DNA of 63,979 nt, the filler included, from an uncultured Methanosarcinales archaeon (lineage in GTDB: Archaea > Nanobdellota > Nanobdellia > Woesearchaeales > CAZKBD01), in the NCBI GenBank assembly GCA_964550945.1. It is 6 parts of 6 records of this genome, joined end to end, with 100 filler letters (N's around TTAATTAATTAA, not from the genome) between each part and the next. Parts side by side here need not be neighbours in the genome. Positions count along the whole stretch, not along the records: positions 24,671 to 36,665 come from CAZKBD010000057.1; 5 more parts are not named here. The stretch is one strand, 5' to 3'. A program made the translations under genes and the position numbers. Positions 1 to 63,979 of the stretch are shown here, piece by piece (the stretch's first letter is position 1; every line of letters starts with the position of its first letter). The notes under the pieces were generated by a model, which saw only the letters and a list, made by a program, of their open reading frames with translations, searched no databases and was not told the DNA's origin.

Positions 1-1
1 C

Positions 2-39
2 GGCATTCATCCCACAAATAAATTTGTGGGTATTCTGCC
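2..39. repeat. Imperfect hairpin resembling an IS200/IS605-family end palindrome (remnant)
   Basis: GGCATTCATCCCACAAAT-AA-ATTTGTGGGTATTCTGCC; partial echo TGTGGCATTCTGC at 61-73; no transposase in window. Confidence 0.45.
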
Positions 40-118
40 TACGATTTTATAAAATAAAAGTGTGGCATTCTGCAGATTTGTTAAAATATATTTAGAAGTT
101 CTCTGCGTGCAACAGAAC

Positions 119-232
119 TGTCAAGAACTGCGGACTGAAGTCCACAGCGTGCAGTTCTTGAGCATGATCAGAAATCGCTTGCTTACTCTGGGTTAACACC
201 CTTTGAGTGTGCGCATTGGCGATTTCTGACAT
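119..232. repeat. Modular double-hairpin palindromic element, copy 1
   Basis: TCAAGAACTGC..GCAGTTCTTGA-GCATGA-TCAGAAATCGC..GCGATTTCTGACAT; related copies at 19665 and 55452. Confidence 0.8.
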
Positions 233-252
233 ATCAATTTTAAGAAAATCTT

Positions 253-1503
253 TCAATGATAATGCGTCTCATTATCAAGCATCCACCTGGTTATAACCCT
301 TGTTTCATACTCATCAGGTGTATGTATCGCTTCATGGATCTCTACTTCATTTGCTTCGTAATCGTTAAGGTCGTCTCTGATGACCATAAAATTCTCTCCC
401 AGATAAGTATAGCCTAGAATGCCTCCCATGATTGAGATTGGAGCTTTGCTGACTGTCTTGTGAGGAACTAAGTTAGTGAAATCTTTCCTTTTTCTTTCCA
501 ATTCTTTGATGTACTCTGAATTTTTGTTGGTGTAATCCTCATCTCTTTTTGGCTTGTAACTGCTGAACACCTCTAAAGCGAGTTCTCTATCCTTATCAAG
601 CAACAGCTTTAAATCTTTTAACTTGGTGTTTTGTTTTTTGTTATCTCTTATTTTAGCGATCATCCTGTTTATCCTTTCTTTTTCTTCATCGCTTTTGTCT
701 TCCATCAATCTCTTTATTGATTCAAGGGCATCTTCTTCCTCAATCTTGTCTTTAGAGTTTATTTTTTCCAACAATTCTGACAGCAGCTTCATTATCCTTT
801 CTTCTTCAATAGCCTGTTCTTTATTATCTCTTGTCATTACAGTGTATCTCTGCTCTAACTCTCCCTCTTTGAACAGGCTTAGCACTAAATAATTTAATCC
901 AAGATCTGTAACATATCCTTGTGATAAGGTAACTGCATATTTATGGTCTATAGCAGCATGATTCCTTTCTGGTTTTTGGTCTAAAGATTCTCTAATGTGA
1001 TTGTCAACTGTCTGAGAATATAACATCAACTCTAACGAGCCATACAAATCAAATTTTCTGTCCTGCCTTGCTGCTCCTCTCTCGTCTCTGTAGCCTCTCT
1101 CAACAACCGGATCTGCTCTAACGCTATCTGGTTTATCGTTGTAAGCTTTGTAATCATATTGGCCTTGTTTTTTTCCACTCAACAATTTAATCGGATCTAA
1201 TGCTTCTTTTTGCTGTTTTTCCTGCTGCCCTAAATGGTTATACTGCTGCTGAAGCTTAGCCAATAACCCCTCATTAAACTGCTTGCTTAGAAGATTAGTA
1301 TGCTGGTCTTTTACCTCTTCAGTAGAATATCTGTTCATCCTTGCAGAGCCAGCATCTGGTGATATGCCTTTCGCATCATTAAGCACCTTTAGGGCTATAG
1401 CGTCAGATAAAGACATACCCTTTGCATGATAGGCCATAACCTCATCTGTAATCCCCTGGCTATTGCTTATCATCTGGCTTTGGCTATTGTTATATTGCCC
1501 CAT
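253..1503 (-). CDS. Hypothetical charged/coiled-coil protein with C-terminal HEXXH zincin-like motif
   Basis: 416-aa ORF; EVEIHEAIHTPDEYE near the C-terminus. Confidence 0.7.
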   Translation of the reverse strand: MGQYNNSQSQMISNSQGITDEVMAYHAKGMSLSDAIALKVLNDAKGISPDAGSARMNRYSTEEVKDQHTNLLSKQFNEGLLAKLQQQYNHLGQQEKQQKEALDPIKLLSGKKQGQYDYKAYNDKPDSVRADPVVERGYRDERGAARQDRKFDLYGSLELMLYSQTVDNHIRESLDQKPERNHAAIDHKYAVTLSQGYVTDLGLNYLVLSLFKEGELEQRYTVMTRDNKEQAIEEERIMKLLSELLEKINSKDKIEEEDALESIKRLMEDKSDEEKERINRMIAKIRDNKKQNTKLKDLKLLLDKDRELALEVFSSYKPKRDEDYTNKNSEYIKELERKRKDFTNLVPHKTVSKAPISIMGGILGYTYLGENFMVIRDDLNDYEANEVEIHEAIHTPDEYETRVITRWMLDNETHYH

Positions 1504-1534
1504 AACCTAGTAAAATACCTTTTTCTTTATAAAT

Positions 1535-2749
1535 CTACAGGTTAGGCCATCCAAGAAAAAATAGGGCTAAGGTAAATGCGAACAATATAGCCAATCCAGG
1601 CACAAGAAGCCTGTAAACCTTGCTGTAATCTGCTTTAAAATATTGTTGAGTTACTGATAAGCACAGGTGCGTTGGTGAAAGAAGAACTCCTAAATAACCG
1701 CTCACATAAGCCAGCATGACAGAACTAAGCTCTAAGCCAGATCCTGAATTTAGGAATGGGAGCAGTATAGGGAAACCAAGGCCAACATAAGCTATAGTCA
1801 TCCCTGTAAGAAACCCTATAAGCAAGGGGATTGCAATTATCAGGGTTGCTTTTGGAAGTCCAAGCGCAATAACTGAAGCTGATATCTTCCCGATAGCATT
1901 GCTATTTTCAAGGACAGCCTTAAAGAACATTATGCAGAAAAGAGTTAGAAATATATCTATCTTAAGGCTCTTTTTGAATAAATCTCCTAGCTTCTCTTTC
2001 TTTATCCTATTAGTGATAATCACCAATACTATTGCGATAGCTAAAGATAACGCTAAGCTCGTTTTGAATACAATAGGCAGCATTAAGGTAAACAATATTG
2101 GCCAAAGCCCTTTTACAATATTGTAGATATCTCTTTTTGATGCCTTATCTTGATTCTTGGAAATTCTTATCTGAAAAGCATAGAGAAAAAACCCCGTGAT
2201 CAAAACAAACAACATCACCGGAAGATTGATCACAAACAATTCTGCAAAGGTTATGCCAAGTATAGCAACACTTAGTATTGGGCCAGGGTATATAGGGTTT
2301 ATATATTCAGTTACATGCCTGAACCAGTAGTTGATAATAAGCTTTCTTTCTGGTAGAAGGCCAACTTTATTCCCAATCTCATCTACAAAGGGGGCAGATA
2401 ACATAGCTCCTGAAGGAGCAGGAACTAGGCCAATAATGAAGGGTATTGATATTATCACCAGCCTTGCCTCTTTCATCAGCCTTTCAAGCGAAACTAGCAG
2501 ATCCTTGAGCAGCCCTGCATCAGAGAGCAGATTGCTCAGATAAAACACAAAAAAGAAAACAATCACCAAGTTTAATGTTTCCGGGCTTATTATAGATTCT
2601 AGCAGGTCATTAAGGATGAGGTATCCTCTTCCAAAGAACAAGCCTGTCAAGATTGTGCCAGCCAATAAGGCATAAGCCAGGTTTATCTTCCTGGAGATGA
2701 GAACTATCATCACGATAAGGACCATCGTTATCTTTATCAGGTCAAGCAT
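1535..2749 (-). CDS. DUF401-like multi-pass membrane protein (transporter superfamily)
   Basis: Many TM segments; GLVPAPSGAMLSAP, NYWFRH and LSPTHLCL motifs. Confidence 0.8.
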   Translation of the reverse strand: MLDLIKITMVLIVMIVLISRKINLAYALLAGTILTGLFFGRGYLILNDLLESIISPETLNLVIVFFFVFYLSNLLSDAGLLKDLLVSLERLMKEARLVIISIPFIIGLVPAPSGAMLSAPFVDEIGNKVGLLPERKLIINYWFRHVTEYINPIYPGPILSVAILGITFAELFVINLPVMLFVLITGFFLYAFQIRISKNQDKASKRDIYNIVKGLWPILFTLMLPIVFKTSLALSLAIAIVLVIITNRIKKEKLGDLFKKSLKIDIFLTLFCIMFFKAVLENSNAIGKISASVIALGLPKATLIIAIPLLIGFLTGMTIAYVGLGFPILLPFLNSGSGLELSSVMLAYVSGYLGVLLSPTHLCLSVTQQYFKADYSKVYRLLVPGLAILFAFTLALFFLGWPNL

Positions 2750-2867
2750 CAGAAGGTATACTGGGAAATTGTTTATAAACCTTTTTGTAGCCTTCGTAGA
2801 ATTGTTATTCTATAATAGTGCTAAAACTTTATAAAACTACCAAATAATTAAGTGAATAGGTGGTTAA

Positions 2868-3671
2868 ATGAAGGTAGATATTCCGCAGAGGGAGAACCCT
2901 AATCTTAAAAGCTATTCAGAAGATGACTTAAGAATAGCTTATAAGTTTGCAGGTGAATTAAGAAAAGAGCTAGGCAATTTTGTTAAAGGGGTAATCATAT
3001 TTGGCTCCACTGCAAGGCACACTAAAAAAGAAAGAGGAGATATTGATATTTTAGTTGTGATAGATGACCTTTCTCTTATGCTGACTAGGGAGCTTGTTGA
3101 GGCTTATAGGATTATTGTGGAGAGGATCATAACACAGACATCCACAAATCTGCACATCATATCGTTAAGGTTTACATCTTTCTGGGAGTATATAAGGGAA
3201 GGAGACCCAATAGGCATCAACATATTAAGGGATGGGGTTGCTTTGATTGACACTGGCTTTTTTGATCCGCTTCAGGCATTGCTGAAGAGAGGAAGGATAA
3301 GGCCAACACAAGAGAGCATCTGGGCTTATTTTATCAGAGCCCCTAACACATTGCATAATTCAAAATGGCATATTATGCAGGCAACAATGGACATTTATTG
3401 GGCTTGCATTGATGCTGCCCATTCTGCCTTGATGAAATTAGGAGAAATACCTCCAACACCAGAGCATGTTGCTGATCTGATGCATGAGAAAATGGTTAAA
3501 AAAAAGCTCCTTGAAGAGAGATATGTAACTATCATGAGGAATTTCTATAAACTATCAAAGATGATTGCCCATAGAGAGATTCATGAGGTAAAAGGAGCAG
3601 AGTACGATAGATATTTTAAGGAAGCTGCTGATTTTGTAACCCGGATGAGGCAGTTCATTTCCAGTAAATAA
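2868..3671 (+). CDS. Minimal nucleotidyltransferase (MNT) fused to a HEPN-like domain
   Basis: IFGSTAR..GDIDILVVIDD; C-terminal helical YWACIDAAHSALMK..H. Confidence 0.8.
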   Translation: MKVDIPQRENPNLKSYSEDDLRIAYKFAGELRKELGNFVKGVIIFGSTARHTKKERGDIDILVVIDDLSLMLTRELVEAYRIIVERIITQTSTNLHIISLRFTSFWEYIREGDPIGINILRDGVALIDTGFFDPLQALLKRGRIRPTQESIWAYFIRAPNTLHNSKWHIMQATMDIYWACIDAAHSALMKLGEIPPTPEHVADLMHEKMVKKKLLEERYVTIMRNFYKLSKMIAHREIHEVKGAEYDRYFKEAADFVTRMRQFISSK

Positions 3672-3700
3672 TATATAGGAGGTAATTATTTCTTTATAGA

Positions 3701-4597
3701 ATGGATTGGATATTTTTTGCTTTAACTGCTCCTGTAATCTGGGCTGTTATCAATGTAATTGAAAAGATCTTTGTAAACAGATATATAAAGAATCCGTATG
3801 TTTACACTGCAATCATAAGCATAATCCTCGGCATTGGAGGATTGCTTATAATCCCTTTTAACGGGCTGAAGATGCCCTCACTTTTTGTCTTTTCTTTAGC
3901 TATAGCTGGAGGGCTGTTTTATGCTTATGCGTGCATCCCTTACTATAAAGCGCTTGAATTTGAAGAAGTAAGCAGGATAGTAGCTTTATGGAGGTTTGTG
4001 CCCTTGTTTACTTTGATCCTGGCATTTATATTTCTTGATGAGAGGCTTAATTTCTACAGCTATCTCTCTTTCTTCTTCCTTTTAACAGGCGGTTTTTTGG
4101 TATCAGTAAGAAAGATCAAGCACGCTTTTAAGTTAAGCAAAGCATTCTGGCTTATGATCCTTTCTTCGCTGTTATTTGCGATGGGGCTGTTATTAACAAA
4201 ATATGTTGTTAGCATCTATCCTTTTTGGGATACAAATGTGCTGCTAAGGGTGGGCAATCTGATAGGAGGATTGACATTGTTAATAAATAAAAAAACAAGA
4301 AAAGAATTTACAGCTACAGTCAGCTCTTTGAATCTTAAGATTAAATCTACATTAGTTGGAAATGAAGCATTAAATCTGGCTGCGATATTTGCCTCTAATT
4401 ACGCAATAATGATTGGCTCAGTATCACTTGTTACTGCATTGAGCTCAACACAGCCATTGTTTGTTTTGATATTTGCGATTATTATGTCTGTTTACATCCC
4501 AAAACTCTTAAAAGAAGAGCTGACAAAAAAGGTGTTGCTGCAGAAGATTATAGCGATATTATTGATGATAGCTGGCGTTGTATTTTTGTATTTGTAA
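3701..4597 (+). CDS. EamA/DMT family transporter
   Basis: About 10 TM in two repeats; YYKAL..EVSRI..PLFTLILAFIFLDERL. Confidence 0.9.
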   Translation: MDWIFFALTAPVIWAVINVIEKIFVNRYIKNPYVYTAIISIILGIGGLLIIPFNGLKMPSLFVFSLAIAGGLFYAYACIPYYKALEFEEVSRIVALWRFVPLFTLILAFIFLDERLNFYSYLSFFFLLTGGFLVSVRKIKHAFKLSKAFWLMILSSLLFAMGLLLTKYVVSIYPFWDTNVLLRVGNLIGGLTLLINKKTRKEFTATVSSLNLKIKSTLVGNEALNLAAIFASNYAIMIGSVSLVTALSSTQPLFVLIFAIIMSVYIPKLLKEELTKKVLLQKIIAILLMIAGVVFLYL

Positions 4598-4598
4598 A

Positions 4599-4763
4599 AT
4601 GGCCTTCGAAAAAGAAAAAAATGATTTTTTGAATAAGATAGATAAAAGCAAAAAGAAAAAGATAGGCAAAAAGATAAGCAAGCTAGTTGATTACATCAAT
4701 TCTTTAAACAACCATTACACAAGCTCTTCCTGCTCTGGAAGGATTTTATTAATTGAAGAATAA
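4599..4763 (+). pseudogene. taw3: Truncated N-terminus of tRNA wybutosine methyltransferase Taw3/TYW3
   Basis: 54 aa with DKSKK..I..LVDYINS..YTSSSCSGRI, then TAA; no continuation downstream. Confidence 0.75.
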
Positions 4764-4877
4764 TCAGAATATACTGGAGAGGCTTTGCAATACTCTGAGA
4801 AACATTAATTAGGTCTTTCTGTTTTTCCTATTTTAGAGTAGTAATATTTATATATCTGCGTGAGTTAAGGGCATTTT

Positions 4878-6341
4878 ATGGACAGTTTACCTCATCATGA
4901 GCTAACCAGAATATTGGATGATACGCCTGTAAAGAGCATTCTTGCCTCTTCTCCAGGAAAATGCCCTGTATGTGCAGAACAAACCGAAAATACCTCACTT
5001 AAAAAAAGGTCTCTTCCTAGAGAGCTTGTCGAGATTCCAACATGGCAGCTCCTTGCTTATTATGTGCATGCTAGGGTAAACACCTGCGGAAATTGCGGTT
5101 TTGCAAGTGGCGAAGCTGATATATTCAGCACTAAAAACAGAGCTAGATACACTGAGTTGGTAACTGCACCAGATAATTTTTCAGACAAGCAGCCGAATAT
5201 ATCAGAGAGAAGGAGAGTTCTAGAAAGCCAAGTAACTTATGCTCTTCAAGGAAGATGCGGAGAAGAGCTTAAAGAAATCTATCAAAAATTAACTCGCGCA
5301 AGAACCCAATATATTGTTGAGTCTTTAGGAAAACTCCCTACAGGAATCACTGAGGCCATCAGGAGATTGAGAGGAGCAGCAAGCATTAGCCCTAGATTAG
5401 CTTCAAGCTTTACTATTAAAGAATTGGAAGATATGAGACAAAATCCTGAATCAAGGCAGGCTGGAATGGAATTAGCCTTATTGCAGACGCAATTGGATCG
5501 CCTTTCAATATATGGATATATGTTTCGCACAGACAGCAATCTTCAGCAAATAGCTGAAGCCTCACATATCTGGGCAGGCTTATCTACAATTGAAAACCTT
5601 GTTTATGTTTATTCCACAGCAGTTGAGATGCTAGGCAAGGCTGGCTCTTCAGCAGAAAATGTAGGAAACCTAATTAATGCTATTTTTGAGAATCTAGGTT
5701 TAGAACCCAATTTGGATGTAGATGGCCTAGCTAAAAGAATAATGGGCAGTAAATTTGAAACCTATCATTTTTTTAGCCTTGGCGAAAATTACAGAAAAAG
5801 CGCGATAATTGCAGGCATGATATTATCTTCTCATCAAGCTCCAAATGAAGAACACCTAAAAACATATCCCACTTATCTCCAAAATGCGATTTTCTTTTTA
5901 GGATTATCCCTTGCTAATGAGCTGTATCCAGAATACAAGAGCATAAGCACTTCGCGAAAAGCAGTTCTAAATAGTGATGCTTCAACAAAGACATTATATC
6001 CTTGGGGTGAAGTGGGAATTATGTTTAGGCTATGTGAATCATATAACCAGCTGGTTGAGTTCAAGGAAGGCGGACATTCTGTCAGCCATTTACGTGGTAA
6101 CTACAGATTTAGTGCAGAGCAAGCTGCAGGCATAATATCAAAATACTGGGAATCAATCCACCAAAAATTAACCAGGCTGGGGTTTGGTAAGTTTGATGAT
6201 TCTCCTTTAGTAACTCAGCTTGTAGATTCAATGCGCCTATTTTATCCTGAATGCTGTGGCGTAATAAGAGGGCAACTGATGGAAGTAGTAAATAAAACAC
6301 CAACATATCCAGAATTGTATAGGGGACAGCTTCCAACATAG
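4878..6341 (+). CDS. Hypothetical protein with N-terminal Zn ribbon (DUF2225-like arrangement) and helical C-terminus
   Basis: CPVC..x..CGNCGFA; 487-aa ORF. Confidence 0.6.
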   Translation: MDSLPHHELTRILDDTPVKSILASSPGKCPVCAEQTENTSLKKRSLPRELVEIPTWQLLAYYVHARVNTCGNCGFASGEADIFSTKNRARYTELVTAPDNFSDKQPNISERRRVLESQVTYALQGRCGEELKEIYQKLTRARTQYIVESLGKLPTGITEAIRRLRGAASISPRLASSFTIKELEDMRQNPESRQAGMELALLQTQLDRLSIYGYMFRTDSNLQQIAEASHIWAGLSTIENLVYVYSTAVEMLGKAGSSAENVGNLINAIFENLGLEPNLDVDGLAKRIMGSKFETYHFFSLGENYRKSAIIAGMILSSHQAPNEEHLKTYPTYLQNAIFFLGLSLANELYPEYKSISTSRKAVLNSDASTKTLYPWGEVGIMFRLCESYNQLVEFKEGGHSVSHLRGNYRFSAEQAAGIISKYWESIHQKLTRLGFGKFDDSPLVTQLVDSMRLFYPECCGVIRGQLMEVVNKTPTYPELYRGQLPT

Positions 6342-6371
6342 AATTATAATAATCTGCACTTATACTCAAAG

Positions 6372-6452
6372 CATTAAATTTTCGTAAAATTTAATGTTCT
6401 TCGTAATAAGCAAACGCACTATCTGTTATTACGAATATTTCATGCGTTTGCT
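6372..6452. other. Intergenic hairpin plus H-type pseudoknot between convergent genes (3' end structure or terminator candidate)
   Basis: 11-bp stem 6372-6396; 6400-6409 pairs with 6426-6435; 6410-6418 pairs with 6443-6451. Confidence 0.55.
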
Positions 6453-6456
6453 ATAG

Positions 6457-7128
6457 CTATATCTCATCCTTGACATTCCTGATCAAATCAGGCATTATCC
6501 TTTTTTCAGCTCTTCTTAAGTGCTCCCTAAATGTTGACAAAGAGATGTTTGCTTTTTTTGCCAAATCCTTTAATTCAATCTTTCTTGGATAGTTGTAATA
6601 TCCAAACTCATAAGCAAGCTCTAATGCTTTCTTTTGGTTTATAGTCAAGTTAGGCATAACCTGAGGGAAATATATGTTGTTTAGTTTTGAGTTTTCCATC
6701 TTTAACAGCTTTATTTCAAAGTCTTCTTTTTCCAAATTCACAATAAAATCGCTTAATAATTCTTTTTTCCAGGAGCCGATCTCCCAGTATTCATAACCTT
6801 CTTTGTCCACAACCACCGGCTTAATAAAGAACGTTTTAGGGTTGTAATGAGTGGTAGGGATTTTAGTTTTTGTTGGAACTTTGTTAACAAAGAACAACGA
6901 GTTGCCTTCTATCTCAAGATTTTCAATTGTCTTGTCGTTCTTCAAATCTTGAATAAATTTTTTTATGTCTTCTTCTTTTCCAACCAAGGTTTCAAAATGG
7001 CTGAAATACTGGAATTTTTTATCACTATAACTATTAAACGGAACTCCAATCGAGATACAATTAAATCTCTTGCATCTTGAGCCGATAACGCAATCTTTGT
7101 GCCTTATCCTTAGTTTAGCAATCCACAT
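6457..7128 (-). CDS. HTH_10 (Bat-like) transcriptional regulator
   Basis: LTINQKKALELAYEFGYYNYPRKIELKDLAK..STFREHLRRAEKRI. Confidence 0.9.
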   Translation of the reverse strand: MWIAKLRIRHKDCVIGSRCKRFNCISIGVPFNSYSDKKFQYFSHFETLVGKEEDIKKFIQDLKNDKTIENLEIEGNSLFFVNKVPTKTKIPTTHYNPKTFFIKPVVVDKEGYEYWEIGSWKKELLSDFIVNLEKEDFEIKLLKMENSKLNNIYFPQVMPNLTINQKKALELAYEFGYYNYPRKIELKDLAKKANISLSTFREHLRRAEKRIMPDLIRNVKDEI

Positions 7129-7272
7129 AGCATACCGTAATAGTGCGGGGTTTAAATAGTTTGTGGTTTAGGCTGACCTATTGATTATAATTAAGAATTC
7201 TTATTTAAGGTTCATTATACAGTAGTAGATATAAAAACTATTATATACCCTAGACAATTTCTTTTGTGTGTA

Positions 7273-10200
7273 ATGAAATGGAATGGTTGGGGGGCACCAG
7301 ATAAAGAATATGGTCTAAGACATAATCCACAATTATTGGCACTGCTACATCAAACCCTGGGCCTTAGCGGAGAAGAGTCCCCTAGTACTCATTTTGAAGA
7401 TATTACACTTCCAGAAATTAGCATTCCAGGCAAAGTTATGGATATTATTAACTCATTTTTAACTGCTTCAACAACAAAAGAGCAAAGAATTCTTCATGCT
7501 TTTGGAAGAAGCTATCCAGACTTAATTAGGATTAGACATAATGAAATTGAACATGCACCTGATGTTGTTGTATTTCCAGAAACTACTAAAGAAATTGAAA
7601 GGTTATATGGCATAGCATCTGACTATGGCCTAAAGATAGTCCCTTTTGGTGGTGGTACAAGTGTTGTTGGAGGAGTTCAAACAACTTGTGAGGGAACCGT
7701 TTGTTTAAGTACTAGGGCTCTTAATAAGATCTTATCTATTGATGAATATTCTCAAACAGCACAGGTTCAGGCAGGAATATTGGGGCCTGATCTTGAAGCA
7801 AGACTTAATGAAGCAGGCCTTACACTTGGACATTTTCCTCAATCATTTGAATATTCCTCTCTGGGTGGATGGATTGCAACAAGGGGGGCTGGACAAGCTT
7901 CTACATTATATGGTAAGATTGAAGATATGGTTGAATCACTAACTTTATGCTCTCCTACTGCCACATTTACAACTAAACCTACTCCTGCTTCTGCAACAGG
8001 TCCAGATATAGATCAATTGATTATTGGATCAGAAGGGCAATTCGGAGTAATAACAGACGCTGTGCTAAAGTTACATCCTCTTCCAGAGGCATCATACTAC
8101 TGCGGATTTCTTGTTAGGAACTTTCAAGAGGGAATTGAAAGTTTAAAATATCTTATGCAGAATGGCGTTGTTCCAGCAGTTGCTAGACTCTCTGATCCAG
8201 AAGAGACAAGATACTTAGTAGAGATTTCTTCTGCTAAATCGGGCGCATTAAAACGTTTTGGAATAAAGGGAGCTATGCAATTTGCAAAACTGAGAGGATT
8301 TGGAGGCGATCCATCTTTGGTTATTCTTGGTTTTGAAGGTTCAAATGATCAAGTGGAATTCTATCACAAAAGTGCAAGATCCATCTTAGATGCATTTTCC
8401 CTCGGTAGATCTGCTGGAAATAATTGGCTAAAACACAGATTTGAAGCGCCATACTTAAGAGATGATTTAATCGATTTGGGTGTTATGGTCGATACTATAG
8501 AAACCGCAACAACATGGTCTAATCTACCTTTGCTTTATAGAGAAACAAGAGCAGCATTAGAGCACGCAATCCATTCTTTTGGCGTCAATGGCTCTGTGCA
8601 AACTCATCTATCTCATCTTTATAGAGACGGAGCATCCCTTTATTTTACCTACATTGCAAAAGCAATAGAAGGGCTGGAAATTGGCCAATGGAAAAAGATA
8701 AAGCAAGCAGCAACTAATGCAATAATGCAAAATGGAGGAACATTAAGCCACCATCATAGTGTTGGTACTGAGCATCTTCCTTGGATTGAAGATGAGCTTG
8801 GTTTAAGAGGTATAGAACTACTAAAGGAGCTTAAACGGAATTTTGATCCTGATGGGATATTAAATCCGGCCAAGTTAATTCCCCTTCAAAAGGGAAATGG
8901 CCTAAAAAGAGATCTGGAAGCAATGGCTAGAAATGACTATGATGTTCTTATTGTTGGTGCAGGCATTAATGGTGCTGCAATTGCATATGATGCTTCTTTA
9001 AGAGGATTAAAAGTAGCATTAGTAGATAAAGGCGATTTTGCAAGCGGTACAACATCAGCAAGCTCAAAGATGGCTCATGGCGGCTTAAGATATCTAAAAA
9101 ATCTTGAAATTGGTTTAGTAAGGGAGTCTCTAAGGGAAAGAAGAGTGCTAGCAGAAATTGCACCTCATCTTGTCTCACCTCTTGCATTTGTTATGCCAAT
9201 TTATGAAAATGGGCCAACCAGAATAAACAGGATTAAGCTGGGGATGAGATTATATGATAGGCTTGCTAGCAGGGGGACAACTCACCCGGACAAAGCACTA
9301 CCTACTCATAATATGCTAGGGCCTAACCAGGTAATGGAACTAGAGCCAAATATATTGCCTGATGGTTTAGTGGGTGGGGCATTATACTATGATTGCCAGA
9401 TTAGAAGCCCTGAGAGGCTCTGTCTTGAATTTATCTTATCAGCAGGTTCAAACGGAGCGGATATTGCCAATTATTCAGAAGTAGAAAAATTTCTAATCGA
9501 AGATAATGCTGTGAAAGGGGTTAGTGTTCGAGACCAGACATCTGGCAGGACATATAGGATAAATGCAAGAGTTGTTGTTAATGCATCAGGGCCTTGGGTT
9601 GACGAAGTTATGGGATTATATAACTTAGGGCATGCCCAAGTTTTAGGGGGGACAAAAGGAATACACATAATAACTCCAAATATATCTAATAATGCAATTG
9701 TTTTATCAACAAAAGAAACAGGCAGGTCTTTTTTTATTGAGCCTTGGAGAGGCCATAGTTTGATAGGAACAACAGATACTGAATATCATGATAGCCTGGA
9801 TGATGTAACAGCAACAAAAGAAGACATACAAAGTTTATTAGATGATGTCAATGAAGCCTATGATGTAAATCTTAAAATGAAGGATGTCTTATTTGCTTAT
9901 GCAGGAGTAAGGCCTTTAGCTTATGATCCAGATAATGAGAATACAGAAATCTCCAGAAGGTCTGAAGTACGGGAAGAAGATATACAAGGCATTATCACGA
10001 TTGTTGGTGGAAAGATTACCCCTGCTAGAAGTCTTGCAGAAGAAGCTACAAATAAAATTTTAAGGAGACTAAAAAGAAAAGCAAAGTGTCAAACAGAAGC
10101 CACGCAACTCTATGGAAGTACTAATAATCATTCTGGTTACTTAGCTAGGCAACTTCAGATGATGGATGGGAGAATTGATGAGGATATATTAATAAACCTT

Positions 10201-10494
10201 ATTGATATTTATGGTACTAAACACCAAGATGTTCTTGCATATGATCGGCCAAGAAGGCTTGTAGCTGATAAGCCTTTTATAAGAGCACAAATACTTTATG
10301 CAATGCATGAAGAGATGGCTCTTACTCTAGAGGATGTCATGATGAGAAGGACTGCTATTGGCACATTAGGTTACCCAGGCGATGAATGTACAATAAGCGT
10401 AGCTAGAATCATGGCTAATCATTTTGGTTGGAATCAAGCTCAAACTGAAAAGCAAATAGAGGAATTTAAAGCTATATACTCAATCAAGGATTAG
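7273..10494 (+). CDS. Fusion of alkyl-DHAP-synthase-like FAD oxidase and FAD-dependent glycerol-3-phosphate dehydrogenase (GlpD)
   Basis: KWNGWG, PFGGGTSV, HFPQSFEYSSLGGWIATR, SHHHSVG, NPAKL; then GAGING, GTTSASSKMAHGGLRYL, GGKIT; single frame; ATG at 7273 preferred. Confidence 0.9.
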   Translation: MKWNGWGAPDKEYGLRHNPQLLALLHQTLGLSGEESPSTHFEDITLPEISIPGKVMDIINSFLTASTTKEQRILHAFGRSYPDLIRIRHNEIEHAPDVVVFPETTKEIERLYGIASDYGLKIVPFGGGTSVVGGVQTTCEGTVCLSTRALNKILSIDEYSQTAQVQAGILGPDLEARLNEAGLTLGHFPQSFEYSSLGGWIATRGAGQASTLYGKIEDMVESLTLCSPTATFTTKPTPASATGPDIDQLIIGSEGQFGVITDAVLKLHPLPEASYYCGFLVRNFQEGIESLKYLMQNGVVPAVARLSDPEETRYLVEISSAKSGALKRFGIKGAMQFAKLRGFGGDPSLVILGFEGSNDQVEFYHKSARSILDAFSLGRSAGNNWLKHRFEAPYLRDDLIDLGVMVDTIETATTWSNLPLLYRETRAALEHAIHSFGVNGSVQTHLSHLYRDGASLYFTYIAKAIEGLEIGQWKKIKQAATNAIMQNGGTLSHHHSVGTEHLPWIEDELGLRGIELLKELKRNFDPDGILNPAKLIPLQKGNGLKRDLEAMARNDYDVLIVGAGINGAAIAYDASLRGLKVALVDKGDFASGTTSASSKMAHGGLRYLKNLEIGLVRESLRERRVLAEIAPHLVSPLAFVMPIYENGPTRINRIKLGMRLYDRLASRGTTHPDKALPTHNMLGPNQVMELEPNILPDGLVGGALYYDCQIRSPERLCLEFILSAGSNGADIANYSEVEKFLIEDNAVKGVSVRDQTSGRTYRINARVVVNASGPWVDEVMGLYNLGHAQVLGGTKGIHIITPNISNNAIVLSTKETGRSFFIEPWRGHSLIGTTDTEYHDSLDDVTATKEDIQSLLDDVNEAYDVNLKMKDVLFAYAGVRPLAYDPDNENTEISRRSEVREEDIQGIITIVGGKITPARSLAEEATNKILRRLKRKAKCQTEATQLYGSTNNHSGYLARQLQMMDGRIDEDILINLIDIYGTKHQDVLAYDRPRRLVADKPFIRAQILYAMHEEMALTLEDVMMRRTAIGTLGYPGDECTISVARIMANHFGWNQAQTEKQIEEFKAIYSIKD

Positions 10495-10688
10495 TAATTA
10501 TGCATCACCCCATTTTTACTGCTATTACTATGGCAAGTATCTCAAACTTTAATGAAGTTCGCAGACATCCATATAAAATGATCTTGGGGAATTGGTACAA
10601 ATATAGAGAGTAGGCCATAGGGAGATTCTACAAGGTTAGATTAAGACCCATAAGGCAGCTGATTGCTTGGTAAAATGATTTCTTAACC

Positions 10689-10737
10689 GAAACATTTATA
10701 TAACAGAGAACATTACAAATGCATTACCATGGTAATG
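10689..10737 (+). promoter_or_regulatory. BRE/TATA promoter with putative RHH operator
   Basis: GAAACA-TTTATATA; CATTAC at 10711; perfect palindrome CATTACCATGGTAATG at 10722-10737. Confidence 0.6.
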
Positions 10738-12198
10738 GATACTATCCAAATAAGACTAACTCATGATATGGTCAATGAATTAAAGCTTTTAGTAGGTTAC
10801 GGCTTATATCCCAATACCTCTGAAGCAGTTAGAGACGCTGTACGCAGGCTTATAACTGGGAGAGAAGGCCCTATAAATCTTCCAGAAGAGAAAAAGGTGG
10901 AACAAGCAATAAAGAAGATAGATAAGGAGATTAAGAAGCAATTTCAGAAGCCAAAAGGTACTGTTGATTTCTTTCCAGAGGAGCTGGCTTTTAGGGACTA
11001 CATTTTCAATAAGCTAAGGGAAACTGCTAAAAACTATAATTTTAAGGAGATTGAAGCGCCAGCTTTTGAGAGCATTGACCTATTGACTGCAAAGCAAGGC
11101 GATGAGATAAAAGAGCAGATATTTGTCCTGGAAAAAAAAGGGGATGAAGAATTTGGCCTAAGGTTTGATATAACTGTTTCTGCAACAAGGATGTTTATTG
11201 AAAAACAGAAATCACTGCCCAAGCCAGTAAAATGGTTCTATATAACAAGAATGTGGAGATATGAAAAGCCACAAGCTGGAAGGTTAAGGGAATTTTTCCA
11301 GTTTGGAACTGAACTTTTTGGCTCAGACAAGCCAGAAGCAGATGCTGAAATGATCAGCTTGATGATTGATTCTTTATCAAATTTAGGCTTAAGCAAAAAT
11401 GATTTTTTTATTAAATTGAACAATCGAAAATTATTAGAGGGATTATTGTTAGATATTGCGGATAAAGAGAGCATTCCAGGGCTAATGAGATTGATTGATA
11501 AAAAATCAAAAATAACAGACGAAGAGTTTGTTAAGGAATTAGCAAAGATAAACCTTGATGGAGAAAAAGGAGATAAGATAATGGAGATATTGGATATCAA
11601 AGATATTGGCGAATTAAAAAATAAAGCACTAAATCAATTGGCGCAGCAAGGATTAAATGAATTGACCTCAATCTTAAGCCTGTTAAAAAACAAAAAAGAA
11701 TTCCTAAAATTAGACCTATCAACTGCACGAGGATTAGCTTATTATACCGGGATTGTTTTTGAGTGCTTTGACAAAGAAGAGAAGTTCAGGGCAATTGCCG
11801 GTGGCGGAAGATATGACCAGATGGTAGCTATGTTTAAAGGAGAGCCATGCCCAGCAACAGGCTTTGGATTGGGGTTTGCAACTTTATCATTGCTGCTAAA
11901 AGAAAAGAATTTGTTGCCTGAGATTGATTTAAGCCCTGATTATTACATAGCTGTGCTTAATGACAAATTGAAAAATAATGCGATTGAGATATGCGATAAG
12001 CTCAGAAAAAAATATTCTGTTGAGATTGATCTGTCGCAAAGGAATCTTGGCAATCAGTTGAAGTATGCCAACTCAATTAAAGCAAAAAAGGTCATCTTCT
12101 TGGGAGAAGACGAGATCAAAAACAATCTGTTAACAATCAAAGACATGAGCACAGGAGAACAAGTTAAAATGAAGTTAGGAGAAATTATTTCTCTCTAA
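10729..12198 (+). CDS. hisS: Histidine--tRNA ligase with N-terminal ribbon-helix-helix domain
   Basis: PKGTVDF, LRFDIT, RYEKPQAGRLREFFQ, RGLAYYTG, GGGRYD, anticodon domain; N-terminal TIQIRL..YPNTSEAVRDAVRRL. Confidence 0.95.
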   Translation: MVMDTIQIRLTHDMVNELKLLVGYGLYPNTSEAVRDAVRRLITGREGPINLPEEKKVEQAIKKIDKEIKKQFQKPKGTVDFFPEELAFRDYIFNKLRETAKNYNFKEIEAPAFESIDLLTAKQGDEIKEQIFVLEKKGDEEFGLRFDITVSATRMFIEKQKSLPKPVKWFYITRMWRYEKPQAGRLREFFQFGTELFGSDKPEADAEMISLMIDSLSNLGLSKNDFFIKLNNRKLLEGLLLDIADKESIPGLMRLIDKKSKITDEEFVKELAKINLDGEKGDKIMEILDIKDIGELKNKALNQLAQQGLNELTSILSLLKNKKEFLKLDLSTARGLAYYTGIVFECFDKEEKFRAIAGGGRYDQMVAMFKGEPCPATGFGLGFATLSLLLKEKNLLPEIDLSPDYYIAVLNDKLKNNAIEICDKLRKKYSVEIDLSQRNLGNQLKYANSIKAKKVIFLGEDEIKNNLLTIKDMSTGEQVKMKLGEIISL

Positions 12199-12301
12199 AC
12201 TCGGCCATATGGTCTTCCATATGGACAATTTCTAATTTATCCATTATTTTCACCTCTAACCAGAGAGAATATCTGACTGTTTATAAAGTTTACGGTTTTT
12301 T

Positions 12302-12401
12302 NNNNNNNNNNNNNNNNNNNNNNNNNNNNNNNNNNNNNNNNNNNNTTAATTAATTAANNNNNNNNNNNNNNNNNNNNNNNNNNNNNNNNNNNNNNNNNNN
12401 N
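12302..12401. other. Contig linker (assembly artefact)
   Basis: N run with TTAATTAATTAA all-frame stop. Confidence 0.99.
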
Positions 12402-12514
12402 ATTGCAGTGTAGGGAATTCCACATCTATTTATAAATGTTATGGTTGTTTTGGGCTGGATGATTTATGTGAATAAATTCTTATAAAAACTACTGGAAAAT
12501 TAAAAAAGAATAGA

Positions 12515-13648
12515 TTATGATAATGATTGGTATTCTCTTTTAATCATGCTTTCAAAACCAGTTGATCTTAAACCAGTGCAGTTATAGATAACTGCAGCAA
12601 TGCCATCTCTTTGGATTTCTTCTGCAAATTGCGGCAAAGCAAAGCCCATTGCAGCAACTCTTGCAATTGGAGTTGCGTCAACACCATAGTTTAAACAAAA
12701 TATTCCTGCTCCAACAACCCTGTCGCCCTTGCTTAAATATCGAGCTGGGTCTGCAATTAATCTTGCAACAGTATCTCCAAGATGAGGATTAGCTGCTCTT
12801 TGGTAGATTGAATTTCTGTGATCTGTAAGTGCTTGTTTAGAGAAAGATTCTCCGCTGCCCCTATATGCCATGGACAACGCTTCAATTGTAGCAGATGTCA
12901 CTTCTACTGCAAACTCCCTCACCTCAGCATCTTGAGCTGTATCAGCAACAGTGGTATAGCCTTTTTTTGAAGCCAACAATCCTACAGCAAAGTGCATTAG
13001 ATTATGCAGGTATAACTTTCTATGCTCCATCTGCTCAAAAGGAGAATATGGCAGCATTGTTAATCTCGGCATCTCGCCCTTAAAAGCATCTTTGTCAACA
13101 GGAAAATCGCTTGAGGTATAGTCTTCTGAAACAAAACTGCCATCTGCATCTCTTCTTCCCATAACATGCACAACACTATTCACTAATCCCACTCTTGAGC
13201 CTGCTTCTGGAAAAAGATTTCCTAATCCCTCCCTAATTTCTGCTGCAGCTGTTGGATGATTCTCTGCAAATATTATATTCTTTGTTCCGTTGGATTTACC
13301 AAGAAATCTTTCCAACCCTGCTCCAAGATAAGGTATAGTTTTGCCAAGATGTTTTTTTCCGACTGCGGTTACCACTAAATCGCTTCCAGCAATTTCCTGT
13401 GCAATTGCTTCCAGATTTGCTTCTTCAAGCAAAATGCCCCTTGTCCCATGAATTGTTAGTGATCTCAATTCATCTAAAGAAGCGACATTAACCTCATACA
13501 TACCAGCAACATAATCCAATGCATCTTGGGAAACATCAAGAAAGACTAATTCATACCCATTTGATGATAAATTTCTCCCAACAAAACCAGCCCCATTCTG
13601 CCCTGCTCCAAATATCACTGCTTTATTGATTTCTGACAATTGAATCAC
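12515..13648 (-). CDS. Mannitol-1-phosphate 5-dehydrogenase-like polyol dehydrogenase
   Basis: FGAGQNGAGF, TAVG, FAEN, RKLYLHN, NPHLGDTVAR..P.R.L...DR; start uncertain. Confidence 0.8.
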   Translation of the reverse strand: MIQLSEINKAVIFGAGQNGAGFVGRNLSSNGYELVFLDVSQDALDYVAGMYEVNVASLDELRSLTIHGTRGILLEEANLEAIAQEIAGSDLVVTAVGKKHLGKTIPYLGAGLERFLGKSNGTKNIIFAENHPTAAAEIREGLGNLFPEAGSRVGLVNSVVHVMGRRDADGSFVSEDYTSSDFPVDKDAFKGEMPRLTMLPYSPFEQMEHRKLYLHNLMHFAVGLLASKKGYTTVADTAQDAEVREFAVEVTSATIEALSMAYRGSGESFSKQALTDHRNSIYQRAANPHLGDTVARLIADPARYLSKGDRVVGAGIFCLNYGVDATPIARVAAMGFALPQFAEEIQRDGIAAVIYNCTGLRSTGFESMIKREYQSLS

Positions 13649-13838
13649 AGTCTCTTACTTCAACTTCTTCTCCTTGGATGGTTAGTGTTGGCATTTTTCT
13701 TATCCCCCTAACTATTAATCCAAATCGAAATTACATTCTCTTTTATAAATCTTTCCTCAATATAACTACTTTAAAATAGATACTTACGGAAAAGTTTAAA
13801 TATGGGTTTAAAATCTGAAAATGTATTTGAGGAATATT

Positions 13839-16412
13839 ATGGTTAAATCAATAAATATTTTTCCAGGAGAGCCTATAGGCCCCGAAACTTCGGTCGGAAT
13901 TCTTGAGTCTAAGTTATATTCTAGGGAGGAGTTAGATAGAAGGAGGCCTGAAAAAAAAAGATACCCTTATCACAATGAAGACGGGAGAAAAGTACTTACT
14001 ATAAATGGTTATAACAAAAATTTAAGTCAGGAGTTAGCTTTATCTGATGGGCTCATCACCCAAGATAAAGCAAGCCAAATGCTGGAAGCGATGCTTCTTG
14101 GCAGAGAACTTGAAAAAATGAGCGTGATGTTGACTTATAAGGAGTTTGGCAATAAATACGGCGACGTAAAGAGAGCAGATCTTGGCGATATAACCTTTCC
14201 TAGCCATCTGGCAATTGGCCAAGAGGCTATGTCTGTTGGCTCAATCTTTGCTGTTAATCCTGATGACCTGATAACAAGCACTCATAGGGGCCATGTAGAT
14301 GCATTAGTAAAAGGATATAGGGCTATAATGGCAATGAGTGATAGTGAGTTAGGACAATTACTAGATAAAAATCAAGATATTGCTTCTAGATTAGGTCTTC
14401 CTAAAAATCCTAGTGCACAAGCAGACTTATTAAATCAAACAATTGATATTCATATTTACAGAACAATAGCTGAGTTATTTGGCAAAGAAGATGGATACTG
14501 CCATGGCCAAGGTGGAGGTATGCATCTTGCATGGTGTGAAGTGGGTAACCTTGGTAATAATGCAATTGTTGGCGGTATGATAGGCATTGGAGCTGGTTCT
14601 GGTATAGCTTCTAAATTTCTTAAAGATGGAAAAACAACATTAGCGATAGCTGGTGATGGTGCATACCTTAATGAAAATGCTTATGGCGCTATAAATATGG
14701 CAACAATGGGGCAGTTTAGAAACAGTATGATGTCTACAACAGATGGCCCCCATGTGGTGTTTGTATGCTACAATAATATCTACGCAATGACTACACAGAC
14801 ACCCCATGAAGCGACTTCAAACAGATTCCTTTCAAGAAGATTTACTGGCTTTGATGATTATACAGGAATGCATGCAGAAACTGCATTTGGAATGAATGTC
14901 TTAGCTGTTCATGACCTAATCGCAAGAGGAAAAAAAGCATGTGATGATGGCAAAGGACCTGTTTTTGCAGAACTTTTTGGCACTAGATTCTTTGGCCATT
15001 CATTAAGTGATGATGCGCTTGGTTTATCAGGCAAGGTTGGTGAAACATACAGGACTAAAGAAGAAATTCTCGAGTGGAAAAATTATGATCCTGTCTCATT
15101 ATTTGCGTCTGAAATGGTTCTTGCTGGCTTGATCACAGCAGAAGACTTCAGGGCATTAGAAAAACAAGTTGAAGAAAGGGTGCAAAGATTGGCTATTCAT
15201 GCGGTTAAAGCTGGCTTTTCCTCTCCTGACAGGATGTACCATGGGCTATACACCGAAGAAACATCTGATGTTGTTCCAGCTCAATTTGCAAATCCAGCAT
15301 CTCCAGGACCTCAGTTAACATTTGAAAGGGATGCAAATGGCAGAATTAGCTATGTTGAAGCCATTAAAGAAGCGATTGCCCAAGAGATGAGAAGAGATAG
15401 AAGGGTTATATTATTTGGTGAAGATTTAGCAGAATATGGTGGAGCGTTTGGAGAAACAAAAGGATTATGGCAAGAGTTTGGTTTTGACAGGGTTTTTGAT
15501 ACTTGCTTATGCGAAGCTAATATTGCTGGTATGGCTAATGGTATGGCTCTAAGGGGTTTAAGGCCAATAGCAAAAGCATCAATGTATATTGATTTTTTAA
15601 CACAGGCTTTAGACCAGATTGCAAATCATGCTGCAAAATTACCTTATATGTCTGGCGGCCAGCTTCAAGTGCCTGCTGTATTCTGGACTGATGAAGGCGG
15701 CGGAATGGGCTATGCTGGCCAACACTCACAGGCTCTAGAAAGAATGCTAACAATGTTCCCGGGCTTAAAAGTTGTAGCTCCTGCAACAGCTTATGATGGA
15801 AAAGGATTGATGATTACTGCAATAAGGGATAACAATCCAGTTGTTTTTATTGGCCACCAGAATTGTTATAAAAATATACGGTGCGATAGTTCAGGCTTTG
15901 TTCCTGTTCCTGAAGAGCCTTATACAGTCCCAATAGGCAAAGCAAACATTGTAAAAAGGATAGAAGGAGAACCTGAAGTAGGAAAAGCCGTTACATTAAT
16001 CTCATATTCCTGGATGCTTCACATCACATTACAAGCAGCAAAAATGCTAGAGAAAGAAGGGTATCAACCAGAGGTTATTGATTTAAGAACTTTACTGCCT
16101 CTAGATACAGATACATTATATTGGTCTGTAAGAAGGACTGGCAGGGTTGTAATTGCGCATCAGGCTTGTGTTGAAGGGGGCCTTGGACAGCAGATTGCCG
16201 GGAAAATAATAAGCGAGGGATTTTCTGGCGACCATGGAACAGACATGATGGATTATTTAGATGCTCCTATAAGGATTGTTGGAGCGCCATTTACAGTACC
16301 TCCATGTTCAGTAGTGCTTGAGAGAAGTTTTACTAAGCCAGATGGGTCAAGGAATAGGGGATTTATTCCAGGCCCTGAAGAGATTTATCAAGCTGCAAAA
16401 GATATATTATGA
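13839..16412 (+). CDS. 2-oxoacid/acetoin dehydrogenase E1 alpha-beta fusion (TPP-dependent)
   Basis: HLAIGQEA, STHRGH, GGGMH, GDGA..NN, RFFGHS; beta part GEDL, RVFDT, GQHSQ, DLRTL.PLD; ATG at 13839 after GAGG. Confidence 0.92.
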   Translation: MVKSINIFPGEPIGPETSVGILESKLYSREELDRRRPEKKRYPYHNEDGRKVLTINGYNKNLSQELALSDGLITQDKASQMLEAMLLGRELEKMSVMLTYKEFGNKYGDVKRADLGDITFPSHLAIGQEAMSVGSIFAVNPDDLITSTHRGHVDALVKGYRAIMAMSDSELGQLLDKNQDIASRLGLPKNPSAQADLLNQTIDIHIYRTIAELFGKEDGYCHGQGGGMHLAWCEVGNLGNNAIVGGMIGIGAGSGIASKFLKDGKTTLAIAGDGAYLNENAYGAINMATMGQFRNSMMSTTDGPHVVFVCYNNIYAMTTQTPHEATSNRFLSRRFTGFDDYTGMHAETAFGMNVLAVHDLIARGKKACDDGKGPVFAELFGTRFFGHSLSDDALGLSGKVGETYRTKEEILEWKNYDPVSLFASEMVLAGLITAEDFRALEKQVEERVQRLAIHAVKAGFSSPDRMYHGLYTEETSDVVPAQFANPASPGPQLTFERDANGRISYVEAIKEAIAQEMRRDRRVILFGEDLAEYGGAFGETKGLWQEFGFDRVFDTCLCEANIAGMANGMALRGLRPIAKASMYIDFLTQALDQIANHAAKLPYMSGGQLQVPAVFWTDEGGGMGYAGQHSQALERMLTMFPGLKVVAPATAYDGKGLMITAIRDNNPVVFIGHQNCYKNIRCDSSGFVPVPEEPYTVPIGKANIVKRIEGEPEVGKAVTLISYSWMLHITLQAAKMLEKEGYQPEVIDLRTLLPLDTDTLYWSVRRTGRVVIAHQACVEGGLGQQIAGKIISEGFSGDHGTDMMDYLDAPIRIVGAPFTVPPCSVVLERSFTKPDGSRNRGFIPGPEEIYQAAKDIL

Positions 16413-16516
16413 TCGGGCAGAAATACTGGTTGAGATTCTAATCACAATAATAACAGGATTAAACAAAACATATCCGCGCCGGGCATCTGTTCAACTGCAT
16501 ATTAAAACCAAAAGCC

Positions 16517-16569
16517 TTAAATATAAGAATAACCATCATAGTGGTTATAATAACCTAAATGGTGGTTAT
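16517..16569 (+). promoter_or_regulatory. TATA box with ATAACC/GGTTAT inverted boxes (putative TA operator)
   Basis: TTAAATA, then ATAACCA-n6-TGGTTAT and GGTTAT-A-ATAACC. Confidence 0.45.
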
Positions 16570-17158
16570 TTTGGAATTGAAAGACGTAATCAAGAAAAAT
16601 GATGCAAGAAGGATATTCGGCAGGAAAGAGATAGGGATAATTCTAAAGCAGCTGGATGGAGTCGCATTAACCCAATCTGAAAAGAACCGGCTGTCGAGGG
16701 ATATAAGGCCAAAACTGGAGTTCATAAAAGAAATTTCCAAGTTCCAAGGCGAATTTGAGCTTAAGAAAGGCTCTGATAACCTTAAGGTCATAAGCAAAAT
16801 TGTCCAATTAATCTTAGAAGATGAGCTAAAAGAAAGAATAAATGCTATACTGCTGTTTGGATCTAGAGTGAGGGGAATCGTGACTAACAGGTCGGATATT
16901 GATATAGCAGCTGTATTTAAAGACATCTCACCTGAGGAAGCAACAAGGTTTAGGATAAGGATATCTAAAGAGCTTTCTGAAAAGGCGGATATTCAGGTTT
17001 TCAACACTTTGCCGCAGAAAATAAAAAGAGAGATTGCAAAAGACCATATCATTCTTTACAAGAGCAAAAATTTTGACAACCAGTCATTTACTATAAGATA
17101 TTTAAAGGATAACGATTATTTTATAAGAAAACGAAATATATTTGGGCATAAAGCATGA
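16559..17158 (+). CDS. mntA: MNT nucleotidyltransferase antitoxin (type VII TA)
   Basis: GSRVRGIVTNRSDID matches GSx10DxD; ATGA overlap with the HEPN gene. Confidence 0.85.
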   Translation: MVVILELKDVIKKNDARRIFGRKEIGIILKQLDGVALTQSEKNRLSRDIRPKLEFIKEISKFQGEFELKKGSDNLKVISKIVQLILEDELKERINAILLFGSRVRGIVTNRSDIDIAAVFKDISPEEATRFRIRISKELSEKADIQVFNTLPQKIKREIAKDHIILYKSKNFDNQSFTIRYLKDNDYFIRKRNIFGHKA

Positions 17159-17565
17159 AAAAGGCTGCAGACAAAATAACCGAAATCAGAAGATTCTTGG
17201 AAGAGCTTGAAGGGATTGTTCCAGAAGATTTCAACAGCTACAGGAATAGCATAGAAAAAAAAGCAGCCTGTGAAAGGTATGTCGAGAAGATAGTGGAGTC
17301 TGTGACTGACTTGGCATTTATGGTGATCAAGGATAAGAAACTGAGGATACCTGAAGATGATGTGGATGCATTTAACATATTGCTGGACAGCGATATCATA
17401 GCTAAAGAGCTGGCTTCAAAGCTAAAATGCGCTAAGGGGATGAGGAATATAATATCCCATCAGTATGGCGCTGTTGATGATAAGATTGTTTTTGAGTCCA
17501 TAAAAGAAGAGCTTGATAAAGATGTTAATGAGTTTATCAAGGTTGTTAAAAAGGTTCTGAGTTGA
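17155..17565 (+). CDS. hepT: HEPN/DUF86 RNase toxin
   Basis: RNIISHQY matches Rx4HxY. Confidence 0.9.
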   Translation: MKKAADKITEIRRFLEELEGIVPEDFNSYRNSIEKKAACERYVEKIVESVTDLAFMVIKDKKLRIPEDDVDAFNILLDSDIIAKELASKLKCAKGMRNIISHQYGAVDDKIVFESIKEELDKDVNEFIKVVKKVLS

Positions 17566-17566
17566 T

Positions 17567-18061
17567 ATGCCCTCAATAACACATCCAAGGCAGGTTGTTT
17601 TGATCACATCCCGAGCAAGGATCGACTTCAGAGGCAAAGAGATCTACAAGGATAATGTCGCTGCAACAACATTTGACATGCCATGCTCATTAAATCCGAA
17701 AAGCTATTGCATTTCCCTGCCAAAAACATCCCATACTTCAAAATTGATAAATTTATCCAAAGTCTTTGTCGTAAATTTTGTTCTTGATAACATGAAAGAA
17801 GAAGTTGAGGCCTGCGTTAAGCACTCAGGAGAGCATCTAGACAAGTTTGAACAGGCTAAGATAGAAAAAGAAGAAGCTGAAAAGGTTGACTGCCCAAGGC
17901 TAAAAGGCTCTGCAGGGTATTTGGAATGTGAAGTTATTAACGAATTGGAAGTTGGAGACCACATGTTATTCATCGGAAAAGTCGTCAATTCAATGCTCAA
18001 CAGCCCTGGAAAAAGATTGTTTCTGAAAGAAACTGGAAAGTACACGACAACTGTCGAATAA
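17567..18061 (+). CDS. Flavin reductase-like protein
   Basis: PRQVVLITS, FVVN, LECEV..EVGDHMLFIGKV. Confidence 0.9.
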   Translation: MPSITHPRQVVLITSRARIDFRGKEIYKDNVAATTFDMPCSLNPKSYCISLPKTSHTSKLINLSKVFVVNFVLDNMKEEVEACVKHSGEHLDKFEQAKIEKEEAEKVDCPRLKGSAGYLECEVINELEVGDHMLFIGKVVNSMLNSPGKRLFLKETGKYTTTVE

Positions 18062-18337
18062 AATATGGGTCTTTCATCTACGAAGTATTGTTCGCTTAGG
18101 ATGGTAGTTGGTAATAATTAATTTTATCATTGATTTTTATTTTTTAATGGTTAACAACCCCCATTGATTTTAAAATTACGGAAGATACTTATTGTTCTAA
18201 ATTAAATTTTATCTTTTGACTTTAACTTTTTATTGATATAACGGTTTTTTCTCGATGTCATAACAAGAGTGAAAAACCTTCAAAAATCGAAAGATTTAAA
18301 TATAATATAAACTTATACCATAGTATAAAGGTATAGT

Positions 18338-18616
18338 ATGGTGATCAAAATGCAAGAAGTATTACATTACCCCAGGTTGGATACAATATTAAAAATTGAA
18401 AAACTATTGAAATCTGCTAAAGAGCCAATTTCAAAGAACGAAATAGACAGAAGATTAAAAACCCAGATAATGAGGCCTACATTAAACATTATCTTGGAGT
18501 ACTTGGAACAGAGTGGAAAGATAGCAATTCTTAAAGAAGGGATTATTTGGATTTATTCTGCTGATGCCAGCGAAAAGCTAAAATCAAAACTTCAAAAAGC
18601 TGTAACTGTGATGTAA
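18338..18616 (+). CDS. Small winged-HTH protein, putative antitoxin
   Basis: YPRLDTILKIE..LEYLEQSGKI; abuts the RelE-like gene; TTATAC-CATA-GTATAA palindrome upstream. Confidence 0.65.
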   Translation: MVIKMQEVLHYPRLDTILKIEKLLKSAKEPISKNEIDRRLKTQIMRPTLNIILEYLEQSGKIAILKEGIIWIYSADASEKLKSKLQKAVTVM

Positions 18617-18985
18617 ATGAACAAGGAAGTAATCATACAATTTGATGCAGACGCATATAAGGAATACACTGAACTGCAGGAAGCGGTAGCTCAAAGTAAA
18701 CCTTCTTGTTCAAATCCCACTTATGGGCAATTACTGTCGTCAATAAACAATGCAATCAAAAACATGAAGGCTAACCCCTTCTATGGAGATTTGATACCCC
18801 GAAAATATTTAAGCAAAGGAGTAATTGGCAGGTATGGAACTGACAAGATATTCAGAGTCGAACTTGTAGGTTATTGGAGATTGTTATACACCGTTGTGGG
18901 AGATGAAGCTAAAATCATCGCATTTATTCTTGAATATATGGACCACGAAAAGTATAACAAAATATTTGGATACAAGAAAAGATAA
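18617..18985 (+). CDS. RelE/ParE-like toxin
   Basis: NPFYGD..IFRVELVGYWRLLYTV..DHEKY. Confidence 0.65.
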   Translation: MNKEVIIQFDADAYKEYTELQEAVAQSKPSCSNPTYGQLLSSINNAIKNMKANPFYGDLIPRKYLSKGVIGRYGTDKIFRVELVGYWRLLYTVVGDEAKIIAFILEYMDHEKYNKIFGYKKR

Positions 18986-19016
18986 ACTAGCTCCATTGTT
19001 TATTACTAACTGAAAA

Positions 19017-19502
19017 TCACTCTTTTTCACAAAAGAAGATTATATCTTCCTCTTCCTCAACTGTTTTGTTAACTTTAAAATGTTTCCTAATCAATTTTTT
19101 AATGATATCAAACTTTTTGCTTTTTTTCAGGACAGAAAAAGCAAACCTATTTTTTCCAACCCTTTTCATCTCCAATAATCCTTTTTCAATGTCATCAAAG
19201 TTGTGGATTGATGTGACTGAGATAACAGCATCAAAAAAGCCATCTTCAAAAGGGATTTCCTCTGCTCTGGCTTTTATTTTTCTTATTTTCTTATTTTTAA
19301 TTTGATTTAGTAATCTCTCGCTGGGGTCTAAAGCATAAACTTCGCAATTAAAATCAGAAGAAATTCCAGAGCCAGCACCGACATCTAGTAGTTTATCATT
19401 TTCATTAATTATCAGATTTTCCTTGATTATCTTCAATTTCTTCAGTTGTTCTTCCCTATGCAGCTCGTCATATCCTTCTGCAATTGAATCGTAGTAGGCC
19501 AT
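19017..19502 (-). CDS. Class I SAM-dependent methyltransferase
   Basis: LLDVGAGSG, AEEIPFEDGFFDAV. Confidence 0.9.
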   Translation of the reverse strand: MAYYDSIAEGYDELHREEQLKKLKIIKENLIINENDKLLDVGAGSGISSDFNCEVYALDPSERLLNQIKNKKIRKIKARAEEIPFEDGFFDAVISVTSIHNFDDIEKGLLEMKRVGKNRFAFSVLKKSKKFDIIKKLIRKHFKVNKTVEEEEDIIFFCEKE

Positions 19503-19580
19503 ATTGCCATAATAATCATCAGATATTTAAATATTATATTGTTAATGAGTTAACTTAAAAAATGGATTATCCTCTTTATG

Positions 19581-19661
19581 TTAATACATTAACATCTGTT
19601 TTAATTGCTCTTCCCTATGCAGCTCGTCATATCCTTCTGCAATTGAATCGTAGTAGGCCAT
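19581..19661 (-). pseudogene. Duplicated 5' end of the methyltransferase (26-codon mini-ORF)
   Basis: 19609-19662 is identical to 19450-19503 (54 bp); encodes MAYYDSIAEGYDELHREEQLKQMLMY*. Confidence 0.8.
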
Positions 19662-19664
19662 AAA

Positions 19665-19830
19665 ATGTCAGAAATTCTCCATCCAGTCTGTGACTGGTGG
19701 CAAGCTTTGCTTGCAATCAACAAGGATAATGAAAAATTTCTGAGTACTAAGAACCGCCAGCCAACAGCATAGAACATTTGGTTGCTATGCAGCGGAATCC
19801 CGCCAGTCTATGAAGGGTGGTTCTTTAGTA
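19665..19830. repeat. Modular double-hairpin palindromic element, copy 2
   Basis: ATGTCAGAAATT..AATTTCTGA-GTAC-TAAGAACCGCC..GGTGGTTCTTTAGTA with internal hairpins. Confidence 0.65.
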
Positions 19831-19854
19831 AAAGAATTAAAAATAGTATATAAA

Positions 19855-20655
19855 TTATTTCTTCTCTTTACCTGGCTTTTCTTCCTTAGCAGGCTTCTCT
19901 TCTGCCTTTGCTGCTCCTGGCGCTGCTCCTGCAGCTGGCGCTCCCTCTGCTCCTGGTGCAGCTGCTCCTGGCAATAATTCTTTGATTATCTTCTCAGGCA
20001 CTCCAGCTTCATGTAATTTTGCTTTTATTGCTCCTTTCTCCTTGCCAGCCATTGCAGCGATAATATCCTTTGCAAGCTTCTCAAATTCAGTCCTTCTCTT
20101 CTCTATCTCTTCAGCCAATCTCTTCTTCTCTTCTTCAAGTTTTCTCTTCTCTTCTTCGCTAAGCTCTGTTTTCTCTGCCTTGATCTCAGCATCAAACATT
20201 CCTTCATCCACCATCTTTTGGGCTTCTACAGCAGGCTTGCCCTCAACAAGGATTCCCATTGAATTGCATGTGCCAATAATCTCCTTTACCTTGTCTTTGA
20301 GCGTTTTGCCAAGCAAAACATCTTCCTTCATCTTGGCAACCTTAATGATCTGCTCTATAAGAACATCAGCAACTTTATCAGCTTTAGGGTTTCCAGAACC
20401 CTTCTCGATTCCAGCTTCCTTTTTCAGCAATCCAGAAGCAGGCGGTGTTCCGATTTCAATAGTATATTTCTTAGTATCCTTATCTATCAGGACTTTGACA
20501 GGCACTTGCATTCCTTTAAAGCTGGCAGTCTTTTTATTAATGTCAGCTACAACCTGCCCAATATTGACACCCATAGGGCCTAAAGCAGGGCCTAATGGTG
20601 GCGCAGCTGTAGCTTTTCCGCCTTCTACTAAAATCTCTACCTTCTCAATTGCCAT
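19855..20655 (-). CDS. rpl11: Ribosomal protein uL11 with ~100-aa C-terminal extension
   Basis: GGKATAAPPLGPALGPMGVN, KEIIGTCNSMG; extension is an E/K coil plus an A/P/G-rich tail. Confidence 0.95.
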   Translation of the reverse strand: MAIEKVEILVEGGKATAAPPLGPALGPMGVNIGQVVADINKKTASFKGMQVPVKVLIDKDTKKYTIEIGTPPASGLLKKEAGIEKGSGNPKADKVADVLIEQIIKVAKMKEDVLLGKTLKDKVKEIIGTCNSMGILVEGKPAVEAQKMVDEGMFDAEIKAEKTELSEEEKRKLEEEKKRLAEEIEKRRTEFEKLAKDIIAAMAGKEKGAIKAKLHEAGVPEKIIKELLPGAAAPGAEGAPAAGAAPGAAKAEEKPAKEEKPGKEKK

Positions 20656-20701
20656 ATCATTCAAAAATTAGCAGTTATTTATAAAGATTTCGTATAAATT
20701 T

Positions 20702-21487
20702 TTATTTAACGCTCCTCGCCTTAGTCCCATAGATAAAAACGTATCTCCATGCAAAGCCCGGCTTTCTTATCACAGCAACATTAAAACCAGCTTCACCAAA
20801 CATCTTTTTTATCTTTGTATCGTCAGAAAGCCATTCAACATTAGGCAATACATCAAAGAATTTATCATAATCGACAAAGCAGATCCTGCTTCCAATCTTA
20901 AGCCTATTGTTCATATCCCTCAAGATATTATTGACATTTTTCATATAGCCAAGCATTCCAATGCTTACAACAGTATGTATATCAGGCACATCTGGATGCA
21001 CCCTGCTGTGATGCAGCTCATCATGCAGCACAGTCACATGGCTATTCCCTCTTTTTTCCATTCTCCTCCTCATTATGTTCAGCTCCTGCTTGCTATAGTC
21101 AGTAGCATATATCTTGCCGTTTTTGCCAACCTCTTCTGCAAGATGCAATGTCAATGTTCCTACAGAAGCGCCAAACTCAAGCACAACCTTCCCTTTGACA
21201 TTGCCCAACAGATGGATGATATATTTCCTTATTTTCTTAGGCAATGCTATCTTCTCAGTCCAAAGAGTGAGATAAGCCAGTATATCATCAACAAACCTTG
21301 AAAACCTTGGATCATAGTATAAGCCAATCAAAAAATAGATGAGGATGCATAACAATAAAAAAGACAGCCCTATTAACAACATGCTTTCCGGTTTTTTTAT
21401 AGCCAATACCAGAAAAATGAAGAATATAACCAAGAATGATATGCTCATCTTGCCTAATGGCATCTTAAAATGCTTTTTCAGCCCCAT
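20702..21487 (-). CDS. Membrane-anchored SAM-dependent methyltransferase
   Basis: Two N-terminal TM; VLEFGASVGTLT. Confidence 0.75.
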   Translation of the reverse strand: MGLKKHFKMPLGKMSISFLVIFFIFLVLAIKKPESMLLIGLSFLLLCILIYFLIGLYYDPRFSRFVDDILAYLTLWTEKIALPKKIRKYIIHLLGNVKGKVVLEFGASVGTLTLHLAEEVGKNGKIYATDYSKQELNIMRRRMEKRGNSHVTVLHDELHHSRVHPDVPDIHTVVSIGMLGYMKNVNNILRDMNNRLKIGSRICFVDYDKFFDVLPNVEWLSDDTKIKKMFGEAGFNVAVIRKPGFAWRYVFIYGTKARSVK

Positions 21488-21595
21488 ACTGTATTCTTAT
21501 TTTCAGGAATATAAAAAGAATTGTGTTTATTCTGGTGTAGTGAAAGGCGTATAAAAGCCACAATGTTTATAATTTAACAGCCATTCTTCTCAGTT

Positions 21596-21973
21596 ATGGC
21601 CTTAAATGTTTTAGTTGTTGAAAGTGCACAGGTTGTTGGAAAAGCGCTCTGCGACCTTATTAAGAGAGAAGGCCACAACTCAGAATGTGTTGAAAAAGCT
21701 GAAGATGCAATCACAAGAATAGGAGCTACAAATTATGACCTTATTTTAATGGCTATTGGCCTGAATAAGGGCATTAGTGGGGTTGAAGCTACAAGACAGA
21801 TTTGTAGATTAGACACTCATCCTCCAGTATACCTGATGTCCGTGGATGGATATCCTGTAAATCACCTTATAGAACAAGGAGCTACAGGATTCATTGATAA
21901 ATTTAAGTTATCAGAAGAAGTTCCTGAATTGCTAAGAGAGTATCAAAGAAAACAAGAAAACCCCTCAAATTAG
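21596..21973 (+). CDS. Receiver-domain protein lacking the phosphoacceptor Asp (pseudo-receiver)
   Basis: CheY-like VLVVES, YDLILMAI (A in place of D), SGVEATRQI, GATGFIDK. Confidence 0.8.
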   Translation: MALNVLVVESAQVVGKALCDLIKREGHNSECVEKAEDAITRIGATNYDLILMAIGLNKGISGVEATRQICRLDTHPPVYLMSVDGYPVNHLIEQGATGFIDKFKLSEEVPELLREYQRKQENPSN

Positions 21974-22037
21974 CACTTCTTTTTAACTATTGAAACTAAA
22001 AATTTTTAAATCTACCCAACTTCTGGTTATAAACTAA

Positions 22038-22704
22038 ATGAAAACATTGTTTATAGAAACAAAATTTAAAGGAAATATCCACCTAGACAAGATTGAGCTA
22101 GATAAGTTACCAAAAAACATCGGCTTAGCTGCAACCCTCCAGTTTGCTGACAAGATTAAGGAGATCAGCAACTATTTAATAAAAAATAATAAAAAAATAT
22201 TCACAGCTAAAGGAAAACAAAAATATCCTGCGCAAATTCTTGGCTGTGACACATCATCTGCAGAAAAAATAAAGGATAATGTAGGTTGCTTCTTATACAT
22301 CGGAGATGGCCATTTTCATCCAATTGCATTAGGATTATTAGGAAAAGAGGTGTATATCTTTAATCCCTTAAATGAAAGCTTCAAAAAATTAGATGACAAA
22401 GATATAGAAACATACAAAAAAAGAAAAAAAGGCGCTTATCTAAAATTCTTAAGCTCTGAAAATATTGGCGTTTTAGTTTCCACAAAACCAGGGCAGAATT
22501 ATGATAAAAAAAAAATTAAGCCAGCTAGAAAAAAAATACAAAAATAAGAGATTCTACAAATTTGTTTTTGACACTCTGGATTACAGCCAGTTAGAAAACT
22601 TCCCTTTTATCGAATGCTGGGTCAATACAGCATGTCCAAGGATATTTGATGATTTAAGGTCAATAATTAATATCCAAGATATTTCTGCTGAAAAAGATTC
22701 ATGA
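22038..22704 (+). pseudogene. dph2: Diphthamide biosynthesis protein Dph2, frameshifted at an A10 tract
   Basis: QILGC, GDGHFH, STKPGQ in frame 1; WVNTACPRI in the shifted frame; removing one A at 22506-22515 joins them. Confidence 0.88.
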
Positions 22705-23364
22705 TAGCGAGGTATATTTCTCAACTAAATCAGCTACATTTTGCCTATAATGGGACTCTATTCCGATTAATGCCTCATTTATGCGGCTGGCCTTTGTTTT
22801 TGCCCTAGCGCATTCTGTTACCCCTATCATAATGGTTACACCGACAGCTGGAACTACATCTCTCCTAAAATTAGGGTCGGATTCTGCAAAATGGAGTATA
22901 TCTGCAAGGTAATGCGAGGCTGTTCCAGCTACAACAGCGGCTGTAAATAACTTTGCAAGATTGAGTGTCCCGTAATACCTGATTTCATCCAGAAGGGTAA
23001 GCCCAGCGCCAAAAACTGCTCCAGCTAATCCCACATATACAGAATCAGCCATCAGCCCAAGAACACCGCCAACTAAAGCATTGTTTAAAACCCTTCCAGG
23101 AGATACTGAATAAGGTTTTGAAGGGGTAACCTTTCTCTCAAAATCAGTGTGCTCTTGAAAAACCATGTATTGGCCAGAAAGCTTCTGCCATAAAACTGCA
23201 TGGTATTCAAGACAGAATTCATGTAATGCGCTATAGCTTTCGCCTTCTTTTTGAACCTCTAAACGGCTTAAAAGGGTTTCTATGTTCTCATGAAGGGGGT
23301 TGTTGTTCTCTCTCAATTCATCCATTAATCCTATAGCCCTTCTTAAGAGATTTTCTTCTAACAT
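22699..23364 (-). CDS. Hypothetical membrane protein
   Basis: 221-aa ORF with Gly-rich hydrophobic segments; GGGGG SD. Confidence 0.65.
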   Translation of the reverse strand: MLEENLLRRAIGLMDELRENNNPLHENIETLLSRLEVQKEGESYSALHEFCLEYHAVLWQKLSGQYMVFQEHTDFERKVTPSKPYSVSPGRVLNNALVGGVLGLMADSVYVGLAGAVFGAGLTLLDEIRYYGTLNLAKLFTAAVVAGTASHYLADILHFAESDPNFRRDVVPAVGVTIMIGVTECARAKTKASRINEALIGIESHYRQNVADLVEKYTSLS

Positions 23365-23428
23365 TTATCCCCCCTAAGGTTAGAAACAATAATTCAGATA
23401 TAAATCTTTTGACAAGAATTTTAGAAGG

Positions 23429-24439
23429 TCATGGGCGTTGGATGAGGTGGTCAACTTTCCTAACATCTCCTTGCTTAATAACGACAGCCACATAATCCTC
23501 GAAAGGCCCTATAACCTGCAGCATCACCTCAGAATCAGGATTTGCTGCAAAGTACCATTTTAAGGTATGCTCACTTTGCCCATCAAAATATGGATGCTCA
23601 AATAGTACTTCTTCAACAGGAAGTTCATTGAGTCTGCGTTGGTTAAGATTTACGCAATTTATACCACTGGAGTTATCAGGATTATAAAGAGCCATAATAC
23701 TAAAAAAGTCCGGACTCATTCTCCTCAGCCTATCATGAGTGCTGCTCTGGCCAGGATCATTGGACCAATACAACAAGTCAAGCTGCTCTTGTTCAGTTCC
23801 AAAATGACCTGCAAAAGGGGTTTTTAGAGCATTCGGTAAAAAAGTGATGCCTAGCTCATAAACCATATAAGAAGGTGAGTATATATCAAAACTTTTAGCA
23901 AGCTTATCATCATTTTCAGTCACTAAATCTGAATAAGAAGAAGCAGGAACATGGCCTTCAACACGAAAAAGCAAAGGTGTTTCTGAACTTTCTAAAGTGC
24001 CAACCCTTAACAGGGTGTAAGGCCTGATTAATCTGGCCAAATCATTATCTTCATGAGGGATCACATCTGTAATCTGGGTATCCTCAGGAGTTACAAGCTT
24101 TGATTCAATACCTTCCCCAGATAAATGATCACATTCAAACGGCCGTACTAAGGCAGATCCATCCTGGCGTATTCTTGCCCTTTCCTCTGCAACATTTGAA
24201 AAAAGATAAGAATACGGAACAGCACTAGAGTATCCATTCTGCCATTGATCAAGGGATGCAAGAGCTGCATTTTCCAGATTCCTAGGAAAAACCACATAAA
24301 AATTTCCTCGATCATGAGGAGTAAGAAGAAAGGTTACTGCCAAGTTTATTCCGTCTTGCCTCATTGCGCTATATTGGATTGCATACTCTGCAAGATGTAA
24401 ATCAGCATTAATATCAGCAAAAAAGTCCACGCTGAACAT
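23429..24439 (-). CDS. Hypothetical protein
   Basis: 336-aa ORF; TATA upstream; no recognisable motif. Confidence 0.65.
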   Translation of the reverse strand: MFSVDFFADINADLHLAEYAIQYSAMRQDGINLAVTFLLTPHDRGNFYVVFPRNLENAALASLDQWQNGYSSAVPYSYLFSNVAEERARIRQDGSALVRPFECDHLSGEGIESKLVTPEDTQITDVIPHEDNDLARLIRPYTLLRVGTLESSETPLLFRVEGHVPASSYSDLVTENDDKLAKSFDIYSPSYMVYELGITFLPNALKTPFAGHFGTEQEQLDLLYWSNDPGQSSTHDRLRRMSPDFFSIMALYNPDNSSGINCVNLNQRRLNELPVEEVLFEHPYFDGQSEHTLKWYFAANPDSEVMLQVIGPFEDYVAVVIKQGDVRKVDHLIQRP

Positions 24440-24545
24440 AAACTAAGGTGTTTGGAGCTGGATATATAAACATTTGGTGGCTTCATAATACAAATTGATT
24501 ATTTTAAGAAAAATTATTAAATTAGCTTATAACCCGCAGAGTATA

Positions 24546-24570
24546 ATGAAAACACCGGAACTTCTAAGCC
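24546..24570 (+). CDS. Possible 5' start of a second U32-family gene, cut by the contig end
   Basis: ATG..MKTPELLS matches the U32 N-terminus (compare MQKPELLLP). Confidence 0.4.
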
Positions 24571-24670
24571 NNNNNNNNNNNNNNNNNNNNNNNNNNNNNN
24601 NNNNNNNNNNNNNNTTAATTAATTAANNNNNNNNNNNNNNNNNNNNNNNNNNNNNNNNNNNNNNNNNNNN
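24571..24670. other. Contig linker (assembly artefact)
   Basis: N run with TTAATTAATTAA. Confidence 0.99.
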
Positions 24671-24805
24671 TATACATCAAAAATCAGGGGGTGCTTACAG
24701 AGGAGAAACGCAAAAGTTTACGTTTTTTAAGCCTTACCATCAGGAACAGAGATTATAAAAAACACAACCATTTCAGTAAGCTTTTTATGGTTTGCATCAT
24801 TTGAT

Positions 24806-26728
24806 ATGGTAATGCAAAAGCCAGAGCTGTTATTGCCTGCAGGAAATGTTGAATGCTTAAGAGCAGCTGTTGCAAATGGAGCTGATGCTGTTTATCTTGG
24901 GCTAAATAGGTTTAATGCCCGCATTTCTGCAGAGAACTTTAATGAAAAAAACCTGTTTAGCGCTATTGAATTCTGCCACAAACACAATGTGAAAGCTTAT
25001 GCAGCATTAAATACTCTTGTTAAGAACAATGAGCTTAAAGAATATTTCTCTTTGATGGATCTAGCGTACCAAGCAAAGGCTGATGCTGTAATTATTCAGG
25101 ATTCTTGCTTTATTCCTATTATCCAAAAGAATTTTCCTGGCTTGAAGATTCATCTCTCAACTCAGGCAACAGTAACAAATAAGTATTCTGTCCCAAAAGG
25201 AGTTGATAGGGTTGTTCTTGCCAGAGAGCTTTCTTATGATGAAGTAAAAGAGATGTCTAAAGAGCTTAATACAGAGGCATTTGTGCATGGGGCATTGTGT
25301 TTTTCTTACAGCGGCCAATGCATCTTTAGCTCTATGGTTGGAGGCAGAAGCGGCAATAGAGGATGTTGCGCACAGCCTTGCAGGAGAAGATATAACAATA
25401 AATATGCATTAAGCACAATGGATCTGTGCTTGCTTGAAAAGATCCCATTTCTGATTGAAGCTGGCGTTGCATCTTTCAAGATAGAAGGCAGGCTTAGGTC
25501 CCCATTATATACGGCTACTGCAGCAAGAATTTACAGAAAGTATATTGATGGGTATTTTGAGAAGAAAAAAATTGATGTTGAAGAAAAAGATATCGATGAT
25601 TTAAAGATTGCCTTTAACCGCGAATTCACGCAAGGGTTTATGTTTAATAACTCTATTGTTGACAGCAAAGCTCCTATGAACAGGGGATTGTTTATTGGAA
25701 TAATAAAACAAAAAAAATTGTTGCTAAAAAAGAAATTAAAATTGGGTGATGGGATCAGCTTATGGGAAAAGGATCATATTTCTGGTTTTACAGTAAAGAG
25801 AATAAAGAAAGAAGGAGATTATGTTAATGAAGCATCTATTGGGGATATTGTTGAGCTGGATTTGCCAAAATCAGTTGAATACGCCCAAGTGTATAAGACA
25901 TCTTCAGTTGACTTAAACATCAATCTTGGAGACGGATTAAAATTTGTGAGGTTTAACTGGAATAAAAGAGACATATCTATTCCACATTTTCCTGGATCTC
26001 CAAATTTGGATAGCCCAAAACTTTTTGTTAAGGCTTATAACAAAAAATCTGCTATTGCTGCTGACAAGGCTAAGGCTGATGTTATCTATTATGATCTGCT
26101 GAATAGCGATTGTGAAGAGGTTAAGCAATTAGTTAAGCATGCAAAGTTTTTTGTGTTTACTCCGAGGATATTATCTTCTGCCCAGGCTGAAGAATGCGCA
26201 AAAAAGATTAAAGAGATAAATCCAGAGGGAGTGCTTATTGCTAATGCTGGGGTGATATCATTCTTAAAAGGCTTGTTTGAGCTGCATTTTGATTACTCTT
26301 TGAACTGCTTTAATGATGTGAATATCTCCTGTTTCAAAGGCATGCCTATTATTTCCCCTGAGCTCAACTTTGATGAGATTATTGGATTAAAAAATAAGGG
26401 GGTTATTGCGTTTATTCATGGCGATATTGTTTTAATGACTACAAAAGAGCCCTTAAAAGCTCCTGAGCTTGTTGATGATGATGGCAGGCATTTCCGCGTA
26501 AGAAAACGGCATCATTTGTTCGAAATCCTAAATGAAAGCCAGCTTGGACTTTTTACGAAAGTTAAAGATTATAATGGTAAAGGGATTAAGTATTTTTACA
26601 TTGATCTTGAGAAGGATGTTGGCAAATTTGTTCGCATTTACCATTCAATCCTTAAAGGAAAGGACTTTGATGACAAAAAGATAAAGAAAGGATATACTCT
26701 GGGCCATTTCCAGCGCGGAGTGGAGTAG
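24806..26728 (+). CDS. Peptidase U32 family Fe-S protein (RlhA/TrhP-like RNA hydroxylase)
   Basis: PELLLPAG, GADAVYLG, HLSTQ, HGALCFSYSGQC..NRGCCAQPCR, FKIEGR. Confidence 0.92.
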   Translation: MVMQKPELLLPAGNVECLRAAVANGADAVYLGLNRFNARISAENFNEKNLFSAIEFCHKHNVKAYAALNTLVKNNELKEYFSLMDLAYQAKADAVIIQDSCFIPIIQKNFPGLKIHLSTQATVTNKYSVPKGVDRVVLARELSYDEVKEMSKELNTEAFVHGALCFSYSGQCIFSSMVGGRSGNRGCCAQPCRRRYNNKYALSTMDLCLLEKIPFLIEAGVASFKIEGRLRSPLYTATAARIYRKYIDGYFEKKKIDVEEKDIDDLKIAFNREFTQGFMFNNSIVDSKAPMNRGLFIGIIKQKKLLLKKKLKLGDGISLWEKDHISGFTVKRIKKEGDYVNEASIGDIVELDLPKSVEYAQVYKTSSVDLNINLGDGLKFVRFNWNKRDISIPHFPGSPNLDSPKLFVKAYNKKSAIAADKAKADVIYYDLLNSDCEEVKQLVKHAKFFVFTPRILSSAQAEECAKKIKEINPEGVLIANAGVISFLKGLFELHFDYSLNCFNDVNISCFKGMPIISPELNFDEIIGLKNKGVIAFIHGDIVLMTTKEPLKAPELVDDDGRHFRVRKRHHLFEILNESQLGLFTKVKDYNGKGIKYFYIDLEKDVGKFVRIYHSILKGKDFDDKKIKKGYTLGHFQRGVE

Positions 26729-26736
26729 TATTCTAG

Positions 26737-27201
26737 TTATAATCTATTAATTAATAAATATCCACTTAAAAACAGAAAAGCAAAAAATAATATATAATCA
26801 ACAATACCATTAACAGCAAAAAAGCCGCGAATTCTTTTTTTAGTAAGTGGATATAGAGGCATGATGCCTTGTTTGTTAAGCGCATCTAAGGATAAGTGAG
26901 AGCTATAGCCTAGAATAACTGCAATACCTAAAAGCAATTGATGCATTAAAACAAAAACTAAAAAAAGTGTTGCTGGAATAAATATAGAATGGATAAAATG
27001 CCTGTGCTGGAATAAGAATTTTATTAAATATCGAAGAAAGCCTAGTTCTCTGCTGATTTTTGATTTGTGATTGTCAATGTCTGGAAAAATGCTGAAGAAT
27101 AGGGCCAGCAAAATAAAAATGATAGGAGGGGTTATGGAAAAGTGGTTTATGGCAGCTAACCCCAGAAAAAATCCAAACATCAAATGTGTTTTAAACATCA
27201 T
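26737..27201 (-). CDS. YdjM-like membrane metal-dependent hydrolase
   Basis: TH, PDID, HRHFIHS, SHLSLD, G...LYP. Confidence 0.88.
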   Translation of the reverse strand: MMFKTHLMFGFFLGLAAINHFSITPPIIFILLALFFSIFPDIDNHKSKISRELGFLRYLIKFLFQHRHFIHSIFIPATLFLVFVLMHQLLLGIAVILGYSSHLSLDALNKQGIMPLYPLTKKRIRGFFAVNGIVDYILFFAFLFLSGYLLINRL

Positions 27202-27296
27202 TTTAATCAATATACCACTTATTGTTTACGGAGTATTATTCACTTACGAGAGAGCGCGGTTGGTTAATTATTTTTTTATTATTACTAACTCAAGAA

Positions 27297-28301
27297 CTAA
27301 TCATTAGTCACTTTCTGAATCTCTTCATCCAGCTTCTTAATCTCTTCATCAGGATTGGGGTTTATGTCTACGCTTTGGGTTATAAATTCCAGCCGGTCAA
27401 ACATCTCGTTTTTGTTTACCCTTCCAACCAGCTTGATGATATTCCCCAACAGCTCTGTTTTTACGTCCTCAAATTTCTCAGGATTGTCCTTATACTGCAT
27501 AATCTGGCTGGCATTTTTATTGATGACTTTTAAAGCGTGGTCGCCAAAGAAAACGGTCCTTATATTATCTGAGCCATCATCCAAAAATAGATTCAAAACA
27601 AAAGAGTATTTTGGCTCTACTTTGTTATGCTCTTCACAAAAAAATGCTCCATCCCTTAACCTTGCTCTTTTGCCGCACTCAGAGCATACCTCAAAGAAGC
27701 GAGGCTCAAAAACCCTTACAATAGTGCCCATCAGCTCTACATTGGTGTCTTTTTCGTTCAGCTCTGATATCTTTTTTCTTGAAACCTCAAACCTTATTGT
27801 TCCAACTTCTTCTCCAGGAGGATTTTGGATTATCTTGCTCCGTTCATTCATGTGTATCTCTAAAATGCCCTTATTATCCCTTACATATCCTCCAAGAATC
27901 TTGACAATCATATTTTCATTAAGGGCTCTTATAAGGTCTGCCTGGTCGCCCCATAAAACCACCCTCATAGTGCCGGTTGAATCTCCCAAAACAAAGGAAG
28001 CGACTTTGCCAGCCCTGTCCTGGGTTATGAATTCCCTGATTTCATAAAGCTTTAATATCCTGCCAACTGTCTCGACATTCCTCATCCCTGACAATATGTT
28101 TTTTATCTGCAGTTTTCCAGAAAACTTATCAAGAATCTTAATGCCTAATTCATTTGCAATTATATGGGCAGCTCCTTCTTTAGAAATCAATCCAGCAAGC
28201 TGCTTCATCTTCTGTTGAATGCGGCTGTCAATCTCTGAGTCAGTAAGGCCTGATTTTTCCTTGATTATGGCAATTAATTCTGATTGTGGAATCTTAAACA
28301 T
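27297..28301 (-). CDS. rpa: Replication protein A (OB folds plus Zn finger)
   Basis: GDSTGTMRVVLW, CSECGK..CEEH, LDDGSDNIRTVFF. Confidence 0.9.
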   Translation of the reverse strand: MFKIPQSELIAIIKEKSGLTDSEIDSRIQQKMKQLAGLISKEGAAHIIANELGIKILDKFSGKLQIKNILSGMRNVETVGRILKLYEIREFITQDRAGKVASFVLGDSTGTMRVVLWGDQADLIRALNENMIVKILGGYVRDNKGILEIHMNERSKIIQNPPGEEVGTIRFEVSRKKISELNEKDTNVELMGTIVRVFEPRFFEVCSECGKRARLRDGAFFCEEHNKVEPKYSFVLNLFLDDGSDNIRTVFFGDHALKVINKNASQIMQYKDNPEKFEDVKTELLGNIIKLVGRVNKNEMFDRLEFITQSVDINPNPDEEIKKLDEEIQKVTND

Positions 28302-28418
28302 CTAAACACCCCTGAAAATTAATTAGATAGTTTATTTATATACTTTTGTATTGTCAAGAACAACTATTCACAGAATTGTGAATGGTGCTGTCATTTGCCG
28401 CTTTAAATGGGCGTTATA

Positions 28419-30476
28419 TCAGCCCTTGTTAAGCTTTCCCTGGTCAACATCAATTGATGTTGATGGTATGCTCCTATCAGTGACTGAATTCATTGAAAAT
28501 GAGCCGCCTTTATTATCAGTGATAGAAACCTCTTTGATGATCAAGCCAAGCTCTTTTAGCTTGTTAAATTCTATGTCGGGATTATTTAATTTGTCTTTTG
28601 CCAAGATAAAGAAATAATAGTTATAAGTGTCTGAGCCTGGGCTGCAATGAGGGAGATTTGCAGTGATTTTTACTGTTGGATTGCCTGGCAAGATCTCTTT
28701 TTTATCTAAAGGTATTGTTGTTGGATCTGCGCAGCCGTTATAGTACAGGTTATAAAGGTTTAAATCTGATAGCGCGTAGTTTGCAACTAGGTTAGAGGTT
28801 ACCTCAGGCCATGAGAATATAAGATTGTCTTTATCCAGGCGAACATCAAAATTGACAAAAGCGGGCCCTAAATCATCTTCTGATTTTCCTTCAATGAGAG
28901 CAAGTTTTTGATCTTGATCTATATTGTTTATCTCATTACCTGCTTTGTCAACAGCTGTAACAGCAAAATAATAATTTTTGTCTTCTATACTGCTAAGGAT
29001 GTAAAACGCCTCTTTGGAATCTTCAACATAGTACAGCTGATTGTTCTTTATCAGCTTGTTTTCATCAAAAACGCATCTTATCTCTTCTTTATTGTCAATT
29101 TTAACTTTTTTTAATTCACAGCTATCCAAACTGATCGAGCTAAAAGCTAGTAGATTATCTTCATCATATTTAATCTCTTTTTTAGCTATAATTGCGTCTA
29201 AATTTATTGCCTCAATGCTCTTGTCTTTGAAATTGGTTTCTGAATAATAAATGACATATTTATCAACATCTTCTGCAGTGCTTTTTTTCCATTTTAAGAT
29301 CACAGAATGCTCAGCGTTTTTATTATCTTCAACAGAAAGCCCTTCTATTGGTGGTGGGGGTAAGTCCTCGATATACATTGCAAACTTTATTGCAACTGGC
29401 TTTTTTTCGAGTTTCTTCTCAGCTTCATCATAATAAGGGATTTCTTTATTGCCTAAAACGCAAAAACCAAATAACCTCTCGCTATTTATTTGGCCCTTAT
29501 CTGCCTGGGTTATTTCCTGGCATTTGTTTTCTTTCCAGATGCAATTCAAGCTGCAAGGGTCTTGCATGCAATATTTTTCATTTATATACTCTCCACATTT
29601 TGCACTGGCTGGACAATGATCGCACCTATCAAATTTGTATTCTCCCCATAACCCCCATGTCTTGCCAAACCATGCAACATAAGGCAGCTCTCCTTGAACA
29701 AGATTCTTATTTTTGTCCAAACATTCCTTCTCCTCTTTAGGGAATATTGGGCAAAAATTAACTGCCCAGCCTTCAATCTTGCTTGCTTCTTTTTTTACGC
29801 ATGGCAATAAGTCAATTGTATTTGAGCATATCGCATTAATTGTGATTGCCTGCGCTTTTATTAATTCATAGACATCTAAATCGTAATCGACTTGCTGAAC
29901 AAAAGAGGGCTTTACAGCATATTCTGATATTAGCACGCCAATGCCCCTCTCTTCTGGCTTGTAATAAATATATTTGTATAAAGGCAGGGTAGCAAATCCG
30001 CTAATCTTTAGATTGCCTTCAATCAAGAAATCATAATTATCCTCATAAAAACCGCTTTCCCCTGATTCAGAAGCATAGATTTTTGAATATCTGTTGATAT
30101 CCTCTTTTATTAATTTTGAGAAATCATCCTTAATGCCTTTGGGGTAACAGTTTTTTATCTTCTTTTTTCCGTCTGCAATATCAAGGATTTGCCACAAAGT
30201 ATATCCCTTGTAGTTTCCACATTCGGGCTGCCCATAAAACCCTCCTTTTTCTCCTAAGCTGAATAATGATAGGTGTATAGCATATTTTGCTGCCTGGTCT
30301 ATGTAAAAAAGAGCCCCTTCAAGCTGCTGCGAAGCTTCCAGATATTTCAGCTGCAGCTCACCTACATATTTTGGCTGGCCATCAAGATCGGCCAATAATG
30401 AGCTTACATAGAATACAAATAAGCCTGCAAAAAAACTTATTATCAAAAAAATATATAAATTTGCTTTTTTATTCAT
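28419..30476 (-). CDS. Pilin-like protein (class III signal) with Cys-rich and FN3-like domains
   Basis: MNKKA|NLYIFLII; PPPPIEGL..LKW..YVIYY..YYFAVTAVDKAGNE. Confidence 0.75.
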   Translation of the reverse strand: MNKKANLYIFLIISFFAGLFVFYVSSLLADLDGQPKYVGELQLKYLEASQQLEGALFYIDQAAKYAIHLSLFSLGEKGGFYGQPECGNYKGYTLWQILDIADGKKKIKNCYPKGIKDDFSKLIKEDINRYSKIYASESGESGFYEDNYDFLIEGNLKISGFATLPLYKYIYYKPEERGIGVLISEYAVKPSFVQQVDYDLDVYELIKAQAITINAICSNTIDLLPCVKKEASKIEGWAVNFCPIFPKEEKECLDKNKNLVQGELPYVAWFGKTWGLWGEYKFDRCDHCPASAKCGEYINEKYCMQDPCSLNCIWKENKCQEITQADKGQINSERLFGFCVLGNKEIPYYDEAEKKLEKKPVAIKFAMYIEDLPPPPIEGLSVEDNKNAEHSVILKWKKSTAEDVDKYVIYYSETNFKDKSIEAINLDAIIAKKEIKYDEDNLLAFSSISLDSCELKKVKIDNKEEIRCVFDENKLIKNNQLYYVEDSKEAFYILSSIEDKNYYFAVTAVDKAGNEINNIDQDQKLALIEGKSEDDLGPAFVNFDVRLDKDNLIFSWPEVTSNLVANYALSDLNLYNLYYNGCADPTTIPLDKKEILPGNPTVKITANLPHCSPGSDTYNYYFFILAKDKLNNPDIEFNKLKELGLIIKEVSITDNKGGSFSMNSVTDRSIPSTSIDVDQGKLNKG

Positions 30477-30477
30477 A

Positions 30478-30972
30478 TTAACCCCAGGTTGTTCTCAATA
30501 AAAACAGATTTACAGCAATTTTATCCATGTTTATTAAGGGGATCTGGACTTTTGCTATAGGTATCTTAACAGTATCCTTATTTTTCCCGATAGATGTGCT
30601 GCCGCCAAGAGCTTTTGTTTTTCCATTAGGCAAATAAAGCTCTAATCTCCAGTTTTTTGAGCCATAAAGTTCATTAAGGTAATTTTCAGCTTTAGCGTCA
30701 AAATCCCCAAAATCATCATTTAGGTAAGATTCTGCTATCAAATCAGCAATATTTTTATCATCAGCAATAGGTGTTTTCAGGAAGTATAGTAAATTTTGGT
30801 TAGCATCAATGTTTACTTTGGCTTGGGTTATATCCATTTGGACGTCTCTTTTAGCAGCGAAATTGGTTACAGTCAGAATCAAGATGAATACAACAAAAAC
30901 TGCCATCGCCAATAACAAATAAAGAAAGTCGTCTACTGCTACTGCTTTTTTTGATTTGAAAAGCTTATACAT
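30478..30972 (-). CDS. Pilin-like protein (class III signal)
   Basis: KSKKA|VAVDD followed by a hydrophobic helix. Confidence 0.7.
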   Translation of the reverse strand: MYKLFKSKKAVAVDDFLYLLLAMAVFVVFILILTVTNFAAKRDVQMDITQAKVNIDANQNLLYFLKTPIADDKNIADLIAESYLNDDFGDFDAKAENYLNELYGSKNWRLELYLPNGKTKALGGSTSIGKNKDTVKIPIAKVQIPLINMDKIAVNLFLLRTTWG

Positions 30973-31447
30973 CCCACACCTCTATGTAGAGATTTGCCTG
31001 CTGCAATTTATTATCCTTGTATACAAGAACCTTTTTCAGCTCTCTTTCTTGAAATCCAAAATTCTGGCCCCAATTTGGAGTTTTTACTTCTCTTTTGGTG
31101 TTTGCATCTATCTCTAAAGTCAATCTGAAAGCCATAACCTTTTTTTCAGATTCTAATGTTATATTAAAGCAATTTTTCATAATTTTATCTTTATTCTCAT
31201 CGCTGAATTTGCTCCAATCCAGAATTCCGGGATACGCCCTTAGATTATTGTTATACGCAAAACATTCGCCTGAATTAAAGAATCTTTGGATAAAAACATA
31301 TCTTTCCAAGCCTGGAGGTATTTCAGCTGAGTTTGATGAGTATGAGTTGACTATGACTAAAAAAAGGATAAACAAACCAGTAATGAGTATACCAAATATT
31401 ACATAAAATGGCGCTTTATCTGCTGTGATGGTAGCTTTTTTATCCAT
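30965..31447 (-). CDS. Pilin-like protein (class III signal)
   Basis: MDKKA|TITAD followed by a hydrophobic helix; overlaps both neighbours. Confidence 0.7.
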   Translation of the reverse strand: MDKKATITADKAPFYVIFGILITGLFILFLVIVNSYSSNSAEIPPGLERYVFIQRFFNSGECFAYNNNLRAYPGILDWSKFSDENKDKIMKNCFNITLESEKKVMAFRLTLEIDANTKREVKTPNWGQNFGFQERELKKVLVYKDNKLQQANLYIEVWDV

Positions 31448-32408
31448 AATCTTCTAAACCTTTGAAAATAGAGATTCCGATTGAGCTTATTTCAGTTGGA
31501 TCAGCAAGCATATTTTTCTCTTTTTCAACCTGCATATTGCCTGCTTCAATTAAAACTGAGATTTTGCTTGTTCTTTGAGCTGCATCTGGGATTATGGTTG
31601 CTCCATCAATATTCAATTCGCTATTGTTTAGTATCTTATTTAGGATTACGCAGGCTAATTTTTCGCTATAAGGGTTGTTAGAATAGTAAATCTTTAATGT
31701 GTTCTTTTTATGCACATAATTTCCTGCATGAATCGCTATGATCATATCAGCCTTATCTGCCAAATCATCAATCTTGTACTGAGGCAACCTTACTGAATTA
31801 TCCCCAATATTGCCTGCTCTGGAATAATAAATAGTTGCGATTTTTCCCTGCGCTTGTGTAGAAAATGATAAGGCAATAGAGCTGGTTATTGCAGACTCGT
31901 CAATGCTGTTGACATTTAATCCAGTACTATCGCCATGGCCTGCATCAATCAATATACTCTTGGGAATTGCTTTTTTTTCTGGGTTAGGGCATTTGAGCTT
32001 GTTTGGTTCAGGCAGCTTGTCTGTATTAATTTCGATATCTCCTGCTTTTCCAAAAACAACAACTTCAGGATTTTTTAGCTCTAGATCCAAGCCTTTTTCG
32101 CCAATCCTGACAAAACTGTACTCTACTGCTAAAGGGTCTCCTATTGACTTAGACACCTTGATGTTGTCATTTTTGTAAGATAATAGAAATTTTGAGATGT
32201 CTGTAGGATACATTATGTATCCATTCCCGCTTCTGGAATAGAGGCTGTTGATCAATACTGAGTGGTCTCTGGCAATAAACGCTTTTTGGAATATCTCACC
32301 GCTGCCATAAGCTTTGCCTGCCTGAAGAAATAAGAAGAACACCAAGCTTGCGACAACTAATTCTACCAAGACCATTACAGTAAGGTCCACATTGCCTCTT
32401 TTTTTCAT
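31440..32408 (-). CDS. Pilin-like protein fused to an N-acetylmuramoyl-L-alanine amidase (Amidase_3)-like domain
   Basis: MKKRG|NVDL plus TM; ILIDAGHG (H158), E171, ADMIIAIHA (H227), SVLIEAGN (E288). Confidence 0.82.
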   Translation of the reverse strand: MKKRGNVDLTVMVLVELVVASLVFFLFLQAGKAYGSGEIFQKAFIARDHSVLINSLYSRSGNGYIMYPTDISKFLLSYKNDNIKVSKSIGDPLAVEYSFVRIGEKGLDLELKNPEVVVFGKAGDIEINTDKLPEPNKLKCPNPEKKAIPKSILIDAGHGDSTGLNVNSIDESAITSSIALSFSTQAQGKIATIYYSRAGNIGDNSVRLPQYKIDDLADKADMIIAIHAGNYVHKKNTLKIYYSNNPYSEKLACVILNKILNNSELNIDGATIIPDAAQRTSKISVLIEAGNMQVEKEKNMLADPTEISSIGISIFKGLEDYG

Positions 32409-32448
32409 TAGGTAAATATATTAGAGAATTAGTATATATGCTTTTTGC

Positions 32449-33501
32449 TTAGGCCTGCTGCATGCAATAATTATCCTTGATATCTTTAGCTATTTTAATT
32501 ACTGCGTTTTTTTCATATTCATGCGGTTTTCCATCACAGCTGTATATTTTGTCAGGGGCGCTTTCAATATTCTCGTAATTATCGTCTTTTTTCATCTGCA
32601 GTGTTAATACGCTGTCATCTCCATGCTTGACTTTAAAGCCTGTTGAAGGAAAATCCAGCATAAATTCATTTTTGCAGTCAACATTTTTTATGCAGTCGCC
32701 AAAATTAGCTATAAAAGCATTGAATATCTCGATGGATTTTTCTTTGTTTTTTTCTTCTATTTCCTGGTCAATCTCTTTTTTCGTTATATCTGACAGGCAA
32801 GGAGAGTTTAGGCAGATTATAACCTTTCCTTGATAGTTTTCCAAGTAAATCCCTCTTGTTCTATCTGAATTTAAGTATTGAGGATACTCTGTTGATCTTT
32901 TAGCTATGCCTCTTTCCAAAACAAAGCCATGAGAGCAGCTAAACTCATCATTTGGCTTTTCTTCAAGATCGCATTGGAAGTTTATATCTGCATCCACATC
33001 TGCGCAGTAAAATTTAGACTCTTCTTCTGGCTTATAGTATATCTGCAAGCTTTTGTACACTTCTTTATCTAAATCATCATCCCTGCCGCCTAATCCTGCC
33101 TCAGTTGTTGAATCAATTTTTCCGTATTTGTCAAATTTTGGCTTTGTGACTAAACACACGCAAGATTTAGATTTATCTTTTATACATGCTGGAAAATCGC
33201 TTCTTCTAAATATGAATATGACCTGGCCAGCAGGATAAGGCAGCCGATATCTGCTGACAGAATAATCATCATTGCTTGAAAAGCCAACTATTGCCGTATC
33301 TTGGTCCATACTCAAAGATAGGCTTCTAATTTCGCCGCTTACTTTCATCTCATCAATAAGATTTGTTAATTTGTTATAATCATCATAGCCCTTATCACCC
33401 AGCCTAAAGAGCTTGCTTCCTATATAGAAAGCGCTGCCTATGAATACAATCGCTATTATCAGCCTGATCAGAAACTCCAGCATAATTGCTTTTTTGTTCA
33501 T
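32449..33501 (-). CDS. Pilin-like protein (class III signal), Cys-containing
   Basis: MNKKA|IMLEFLIRLIIAIV. Confidence 0.75.
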   Translation of the reverse strand: MNKKAIMLEFLIRLIIAIVFIGSAFYIGSKLFRLGDKGYDDYNKLTNLIDEMKVSGEIRSLSLSMDQDTAIVGFSSNDDYSVSRYRLPYPAGQVIFIFRRSDFPACIKDKSKSCVCLVTKPKFDKYGKIDSTTEAGLGGRDDDLDKEVYKSLQIYYKPEEESKFYCADVDADINFQCDLEEKPNDEFSCSHGFVLERGIAKRSTEYPQYLNSDRTRGIYLENYQGKVIICLNSPCLSDITKKEIDQEIEEKNKEKSIEIFNAFIANFGDCIKNVDCKNEFMLDFPSTGFKVKHGDDSVLTLQMKKDDNYENIESAPDKIYSCDGKPHEYEKNAVIKIAKDIKDNYCMQQA

Positions 33502-33502
33502 A

Positions 33503-33766
33503 TTACTTCTTTTTCATTTTATTGTCGCATTGATCTTTTAATGTTGTGCATGGTGGCTCTTGATCAATGTCACAAGGGCATTTATCAAACATATTAGCAA
33601 CATCATCCCCATCAAAATCACCTAGGGCGCTAATCTTCTTGTCTAATTCGCTGCCTTCTTTTCTAAACATGCCTGTGAACACTGCTATAAGTATTATTGC
33701 AGCAGTTATCAGAATAAGGGCTATTATTATCACATTCATCGGCAGTTCAGTAGCTTTTTTATTCAT
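33503..33766 (-). CDS. Small pilin-like protein with TSP type-3-like Ca-binding motif
   Basis: MNKKA|TELPMNVIIIALILI; DFDGDDVANMFDKCP. Confidence 0.8.
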   Translation of the reverse strand: MNKKATELPMNVIIIALILITAAIILIAVFTGMFRKEGSELDKKISALGDFDGDDVANMFDKCPCDIDQEPPCTTLKDQCDNKMKKK

Positions 33767-33777
33767 TTTGTATCACC

Positions 33778-34971
33778 TCATGAACATTCTTGGACAGCTC
33801 CAGATAATCCCAGCCAGTCGCTGTCAAACGACCATAGTGATTTATTGTCTTTGTTTACTAAAAATAATGCATCGTGGATCTTTATTGCGCCGCTAATATC
33901 TTGAATAGGGTATTGCGAATAAATGTTATAAGGATCTATTAAGAAAATTCCTGGAGAAAGGTCATTATAGCCATCAAAAAAGGCATCTAAGTCGTCTTGA
34001 TTACCTATGCTCACCATAGGATAAGCGCTGACTTGGTCTTCCTTAACTTGGGTAGTTTGATAATAAAGGGCTACCTGCCCATTTTCTCTAAAAACAACAT
34101 AATAATCCCTTTCAAGCTTGTTTGTATCAAATCTGAATGTTTTTTTACAAAGGCTTGTTCCAAGATTTGTTCCTTTAATAAAACTCAAAAGCCTGTCAAA
34201 TTCAGAAATCGCTTCTTTATGTGGATCTTCATTTTCTTTTCCGCATAAAGGCAATCCAAGCAGCCTGTTTTTTTGGTACAATTCCCAAATGAAATCATCG
34301 TCGAGCCCATACCCATTATAATTGATGACATCGTTGGTTGTAAAAAAGCACAAATGAATTATATCCCTGTTATAGATAAGGCTGATCTCCTGCTCTCCAT
34401 CTTTTACTTTTAATCCATTATCCTCTAAACTGTAATCTTCTTTATCATCAGCTTTTAAGTCATAAACATTGGAAATAACAATCTTATCAACAGCTTTGAA
34501 GTCTGTCAGCTCGTTATTTTTGCTGCCATCCAAATAATTATCATAAAAAAGTTTTGCGCCGTCACCTGCAACTATGCAAGGAATTTTATTTGGCACAACC
34601 TTGCTGTCATACTCTGCTCCCTGGTCATCCAATACCCTAAATAGGATATCGTCGCCTTGCTTTTCTATAGCTATGCTGAATTTGCCATTAATGGCTTCTA
34701 ATTCAGGATATACCAGAAGACACTGGTCATTGCCTGGATTTTCAAACACATTAACAAGGGCTGTGAAATTATCGCTGACTTGCTTTGAAAAAGATGGCTC
34801 TGGCTCTTTATACTCTGAGTCTTTTATAAGCCAATGCCCTAGGTCTTTAATAGGCTCTGTAACTTGATTAAGCCATCCTTTTGGAGCAAAGAAAGCAAGC
34901 ATGGCCAAGAATCCTATAAGTATAAAAAGAATCGCTACTAATTTTTCAATTGGGAATGTTCCTTTTTTCAT
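33778..34971 (-). CDS. Pilin-like protein (class III signal)
   Basis: MKKG|TFPIEKLVAILFILI (E at +5). Confidence 0.75.
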   Translation of the reverse strand: MKKGTFPIEKLVAILFILIGFLAMLAFFAPKGWLNQVTEPIKDLGHWLIKDSEYKEPEPSFSKQVSDNFTALVNVFENPGNDQCLLVYPELEAINGKFSIAIEKQGDDILFRVLDDQGAEYDSKVVPNKIPCIVAGDGAKLFYDNYLDGSKNNELTDFKAVDKIVISNVYDLKADDKEDYSLEDNGLKVKDGEQEISLIYNRDIIHLCFFTTNDVINYNGYGLDDDFIWELYQKNRLLGLPLCGKENEDPHKEAISEFDRLLSFIKGTNLGTSLCKKTFRFDTNKLERDYYVVFRENGQVALYYQTTQVKEDQVSAYPMVSIGNQDDLDAFFDGYNDLSPGIFLIDPYNIYSQYPIQDISGAIKIHDALFLVNKDNKSLWSFDSDWLGLSGAVQECS

Positions 34972-34979
34972 TTGTTAAG

Positions 34980-35007
34980 ATACCCCGCCCCTTGGGGCGA
35001 TTGGGAT
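34980..35007. repeat. GC-rich hairpin inside the pilin operon (possible IS200/IS605-like palindrome)
   Basis: ATACCC-CGCCCC-TT-GGGGCG-ATTGGGAT. Confidence 0.4.
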
Positions 35008-35009
35008 TT

Positions 35010-35153
35010 TTATTTCCACCTAAAAAAATCACGTATTATATTTGCCGCATCTTCCCTTAATCCTGTAAACCAGATAATAACCCAGACTAAGAGTATTAAC
35101 AGTAATAAAATCCCTGCCAGCTGAGCAAAAGTCCAGTCTGCTTTCTTGTTCAT
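35010..35153 (-). CDS. Minimal 47-aa pilin-like peptide (not in the ORF track)
   Basis: MNKKA|DWTFAQLAGILLLLILLVWVIIWFTGLREDAANIIRDFFRWK*; 2 nt after the upstream stop. Confidence 0.75.
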   Translation of the reverse strand: MNKKADWTFAQLAGILLLLILLVWVIIWFTGLREDAANIIRDFFRWK

Positions 35154-35155
35154 TT

Positions 35156-36319
35156 TCATTGAATATCCAGCTCCATTACACATTTGTCTGACACTGCATT
35201 AAGAGGAGAGATTAGGACTACATTGATGTCTTTGTTTTCAGTTAGATAGGTTGCACCTGTAACTGCCCCACCTATAAAACCCGCTCCGGCTATTCCTAGC
35301 GCTATTGGTATTGTACAAAGGCCTGAAGTAGCTATTAGGCATACTCCCACCGCTGCGCCGCCTGCTCCAATAAGCCCTCCAACTGGAGCGCCCTTTGTTA
35401 GGCTATCCCACCCATAATTTGGATCAGGACTGATAAGACTGATTGAGTAAGTCTCTTCCTGAGCTTTGAATTCTGTTCCAGGAGTGTATAAAACAGCTCC
35501 TTTTCCATCATCATTATAGTTTTGAACATAACCAAAATAACTGTAAAAATGCTCTTGCTTAATGCAGCAGCTTTCTCCTTTAACAGCGCATTTCCAGCCA
35601 TCATATTTTATTGAATACTCTTCTGGGCTCTTTTCTTTGCATGTGCTGCTGCCTAGAGCTATACAAGCGCCACCTTTATTGCTGCATTTATCATTTCTTT
35701 TTGTGGATATGCAGCATTTTTTTGGCTTTTCGCATTTGTTTGAGCTTACTTCTTTGGCAGAAATTTGCGATCCTTCGCTAAGCTTGCTGCAGTCATCAGC
35801 GCAAAAGCCCCCTCCAACTGCTGCGCAATTATTGCTTCCATCTTTTACTTTGTAAGCAGTTTCTCGCATGTATTGGGCTAAGTCTGCGCCTGTAAAACTA
35901 TCAATTCCTTTTTTTATATTGAAAGAATAACAGTTAAAACAAGGCTCTTTTCCTCCCGGCAATATCTGCCTAAACATATTTCTTTCTGCTCCTTCCAGCC
36001 ACATCCACCAGCATCTTGCAGTCATATCGCTAATCTCAGCCATTGCTCCCTGCTTAGTTTGAGGATAGTCCTCGCCTGGAACTTCCTTTTCAATGTTCCT
36101 GCATGTTCTTGGTGCTATTTCTTTGAAATGCACACCAGTGGCTTGCTGCTCCTTATCCTTGCCCCACAGCCTTATTGCATTAAATCCGTAACATAGAGCT
36201 TCTGCACTTGCGTCATTCGCTTTTGAAAAAAAGATTTTCCACAGCCCGAGTATAAGAAATCCTGAAATGATCAGTATTGCAATACCAATGAGCATAGCCA
36301 TTTGCGCTTTTTTTTTCAT
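35156..36319 (-). CDS. Pilin-like protein with two defensin-like six-Cys modules and a C-terminal Gly-rich hydrophobic segment
   Basis: MKKKA|QMAML; C..GGFC..C..C..CC twice; GGLIGAGGAAVG..GAGFIGGAVTG. Confidence 0.75.
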   Translation of the reverse strand: MKKKAQMAMLIGIAILIISGFLILGLWKIFFSKANDASAEALCYGFNAIRLWGKDKEQQATGVHFKEIAPRTCRNIEKEVPGEDYPQTKQGAMAEISDMTARCWWMWLEGAERNMFRQILPGGKEPCFNCYSFNIKKGIDSFTGADLAQYMRETAYKVKDGSNNCAAVGGGFCADDCSKLSEGSQISAKEVSSNKCEKPKKCCISTKRNDKCSNKGGACIALGSSTCKEKSPEEYSIKYDGWKCAVKGESCCIKQEHFYSYFGYVQNYNDDGKGAVLYTPGTEFKAQEETYSISLISPDPNYGWDSLTKGAPVGGLIGAGGAAVGVCLIATSGLCTIPIALGIAGAGFIGGAVTGATYLTENKDINVVLISPLNAVSDKCVMELDIQ

Positions 36320-36441
36320 GGAAGCAACACTTTTTTAGCGTTTATCACAATTAATATCAAAATTCCGGCTAATGCGACTATTAAAAATATTTTCAAAAAC
36401 CATTCTGGTACAAGGTTAGATTCACTTTCCTCATCAGCCAT
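36316..36441 (-). CDS. 41-aa single-TM protein heading the pilin operon (not in the ORF track)
   Basis: MADEESESNLVPEWFLKIFLIVALAGILILIVINAKKVLLP*; ATGA overlap with the next gene; TTTATATA upstream. Confidence 0.7.
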   Translation of the reverse strand: MADEESESNLVPEWFLKIFLIVALAGILILIVINAKKVLLP

Positions 36442-36514
36442 ATCAAATAATTTTTTAGATTAGAGCATATATAAATCTTTTGAATTTATTTTTTTAGTAT
36501 TATTAACTTAAGAA

Positions 36515-36664
36515 CTACGTATCTTCCAAAATCTTGACGCAGCAATACTGGGGTGATTTGCAGTTGGTGTTGATCACTTCTGTCTCATACGCATCATTAC
36601 AGCTGCTCTTGCATTCACCGCCCCTAACTTTACAGTCTGCAATGCCAATGCCCCAAAAACAGCG
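36515..36664 (-). CDS. 3' end of a Cys-rich (defensin-like module) protein, truncated by the contig end
   Basis: ..IADCKVRGGECKSSCNDAYETEVINTNCKSPQYCCVKILEDT*. Confidence 0.7.
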   Translation of the reverse strand, partial: RCFWGIGIADCKVRGGECKSSCNDAYETEVINTNCKSPQYCCVKILEDT

Positions 36665-36665
36665 C

Positions 36666-36765
36666 NNNNNNNNNNNNNNNNNNNNNNNNNNNNNNNNNNN
36701 NNNNNNNNNTTAATTAATTAANNNNNNNNNNNNNNNNNNNNNNNNNNNNNNNNNNNNNNNNNNNN
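36666..36765. other. Contig linker (assembly artefact)
   Basis: N run with TTAATTAATTAA. Confidence 0.99.
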
Positions 36766-37020
36766 TAGGCTTGGTGGTCCTTTACACCACCAACAACCTA
36801 ATCAGCCGCCAACTCATCCATAGGCGTTGCCTTTGAGAGAAAATTCTTTCCAGAAATATTCTCTTATCCAGTATTATCCTCAGTTTCCCAAGGTTATCCT
36901 GAACCTAAGGGCAGATTATTGACGTGTTACTGAGCAATTCGCCGGGAACCGAAGCTCCCAAAACTTGCATGGCTTAGTCGAACTCTAATAGCAGCAATCT
37001 CCCGCAGGATCAACGGGAAT
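36766..37020 (-). rRNA. rrs: 16S rRNA, 5' ~255 nt (partial)
   Basis: Reverse strand ATTCCCGTTGATCCTGCGGGAG..CTAAGCCATGCAAGT..GCTCAGTAACACGT..GGGAAACTGAGGATAATAC. Confidence 0.97.
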
Positions 37021-37225
37021 TATTGGAAATTGAGATTTCCAATCTAAAATTTTTACCTGGTCGCAATTAAGGAATTGTCTACCAAACTATCTCGTACTTG
37101 ACAATAATGTCAAGTATTCATTAAGCACCATCAGATTCTTCTATATGTATATTAGAATGGGATATCTAAAATATAGAATATTGGAGGCGATATAGTAAAT
37201 GAGTAATCTTCACTGGTATTTAAAT
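37021..37225 (-). promoter_or_regulatory. rRNA promoter and structured leader
   Basis: TTTAAATA at ~37217-37224; hairpins TTGGAAAT/ATTTCCAA and TACTTGACA/TGTCAAGTA. Confidence 0.6.
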
Positions 37226-37226
37226 C

Positions 37227-38108
37227 TTACTGTTTTGGGCTTTGAGAATGGCTTAACCCTTGCTTTATAGAGCTTATTACAGTATTTTTTTGCGCAGTCA
37301 GGTCATTAATAATCTTATCTGGAAGGTTTTTTGAGGAATTAAGCCTGGCAAAAAGGGCATCATTCAGAGAAATGCTTCTCTCTATAAGGTTTAATGTTAC
37401 ATCTCTCTTCCATTCCAGTTTTGTTTGATTTAGAATAGTTATCAGTTCGTTAAGCCTTTCGAATGAGCTAAGAACACTATTAAAAAGAAGCTCAGTATTT
37501 AGTGGATCGATGACTTTTTTAAAGTAATGCCTGCCAGATGTACCCACGAGAGAGATTATCTCATTTAGAATATCCTCCAAAGATGAGATGTAAATATATA
37601 TGTCATTAACCTCTCGCTTTCTTATCACATTGTCTTCCACTCTGTCAATGATCTTGCTTAGGTTTTGCCTGAATAACAAGAGTGAGGATCTCATCCTGTT
37701 GATCTTCTCATTGAAAGAGATCTCATAAATCTCACTTAGGATTATATCCTGTTTTATGGATACAAGTTTGGATGTGACTAAAGCCAAAAGTATCAATCCG
37801 CAGACAACTTCAAATATTGTTACTATCCTAAAAAAACCGATTGGAGCCATATAGCCGAATCCGCTGCTAGAAGCGATCATAAAACTGAAAAATATCTTGT
37901 CTACTATCCAGTCTACGTGAGCTTTATCTGTAGTGTAAATAAGAAATGAAGAATTACCTCCAAAAAAGTGGTAGACTAAACCAAAAATTATTATGATGGA
38001 TATCCATATCACAAATATATGAACAAATTTTAGTTTATCCAGCCATATCTCAAAACGCTTATTTGTTATCCTATCAAATAGCTGTGTTAAGGGTATGAAT
38101 CTTTTCAT
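37227..38108 (-). CDS. Ion channel (K-channel-like pore) with helical C-terminus
   Basis: TM-pore-TM; FFSFMIASSSGFGYMAP; start could extend to 38156. Confidence 0.75.
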   Translation of the reverse strand: MKRFIPLTQLFDRITNKRFEIWLDKLKFVHIFVIWISIIIIFGLVYHFFGGNSSFLIYTTDKAHVDWIVDKIFFSFMIASSSGFGYMAPIGFFRIVTIFEVVCGLILLALVTSKLVSIKQDIILSEIYEISFNEKINRMRSSLLLFRQNLSKIIDRVEDNVIRKREVNDIYIYISSLEDILNEIISLVGTSGRHYFKKVIDPLNTELLFNSVLSSFERLNELITILNQTKLEWKRDVTLNLIERSISLNDALFARLNSSKNLPDKIINDLTAQKNTVISSIKQGLSHSQSPKQ

Positions 38109-38231
38109 AATGAAAACTGAGGGCATATCGCTTCTACACTTTGCTAGAGGCCACAAATCTAGCAGCGTAACCTGAAGGAAGTATTTTTTTGAAGAGTTGA
38201 ATCTGGGTTGTCAGCAACTTTTTTTATTATG

Positions 38232-38465
38232 CTATTTTTTTGCTTTAATTTCCTGCACTATCTGGAATTTCTTGTTGCGCTTTACCTTCTTTAGCGAATA
38301 TTGTTCTGGCTTTAACCCATGATCTTTTGCCCAAGCCTTCGCAGCCTCTTCGGTTTTGAATGTCTTAGGCCTATTTTCCTTTTTTTTAGGATGGAAAAAA
38401 TCATACCTGTTAGTATGTGTTCCTAATCCGTATTTTCTCTTGATTTTTGTATGTACCTTTTTCAT
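38232..38465 (-). CDS. Small, very basic hypothetical protein
   Basis: 77 aa, K/R-rich; GGTGA SD. Confidence 0.75.
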   Translation of the reverse strand: MKKVHTKIKRKYGLGTHTNRYDFFHPKKKENRPKTFKTEEAAKAWAKDHGLKPEQYSLKKVKRNKKFQIVQEIKAKK

Positions 38466-38519
38466 GATATCACCAACGTTAGAGATTCTATAAACAAAAA
38501 AATAAATAAGTGCATTATC

Positions 38520-38588
38520 CTATTCTTCTTCATTTGGATCGTTCCAATCGCCATCATCATCGTCATCCAGATTGTTCCAATTTTTCAT
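38520..38588 (-). CDS. 22-aa acidic micropeptide (not in the ORF track)
   Basis: MKNWNNLDDDDDGDWNDPNEEE* with GGAGGT SD. Confidence 0.5.
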   Translation of the reverse strand: MKNWNNLDDDDDGDWNDPNEEE

Positions 38589-38759
38589 TTTATACCTCCG
38601 GCTTAATCCAGCTGATCATTCAGCAGACTTATACCCGTGTATACACCCCAACTAAGCCAGTATTTAAATATTTTTTGTTAGTACTATAGGTTTTGACTAA
38701 AATGATGGTAAATCTTTAAAACAGTAAGCTTTATATAATAAATGCCCAGCACTTTTCTT

Positions 38760-39455
38760 ATGGCAAAAATCAACAAGAATGATTTTGTGGAAATTGAATA
38801 TACCGGCAAAACAAAGGAAGGCAGTATTGTTTTTGATACCACTAACGAAAAGATTGCCAAGGATAATGCTATACATAATGAGAGCCAGACTTATGGGCCG
38901 GTTGTTATCTGCATTGGAGAGAAGCAGGTTCTTCCTGGAATTGATGATCAGCTATCAGGAAAGGATACTGAAAAAAGCTATACCCTAGAGCTGAGCCCTG
39001 AGCAGGGCTTTGGGAAGAAGAATGCAAAACTAATCCAGCTGATAAACACCGCTAAATTTAGAAAACAGGGAATCATGCCTGCGCCTGGCCTTCAAGTAAA
39101 CATTGACGGCATGATGGGAACTGTTAAAACAGTTACTGGCGGCAGGACTATTGTTGATTTTAATCATCCTTTGTCTGGGCGCGAACTTGTTTATGACATT
39201 AAAGTAAACAGGATAATCACAGAGGATGCTAAGAAGATAGAAGAATACCTAAAGGTACAGTTAAGCCAGAAGGATGTAAAAGTTACAATAACAGAGGGAA
39301 ATGCCAAAGTTGAGCTTCAAAGAGAGCTTCCTAAAGAGATTGCCAAGCAAATCAGTAAAAAATTAACTGGATTAATCCCTTCAATTAAAAAATTGGAGTT
39401 TGTGAAGAAGGAAGAACAGAAAAAAGAGATTAAGGAAGAAAAGCCAAAGGCTTAA
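38760..39455 (+). CDS. slyD: Archaeal long FKBP-type PPIase (SlyD-like)
   Basis: VEIEYTGK..VFDTT, PEQGFG, VDFNHPLSG. Confidence 0.92.
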   Translation: MAKINKNDFVEIEYTGKTKEGSIVFDTTNEKIAKDNAIHNESQTYGPVVICIGEKQVLPGIDDQLSGKDTEKSYTLELSPEQGFGKKNAKLIQLINTAKFRKQGIMPAPGLQVNIDGMMGTVKTVTGGRTIVDFNHPLSGRELVYDIKVNRIITEDAKKIEEYLKVQLSQKDVKVTITEGNAKVELQRELPKEIAKQISKKLTGLIPSIKKLEFVKKEEQKKEIKEEKPKA

Positions 39456-39566
39456 AAGAAAAAATAGTAAGCTTGATTCTAAAAACCGCAAAGTATTTAT
39501 AGAATAGTAGATTTCTCAAGAGCAAAGATTACCATTATGGAGGAATAACATTGGGGTTTTGTTCAG

Positions 39567-40940
39567 ATGAATAAGCTTGTATTTTTGATGATCGCTGTCT
39601 TATTATTGCCTGTCACTGTGCTGGCTGTTGCGGATTTTCAGGATATAAGCATCACTTTTCCCAAAGGATATCAAGGCAGCAATGTTTCAACAACCTTTGT
39701 TGTGAAGAATACAGGAACCGTCCCTTTAACAAACGTAAGAATTATTGACAATATCCATTCTAAATATAGTATAACCTACACTAATGGTGATTTAGGAACT
39801 TTGAACGCCAGCCAAGAAAAAACAGTAGAGGTAAAGGCAACAATCCCAACGTATGAAGAATTTGGCATACATTCTATAGGAACAGCCACTCTTACAAGTA
39901 ATGAGCATAATGAGTCATTTGTGTTGAATATAGAAGTTGGCAGAAGGTTGGCAATAAAAAAAGTTGAGATTGTTATTGACGGCGAGTCTGATACGCTTAA
40001 TAAGGATGATGAAATAAGCAACGATAAAGCAAGTCCAGGAGACGAGATAAAGTTAAATATTGAGGTAAGAAACGAATTCAGCCAGGATATTGATATAGAT
40101 GACATCACTGTAACTGCTACGATAGTTGGGGCTGATCAGGATGATGAAGACTTAGAGGAAGAAAGCGATTCGTTTGATTTGGAATCAGATAAGTCAAAAT
40201 CTACACAACTTCTGTTCACGCTTCCCTTGGAGGTTGAAGAAAGGGATTATGATATAGAAATCTACGCTCAAGGTGAAAGCACAGACGGCACGCATGAAGA
40301 TAGCTGGGTAGTCCATTTTGACCTTGATAAAAAAGCTCATGACATTATTATCAATAAAGCTGTCTTAACTGAAGAAACTGTTAATTGCGGCGATACAGCA
40401 TCATTAGATGTTGAGCTGTTAAATATAGGCGCCAATTATGAAGAGGAAGTTGCCTTAGAAGCTAAGAATGCTGATCTTGGCCTAAATTTTGAGGAGCATG
40501 ATATAAGCTTAGTTGATGAGCCATGGGAAGATGATACAAGACATGAGAAAAAAATAGATTTTAAGGTTCCTTCTAATGCTAGACCAGGAACATACCCTAT
40601 TGTTGTTGAGGCTTTTTATAACAGGGATGCAGTAGATGATTTCAAAACTTTAAACTTGATTGTTAATTGCGAGAAAAAAGTTGAGGAAAGGCCTCCGGTA
40701 ATTCCGAATGAAACAGCTGAAGCTGAGCAGCCTGTAAAGGTGAATAAAACTGAAGAGAATGAAACTGGAGGGACTGAACCAGAAACTATTGAAGAAGTTG
40801 AAGTTACAGCTTCTGTTGAATCGCCTTTGATTAAGAATCCAGCGGTTTTTGCATTATTAGTTACTGGGAATTTGGTTATTATAGGCTTGGTTTTGTTCTT
40901 TTTGATAAAAGTTTTTTCTCATAATAAGCCGCTAGAATAG
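39567..40940 (+). CDS. Putative S-layer/surface protein (signal peptide, Ig-like domains, C-terminal TM)
   Basis: Sec signal, acidic beta-rich domains, PGTYPIVVEAFY, C-terminal anchor. Confidence 0.75.
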   Translation: MNKLVFLMIAVLLLPVTVLAVADFQDISITFPKGYQGSNVSTTFVVKNTGTVPLTNVRIIDNIHSKYSITYTNGDLGTLNASQEKTVEVKATIPTYEEFGIHSIGTATLTSNEHNESFVLNIEVGRRLAIKKVEIVIDGESDTLNKDDEISNDKASPGDEIKLNIEVRNEFSQDIDIDDITVTATIVGADQDDEDLEEESDSFDLESDKSKSTQLLFTLPLEVEERDYDIEIYAQGESTDGTHEDSWVVHFDLDKKAHDIIINKAVLTEETVNCGDTASLDVELLNIGANYEEEVALEAKNADLGLNFEEHDISLVDEPWEDDTRHEKKIDFKVPSNARPGTYPIVVEAFYNRDAVDDFKTLNLIVNCEKKVEERPPVIPNETAEAEQPVKVNKTEENETGGTEPETIEEVEVTASVESPLIKNPAVFALLVTGNLVIIGLVLFFLIKVFSHNKPLE

Positions 40941-41027
40941 AAAAACTTATATAAAATTTAAAATGAATCACCAAGAATATAGTGAATTTTACAACAAATT
41001 AATTTTTTAGGCTAAGGAGATAATGAT

Positions 41028-41795
41028 ATGAGACTAGCAATCATAGCAGACCCTCATGCTAATATTGAAGCCCTTGTGGCTGTTCTAGACGAGATAGACT
41101 CTATAGGGGTTGATGGAATCTACTGTCTTGGTGACCTTGTTGGCTATAACGCTAACCCTAATGAATGTGTTGAGCTTGTGAGGGCAAGAAATATCCCTTC
41201 TATAATGGGAAACCATGATGCAGCCATTGCTGATAGCAAATATTCTAGATTTTTTAATCCAGCAGCAAAAGCAGCCATAGATTGGACTAGAGACAATTTA
41301 TCAGATGATAATAAGGCTTTTCTAAAAGGTTTAAAAAGGGGTGCTCAAATTTTCAATGAAAAGATTGTATCTTTATTAGTACATGCCAATCCTGATCCTA
41401 ATGATGGGTTATCAGCTTATATTGAAGATTGGGTTGATGCGATGAATTATATGCCGCATCTGGTTGCTGGAACAAATGTATGCTTTTTTGGCCATTCACA
41501 TAAAGCAGGAGCAATTATTAACAATGTACAACAAGACTACATAAGCGGCATACCCTCTAATGGCGAAGATTCAAAAGTTCTAACATTAGAGCCCCATTTA
41601 GTTTATTTTATAAACTCCGGAGCAGTGGGCCAGCCTCGTGATAGAGATCCTAGGGCCCCATTTGGCATTCTTGATACAACCGCCTTAACATTTACATGGC
41701 ATAGAGTAGATTATGACCTAGAACTAACTGGCAGAAAGGTAACTATAGTTGGATTACCTCCTTATTTAGCAGAGAGACTGAAACACGGCAAATAA
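41028..41795 (+). CDS. Calcineurin-like metallophosphoesterase
   Basis: DPHAN, LGDLVGY, GNHD, GHSH, NSGAVGQPRDRDPRA. Confidence 0.92.
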   Translation: MRLAIIADPHANIEALVAVLDEIDSIGVDGIYCLGDLVGYNANPNECVELVRARNIPSIMGNHDAAIADSKYSRFFNPAAKAAIDWTRDNLSDDNKAFLKGLKRGAQIFNEKIVSLLVHANPDPNDGLSAYIEDWVDAMNYMPHLVAGTNVCFFGHSHKAGAIINNVQQDYISGIPSNGEDSKVLTLEPHLVYFINSGAVGQPRDRDPRAPFGILDTTALTFTWHRVDYDLELTGRKVTIVGLPPYLAERLKHGK

Positions 41796-41968
41796 TTTCT
41801 TACTGGTTTCTAAACAACACATTTTAATACATATCTATATTCTATTAGTTACTTTACTGTAAATAATTATATTAACTACTAACCAATAGAAACCTTTATA
41901 TATCAGTAGTGATTTTCTAGCTGTTAATTCACTAGTTGGGGATTAAAAAATAAAATGGAGGGATTATT

Positions 41969-44900
41969 TTGCAAGATAGTTATTTTAAAAAATGCGTGAA
42001 CACGCTAGTTTTGTTTTTTATGGTTATTAGCCTGTTAGTAGCGCCAGTTTCTGCTTTGGGCAGTGTTGACAGCACAATAACAACTGCTGTAGGTACATCT
42101 GCTAATGACAGCGGAAAGTTCGGCAAAGTAACACCTCTCTATTCTTCAGAATTAAACAATAAAGAAGAGAAGATTTCTGTTCTTGCTGTTCCAGTTATCC
42201 CAACAATAACAGGGACATCAGCTGTAGAAGATCATGCTTATAGCTATGATGTTGATGCAACTGATACTGAACATGCTACCCTTAATTATTCTATCTCAAG
42301 TACACCAGCCGCAACTGGATTGGATATTAATACTACTTCAGGTTTAATTGAATGGGGTTATAATGATATTACTATAGGTGTTTATAATATCACAGTTACA
42401 GTCGATGATTTAGTTGGTAATAGTACTAACCAAACTTATACCCTTACTGTAAGCCCATGGCTAGAAATAGTTGATGTTGATGCAACCATTGAAGGCATAC
42501 CCTATAACAATCTTGCAGAAGGAACTATAATCCAAAATATATCTCATGGCGCACCAGTAAGTTTAGCAGTTACCTTGCGTAATAATGGAAATGGGATGTA
42601 TGAAGTGATTGGATTTGTAAATGTCAACGGCACTTTGGCAATCCAAGGGCAGACTCCGCAGCCTGATAATGACAATACATTAGGGATTGGAGCAGGAAAT
42701 ACAAGAACATTCACACTAGATAATTTTGTAATACCTCCAACAGCACTACTAGGATTAGCAAATCTAAGCTTGTATGCTGAAGGATATGACACATGGATAG
42801 GTCATCATGATGACACATTCAATTTCCAGATTAATGTAACAACTGAGATTTTGGAAGCTATACTTGAAAATGCTACTTTAGATGATAATAACTTAACATG
42901 CACTAAAACAACTAATTTGAGGTTTAACATAACTAATGTCGGGCAATATCCAATATTATGGTATAATTTGAGGGTTACTGGGGATAATGGATATGGAGTT
43001 GCATTTGAAGCAAATAATACTAACTCATTTGATCCTCTAAGAATATTGAACATAAGCCAATCTCATAATTGGACAGCGCCACTTGATCTAACTGGAAAAG
43101 CACTAGGGGCTTATGTATTCACTATAAATTCAACAGACTTGTTTGGATTCCTTCCATTGGATAGTACTCAAGTTACTTTGCAGAACAACAACTGCGCTCC
43201 ATATGATATAACCACATGCAACTTAACAGCAACAGAAGACACATTATACAGTTGTGATGTCAATGCAACTGAAGTAGATAACCAATCTTTGGCTTATAAC
43301 TTACTACAAGCTCCAACAGGGATGACTATCAATAGTGCAAGTGGATTAATAAGCTGGACTCCAACAAATGCGCAAGTTGGAAACAATAATGTAACTGTAA
43401 GAGTTACTGATAGTGTTGCTCCAGTTGACTACCCATTCACAATAACTGTAACAAATGTAAATGACGCTCCTACTTTAAACATTCCAGACCAGACAACAAA
43501 TGAAGATGTAAATAAAACAATAAGCTTAAGTTCTTATGGAGCAGATATTGATAATGATACTCTGACTTATACAGTATTGTCAGCAAATGCTTCACAAGTT
43601 GACTGCACAATAACTGGAACTAACTTAACAATGGCTCCAGTTGCTGATTGGAATGGCATCTCTAGCTGCACTGTTCAAGTTAGTGATAGCATATTAACAG
43701 CTAACGACACATTCAATATCAATGTAGTTTTAGTAAATGATCCGCCTCAGTTGATAGCAAATGTCACAGATGTGGCTTTTGACGAAGATTCAAGTGATAA
43801 TTCAATTGATTTAGACACGTATTTTTCAGACATTGATTCAAGCCTTGACTATTCATTCACAGGAGGAGCTAATCTTGTATTCAATGTAGATGCAAACCAT
43901 GTATTAAATATTAGCGCAACTCCAAACTGGAATGGCGAAAGGAATGTTACTGCAACAGCAACAAACCATATTGGAAGTGTTAGTGATAATTTTACTGTTA
44001 CTGTAAATCCACTTAATGACAACCCGGTAATAAGCGCAATAGCTGACCAGACAGTAAATCAGGATTCAGAGTTTGTATTCCAGGTTGTTACTTCAGACGT
44101 AGATAATGATACAATACTATACACCCCTCCTCTATCAAACCAGCCCACTAACATGAGTATCAATAGCTCTGGCTACATCAGTGGATTTACACCAACAAAC
44201 GCAGATGTTGGAAAGCAATATAATATAACTGTTTTCGCTACTGATGGGACAGTCGCAGTAAACAAAACATTCAAGTTAACTGTATTGGATGTAAATGATG
44301 CTCCAACTATAACATCTACTCCTATAACTACTGCAACTCAGGGTAGTTTGTATACTTATCCAGTTGTTGCAACAGATCCTGATGTAAACGACACTTTAAC
44401 CTACTCTTTAGGAACTCCAGCAGGAATGACTATTAATGCAACTACTGGCTTAATAGAATGGACACCTGTAAATGAGCAAGTTGGAAATAACTCTGTTACT
44501 GTAACAGTAACTGATGGTAGAGGAGGCAATGCTAACCAGACATTTGTTATAGCAGTAGCAAATGTAAATGACGCTCCTAACCTAACATTACCATTCAATG
44601 AATCAGCAATGACTCAAGGAGAGGTTTTATCATTCACAATTACAGCAGCAGATATTGACTTTGCAGCTAATGCTAATGGCGGAGTAGTTGATTCTAATGA
44701 AAATTTAACATTCAGCTCAGCAACTCCTTATGTAACTATAACAAAAACAAGCGCAACATCAGCTAATGTGGTATATGATCCTGATTCAGAGCTAAGTGGA
44801 ATTCAGAATCTAACATTTGTAGTGCAAGACAATAATGGAGCATCTGACACAAAGGCATTAAGCGTTGTAATAGGGGATGCACTAAGGATACAAAATTTAG

Positions 44901-47900
44901 GTGTTTCAATAGATGGCGGAGCTGAAACAAGCTACACTGATAATGATACAATCACAGGAATAACTCCATCAGCAGAAGTCGAATTTAAAGTTTCAATAAA
45001 GAACCTATTCACAGCTCAAAATGCAGACATATATGCTAATGTTACCATTACAATACATGATATCTCAAGTGATATATCCCAAACATCAACAACAATAAGC
45101 TTGGATGAGCAAGATACCAAAATAATTCCATTAACATTCACCATACCAATAAATGTTGAAGATAATGCATTTGATGTTGAAATAACGGCACAAGGAATAG
45201 ATGGCAATGGAAAATACCACAGCAATGAGTGGGCTCTAAAGCTTGACATAACAAAGCAAAATCATGAGATTAAGATAACCAATGCAACATTAGATGTAGC
45301 AAATGTAAGCTGCATCAGGGATGTTGTGATTGATGTTAACTTGATAAACACTGGAGCAAGCGATGAATACAGCGCAGCCCTTTCAGTACAAAATACTGCT
45401 TTGGGAATAAATAAGAACGAAACTTTCAACATATTTGAATATCCATCAACACCTTATACAAAGAACTTCAATTATGCTTTAACTGTTGCAAATGAAGTTG
45501 CAGCTGGAACCTATCCAATAGTGTTTAATGTTAATGATTCAGAAGGATTAAGCGATACAAAAACACTAAGCTTAGAAGTGATTGCTTGTGGATTGCCTGA
45601 CTTTACAGTTAGCGAGGACTTTGGCAATTATGGAATTGACCTACTAACCTATTTAGAGCAAGGCGTTACTTATACATTAATCAGCCAGTCAAATACCTCA
45701 GTTATAAATTGCGCTTTGAATGGCAATAATATCAACTGCACAAGTGTTGCAAATGCAACTGGCTATTCTGACTTGATAGTTCAAGTTGATTCTGTAAAGA
45801 ATGAAACATTCAGGATAACTGTAAATCCAGTCAACGATGCGCCTTATTTTGTGAACTTAAATCCAGTTGTTGATGCTTTTGAAGACCAGGAATTTGTTTT
45901 GGACTTGTCCAATAACATTAGTGATATTGACAATAATATAAATGATTTGCATTTCTTGATGAATCCAGGATATGGAGTTCCAATAGCAGGCAATTCAATA
46001 AGATTCAGGTTCCCATCACCAGGAACATTCAATGTTACAGTAAACCTGACTGATGGAGACAAAATAACTCCACAGATATTCACATTTGTTGTGGCTGATA
46101 TAAATGATGCTCCTGTAATAGCAAGCGCTTCACCAGCAGGAGAAGTAATAATCACAGAAACTGGAAGCCAGCAGTTCAGCATAACAGCAACTGATGAAGA
46201 AAATAATACTTTAAGCTACCAATGGTTTGTGGATAATATATTCACTGGACAAACAAGCAACAGCTATACTTATGTTTCAACCGGAGCAGGAGATTTTGAA
46301 ATTAAAGTTGAAGTTTCTGACGGTACAAACTCAACTGAGCAAAAGTGGAACCTAACTGCAACAGATGTTCCTATACCTCCAGCAGGATACACCTTAGAAT
46401 GTGATGGTGATGATTGCACTGGCAGCATAATCGGAAATGCAGCAGATGTTGCGATCTTTAATGATTTCGCAAAAGTAGAATTACCAGGCCCAGTTGATTT
46501 AAGCGATATTGCTTACTTGGGCGATTGCATTGAATTCAGAGATGGAATTGTTGCTATAGATACAGACAATCAACCATGTAAAGATGCATTTGACGGGCAA
46601 ACTAATGCTACTGTCACTTTGTATGATGTATCTTATGATGATCCGCTTGAAATTTATTATAACAGTGGATTCACAACAAACCCATTACAGATTGCTACTT
46701 TATGTACAAATACCTCAACTACAAGCTGCACTTTGATAAGCTATCCAGCTCCAGGCGTAAATGGTAATGTGGTATTTATGGTAAACCACTTTACATCATT
46801 CATGCTAGGCGGAACTGGCAATGATGCGCCTAATGCAAATGCTGGCGCTGATCAGAGCAGAGAGCAAGGAGATAATATCATATTAGACGGCTCTGGAAGC
46901 ACAGATAATGATGGAGATAGCCTAACCTATAGCTGGACACAGACTGCTGGCCCTGCTGTTACATTATCAAGCTCAACAGCCCAAAAGCCAACATTCACAG
47001 CAGCAGAAGTTGGAAATTATACATTTAGATTGATTGTTAATGATAGCCAGTTGGCTGATTCAGACGATGTAACCATCACAGTCTCTGCAGGAACATTAAA
47101 AATAACTAACGTGGAAGTGGATGTTGATGGCAAGAAAGACAAGAGCATTAACGATGGAGATATCATAGACAAAGACGCAAAGCCTGCATCTGCTCTTAAG
47201 TTTACGGTAGATGTCAAGAACCTGCTAGCTGATTTGGATATTGAAGACGTAACTGTTACAGTAACAATCAACGAAATAGATGATGGCGATGATATCGATG
47301 ATGAAGTTGACATAAGCAAGATAAAAGACGGCAAGACTGAAGATGCTACTCTCACGCTTAATGTGCCATCAATTGTAGATGAAGGCACATATGATGTGGA
47401 TATCACAGCAGAAGGAACTGATGAGAATGGAGATTCACATTCAGACACAGTAACTGTGAAACTAGAAGTCCAAAAAGACAAACATGATATATCAATCAAG
47501 AGCCTTACTCTTAATCCAGAAACAATAAGCTGCAGAACATCTACAAGCCTGGATGTTGTAATCTACAATGTTGGCTCAGAAGATGAAGATGATGTAAGGA
47601 TACAGGTAAAGAATGATGAGCTTGGCCTTGATATAAAAGATAAGGACATAAGCTTAGATGCAGAGGCAGATGAAGACAGCAAATACGAAAAGACATTCAG
47701 CATACCAGTTGATTTGGATGCTGATGAAGGGACATACACCATTGAAGTAAAGGCTTACTATGATGGAACTAAATTAAGCGATTCAAAGACAATTACCCTA
47801 GACAAAGCCAGCTGCAGCAGCGCTGTAACGCCTTCGCCTTCAGAGAGCCAAGAAGATGTAGAATTACAGATCGAGCAAACACCTGGCTATTATGCTCCAG

Positions 47901-48052
47901 TGCCAACTACGGTTGTGCAGCCAACAACACCAACACAGATATCATTTAGAGATACTGATGAATATACGATGCTGTTGATTATACTATTGGTAGTGTTGTT
48001 TGGAGCAGTAATATTTGCGATAGGAGCGACAATAATCGTACTAAGAAGGTAA
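41969..48052 (+). CDS. Giant surface protein (2027 aa) with cadherin/He_PIG-like Ig repeats, a PKD-like domain and S-layer-like modules
   Basis: Signal peptide; repeated VNDAP and GMTIN..GLI.WTP; PNANAGADQ..LDGSGS; C-terminal TM; TTG start with GGAGG SD. Confidence 0.88.
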   Translation: MQDSYFKKCVNTLVLFFMVISLLVAPVSALGSVDSTITTAVGTSANDSGKFGKVTPLYSSELNNKEEKISVLAVPVIPTITGTSAVEDHAYSYDVDATDTEHATLNYSISSTPAATGLDINTTSGLIEWGYNDITIGVYNITVTVDDLVGNSTNQTYTLTVSPWLEIVDVDATIEGIPYNNLAEGTIIQNISHGAPVSLAVTLRNNGNGMYEVIGFVNVNGTLAIQGQTPQPDNDNTLGIGAGNTRTFTLDNFVIPPTALLGLANLSLYAEGYDTWIGHHDDTFNFQINVTTEILEAILENATLDDNNLTCTKTTNLRFNITNVGQYPILWYNLRVTGDNGYGVAFEANNTNSFDPLRILNISQSHNWTAPLDLTGKALGAYVFTINSTDLFGFLPLDSTQVTLQNNNCAPYDITTCNLTATEDTLYSCDVNATEVDNQSLAYNLLQAPTGMTINSASGLISWTPTNAQVGNNNVTVRVTDSVAPVDYPFTITVTNVNDAPTLNIPDQTTNEDVNKTISLSSYGADIDNDTLTYTVLSANASQVDCTITGTNLTMAPVADWNGISSCTVQVSDSILTANDTFNINVVLVNDPPQLIANVTDVAFDEDSSDNSIDLDTYFSDIDSSLDYSFTGGANLVFNVDANHVLNISATPNWNGERNVTATATNHIGSVSDNFTVTVNPLNDNPVISAIADQTVNQDSEFVFQVVTSDVDNDTILYTPPLSNQPTNMSINSSGYISGFTPTNADVGKQYNITVFATDGTVAVNKTFKLTVLDVNDAPTITSTPITTATQGSLYTYPVVATDPDVNDTLTYSLGTPAGMTINATTGLIEWTPVNEQVGNNSVTVTVTDGRGGNANQTFVIAVANVNDAPNLTLPFNESAMTQGEVLSFTITAADIDFAANANGGVVDSNENLTFSSATPYVTITKTSATSANVVYDPDSELSGIQNLTFVVQDNNGASDTKALSVVIGDALRIQNLGVSIDGGAETSYTDNDTITGITPSAEVEFKVSIKNLFTAQNADIYANVTITIHDISSDISQTSTTISLDEQDTKIIPLTFTIPINVEDNAFDVEITAQGIDGNGKYHSNEWALKLDITKQNHEIKITNATLDVANVSCIRDVVIDVNLINTGASDEYSAALSVQNTALGINKNETFNIFEYPSTPYTKNFNYALTVANEVAAGTYPIVFNVNDSEGLSDTKTLSLEVIACGLPDFTVSEDFGNYGIDLLTYLEQGVTYTLISQSNTSVINCALNGNNINCTSVANATGYSDLIVQVDSVKNETFRITVNPVNDAPYFVNLNPVVDAFEDQEFVLDLSNNISDIDNNINDLHFLMNPGYGVPIAGNSIRFRFPSPGTFNVTVNLTDGDKITPQIFTFVVADINDAPVIASASPAGEVIITETGSQQFSITATDEENNTLSYQWFVDNIFTGQTSNSYTYVSTGAGDFEIKVEVSDGTNSTEQKWNLTATDVPIPPAGYTLECDGDDCTGSIIGNAADVAIFNDFAKVELPGPVDLSDIAYLGDCIEFRDGIVAIDTDNQPCKDAFDGQTNATVTLYDVSYDDPLEIYYNSGFTTNPLQIATLCTNTSTTSCTLISYPAPGVNGNVVFMVNHFTSFMLGGTGNDAPNANAGADQSREQGDNIILDGSGSTDNDGDSLTYSWTQTAGPAVTLSSSTAQKPTFTAAEVGNYTFRLIVNDSQLADSDDVTITVSAGTLKITNVEVDVDGKKDKSINDGDIIDKDAKPASALKFTVDVKNLLADLDIEDVTVTVTINEIDDGDDIDDEVDISKIKDGKTEDATLTLNVPSIVDEGTYDVDITAEGTDENGDSHSDTVTVKLEVQKDKHDISIKSLTLNPETISCRTSTSLDVVIYNVGSEDEDDVRIQVKNDELGLDIKDKDISLDAEADEDSKYEKTFSIPVDLDADEGTYTIEVKAYYDGTKLSDSKTITLDKASCSSAVTPSPSESQEDVELQIEQTPGYYAPVPTTVVQPTTPTQISFRDTDEYTMLLIILLVVLFGAVIFAIGATIIVLRR

Positions 48053-48067
48053 TGATCACCTCTTTTT

Positions 48068-48113
48068 CCTGGGATGGGGCTTTTCTTTCGGGAAAAGTCT
48101 TATCCTAGGTTTT
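48068..48113 (+). terminator. 19-bp stem with UUCG loop followed by a U tract
   Basis: 48068-48086 pairs with 48091-48109 (5 G-U pairs favour the + strand). Confidence 0.7.
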
Positions 48114-48300
48114 ATAATAATCTTCTATCAATAATTCTTTTTTCTTTCAGCTCTGTTTCCATTCCCAGCATTTCTAAAATCTCATTTTCCACCAGTGTAT
48201 TTCACTGGTGGTTTTGTTTAAAGATAAACCTCAAGTGGAAAATGAGAACAAAAAATCCGACCCGAGCCTATAAGGCGAGCATACCACCAGTCTATTTGAC

Positions 48301-48400
48301 NNNNNNNNNNNNNNNNNNNNNNNNNNNNNNNNNNNNNNNNNNNNTTAATTAATTAANNNNNNNNNNNNNNNNNNNNNNNNNNNNNNNNNNNNNNNNNNNN
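48301..48400. other. Contig linker (assembly artefact)
   Basis: N run with TTAATTAATTAA. Confidence 0.99.
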
Positions 48401-48477
48401 CCGCCATACCAGACAGGAGCAACTAGAAGAATAGCTATATCCCTTTTCTCTAATTGGTCATTATTCTTTTTGGTCAT
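48401..48477 (-). CDS. 5' end of a gene truncated by the contig end
   Basis: MTKKNNDQLEKRDIAILLVAPVWYG..; begins 8 nt after the radical SAM stop. Confidence 0.55.
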
Positions 48478-48485
48478 TTAGTTGA

Positions 48486-49508
48486 TTATTTCTTAAAAAC
48501 AGAATCAATAAATAAAGATAATTTCTCATACCTTATGAGGTTTCTCTTAAAGCTAAAATCATTCATAATTGTTCCCGCAAGCATTATTGGCAAATTCAAG
48601 CCAGGAACATTGCAATTTTTGCATAGGTGTATCTTATTTTTATTGCCGCTTAAATGCAATTTCCTTAGCCCTACAAGAGTCTTGCTGTTCCACACATCTT
48701 TTAATGATTTGTCCTTAATATTGCCCAAGGGCATATTTCTGCACATCTCAATACAGGTTACTTCACCATCCCAGTGGATGGATAATTGCCTCCATAAATA
48801 AACGCACGGGTTTTTTGAGTATTTCACTTCTTGATTTTTTAGATCAACATCTCCTGCAAATGTTAGTACAGGTTTTATCCTTAGCGTATCAGCATTATAA
48901 TCTCTCCATAATTTTTTAAATTTGCCTGCTTCTTGCTTATTCTCTTTTAGATAGATAAGCTGCAGAGCGGTATATGGCCCTTTTTTTGACTTATGTTTAA
49001 GCATAAGATAGTTTTTTACGTTGCTTACTACCTTATCATAATCATCTGTACCCTTTATTTTTTTATAAGTCTCAGGAGAAGCAGCATCAATAGATATTAT
49101 GAGGTAGTCCAACCCAGAATCTATTAATTTTTGGGCTGCAGCGCCATCAAGCAGGATAGCATTGGTTGATATTCCCGCAGTAACATTATTATCTTTGCAG
49201 TATTTAACCATTTCAAAAAACTGCGGGTGAATCAATGGCTCACCGTCAAAATGCAGATAAGCTAGCTCCAATGTACCCTTTGTCTCATCAATTATCTTCT
49301 TAAAAAGCTTAAAATCCATGAAGCCTAAGTGCTTGGTTATTTCGTCTCTCGGACACATAAGACAATTCGAATTGCAATGGCTTGTGATTCCTATTGAGAG
49401 TTCAACTGGATAAGAACTTAATGTTGTTCTCTTTAAGATGTAATCTGACAACATTAATGCCCTATTTTTTAGTTTTTTTATGCTCATTTTATTACAGAGT
49501 GAAGCCAT
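48486..49508 (-). CDS. Radical SAM/SPASM (Twitch) domain protein
   Basis: CNSNCLMC, GEP, C..LW..I.WDG.V.C, CKNC. Confidence 0.92.
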   Translation of the reverse strand: MASLCNKMSIKKLKNRALMLSDYILKRTTLSSYPVELSIGITSHCNSNCLMCPRDEITKHLGFMDFKLFKKIIDETKGTLELAYLHFDGEPLIHPQFFEMVKYCKDNNVTAGISTNAILLDGAAAQKLIDSGLDYLIISIDAASPETYKKIKGTDDYDKVVSNVKNYLMLKHKSKKGPYTALQLIYLKENKQEAGKFKKLWRDYNADTLRIKPVLTFAGDVDLKNQEVKYSKNPCVYLWRQLSIHWDGEVTCIEMCRNMPLGNIKDKSLKDVWNSKTLVGLRKLHLSGNKNKIHLCKNCNVPGLNLPIMLAGTIMNDFSFKRNLIRYEKLSLFIDSVFKK

Positions 49509-49671
49509 TTATGGGGTATAGCACTTAACGAGATTCTATACAGCCCCCAAGACAATTACCCTAATATCATACCCCACAAAACATGCCTAGTTTTAAATAA
49601 TTTTCGGTAAATCTGAAATTTACAAATATTAGCAAAATTTATATAACATTTTGAATATCTTGCAGATTTAA

Positions 49672-50625
49672 ATGAAAAAAGCATTAATCACCGGAATAAC
49701 TGGATTTGTCGGTTCTCATCTGTCAGAGCTGTTAATCGGCAAGGGTTTCGAAGTTCATGGCTTGTACAGGTGGAGATCCAGGACGGCCAATATTGATCAC
49801 ATCAAAGAAAACCTTAATCTTATTTATGCTGATATCACTGATTATCATTCCGTCGAATCTGCAATAGGCTCAATAAAACCTGATTATATATTTCACTTGG
49901 CTGCTCAGTCTTTTGTTCCTGTGTCATGGACAGCTCCAAGCAACACAGTGAATACAAATATAATCGGCCAGTTAAACCTACTTGAAGCTGTCAGAAAATT
50001 AAATCTGGATACTAAGATCCAAATTGCTGGCTCCTCAGAAGAATATGGCATAGTCAAAGAAGACGAAACCCCAATAAAAGAAACAAATCCTTTAAGACCG
50101 TCATCTCCTTATGCGGTAAGCAAGATATGCCAGGAGATGCTAGGTTACCAGTATTTCGTCTCATATGGGATGAAAATAATCTTAACAAGGGGGTTTAATC
50201 ATACAGGCCCAAGACGAGGGGATGTTTTTGTAACAAGCAGTTTTGCAAAACAAGTGGCTGAGATTGAAAATGGGAAAAGAAAACCTATACTGCATGTTGG
50301 CAATCTAACAGCAATAAGGGACTTTACAGATGTCAGGGATATGGTGAAGGGCTACCTATTGGCAATCGAAAAATGTAAATTGGGCGAGCCATATAATATA
50401 GCCACTGGAAAAGGATATAGGATACAAGAAGTAGTTGATCTTCTTTTGGCTATGACCAAGAAAAAAATTGAGATAAAACAGGACCAATCGAGAATGAGGC
50501 CCAGCGATGTTCCAATACTAATTGGGGATTATACTAAATTCAAAAATCAAACCGGTTGGGAGCCAGCTATATCATTTGAAAAAACTTTAGAGGATACCTT
50601 AGACTATTGGAGAGGCATTGTTTAG
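49672..50625 (+). CDS. GDP-mannose 4,6-dehydratase-like NAD-dependent sugar epimerase/dehydratase
   Basis: GITGFVG, HLAAQSFV, SSEEYG, YAVSK, FNHTGPRR. Confidence 0.9.
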   Translation: MKKALITGITGFVGSHLSELLIGKGFEVHGLYRWRSRTANIDHIKENLNLIYADITDYHSVESAIGSIKPDYIFHLAAQSFVPVSWTAPSNTVNTNIIGQLNLLEAVRKLNLDTKIQIAGSSEEYGIVKEDETPIKETNPLRPSSPYAVSKICQEMLGYQYFVSYGMKIILTRGFNHTGPRRGDVFVTSSFAKQVAEIENGKRKPILHVGNLTAIRDFTDVRDMVKGYLLAIEKCKLGEPYNIATGKGYRIQEVVDLLLAMTKKKIEIKQDQSRMRPSDVPILIGDYTKFKNQTGWEPAISFEKTLEDTLDYWRGIV

Positions 50626-50655
50626 TTCTAACTTGCCTTCCAGAAGAACAAAAAA

Positions 50656-51363
50656 ATGAATTCTATCATTATTCCAACTTACAATGAAGCGCAGAATTTG
50701 CAAACGCTCGTCGATGAAATATTCCGTCTAGATCTTGATACAAACATACTGTTTATAGATGACAATTCGCCTGATGGCACTGGCAGGATAGCTGATGAAC
50801 TCGCAAAAAAACACAAAGGAAAAATACATGTACTGCACAGAAAAGGAAAACTTGGCTTGGGATCAGCTTATATTCTTGGTTTCAGATACGCCCTGTCTGA
50901 CCTGAAGCCTGATCTGATAATAACGATGGATGCAGACCTTTCCCACGATCCAAAACATATTCCTGGCCTGATAAATAAAGTGCGTGAGGGGTTTGATGTT
51001 GTGCAGGGATCTAGATACACCCAAGGAGGGGGCGTGAATTGGGCATTCCATAGGAGGGTTATAAGCAGGTGTGCAAACCTGCTTGCGATTAAGGTGCTTG
51101 GGTTCAAGATTAATGACATCACAGGATCGTTTAGATGTTATAGGGCAGAAGTGATAAAATCGCTGGACCTTGATTCAATCAAATCAGATGGGTTTTCATT
51201 CCTAGAGGAGTTGCTTTACCTTTGCAAGCTGAGAGGGTTTAAGGTTGGTGAAGCACCCATATTCTTTGTTGAAAGAAAGAAGGGCAAATCAAAACTCTCA
51301 AAAAGGGAAATGATTAAATTTTTTTTTACAATCCTACGGCTTAGATTCATGAAGAAAAAGTAG
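50656..51363 (+). CDS. Polyprenol-phosphate mannosyltransferase-like GT2
   Basis: IPTYNE, DDNSPDGT, MDADLSHDP, GSRY. Confidence 0.92.
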   Translation: MNSIIIPTYNEAQNLQTLVDEIFRLDLDTNILFIDDNSPDGTGRIADELAKKHKGKIHVLHRKGKLGLGSAYILGFRYALSDLKPDLIITMDADLSHDPKHIPGLINKVREGFDVVQGSRYTQGGGVNWAFHRRVISRCANLLAIKVLGFKINDITGSFRCYRAEVIKSLDLDSIKSDGFSFLEELLYLCKLRGFKVGEAPIFFVERKKGKSKLSKREMIKFFFTILRLRFMKKK

Positions 51364-51422
51364 CCCTTTATTACCAAAAGATTTTAATTACAGAGCATCT
51401 CCCCTAATTGAAGTTGATAGTT

Positions 51423-51581
51423 ATGGACAAAGAACTACTAGATTTATTAGCCTGCCCTGTTTGCAAATCGAGTGTAAAAATTAATAATGCCGGGCTGGCA
51501 TGCACAAAATGTAAAAGAGTATATCCACTAATCGAAGGGATACCTATAATGCTTTCAGAGGAGGCTCAAGTTGGTAGTTAG
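51423..51581 (+). CDS. trm112: Trm112-like methyltransferase activator (52 aa, not in the ORF track)
   Basis: MDKELLDLLACPVCK..LACTKCKRVYPLIEGIPIML. Confidence 0.88.
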   Translation: MDKELLDLLACPVCKSSVKINNAGLACTKCKRVYPLIEGIPIMLSEEAQVGS

Positions 51582-52251
51582 GAAAGCCTGCAAAGAAAGG
51601 CAAGTTTGGGAAGAACACTGGAAAAAATTAAACCAAACTAACAGCATCTTCGGAAAGATCTGTGAAGCATACAGAAGGCTAATCATTTCTAATGCAGTGG
51701 CGTATTATCTCAAAAGATATTTTCCTACAAAGGGCATATTTGTAGAATGTGGGTCAGGCACTTCACAGACATTGTCTAGATTGAAAAAAGAGGAAAGAAA
51801 GTTAGTTGCTCTAGACATAGCTATTACTCCACTAAAAATCGCAAAAAAAGAAAACATCGATGAAGCTATATGCGCAGATATATTTAATCTTCCATTCAAA
51901 GACGATTCCATTGATGGTATCTGGAATTTAGGTGTTATGGAACATTTTTACCCTAAGGATACAAACAAAATCCTGGATGAATTCCACAGGGTGTTAAAAA
52001 AAGGAGCGCGGGTTATCTTATTCTGGTTACCCTCATTCAGCTCTACACAGATTGTTTTGAGGCCTATTGAGATTGTAGTCTCTAGATTAAGCAAAGAAAA
52101 GTTTAACTTTTTTCCTGATGAAGTTACGAAAATAAGTTCTTTTAAACATGCAAAAAGCCTGATAGACCATAAGAAGTTTAAACTTGTTAATATCCACTTT
52201 AATCATAAAGACTTATTTACCTATCTTGTCATGGTATATGAAAAGAAATGA
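51571..52251 (+). CDS. Class I SAM-dependent methyltransferase
   Basis: ECGSGT, ADIFNLPFKDDSID..GVMEHF; TTG start with GGAGG SD. Confidence 0.88.
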   Translation: MVVRKACKERQVWEEHWKKLNQTNSIFGKICEAYRRLIISNAVAYYLKRYFPTKGIFVECGSGTSQTLSRLKKEERKLVALDIAITPLKIAKKENIDEAICADIFNLPFKDDSIDGIWNLGVMEHFYPKDTNKILDEFHRVLKKGARVILFWLPSFSSTQIVLRPIEIVVSRLSKEKFNFFPDEVTKISSFKHAKSLIDHKKFKLVNIHFNHKDLFTYLVMVYEKK

Positions 52252-52266
52252 TCATCTGGCTGCCAA

Positions 52267-53889
52267 ATGGATAAAAAAATCTTCTACGCGTTGGGCATGA
52301 TTGTATTGGTTATAGCTGTTGTGTTTAAAGTAGTTATTATCTTTTATTCTCCACTGAAGTACACAGATGCAGATGAATCAGCAATAGGCATAATGGCGAA
52401 ACATATCATGGAAAATGGAGAGGTTCCTTTTTTTCAGATTGGGCATTCTTTTGGAGGCGATATGGTTGTCCAATCACTTATTGCTGTGCCTTTTTTCATG
52501 TTTTTTGGCGTGTCCACATTTTCCCTCCACCTGGAGGCTATTTTTTTGTCTATTTGCGTGATTATTGCAGCTTATTTAGTGTTTAGCAGAATATTTGGAA
52601 AGACTATTGCGCTGATTACATCATTTTTTTTAGCCTTGCCATCTCCGGTGTATGTGGAGTTCACAAGAAACAGCTCATGGCACTTGTTCCCATTAATCCT
52701 GGATTTGTTTTTGTTTTATATTTTTTACAGAATTTTTTTCAAAAACCAGGCTAGCACAATAAATTTCATACTTTTTGGGTTTTTATGCGCTTTTTCAATA
52801 TGGGTTATAGAATTCTCCATACCATTAATGATAATATTCTTGGTTTACTGGTTCGCGACAGATAGAAAGTTTTTCCTCAAAAAGCAATTTGGCTGTTATA
52901 TAGCGGCTTTCATAATGGGCTATCTGCCAATTTTGGCTTATAATATCACCCATAAATTTGCTAATATAAAACACTTATTTGCACAATCTATTGTTCAGGA
53001 GATTGTATGCAAATATGGGCTATTCCCTGAGATAACATACTGCTGGGATATGCTAATACCGACTAACAAAAATTTATTTTTTTTCTTTAGCCAGAAATTG
53101 CCTTCTTTTTTTGGAGAAACTGCCTTCAGGTATGTTCCCTATTTGTTATTTATAACTTCGATAGGGTATATCATTTACAGAAATAAAAAAATAATTTTCT
53201 CTACATTCTTGTCATTTTCCAAAAAAGAAAGAGAGAAACCTGCTAGTATCTCTATTGAAATGGTGGTTGTTTCCTATGTTTTATTGTATGTTCTCTTTTT
53301 TTATTTTAGGGGAGCAGGAAAACCAAGATATCTTTTGCCAACATATGCCTTTTTGTGTTTACTCTTCGCTATTTTTATCATTGGAGTGTATAATTCAATA
53401 ACCAATAACAAACTTAAGATCTTCTTTGCATCACTTATCATCCTAACTATTCCACTAACAAATGTGTACGAATCATCTTTCTTCTTTGATAGGCCTGTTT
53501 CTGAGCTTCCTCGAATAATAGAGACCAAAGATTTTATCTTAAAGAGCAATATCAACAATGTTTATGCAGAATACTGGATAAAATGGCCGCTTATATTCGA
53601 AAGTGGCGAACAAATTATCGCTTCTTGTGATCATATGTGTTATTGCTTAGGCGAAGGCAGAAAATCGAGATACCCTAAATATGAGGAGATCGTTAATAAT
53701 TCAGAAAATTTTGGTTATGTAACAAGAGACAATTCTGAATATGACCGGAGATTTGCAGAGTTTCTAAACCAAAATAATGTTTCCTATCATTCAGAGAATA
53801 TTGGTGATTTTATAGTATATTCTTCCTTGTCAAAAGAGGTTAGACCTTGGGAAATAAACTGCACAGATAATGACATCATGCGCCCTTAA
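52267..53889 (+). CDS. GT-C (ArnT/PMT-like) membrane glycosyltransferase
   Basis: DADE after TM1, many TM segments, RYLLP. Confidence 0.8.
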   Translation: MDKKIFYALGMIVLVIAVVFKVVIIFYSPLKYTDADESAIGIMAKHIMENGEVPFFQIGHSFGGDMVVQSLIAVPFFMFFGVSTFSLHLEAIFLSICVIIAAYLVFSRIFGKTIALITSFFLALPSPVYVEFTRNSSWHLFPLILDLFLFYIFYRIFFKNQASTINFILFGFLCAFSIWVIEFSIPLMIIFLVYWFATDRKFFLKKQFGCYIAAFIMGYLPILAYNITHKFANIKHLFAQSIVQEIVCKYGLFPEITYCWDMLIPTNKNLFFFFSQKLPSFFGETAFRYVPYLLFITSIGYIIYRNKKIIFSTFLSFSKKEREKPASISIEMVVVSYVLLYVLFFYFRGAGKPRYLLPTYAFLCLLFAIFIIGVYNSITNNKLKIFFASLIILTIPLTNVYESSFFFDRPVSELPRIIETKDFILKSNINNVYAEYWIKWPLIFESGEQIIASCDHMCYCLGEGRKSRYPKYEEIVNNSENFGYVTRDNSEYDRRFAEFLNQNNVSYHSENIGDFIVYSSLSKEVRPWEINCTDNDIMRP

Positions 53890-55411
53890 TTTTTAGTCTT
53901 CTAACCAGCTCTTTGATTTCTGACAAGCTAAGCAGCCTGAGCAAAAACAATAGAGTGACATAAATAAAGACTGCAACTAAAACTACAAATACCGCTTCTG
54001 TCAAGGCATTCTTTATTAACAACAGGCCTTTAAGCAGGTAAACAACCAAAATGAATATAACACCTGCGAAAAATGTTTTTATCCAATGATTTATCGGCAA
54101 ATACACGTTCAAAATTTTCTTTAAGAAGTGGACGGTGAGTATAGCCATCAGTATGCTGCTTATAGTAGTTGCTATAGCTGCTCCAACAATCCCCAACGAG
54201 GGGATCAAGATTAAGTTAATGACTAGATTTAATGAAGCTGCAATATAAACTGTTTTGGTAGTTAATTTTGGTCTTCCAATACCGTTCAGAATGTTGTTGT
54301 TTATAATGAACATAACTGTGAATAGGACGCCTATTATAAGGATTTGCAAGGTCAGTGTTGACGCAATAAAGTTTTTTCCGAACAGAACTATCTGCTGATC
54401 TAAAAATTTTTGCCCAAATAATAATCGTATAGTCACATCAGGGAAAGCGAATAGAGCTAAAGCGATAGGCAAGACCACCAAAAAAACAGTCCTGTATAAA
54501 AGTTCAACGCCTTTCTTTAATAAAGGCACATGCTTCTTTGCCCAAAGTTCTGAAACCAGCGGAAATAAGGTGTTGGATATAGCAATAGCAAGATAAGATA
54601 TGATGTTGGCAATAGGTAAAACAACATTGTATAAGGCTACGCTAGTTATCGAGAAATATGTCAGAATCAACGTGTCAGTATACCCTAAAAGGGTAGATCC
54701 TGCCATTCCTATCATAACCACAAATCCATAAGAGCTTATCTTCTTCAATAATTCTGGATTGTAACTGGATCGGATCTTAAGAAACTGCGGAAAAACTTTT
54801 CGTATGAAGATTGGCACAAATATTACAGCAACTAAAAAAGGGGAGATCGCATATGCAACTATAGGGGAAAATACCCCCAGCTCATACTTAAATAAAAACA
54901 AAGATACAACCAGTATCAAAATCATTTTAAAAAAGATGATTGAAGAATAAAGCGCGTGCCTTTGAAAGCCCAGAAAACTATTTTTTATCACAACTGTGAT
55001 CGAATCAAATAAAAATCCAATAAGCAATATTTTAATAATAACCGAAGCTAGTTTATTATGAAAATAAACATCTGAAAGGTACCCTGAAAGGGAGAATATC
55101 ACAAGAGAAATGAGTAATGTAACTGCCAGTTGAATAATTAACGCATATGCTATCGAGTTTTTTATATCTGCTTCGCCTTTCTTGACCAAGAACTCTGGAA
55201 TGTATTTTGTTAATGATTCATTCAATCCAAATTCTTTAAAAATTGTAAAGAAACTTATAAAACCAAAACATGCATAAAACAAGCCAAATTCTGTGGTGGT
55301 TAAGTTTCTAGCAAACAGAAAGCGCACTAAATAGGAGATTATTTGAGTTGTAATAAAAAAACTAAATATGATAACGCTGCCTTTAATTGCCTTTTTCATA
55401 TAATCTGCCAT
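53876..55411 (-). CDS. Wzx-like oligosaccharide flippase
   Basis: ARNL...EFG, DTLIL, NLILIP.LGIVGAAIAT. Confidence 0.9.
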   Translation of the reverse strand: MADYMKKAIKGSVIIFSFFITTQIISYLVRFLFARNLTTTEFGLFYACFGFISFFTIFKEFGLNESLTKYIPEFLVKKGEADIKNSIAYALIIQLAVTLLISLVIFSLSGYLSDVYFHNKLASVIIKILLIGFLFDSITVVIKNSFLGFQRHALYSSIIFFKMILILVVSLFLFKYELGVFSPIVAYAISPFLVAVIFVPIFIRKVFPQFLKIRSSYNPELLKKISSYGFVVMIGMAGSTLLGYTDTLILTYFSITSVALYNVVLPIANIISYLAIAISNTLFPLVSELWAKKHVPLLKKGVELLYRTVFLVVLPIALALFAFPDVTIRLLFGQKFLDQQIVLFGKNFIASTLTLQILIIGVLFTVMFIINNNILNGIGRPKLTTKTVYIAASLNLVINLILIPSLGIVGAAIATTISSILMAILTVHFLKKILNVYLPINHWIKTFFAGVIFILVVYLLKGLLLIKNALTEAVFVVLVAVFIYVTLLFLLRLLSLSEIKELVRRLKIKGA

Positions 55412-55451
55412 AATCCTAAATAAAGAAGGACTATATAAAAAACTTTCTTAA

Positions 55452-55621
55452 ATGTCAAAAACTGACCCCACACTAATGTCAGAAATCTCTTTAGATTTCT
55501 GAGCACACTCAAAAATGCACTGCATTTTTGATGAGTGCGTGGCGTGTTTTTGAGCATGCTCAGAAATCGCTGGTTTGCTCTGAGCTAAAGCATTAGAGCG
55601 TACACCTGCGATTTCTGACAT
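55452..55621. repeat. Modular palindromic element, copy 3, with a nested inverted copy
   Basis: Outer ATGTCAAAAAC..GTTTTTGA-GCATGC-TCAGAAATCGC..GCGATTTCTGACAT; inner copy at 55476-55531. Confidence 0.85.
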
Positions 55622-55670
55622 GTTAAATTTTTCATTTAGAAAAGATTAGGTTCATAATTGAGGTATTAGA

Positions 55671-57152
55671 TTAAGCAACCATCTCTTTTGTGAACAATAT
55701 GTCCCTGTCATTTCTTATTACTTTCATAAGGCTCTTAAGAAAAGTGACAAGACCATAATCCTGTATATACCAATACGCTCTTTTAGCTTTATGGGAATAA
55801 TCCTTCCACAACAAAGAAGGATGTTTTCTTCTGTACTTTGAATAATTTTTTACGATAGCTGCTTCTGTCTCGCTCTTCAGTTTAAGATAATCATCATCGT
55901 TAAAATCTGTAAGGTTAACATAAAGCCTGAATGTTCCAGGCAAGCCTTCTAAATATTTTTCCTCATCTTTTATCAGCCCTTTTTTGAGGGCATAGTCGTA
56001 TAATGGCGTATGAGGCAGAGGTGTTGTTGAAAACATTCCCTGGGGGGCTATGTGCGCCTTTCTGCAAAATTCGATGGTTTCATTTAATGTCTCTTTCGTT
56101 TCACCTATCATGCCAAACATCATCTGAGGGTGCAATGCTATACCCGCTTGTTGAGTCCATACCAATCCTTGCAAAGCCTGTTCCACTTTAACCTGTTTAT
56201 TCATATTATCGAGTATTTTCTGGCTGCCAGATTCTATCCCATAACCAATTCGTTTGCAACCGCTTTTTTTCATTGTTTTCAATAAAGGCAAATCTACAAT
56301 ATTCAATCTTCCCTGGCATACCCATCTAACACCCAATGGCTTAATCTTTTCACAGAGTTCATATGTTCGTTTCTTGTTGACTACAACAAGCTCGTCAGCG
56401 AAACATACGGTTTTTATAGAATACTTAGTTTTTAAGAATTTTATTTCTTCAATAATGTTGTCTACACTTCTTAACCTGACCCCCTCAAACCCTTTTGAAC
56501 AGTAAAAACAATTGTATGGGCATCCTCTACCAGCAATAATTTCGGCTTTTCTGCCATCATCCTTGTATATAGATGAGTTGATGTAGGTCTCTACAGGGAA
56601 GAAATCCCTATTAGGAAAGGGTATAGAATCCAAATCTTTAATATATTCTCTTGGCTTTGTTTTGATTATTTTACTTCCTTTCTTAAAAGCTATTCCGTTC
56701 ACTTCATTTAGATTACATAAATTTTTTAGTAATTCTGGTATAGTTGACTCTCCTTCTCCAATAATGCAAATGTCTATATCAGTATTGTTTAAAACAATAT
56801 CTGTGCTATAAGTTGCCAAAAGGCCGCCAAGAATCATGGGGCCTTTGAAATGTTTTCTTATCTCTTTTGACAGCCATTTTATGTAGGGATATTGGGTGCA
56901 TAAAGCCGAGATGCCAACAAGGTCATGGTTAATTTTTGAGATTTTTTCAATTACTTCGCTATCTGTGAGCCTCCCCCCCCAGATGTCCAGAACTTCAACT
57001 TCATGCTCTTTTGAAAGGACGGTAGCTATACAAGCCAATCCTAACGGGAAAGAATCTGGCTGCCTTGCAATTCCTCCTGAGATGTGCGGCGGTTGGATTA
57101 GTAATATTTTCATTTTAGTAGCATATTTGCCGGCATTTAAAAATGTTTTCAC
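55671..57152 (-). CDS. B12-binding radical SAM protein (class B methylase-like)
   Basis: PLGLACIA, GEGE, RGCPYNCFYC, GIESGSQKIL; alternative start at 57113. Confidence 0.92.
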   Translation of the reverse strand: MKTFLNAGKYATKMKILLIQPPHISGGIARQPDSFPLGLACIATVLSKEHEVEVLDIWGGRLTDSEVIEKISKINHDLVGISALCTQYPYIKWLSKEIRKHFKGPMILGGLLATYSTDIVLNNTDIDICIIGEGESTIPELLKNLCNLNEVNGIAFKKGSKIIKTKPREYIKDLDSIPFPNRDFFPVETYINSSIYKDDGRKAEIIAGRGCPYNCFYCSKGFEGVRLRSVDNIIEEIKFLKTKYSIKTVCFADELVVVNKKRTYELCEKIKPLGVRWVCQGRLNIVDLPLLKTMKKSGCKRIGYGIESGSQKILDNMNKQVKVEQALQGLVWTQQAGIALHPQMMFGMIGETKETLNETIEFCRKAHIAPQGMFSTTPLPHTPLYDYALKKGLIKDEEKYLEGLPGTFRLYVNLTDFNDDDYLKLKSETEAAIVKNYSKYRRKHPSLLWKDYSHKAKRAYWYIQDYGLVTFLKSLMKVIRNDRDILFTKEMVA

Positions 57153-59002
57153 AAAACCTTAAAAAGTAAAAATCCTATTTTATTAGTGACCAATTGAGCC
57201 TTATTTGAAGCCATTATCCCATTGATTAGCTCATCAGTTTTATTTACCCCTATGCCAGTCGCGCAATTTGAATCCACAATAAGATATTTGTAGTCTTGTT
57301 GTTTAATAAACTGGGATAACTCTCCAGATGAAAGGTTCACTGCTCTTTTAAGGATATTGGTTTCCTCTTCACACCAACTGCATATAAACTTATCAAAAGC
57401 AATTATATTGATATAACTATCAGGGCAAAACGAAAATACTTTTGTGTTAGGCTCCAAACTTTTTAACTCAACATAACCTTGCAACTCTTCAACTGAGCTC
57501 ATTAGCCCACCTAGAGGGGGCATCCACATCGCTGTGTTCACAGCATATTTTTGATAGCCTGATGTCAACAAGACACCTGATAAAATCAAGATTAGAGTGA
57601 TTAATTTACCTACCCCTAACTTTTTAAATAGGGCGGTTAAAAACCAAGCGCCTTCTACCGCAAGAAGAGACACAGGAATCGCAAACAGCATCCAAAACCT
57701 GAAAGCAAATAAGCCAATAGGAAGCTTAAAAGTCATGCTATTAACTCCTAAAAAAGCGAATAGCAGCCAGAATAGGGTTATTGGTATCCAATAGCTCTCT
57801 TTATCTAACAGTTTTTTATAATTAATAAAAATTAATACTAAAGAGGCAATTAACAAGACAGAAATTACTATGCCAATACCAATAGGATTGTTGATCATGT
57901 TCTGGGATTTTGCAACAAAAAAGTCATTAAAGCTGTAAGCTCTAGTTCCTGTGCCACCATCATAAGGGAATATGTTTTTTAGTTTTTGAAATAAACCAAT
58001 TGTTGCAAAATTGTTTCCACTGTGAATCTTCGCTTCTGAGCTAAACTGCCTTCCTAATTTGTTGTACCACCACAGGATTGAGAGCAAATAACCGCAGATA
58101 ATGGCAAAGAATTCCTTTGTTAGGAGTTTTTTATCTATAATTGATTTGACTGTAATATAAATTGATAGTAGGATGAATATTTTGATTGATTGCTCTGGCT
58201 GTATCAAAGGAAATGCTGAGATTGCGAGCAAGGAAGTGTAAATCCATTTTTTATCATTCTTGATCTGCTCCAAACAATACATTGCAACGAAGAATAAGGT
58301 TGGCACTAAAGCGTGAGACCAGATGAAATGGCTAAGGTAACAAGGGATTGCCGCTAATATGAAAGTAGCAAACAGGGCTTTGTTTTTGTCTTTTATGAAT
58401 CCCTTTGCAAAGAAGTAAAAAAAGATAATCCCCAGAGAGATGATTAGTGCATTAAAAAACTTCAAAGTCCACATTATTGAGGGAGAGGTCTGATGCAATA
58501 AACCCATGATTAGGGTGTAAGCAGGCGGATAAGGGTCTATATAAGGAAAGTCGTATGTTGGCGGATCCAGAATTGTTTTTTCAGTTGATACATATTTGAC
58601 TGTTAAAGCATGAATGTATGGATCATGGTCTTCAAAGTAAGGGTATTTGAAAGCTCCAGAAGCATATATGTAAAAAGTTAGAGCAAACATCAGCAAAACA
58701 ACCAATATGGCAATATCAGATTTCCTAATCTTCAGTTTAAATTCTGGCAATTTTATTTGCTTATAATTTTTAGCTAGACAGGCAATTGGATATATTAAAG
58801 CTAAAATCAAGAAAATCCTCCAATCTAATGGTATATGCAATAAGTTTAGAATGACCCCTACAAGAGGAATAACCGCTAATCCTATCCCTATCCTGATCAG
58901 ATTTCTTTCTAAGAAGTTATCAGAGTTTTTCGTAAAACTTGTGACTGTAAAGCCAAGCCCCCAACTATACAAAAAAAATAGTATTATTGTGATTATGCTC
59001 AT
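57149..59002 (-). CDS. Multi-pass membrane protein, GT-C-like
   Basis: EDHDPYIH and YPPAY loop motifs; about 13 TM. Confidence 0.7.
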   Translation of the reverse strand: MSIITIILFFLYSWGLGFTVTSFTKNSDNFLERNLIRIGIGLAVIPLVGVILNLLHIPLDWRIFLILALIYPIACLAKNYKQIKLPEFKLKIRKSDIAILVVLLMFALTFYIYASGAFKYPYFEDHDPYIHALTVKYVSTEKTILDPPTYDFPYIDPYPPAYTLIMGLLHQTSPSIMWTLKFFNALIISLGIIFFYFFAKGFIKDKNKALFATFILAAIPCYLSHFIWSHALVPTLFFVAMYCLEQIKNDKKWIYTSLLAISAFPLIQPEQSIKIFILLSIYITVKSIIDKKLLTKEFFAIICGYLLSILWWYNKLGRQFSSEAKIHSGNNFATIGLFQKLKNIFPYDGGTGTRAYSFNDFFVAKSQNMINNPIGIGIVISVLLIASLVLIFINYKKLLDKESYWIPITLFWLLFAFLGVNSMTFKLPIGLFAFRFWMLFAIPVSLLAVEGAWFLTALFKKLGVGKLITLILILSGVLLTSGYQKYAVNTAMWMPPLGGLMSSVEELQGYVELKSLEPNTKVFSFCPDSYINIIAFDKFICSWCEEETNILKRAVNLSSGELSQFIKQQDYKYLIVDSNCATGIGVNKTDELINGIMASNKAQLVTNKIGFLLFKVL

Positions 59003-59091
59003 AAGAATCAGTTATTTTGGAGTATATTTAAATGTTTTTACGTGACAAAACAAAACATATATAAACGAGGCTTGATTTTTACTACTCGCGA

Positions 59092-59835
59092 ATGCTTATG
59101 AAAATTGTAGTCACAATACCTGCTTATAACGAAGAGAGAACAATAGGCAAGGTCATCCGGGATATCAGGGCTGTGATGGACCTTTACAGATATAGCTACA
59201 ATGTTCTGGTCATCGATGATGGCAGCAGAGATAAGACTGCTATTGAAGCTAAGAATGCCGGAGCAATTGTTTATTCTCATCCAAGAAATTATGGATTGGC
59301 AGAAACTTTCAGGTCAGAGATTGAAAAATGCCTTGAGCTTAATGCTGATATAATTGTCCATACTGATGCAGATGGCCAGTATCTGGCAGAAGAAATACCT
59401 CAGCTTATTGAAGAAGTAAAAAAAGGAAATGACCTTGTACTTGGGTCAAGATTCAAAGGCAAAATTGAATCAATGCCTATGGTGAAGAGGTTTGGAAATC
59501 TGGCTTTCTCAAAAGTCATTTCTCAGGTAACAAGGACAAAAATATCTGATTCTCAGACTGGTTTTAGGGCGTTTACAAGAGAAGTTGCTAAAAATATAAG
59601 ATTAAGCTCTACACATACATACACCCAAGAACAGATAATAAGGGCTGTAAAACAGAAATTTAAAATTAAGGAAGTGCCTGTTTATTTTGCAAAGAGGCAT
59701 GGAAAAAGCAGGCTAATGAGAAATCCACTTGAATATGCTGTTAAAGCCTGGATCAATATCCTAAGGATTTACCGTGATTATGAGCCATTAAAGTTCTTTG
59801 GCTTGTTTGGGTTTATGTTCTTTGCTGTTGGATTC
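59092..59835 (+). CDS. GT2 glycosyltransferase (3' truncated)
   Basis: IPAYNEE, DDGSRD, DADGQ, GSRF, DSQTGFRA. Confidence 0.9.
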
Positions 59836-59935
59836 NNNNNNNNNNNNNNNNNNNNNNNNNNNNNNNNNNNNNNNNNNNNTTAATTAATTAANNNNNNNNN
59901 NNNNNNNNNNNNNNNNNNNNNNNNNNNNNNNNNNN
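59836..59935. other. Contig linker (assembly artefact)
   Basis: N run with TTAATTAATTAA. Confidence 0.99.
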
Positions 59936-60649
59936 AATAGAAATGTTATATTTAGCGCATGTGTTTTGATTAGCTTGCTAGTTTTGCTAGTTAGGGTATA
60001 TGCAACTCCAGTAGGCCCAACAACAACTTATGTCACTAACTCAACAAATGCAAATCCTGGAAATGCAACTTTAAACTATAGTGGGGGTTATATTGTTACA
60101 TATAACTTTGTTTCTAACGAGCAAAATACAAGATGGAAGGCTTTTGTTGGAAATGTTTCTGGAACTTTAAAATTAGCGGATGCTGATAGCTATAGCATAT
60201 TCGAGTGGAGCAGGGCTACAACTTCAGGAGAGGTATATGCTACAAGAACTCCCAACACAATCAGCTGGTCTAATATCAATTGTTCAACTGCTGTTAATAA
60301 GAGTACAGAGGAGATTGCAATAGGCCATACAGCTAACCCTAATGATAACCTCTCTGCCACATTTAATGATACAGATAATAAGGAGTTTTATGTTGGAACT
60401 GAGCATTTTCAGGCTAGCAATTGCTCTACTATCAATCTAAATGTAAACAACACAAGAGATGCGGTTGATGATTTTGAAGAGATATCGCTCCATGATGGGA
60501 CTTACATGATTTATGCAGCTATTGTTGAAAATGACAAGTTCGGCTATACTAACATCAATAGAACTTACGATTTCCAGATAATGGTGCCTGAGAATGCAAC
60601 AGCAGGCGCAACTCAGCTAGCTTATTACTTTTATGTTGAGTTGACATAA
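59936..60649 (+). CDS. Secreted beta-rich glycoprotein A, copy 1 (5' truncated)
   Basis: Frame open from the contig start; signal peptide; RWKAFVGNVSG, YYFYVELT. Confidence 0.8.
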   Translation, partial: NRNVIFSACVLISLLVLLVRVYATPVGPTTTYVTNSTNANPGNATLNYSGGYIVTYNFVSNEQNTRWKAFVGNVSGTLKLADADSYSIFEWSRATTSGEVYATRTPNTISWSNINCSTAVNKSTEEIAIGHTANPNDNLSATFNDTDNKEFYVGTEHFQASNCSTINLNVNNTRDAVDDFEEISLHDGTYMIYAAIVENDKFGYTNINRTYDFQIMVPENATAGATQLAYYFYVELT

Positions 60650-60664
60650 AGACGGGATATAAAG

Positions 60665-61645
60665 ATGGAATACAAAAATACAATATTAATAGCCGCAATA
60701 TTAACCGTGTTTTCAATTTTATTATTCACAGGAACAACTATAATCACTACTGAGGTTATTGGAGTTAACACTTCAACCACAACCACAAGAGTATGGGTAT
60801 GGAACACAGAACCAAATATTTACGAAATGATAGTCAGCCCTTTGTCAATTGACCTTACAGCAGGCAATGAAACAGTTGTAAACTGCACAGGCTATGTTTG
60901 GGATTATAATGGATGGCAGGATATAAATGTAACAAATGCCACATTCTATAATACACGAGTAAGCAGTAATTATGGCACTGATGATAAGAACTATCATTAT
61001 TCAAATAACAGTTGTGGAAACTGCAATCCAATAGCTGGCTCCAGCACTAATGTTACTTGCACTTGTCTTTTTACTGTTGATTATTATGCTTTTAATGGAA
61101 CTTGGATATGCAATATGAGCATAAGCGATAATGCTGGAAATGCTACTGAGCGCAGGATGATATTCAATTCCACAAGAAATGTTAGCGCAACAATTAACCC
61201 CCTATTAGCACTTGATGTTCCAGCTGAAATTGATTATGGCAATTTATCTGTTACTGAAACTTCAGTTCAAAAAAATGCAAATGTTACTAATTATGGGAAT
61301 ATACCCATAAATATTAGCGTAAGGGGCTGGGGCGGCGATAGTGAGAGCGAGTTTGTAGGAGCTAATTTGTCAATGATATGCGATTATGGGAATATTTCTA
61401 TGGCTTATGAGAAGTATAGCACATTAAGCGGTAGTGATTATAATGGCATGACAGATCTAAATAACGCAACTAAACAAATAAACTGGACAATGCCTATCCC
61501 TTTAAGAGAAAATGATAGTGTACTTGGAAATTCTACTAACACCACATATTGGAAATTACAGATTCCTCTTACTGTTGGAGGAAGCTGTAATGGGACAGTA
61601 GAGTTCAGCGCTGTTGATGCCAGCGATTTTAATTGGGCTGGTTAA
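60665..61645 (+). CDS. Secreted Cys/Asn-rich glycoprotein B, copy 1
   Basis: N-terminal hydrophobic segment, many NxS/T sequons, YWKLQIPLTVGGSCNGTVEFSA. Confidence 0.8.
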   Translation: MEYKNTILIAAILTVFSILLFTGTTIITTEVIGVNTSTTTTRVWVWNTEPNIYEMIVSPLSIDLTAGNETVVNCTGYVWDYNGWQDINVTNATFYNTRVSSNYGTDDKNYHYSNNSCGNCNPIAGSSTNVTCTCLFTVDYYAFNGTWICNMSISDNAGNATERRMIFNSTRNVSATINPLLALDVPAEIDYGNLSVTETSVQKNANVTNYGNIPINISVRGWGGDSESEFVGANLSMICDYGNISMAYEKYSTLSGSDYNGMTDLNNATKQINWTMPIPLRENDSVLGNSTNTTYWKLQIPLTVGGSCNGTVEFSAVDASDFNWAG

Positions 61646-61705
61646 ATGTTATTGAATTGAATGTTAAATCATTCAATTAATGTAAAAAGAAAATGTTAAG
61701 CGAGA

Positions 61706-62437
61706 GTGGTAAAGATGAAATGGAATTGCAAGATTGAGTTAGCATTGATTGTATTCTTGTTTTTAATAGGGGTTTGCTATTATGCATATGCAGCACCTGT
61801 TGGCGCAACTGCAACATATTCCAGCAATTCAACAAATGCAAATCCTGGAAATGCAACTTTAAACTATAGTGGGGGTTATATTGTTACATATAACTTTGTT
61901 TCTAACGAGCAAAATACAAGATGGAAGGCTTTTGTTGGAAATGTTTCTGGAACTTTAAAATTAGCGGATGCTGATAGCTATAGCATATTCGAGTGGAGCA
62001 GGGCTACAACTTCAGGAGAGGTATATGCTACAAGAACTCCCAACACAATCAGCTGGTCTAATATCAATTGTTCAACTGCTGTTAATAAGAGTACAGAGGA
62101 GATTGCAATAGGCCATACAGCTAACCCTAATGATAACCTCTCTGCCACATTTAATGATACAGATAATAAGGAGTTTTATGTTGGAACTGAGCATTTTCAG
62201 GCTAGCAATTGCTCTACTATCAATCTAAATGTAAACAACACAAGAGATGCGGTTGATGATTTTGAAGAGATATCGCTCCATGATGGGACTTACATGATTT
62301 ATGCAGCTATTGTTGAAAATGACAAGTTCGGCTATACTAACATCAATAGAACTTACGATTTCCAGATAATGGTGCCTGAGAATGCAACAGCAGGCGCAAC
62401 TCAGCTAGCTTATTACTTTTATGTTGAGTTGACATAA
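61706..62437 (+). CDS. Secreted beta-rich glycoprotein A, copy 2
   Basis: Identical to copy 1 after the N-terminal ~40 aa. Confidence 0.85.
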   Translation: MVKMKWNCKIELALIVFLFLIGVCYYAYAAPVGATATYSSNSTNANPGNATLNYSGGYIVTYNFVSNEQNTRWKAFVGNVSGTLKLADADSYSIFEWSRATTSGEVYATRTPNTISWSNINCSTAVNKSTEEIAIGHTANPNDNLSATFNDTDNKEFYVGTEHFQASNCSTINLNVNNTRDAVDDFEEISLHDGTYMIYAAIVENDKFGYTNINRTYDFQIMVPENATAGATQLAYYFYVELT

Positions 62438-62452
62438 AGACGGGATATAAAG

Positions 62453-63412
62453 ATGGAATACAAAAATACAATATTAATAGCCGCAATATTAACCGTGTTT
62501 TCAATTTTATTATTCACAGGAACAACTATAATCACTACTGAGGTTATTGGAGTTAACACTTCAACCACAACCACAAGAGTATGGGTATGGAACACAGAAC
62601 CAAATATTTACGAAATGATAGTCAGCCCTTTGTCAATTGACCTTACAGCAGGCAATGAAACAGTTGTAAACTGCACAGGCTATGTTTGGGATTATAATGG
62701 ATGGCAGGATATAAATGTAACAAATGCCACATTCTATAATACACGAGTAAGCAGTAATTATGGCACTGATGATAAGAACTATCATTATTCAAATAACAGT
62801 TGTGGAAACTGCAATCCAATAGCTGGCTCCAGCACTAATGTTACTTGCACTTGTCTTTTTACTGTTGATTATTATGCTTTTAATGGAACTTGGATATGCA
62901 ATATGAGCATAAGCGATAATGCTGGAAATGCTACTGAGCGCAGGATGATATTCAATTCCACAAGAAATTCTTCTGCTGCAACAATCAATTCAGTAGTTGG
63001 AATTGATGTTCCAAATTTGATAGACTATGGAAATTTGTCTGTTACTGAAACCTCAGAGAATAAAATTGCAAATATAACTAATTACGGAAACATACCTATA
63101 AACATTAGTGTAAGAGGATGGGGCGGCGATAATGTGAGCATTGATAATGTTGGCAATTTTTCAATGCTGTGCCAATATGGAAATATTTCAGTTGGATGGG
63201 AGAAATGGAGCATGGATGTTAATACAGGCTATAATGATATGGCCAACTTAACTGGCCCGTCTGCTCCGATGAATTTCACCCTGCCTGTTAGGGTGCCTGA
63301 TACTGAATTAGGCAATTCTACTAATGCCACATACTGGAAGATACAGATTCCTTTAACAGTTGGCGGAACTTGCAATGGCACAGTAGAGTTTAGTGCGTCT
63401 GCTGCTAATTAA
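62453..63412 (+). CDS. Secreted glycoprotein B, copy 2
   Basis: N-terminal ~172 aa identical to copy 1; C-terminal domain diverged. Confidence 0.85.
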   Translation: MEYKNTILIAAILTVFSILLFTGTTIITTEVIGVNTSTTTTRVWVWNTEPNIYEMIVSPLSIDLTAGNETVVNCTGYVWDYNGWQDINVTNATFYNTRVSSNYGTDDKNYHYSNNSCGNCNPIAGSSTNVTCTCLFTVDYYAFNGTWICNMSISDNAGNATERRMIFNSTRNSSAATINSVVGIDVPNLIDYGNLSVTETSENKIANITNYGNIPINISVRGWGGDNVSIDNVGNFSMLCQYGNISVGWEKWSMDVNTGYNDMANLTGPSAPMNFTLPVRVPDTELGNSTNATYWKIQIPLTVGGTCNGTVEFSASAAN

Positions 63413-63424
63413 TAATGTGAGATT

Positions 63425-63619
63425 ATGACAAGCCCTTTTGAAGAGTTTATTGGAAAAGAAATAAAAGCGCCTTATAAAGATGGCACCCAGTTCAAGATAG
63501 CCAGGGGGGTTCTTGAGAACATTAATAGCGGCTTTGTTAAAATAAAAGGCAGTCTTGGCACTATCATAATCAATGAAAAGAATATAGAGAAAATGTCTCT
63601 AATGAAAAGGAGAGGATAG
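63425..63619 (+). CDS. Small beta protein, possibly Sm/LSm-like fold
   Basis: FIGKEI..RGVLENI..FVKI..IIINEKNI. Confidence 0.55.
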   Translation: MTSPFEEFIGKEIKAPYKDGTQFKIARGVLENINSGFVKIKGSLGTIIINEKNIEKMSLMKRRG

Positions 63620-63668
63620 TCTTTTATTTTTTTAATTTTTTGATGATAAAGTTTTTTGATGTGAACAA

Positions 63669-63730
63669 TTACTTACATAACAAGTATAAGCCACAAAAAA
63701 AGAATTCAAGCTTACTTACATAACGAGTAT
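63669..63730 (+). promoter_or_regulatory. 19-bp direct repeat (putative operator pair)
   Basis: TTACTTACATAAC[A/G]AGTAT at 63669 and 63712. Confidence 0.55.
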
Positions 63731-63759
63731 CCCAGTATTGAGCGAAAGCGCAAGTGAGA

Positions 63760-63979
63760 ATGAAAAAAGAGTTTGTTACAATCAGAGAAGATATTTTTTC
63801 TAAGTTTAATACCAATATCACTAACCTAAATTATTTTTGTGATACGCCTGCAGAAGAAATTAAGGGAGTAAAGATATTTTTGCCGATTTCTATTTTTGGG
63901 GATAGCGGGCTTAGCGCTTTAGAGACAATTACAAAATACATGAAAGAAGATCTTGACCTTAGATATAGGGATATAGCTT
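63760..63979 (+). CDS. HTH-like protein, runs off the window
   Basis: MKKEF..LPISIFGDSGLSALETITKYMKEDLDLRYRDIA. Confidence 0.65.
   Translation, partial: MKKEFVTIREDIFSKFNTNITNLNYFCDTPAEEIKGVKIFLPISIFGDSGLSALETITKYMKEDLDLRYRDIA

Follow-up and report, generated by a model that had tools for sequence, protein, structure and literature searches.

A pilin-like protein with an Amidase_3 module within a conserved cluster of prepilin-like genes in a Woesearchaeota-type archaeon

The window, by which we mean the whole stretch of DNA analysed (63,979 nucleotides), consists of six contigs joined through runs of N, and gene context is usable solely inside positions 24671–36665. Within that 12-kb contig an open reading frame at 31440..32408 on the minus strand encodes a protein of 322 amino acids with two modules, in which a prepilin-like head and a pilin-like module are followed by a linker and an Amidase_3 module; this arrangement was obtained from the ORF list, the Pfam matches, and an AlphaFold model of the whole protein with a pLDDT of 93.9. 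The archaeal replication factor A (RPA) is encoded three genes downstream on the same contig, and the relatives of the protein belong to the Woesearchaeota or Nanoarchaeota, in agreement with the archaeal host that had been assigned in the preliminary description; the source organism, whose genome is 92% complete, is a small, probably symbiotic archaeon.

The amidase gene occupies fifth place in a row of eight prepilin-like genes, all running in one direction on the minus strand, whose products all (8/8) exhibit [KR][GA] and then a single N-terminal helix. Gene 1 (35156..36319), upstream of which the contig ends after 346 bases, encodes 387 amino acids with 20 Cys and an MKKKA-plus-helix start, and has orthologues in syntenic loci. 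Gene 2 (33778..34971; 397 amino acids, MKKG plus helix), gene 3 (33503..33766; a small pilin-like protein of 87 amino acids), and gene 4 (32449..33501; 350 amino acids, 12 Cys, MNKKA plus helix) are each documented by the ORF list, the head, and syntenic orthologues. Gene 6 (30965..31447; 160 amino acids, MDKKA plus helix) shares 8 bases with the amidase gene, and gene 7 (30478..30972; 164 amino acids, SKKA plus helix) shares another 8 with gene 6, whereupon the cluster closes with gene 8 (28419..30476; 685 amino acids, 18 Cys), which locus has a weak fn3 match and orthologues in syntenic loci. No murein hydrolase domain was recognised in the gene 8 product of the present cluster, and residues 150–380 of its 685 gave no usable match in the ESM Atlas. 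Genes for an ATPase, a platform, or a peptidase are absent in cis, both here and in two relatives with complete clusters. In relatives, gene 3 has 2–3 extra tandem copies upstream, and giant surface proteins are also present in the clusters of relatives. For the half of the cluster that is missing upstream, a contig with an M23-bearing 918-amino-acid protein was considered and rejected, its neighbours being unrelated.

The head of the amidase protein (residues 1–29; 32322..32408, minus strand) was recognised from sequence and hydropathy as a class III-like signal plus a hydrophobic helix: residues 1–5 read MKKRG, with a putative cleavage after G5, and the helix follows directly, the Kyte–Doolittle windows starting at 5–17. 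FlaFind-type rules define a class III motif as a few basic residues that close with [KR][GA] and lead straight into a hydrophobic helix, which form the head takes. Among the 136 relatives over which residue counts were taken, K3 is kept in 123, R/K4 in 126, and G/A5 in 120; 39 of these 120 have Q next, a common residue at +1 in the relatives, the +1 residue here being N behind a two-residue insertion. The prepilin-like head proposed beforehand is real.

The following region (residues 30–130; 32019..32321, minus strand), which the preliminary description had taken for a spacer of some 120 residues, is instead predicted to be a folded domain. In the model a helix spanning residues 4–58 is packed on a beta sheet with strands at 63–128, the whole being confidently folded, and its designation as a pilin-like globular module draws on the models, on VIA-align, and on natural proteins in which the module stands alone. 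It is the best-conserved part of the family. The likeness to pilins is weak: of the top 11 VIA-align rows, 9 are taken by type IV pilins or pseudopilins at Z 3.5–4.3, with a best Z of no more than 4.4, whereas chance rows reach 4–5; a Foldseek search restricted to the head module had no match at E ≤ 0.001 (best E ≥ 0.2); and the curated pilin HMMs of Pfam and NCBIfam matched neither the amidase protein nor any of its seven cluster neighbours. The ESM Atlas returned only Woesearchaeota/Nanobdellota clusters for the head module, at 0.85. The predicted complex of head residues 30–148 with residues 34–160 of the downstream 160-amino-acid protein scored 0.00 against a mark of 0.32, which value speaks neither for nor against binding.

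Residues 152–319 (31452..31955, minus strand) form the Amidase_3 domain, recognised through Pfam, Foldseek, and a comparison of the family profile with the PDB as a short form without the regulatory insertion. The match to PF01520 (E 1.3e-13; 51.8 bits against a curated cut-off of 27) spans profile positions 1–173 of 174 and is far above chance level. In the motifs ILIDAGHG, IDES, MIIAIHAGN, and SVLIEAGN we read H158, E171, H227, and E288, which residues align with the GHGG, E, SIH, and LxE of 5j72, 4rn7, and 7rag when the family profile is compared with the PDB. The first zinc ligand, H158, whose codon reads CAT on the minus strand (31935..31937), was assigned from sequence and alignments; the second and third, E171 (31896..31898) and H227 (31728..31730), as well as the catalytic glutamate E288 (31545..31547), all likewise on the minus strand, were assigned from alignments. 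In AmiA the zinc ligands are H65/E80/H133, the positions matched here (PMC10268282, in excerpt). A phmmer search with the single protein found no chain among the PDB sequences, although the family profile did match, and the CwlD model of NCBIfam gave 39 bits, well below its 221-bit cut-off. The predicted structure has the alpha/beta fold of the solved Amidase_3 members: of the 46 Foldseek matches with E ≤ 0.001, most are Amidase_3 chains, and 5emi (E 6.8e-11, TM 0.79 on target, rmsd 2.7), 7rag, and 1jwq (TM 0.79, rmsd 2.7) stand at E around 1e-10, AmiC2, CwlD, and CwlV being the enzymes matched at that level; AmiA and AmiB match less well (TM 0.55–0.69). The preliminary description had presented the frame as a pilin-like protein fused to an intact-looking amidase; the frame is real, its motifs being readable directly from the sequence, and the family membership, the predicted fold, and—as far as sequence can tell—the complete tetrad at the zinc-ligand and catalytic columns have all withstood scrutiny; the amidase is probably active in the present genome.

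Between H227 and E288 there are 61 residues, which the model folds into two strands with one helix between them, and nothing more. The regulatory domain of AmiA comprises the 44 residues 151–194 (PMC10268282, in excerpt), and because the gap has 61 residues there is no space for a domain of that kind; its absence ruled out an AmiA-type regulated enzyme switched on by a LytM protein. No peptidoglycan-binding domain adjoins the catalytic one, Amidase_3 being all that Pfam recognises in the protein. The linker (residues 131–150; 31959..32018, minus strand) was set apart by the conservation of C140, which it holds, and of C253; the two are present in 126 and 125 of the 136 relatives, respectively, are nearly invariant in the family alignment, and, being paired in their conservation, possibly form a disulfide.

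An exhaustive profile search gave 691 relatives and a word-indexed protein search 4; a related-locus search with a family alignment among the genome contigs found no relative, and syntenic loci were collected by genome search together with RPA-anchored loci. The family occurs in 52 of 61 genomes, sampled one per family within the same order, and throughout one entire order of Woesearchaeota-type archaea the genes are found in the same arrangement, which is kept in 16 loci; the conservation across Woesearchaeota for which the preliminary description had suggested looking does exist. Of 80 related loci, 60 have the same gene next to RPA with the order unchanged. Conservation of the catalytic residues is a different matter: all four are present in 38 of the 136 relatives, at least one is missing in 98, and all four are gone in 14, and the nearest relatives—P0002, P0003, and P0004, at 55–39% identity—are degenerate. 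Among the syntenic orthologues that bear an amidase domain, 3 of 27 are intact, and 33 of 60 syntenic loci lack the domain, the slot being filled by module-only proteins of 130–199 amino acids; therefore the cluster functions without the amidase in most species. Judged from these sequences, the core of the family is the pilin-like module, and the amidase is an optional accessory, frequently dead or deleted. The occurrence of live, dead, and deleted amidases in one orthologous slot amounts to a natural experiment in the conversion of an enzyme to a structural role.

These losses favour a reading that we consider unlikely, albeit one deserving real weight, in which the protein is, in the present genome too, a pseudoenzyme or a binding module, the amidase fold serving on a pilin-like subunit as a structural or a murein- or glycan-binding (lectin-like) head, catalysis playing no part, and the tetrad being a not-yet-decayed remnant. 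At least 10 independent switches between the intact and the degenerate state are needed on the tree, and the fold and the conserved Cys pair persist even in the dead copies. Against such decay, the HEHE set of the 38 intact relatives has been kept along branches of about 0.4–1 changes per site, and 6 of these relatives form a clade; the amidase domain is also better conserved in the intact copies (29% identity in intact pairs versus 24% in degenerate ones, at equal head identity and with the four catalytic columns excluded); and the amidase may be the sole hydrolase of the window's cluster, because no other hydrolase module was recognised there. The tool for contact-dependent attack that had been put forward in the preliminary description would therefore, in view of the catalytic losses and the absences of the domain, be confined at best to a minority of lineages, among them the present genome.

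The genome contains one Peptidase_A24 gene (51 bits), and four T2SSE ATPase and four T2SSF matches, among which are two ATPase-plus-platform loci, each adjoined by its own pilins or pilin-like genes, so that a prepilin peptidase, an assembly ATPase, and a platform are at hand, all outside the cluster. With a fold match to pilins that is weak and assembly genes that are not in cis, the display on a pilus proposed at the outset remains a proposal. Those same two observations, along with the missing pilin HMM match, lend themselves to the view that the protein is a plain membrane-anchored ectoenzyme, with an uncleaved signal anchor and no filament, that scavenges murein fragments (amino sugars, peptides); the best fold matches include CwlD and LytH, two Amidase_3 enzymes tethered to the membrane, and the small genomes of the relatives (0.6–2.7 Mb) would make a dependence on scavenging likely. 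We nevertheless hold this view to be rather improbable: a [KR][KR][GA] before the helix, in 120 of the 136 relatives and in all eight operon products, would be superfluous for an anchor; the helix-on-sheet module is better conserved than the enzyme and occurs alone in 33 of 60 loci; and the small pilin-like genes stand in tandem in the clusters of relatives.

As to the target, prepilin-like proteins of the cluster in other species carry SLT, M23, Amidase_2, glucosaminidase, and VanY/M15 or M15_3 domains, and the gene 8 slot in other species has its murein hydrolase domain around residues 200–350. From the known cuts of these families we infer that the one substrate common to the interchangeable modules is bacterial murein, and a cluster with such varied wall-cutting enzymes suggests an apparatus on the cell surface that is directed at bacteria; the bacterial wall named as target in the preliminary description has hereby acquired strong, if indirect, support. 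Within the stretch examined, 36 of the 60 loci have no recognised live murein hydrolase. The genome has one Mur-ligase-like gene only, with the M and C domains alone, by which count the remodelling of an own wall was ruled out. M23-domain proteins are present in the genome, and a separate protein with a Sec signal combines PG_binding_1 with M23.

Trans-envelope machines of bacteria often carry their own wall hydrolase, and the amidase might act on a wall other than murein, either on the archaeon's own envelope, letting the apparatus through, or on the pseudomurein of a methanogen host. A syntrophy between Woesearchaeota and methanogens has been proposed (PMC9723730, in excerpt). We give this possibility very little credence, with a single Mur-ligase-like gene in a genome that is 92% complete and with SLT, glucosaminidase, VanY/M15 D-Ala-D-Ala peptidase, and M23 modules that would share bacterial murein alone. 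Finally, the chance that a bacterial gene ended up in an archaeal genome through mis-binning or mis-assembly is negligible, for although the Amidase_3 matches among the control genomes are confined to bacteria (8 genomes, every one bacterial), the gene shares its 12-kb contig with RPA, that contig has a GC content of 36.7% versus 36.6% in the whole genome, and the order beside RPA is kept in the 60 of 80 related loci, on which grounds of synteny and GC bacterial contamination was ruled out.

We read the protein as a modular pilin-like surface subunit that belongs to an apparatus handling bacterial murein, its filament display and its activity being the parts that go beyond the direct observations. 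To the full form of this reading—a pilin-like subunit, trimmed by the A24 peptidase and displayed on a filament, whose amidase cuts the murein of a contacted bacterium—we lend somewhat better than even weight. The first module (residues 1 to approximately 130) would be a prepilin-type head, with its basic residues, G5, hydrophobic helix, long helix, and small sheet, and the second (152–319) a compact Amidase_3 with the zinc triad and E288 and no autoinhibitory insertion. The single A24-type prepilin peptidase would cut the head behind G5; one of the two ATPase/platform pairs would then place the subunit, as a scarce component resembling a minor pilin, in a type-IV-filament-like structure, or a short pseudopilus, built from at least 7 other prepilin-like products of the operon; and the outward-facing amidase would cleave the MurNAc-L-Ala bonds in the murein of the bacterium touched.

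A wider extrapolation, which we advance only tentatively, is that of a Woesearchaeota-type contact organelle derived from type IV filaments, whose minor pilin-like subunits would bear swappable murein-hydrolase "warheads"—Amidase_3 here; SLT, M23, Amidase_2, glucosaminidase, and VanY/M15 elsewhere—and which would operate as a pilus-borne cell-wall drill. The Woesearchaeota are among the most widespread DPANN groups. If the drill existed, much of this large DPANN lineage would live or prey on bacteria, not archaea; and a conserved pilin-like cluster that repeatedly recruits murein-specific enzymes is in itself a concrete and testable lead to archaea that may touch, open, or feed on bacteria.

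Peptidoglycan hydrolases of DPANN archaea are on record in the form of GH23 lytic transglycosylases of Woesearchaeota (PMC9723730, in excerpt), and modular archaeal enzymes that join a catalytic to a wall-binding domain have also been described (PMC12352652, in excerpt). As in the protein studied here, a murein-cutting domain occurs there in an archaeon without murein, and the authors infer an interaction with, or an attack on, bacteria; those hydrolases, as far as the available portions of both papers go, are large secreted or modular proteins with wall-binding domains, whereas the present one has none and has a prepilin-like head and a conserved pilin-like operon. The word "pilin" is absent from the text of both papers, "amidase" from that of PMC9723730, and "Amidase_3" and "PF01520" from that of PMC12352652, where "amidase" appears once, in a generic sense. 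We found no description of a pilin–amidase fusion in the literature searched; the supplementary tables of PMC12352652 and PMC13705601 may list such genes; no literature was found linking Woesearchaeota, pilin, and peptidoglycan, and nothing relevant linking DPANN with N-acetylmuramoyl-L-alanine amidase. What is new here is the folded pilin-like module, the conserved eight-gene cluster, and the dispensable amidase.

Class III heads with Q as a frequent +1 residue are a property of the Epd pilins of Methanococcus maripaludis, shared by the present family (Q in 39 of 120). The Epd pili ("system 1", processed by EppA/PibD; PMC13705601, in excerpt) belong to systems whose ATPase, platform, and A24 peptidase have counterparts in the genome analysed here; the present cluster differs from them in having no ATPase or platform gene, far more pilin-like genes, and, in relatives, giant surface proteins. 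According to the census in the accessible part of that source, T4F systems are scarce in DPANN archaea. With AmiA, AmiB, and AmiC of E. coli (PMC10268282, in excerpt) the protein has the catalytic family and the zinc ligands in common, and it differs from these enzymes in having neither the 44-residue regulatory domain, with its blocking and interaction helices, nor AMIN/Tat features. Closer to it are the short unregulated amidases—AmiC2 of Nostoc (5emi), CwlV of Paenibacillus (1jwq), and that of C. difficile (4rn7)—which have a like fold (TM 0.76–0.79, rmsd 2.7–3.3), the same H/E/H plus E set, and a domain of some 170–180 amino acids with no blocking helix; unlike them, the present protein is archaeal, is only 18–23% identical, and has an N-terminal partner that is prepilin-like and is neither a signal peptide nor a wall-binding domain. 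PilB of Streptococcus sanguinis (7b7p; PMC8179133, in excerpt), which is among the best VIA-align rows for the head module at a weak Z of 4.1, likewise carries a functional module C-terminal to a pilin module; that protein is bacterial, its module is an adhesion (vWA-like) one and not an enzyme, and its incorporation into pili was demonstrated by experiment, whereas here incorporation is putative. The concept of the modular pilin, so far demonstrated in bacteria for adhesion modules, would with the present protein come to cover archaea and modules that are enzymes.

Being a concatenation of contigs C55, C56, C57, C58, C59, and C125 joined by N runs (12302-12401, 24571-24670, 36666-36765, 48301-48400, and 59836-59935), the window does not preserve real neighborhoods across those joins, so that the valid context of the amidase gene is contig C57 alone (24671-36665). 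The genome (G000; 1.97 Mb, 177 contigs, 92% complete) has a GC content of 36.6% versus 36.7% in C57, and the replication factor A (RPA) gene lies three genes downstream from the amidase gene on that same contig, both of which observations agree with the archaeal host assigned in the preliminary description; most of the related loci retrieved with the RPA protein came from records titled Candidatus Woesearchaeota, Nanoarchaeota, or Nanoarchaeia, other titles being borne by some of the automatic assemblies. On other contigs we observed a 1076-aa fusion (C55, 7264-10494, plus strand) of an FAD-linked oxidase (FAD_binding_4 and FAD-oxidase_C) with a DAO/DAO_C module of the glycerol-3-phosphate-dehydrogenase type, which combination is unusual in a single polypeptide; and the genes of a nucleotidyltransferase (Polbeta/NTP_transf_2) and a HepT-like ribonuclease overlapping by 4 bases (C56, 16559-17565, plus strand), an arrangement typical of MNT-HepT toxin-antitoxin pairs.

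The amidase gene (31440-32408, minus strand) encodes 322 aa, in whose sequence the motifs ILIDAGHG (H158), IDES (E171), MIIAIHAGN (H227), and SVLIEAGN (E288) supply all four catalytic residues. Residues 152-319 matched positions 1-173 of the 174 in the Pfam Amidase_3 profile (PF01520; E 1.3e-13, 51.8 bits versus a cut-off of 27), and in the alignment of a profile built from 58 family members with the solved amidases 5j72, 4rn7, and 7rag those four residues coincided with GHGG, E, SIH, and LxE, thus bearing out the tetrad of His, Glu, and His plus a catalytic Glu that had been read from the sequence; the zinc ligands of Escherichia coli AmiA are reported as His65, Glu80, and His133 (PMC10268282). 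The AlphaFold model from the 58-row alignment (mean pLDDT 93.9) likewise yielded the expected amidase fold, the C-terminal domain matching Nostoc AmiC2 (5emi; E 6.8e-11, TM 0.79 on the target, rmsd 2.7), CwlD (7rag), and CwlV (1jwq; TM 0.79). The protein carries a real, intact-looking Amidase_3 domain. The best NCBIfam row, the CwlD equivalog, reached 39 bits, far below its cut-off of 221, which result rules out identity with CwlD.

A word-indexed protein search returned only 4 relatives; an exhaustive profile search, 691 representatives at E <= 0.001 and 265 at E <= 1e-10, most of them matching end to end with lengths of 300-370 aa. Among 61 genomes that each stand for a different family of the same order, and that include G000, a profile search found the protein family in 52, nearly always as a single copy. 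An alignment was built from the window protein and those 135 of the 152 matches listed that measured 250-400 aa, the 17 left out being shorter, head-only forms or longer proteins. In those 136 sequences the residues K3 (123), R/K4 (126), G/A5 (120), C140 (126), and C253 (125) were widely kept, and H158 was present in 51, E171 in 88, H227 in 53, and E288 in 108; all four catalytic residues occurred together in 38 ("intact" copies), and none of them in 14. The tetrad is complete in the window protein and in its closest relative, P0001, and incomplete in the three that come next; and the distribution of intact copies over a FastTree phylogeny required at least 23 changes, or at least 10 when well-supported branches alone were counted, which changes we infer to be repeated losses because the regain of four residues is implausible. 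A family member lay upstream of RPA in 60 of 80 RPA-anchored loci from named species, 17 of the other 20 having less than 4 kb of upstream sequence. Since 33 of those 60 proteins were head-only (130-199 aa) and an intact tetrad occurred in only 3 of the 27 with an amidase-like domain, the pilin-like N-terminal head is the conserved core and the amidase an optional module.

Within the window protein, the 61 residues from H227 to E288 form nothing more than a strand-helix-strand unit in the model, and therefore leave no room for the autoinhibitory domain of AmiA, reported to comprise 44 residues (PMC10268282), in which respect the two enzymes differ; the best fold matches were with short, unregulated amidase forms. 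With the four catalytic columns left out, the identity of the amidase domains was 29% among intact pairs versus 24% among degenerate pairs, a difference present in every identity bin but, the pairs not being independent, to be read as a trend; the identity of the heads was 24% in both sets. This trend fits purifying selection on catalysis in the intact copies. A non-catalytic binding or structural role, toward which the many degenerate copies would point and with which the complete tetrad and the identity trend accord less well, is one of the two main rival readings and seems to us unlikely.

The N-terminus reads MKKRG followed by a helix that the hydropathy windows starting at residues 5-17 mark as hydrophobic, so that the class III-like signal described earlier is indeed present; what had been taken for a spacer of ~120 aa is, in the model, a folded module, in which a single long helix (residues 4-58, with a kink at 37) packs against a sheet of strands 63-128. 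Residues 1-148 folded alone gave the same helix-on-sheet arrangement (pLDDT 91.1). In a VIA-align comparison with 48,161 chains, type IV pilins and pseudopilins—among them GspI (3ci0), PilA4 (6xxd), EpsI (2ret), and the modular minor pilin PilB (7b7p)—filled 9 of the 11 top rows, but with Z values of only 3.5-4.3, a range common by chance; and because, in addition, the head gave no significant Foldseek match and no pilin HMM match in Pfam or NCBIfam, it is to be taken as a candidate pilin. The leader motif, the model, the VIA-align rows, the seven similar heads nearby, the tandem small pilin-like genes of relatives, and the peptidase and assembly genes of the genome nevertheless make it reasonable to regard the head as probably a pilin fold, with the pilin as a working analogy.

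Eight co-directional genes (28419-36319, minus strand), of which that of the amidase is number five, are separated by 1-184 bases or overlap by 8, all eight products having a [KR][GA] start and a single hydrophobic helix; apart from Amidase_3, no Pfam or NCBIfam family was found in them except a weak fn3 match in the last. Upstream of the first gene, contig C57 runs on for 346 bases before it ends. The same set of proteins, in unchanged sequence and with RPA and a YdjM-like gene after them, was encoded at 16 loci that represent further families of this taxonomic order. The RPA gene and that of the YdjM-like membrane protein (26737-28301, minus strand) stand downstream of the cluster in nearly all the relatives examined (16 + 60 loci). 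Long contigs of two relatives show the cluster to extend upstream, with tandem small pilin-like genes, more genes of the prepilin-like type, and genes for giant surface proteins (900-4269 aa). The window itself encodes on contig C58 a giant, adhesin-like surface protein of 2027 aa, in which He_PIG, Big_9, cadherin-like, and PKD domains occur (41969-48052, plus strand). Neither in the window cluster nor in those two relatives was an ATPase or platform gene seen. The genome possesses one Peptidase_A24 gene (51 bits), four T2SSE ATPase matches, and two type IV filament loci (C38, 2281-10003; C27, 7005-14892), each comprising an ATPase gene, a pair of platform-like genes—T2SSF being found in both loci—and adjoining pilin-like genes of its own, whose heads read KEG|QISIEY and KA|QAATEY and resemble EppA/PibD-type archaeal pilins. 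That the product is a plain membrane-anchored scavenging enzyme, as the clusters' want of assembly genes might suggest and as the conserved leader motif and the folded head module do not, is the other main rival reading, which we consider quite improbable.

A Pfam scan of 148 + 138 + 37 ORFs from syntenic loci revealed, in the slot orthologous to the last cluster gene (685 aa; 28419-30476, minus strand), murein-hydrolase domains that differ by species at about residues 200-350: SLT (L037, L041—on the same contig as L083—L065, L079, L080, L129, and L131), Peptidase_M23 (L038, L047, L106, L127, and L134), Amidase_2 (L049, L052, and L128), Glucosaminidase (L051, and L050 in an upstream slot), VanY/M15 (nine loci), and M15_3 (three loci). 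The window's 685-aa protein shares its N-terminal part (~95-170 residues in two comparisons) with an M23-bearing and an SLT-bearing orthologue, and with the former also a C-terminal fn3-like region; its own Cys-rich middle segment contains no recognized domain. In one relative the gene that occupies the position of the fourth cluster gene (350 aa) encodes a GDSL/SGNH hydrolase domain (L049, 8188-9504, minus strand), and in one a Fic domain is carried by a cluster-adjacent prepilin-like or neighboring protein (L090, 5038-5946, plus strand). Among the 60 named loci, a downstream hydrolase accompanied 18 of the 33 head-only proteins versus 4 of the 27 with an amidase-like domain (Fisher p 0.003, the related genomes not being independent). 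Because bacterial murein is the one substrate common to these enzyme families, whose target bonds differ, we infer that the cluster is murein-directed, against which reading counts the lack of a recognized live hydrolase between the amidase slot and RPA in 36 of the 60 loci. That the genome has just one Mur-ligase-like gene, comprising only the M and C domains, speaks against the archaeon having its own wall. No SLT match was found in G000, which genome encodes three M23 proteins outside the cluster: a 676-aa PG_binding_1 plus Peptidase_M23 protein with a Sec-type signal (C44; L141, 382-2412, minus strand), a murein hydrolase of the secreted, modular type that PMC12352652 describes from archaea; one on C3 (L142, 1288-1878); and one of 918 aa (C2, 4358-7114, plus strand) that, by eye, appears to be without the usual metal-binding motifs, has neighbors unrelated to the cluster, and has a Cys-rich 'QDPC' motif in common with the 685-aa protein.

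The mechanism that we prefer, with a confidence somewhat better than even, is that the amidase would be borne on a filament or pseudopilus and act on the wall of a contacted bacterium. Its gene belongs to a conserved cluster of surface genes in the Woesearchaeota in which murein hydrolases are repeatedly hosted, and a pilin-like murein amidase would offer a handle on the partners of a major archaeal lineage. Neither such an amidase nor this cluster was found in the paper texts searched. According to a 2026 census of archaeal type IV filaments, these are scarce among the DPANN (PMC13705601). Some Woesearchaeota are reported to encode lytic transglycosylases (PMC9723730), and 175 of 3,706 archaeal genomes, with Nanoarchaeota prominent among them, to encode modular hydrolases that include wall-binding domains (PMC12352652); modular pilins have been described from bacteria (PMC8179133).
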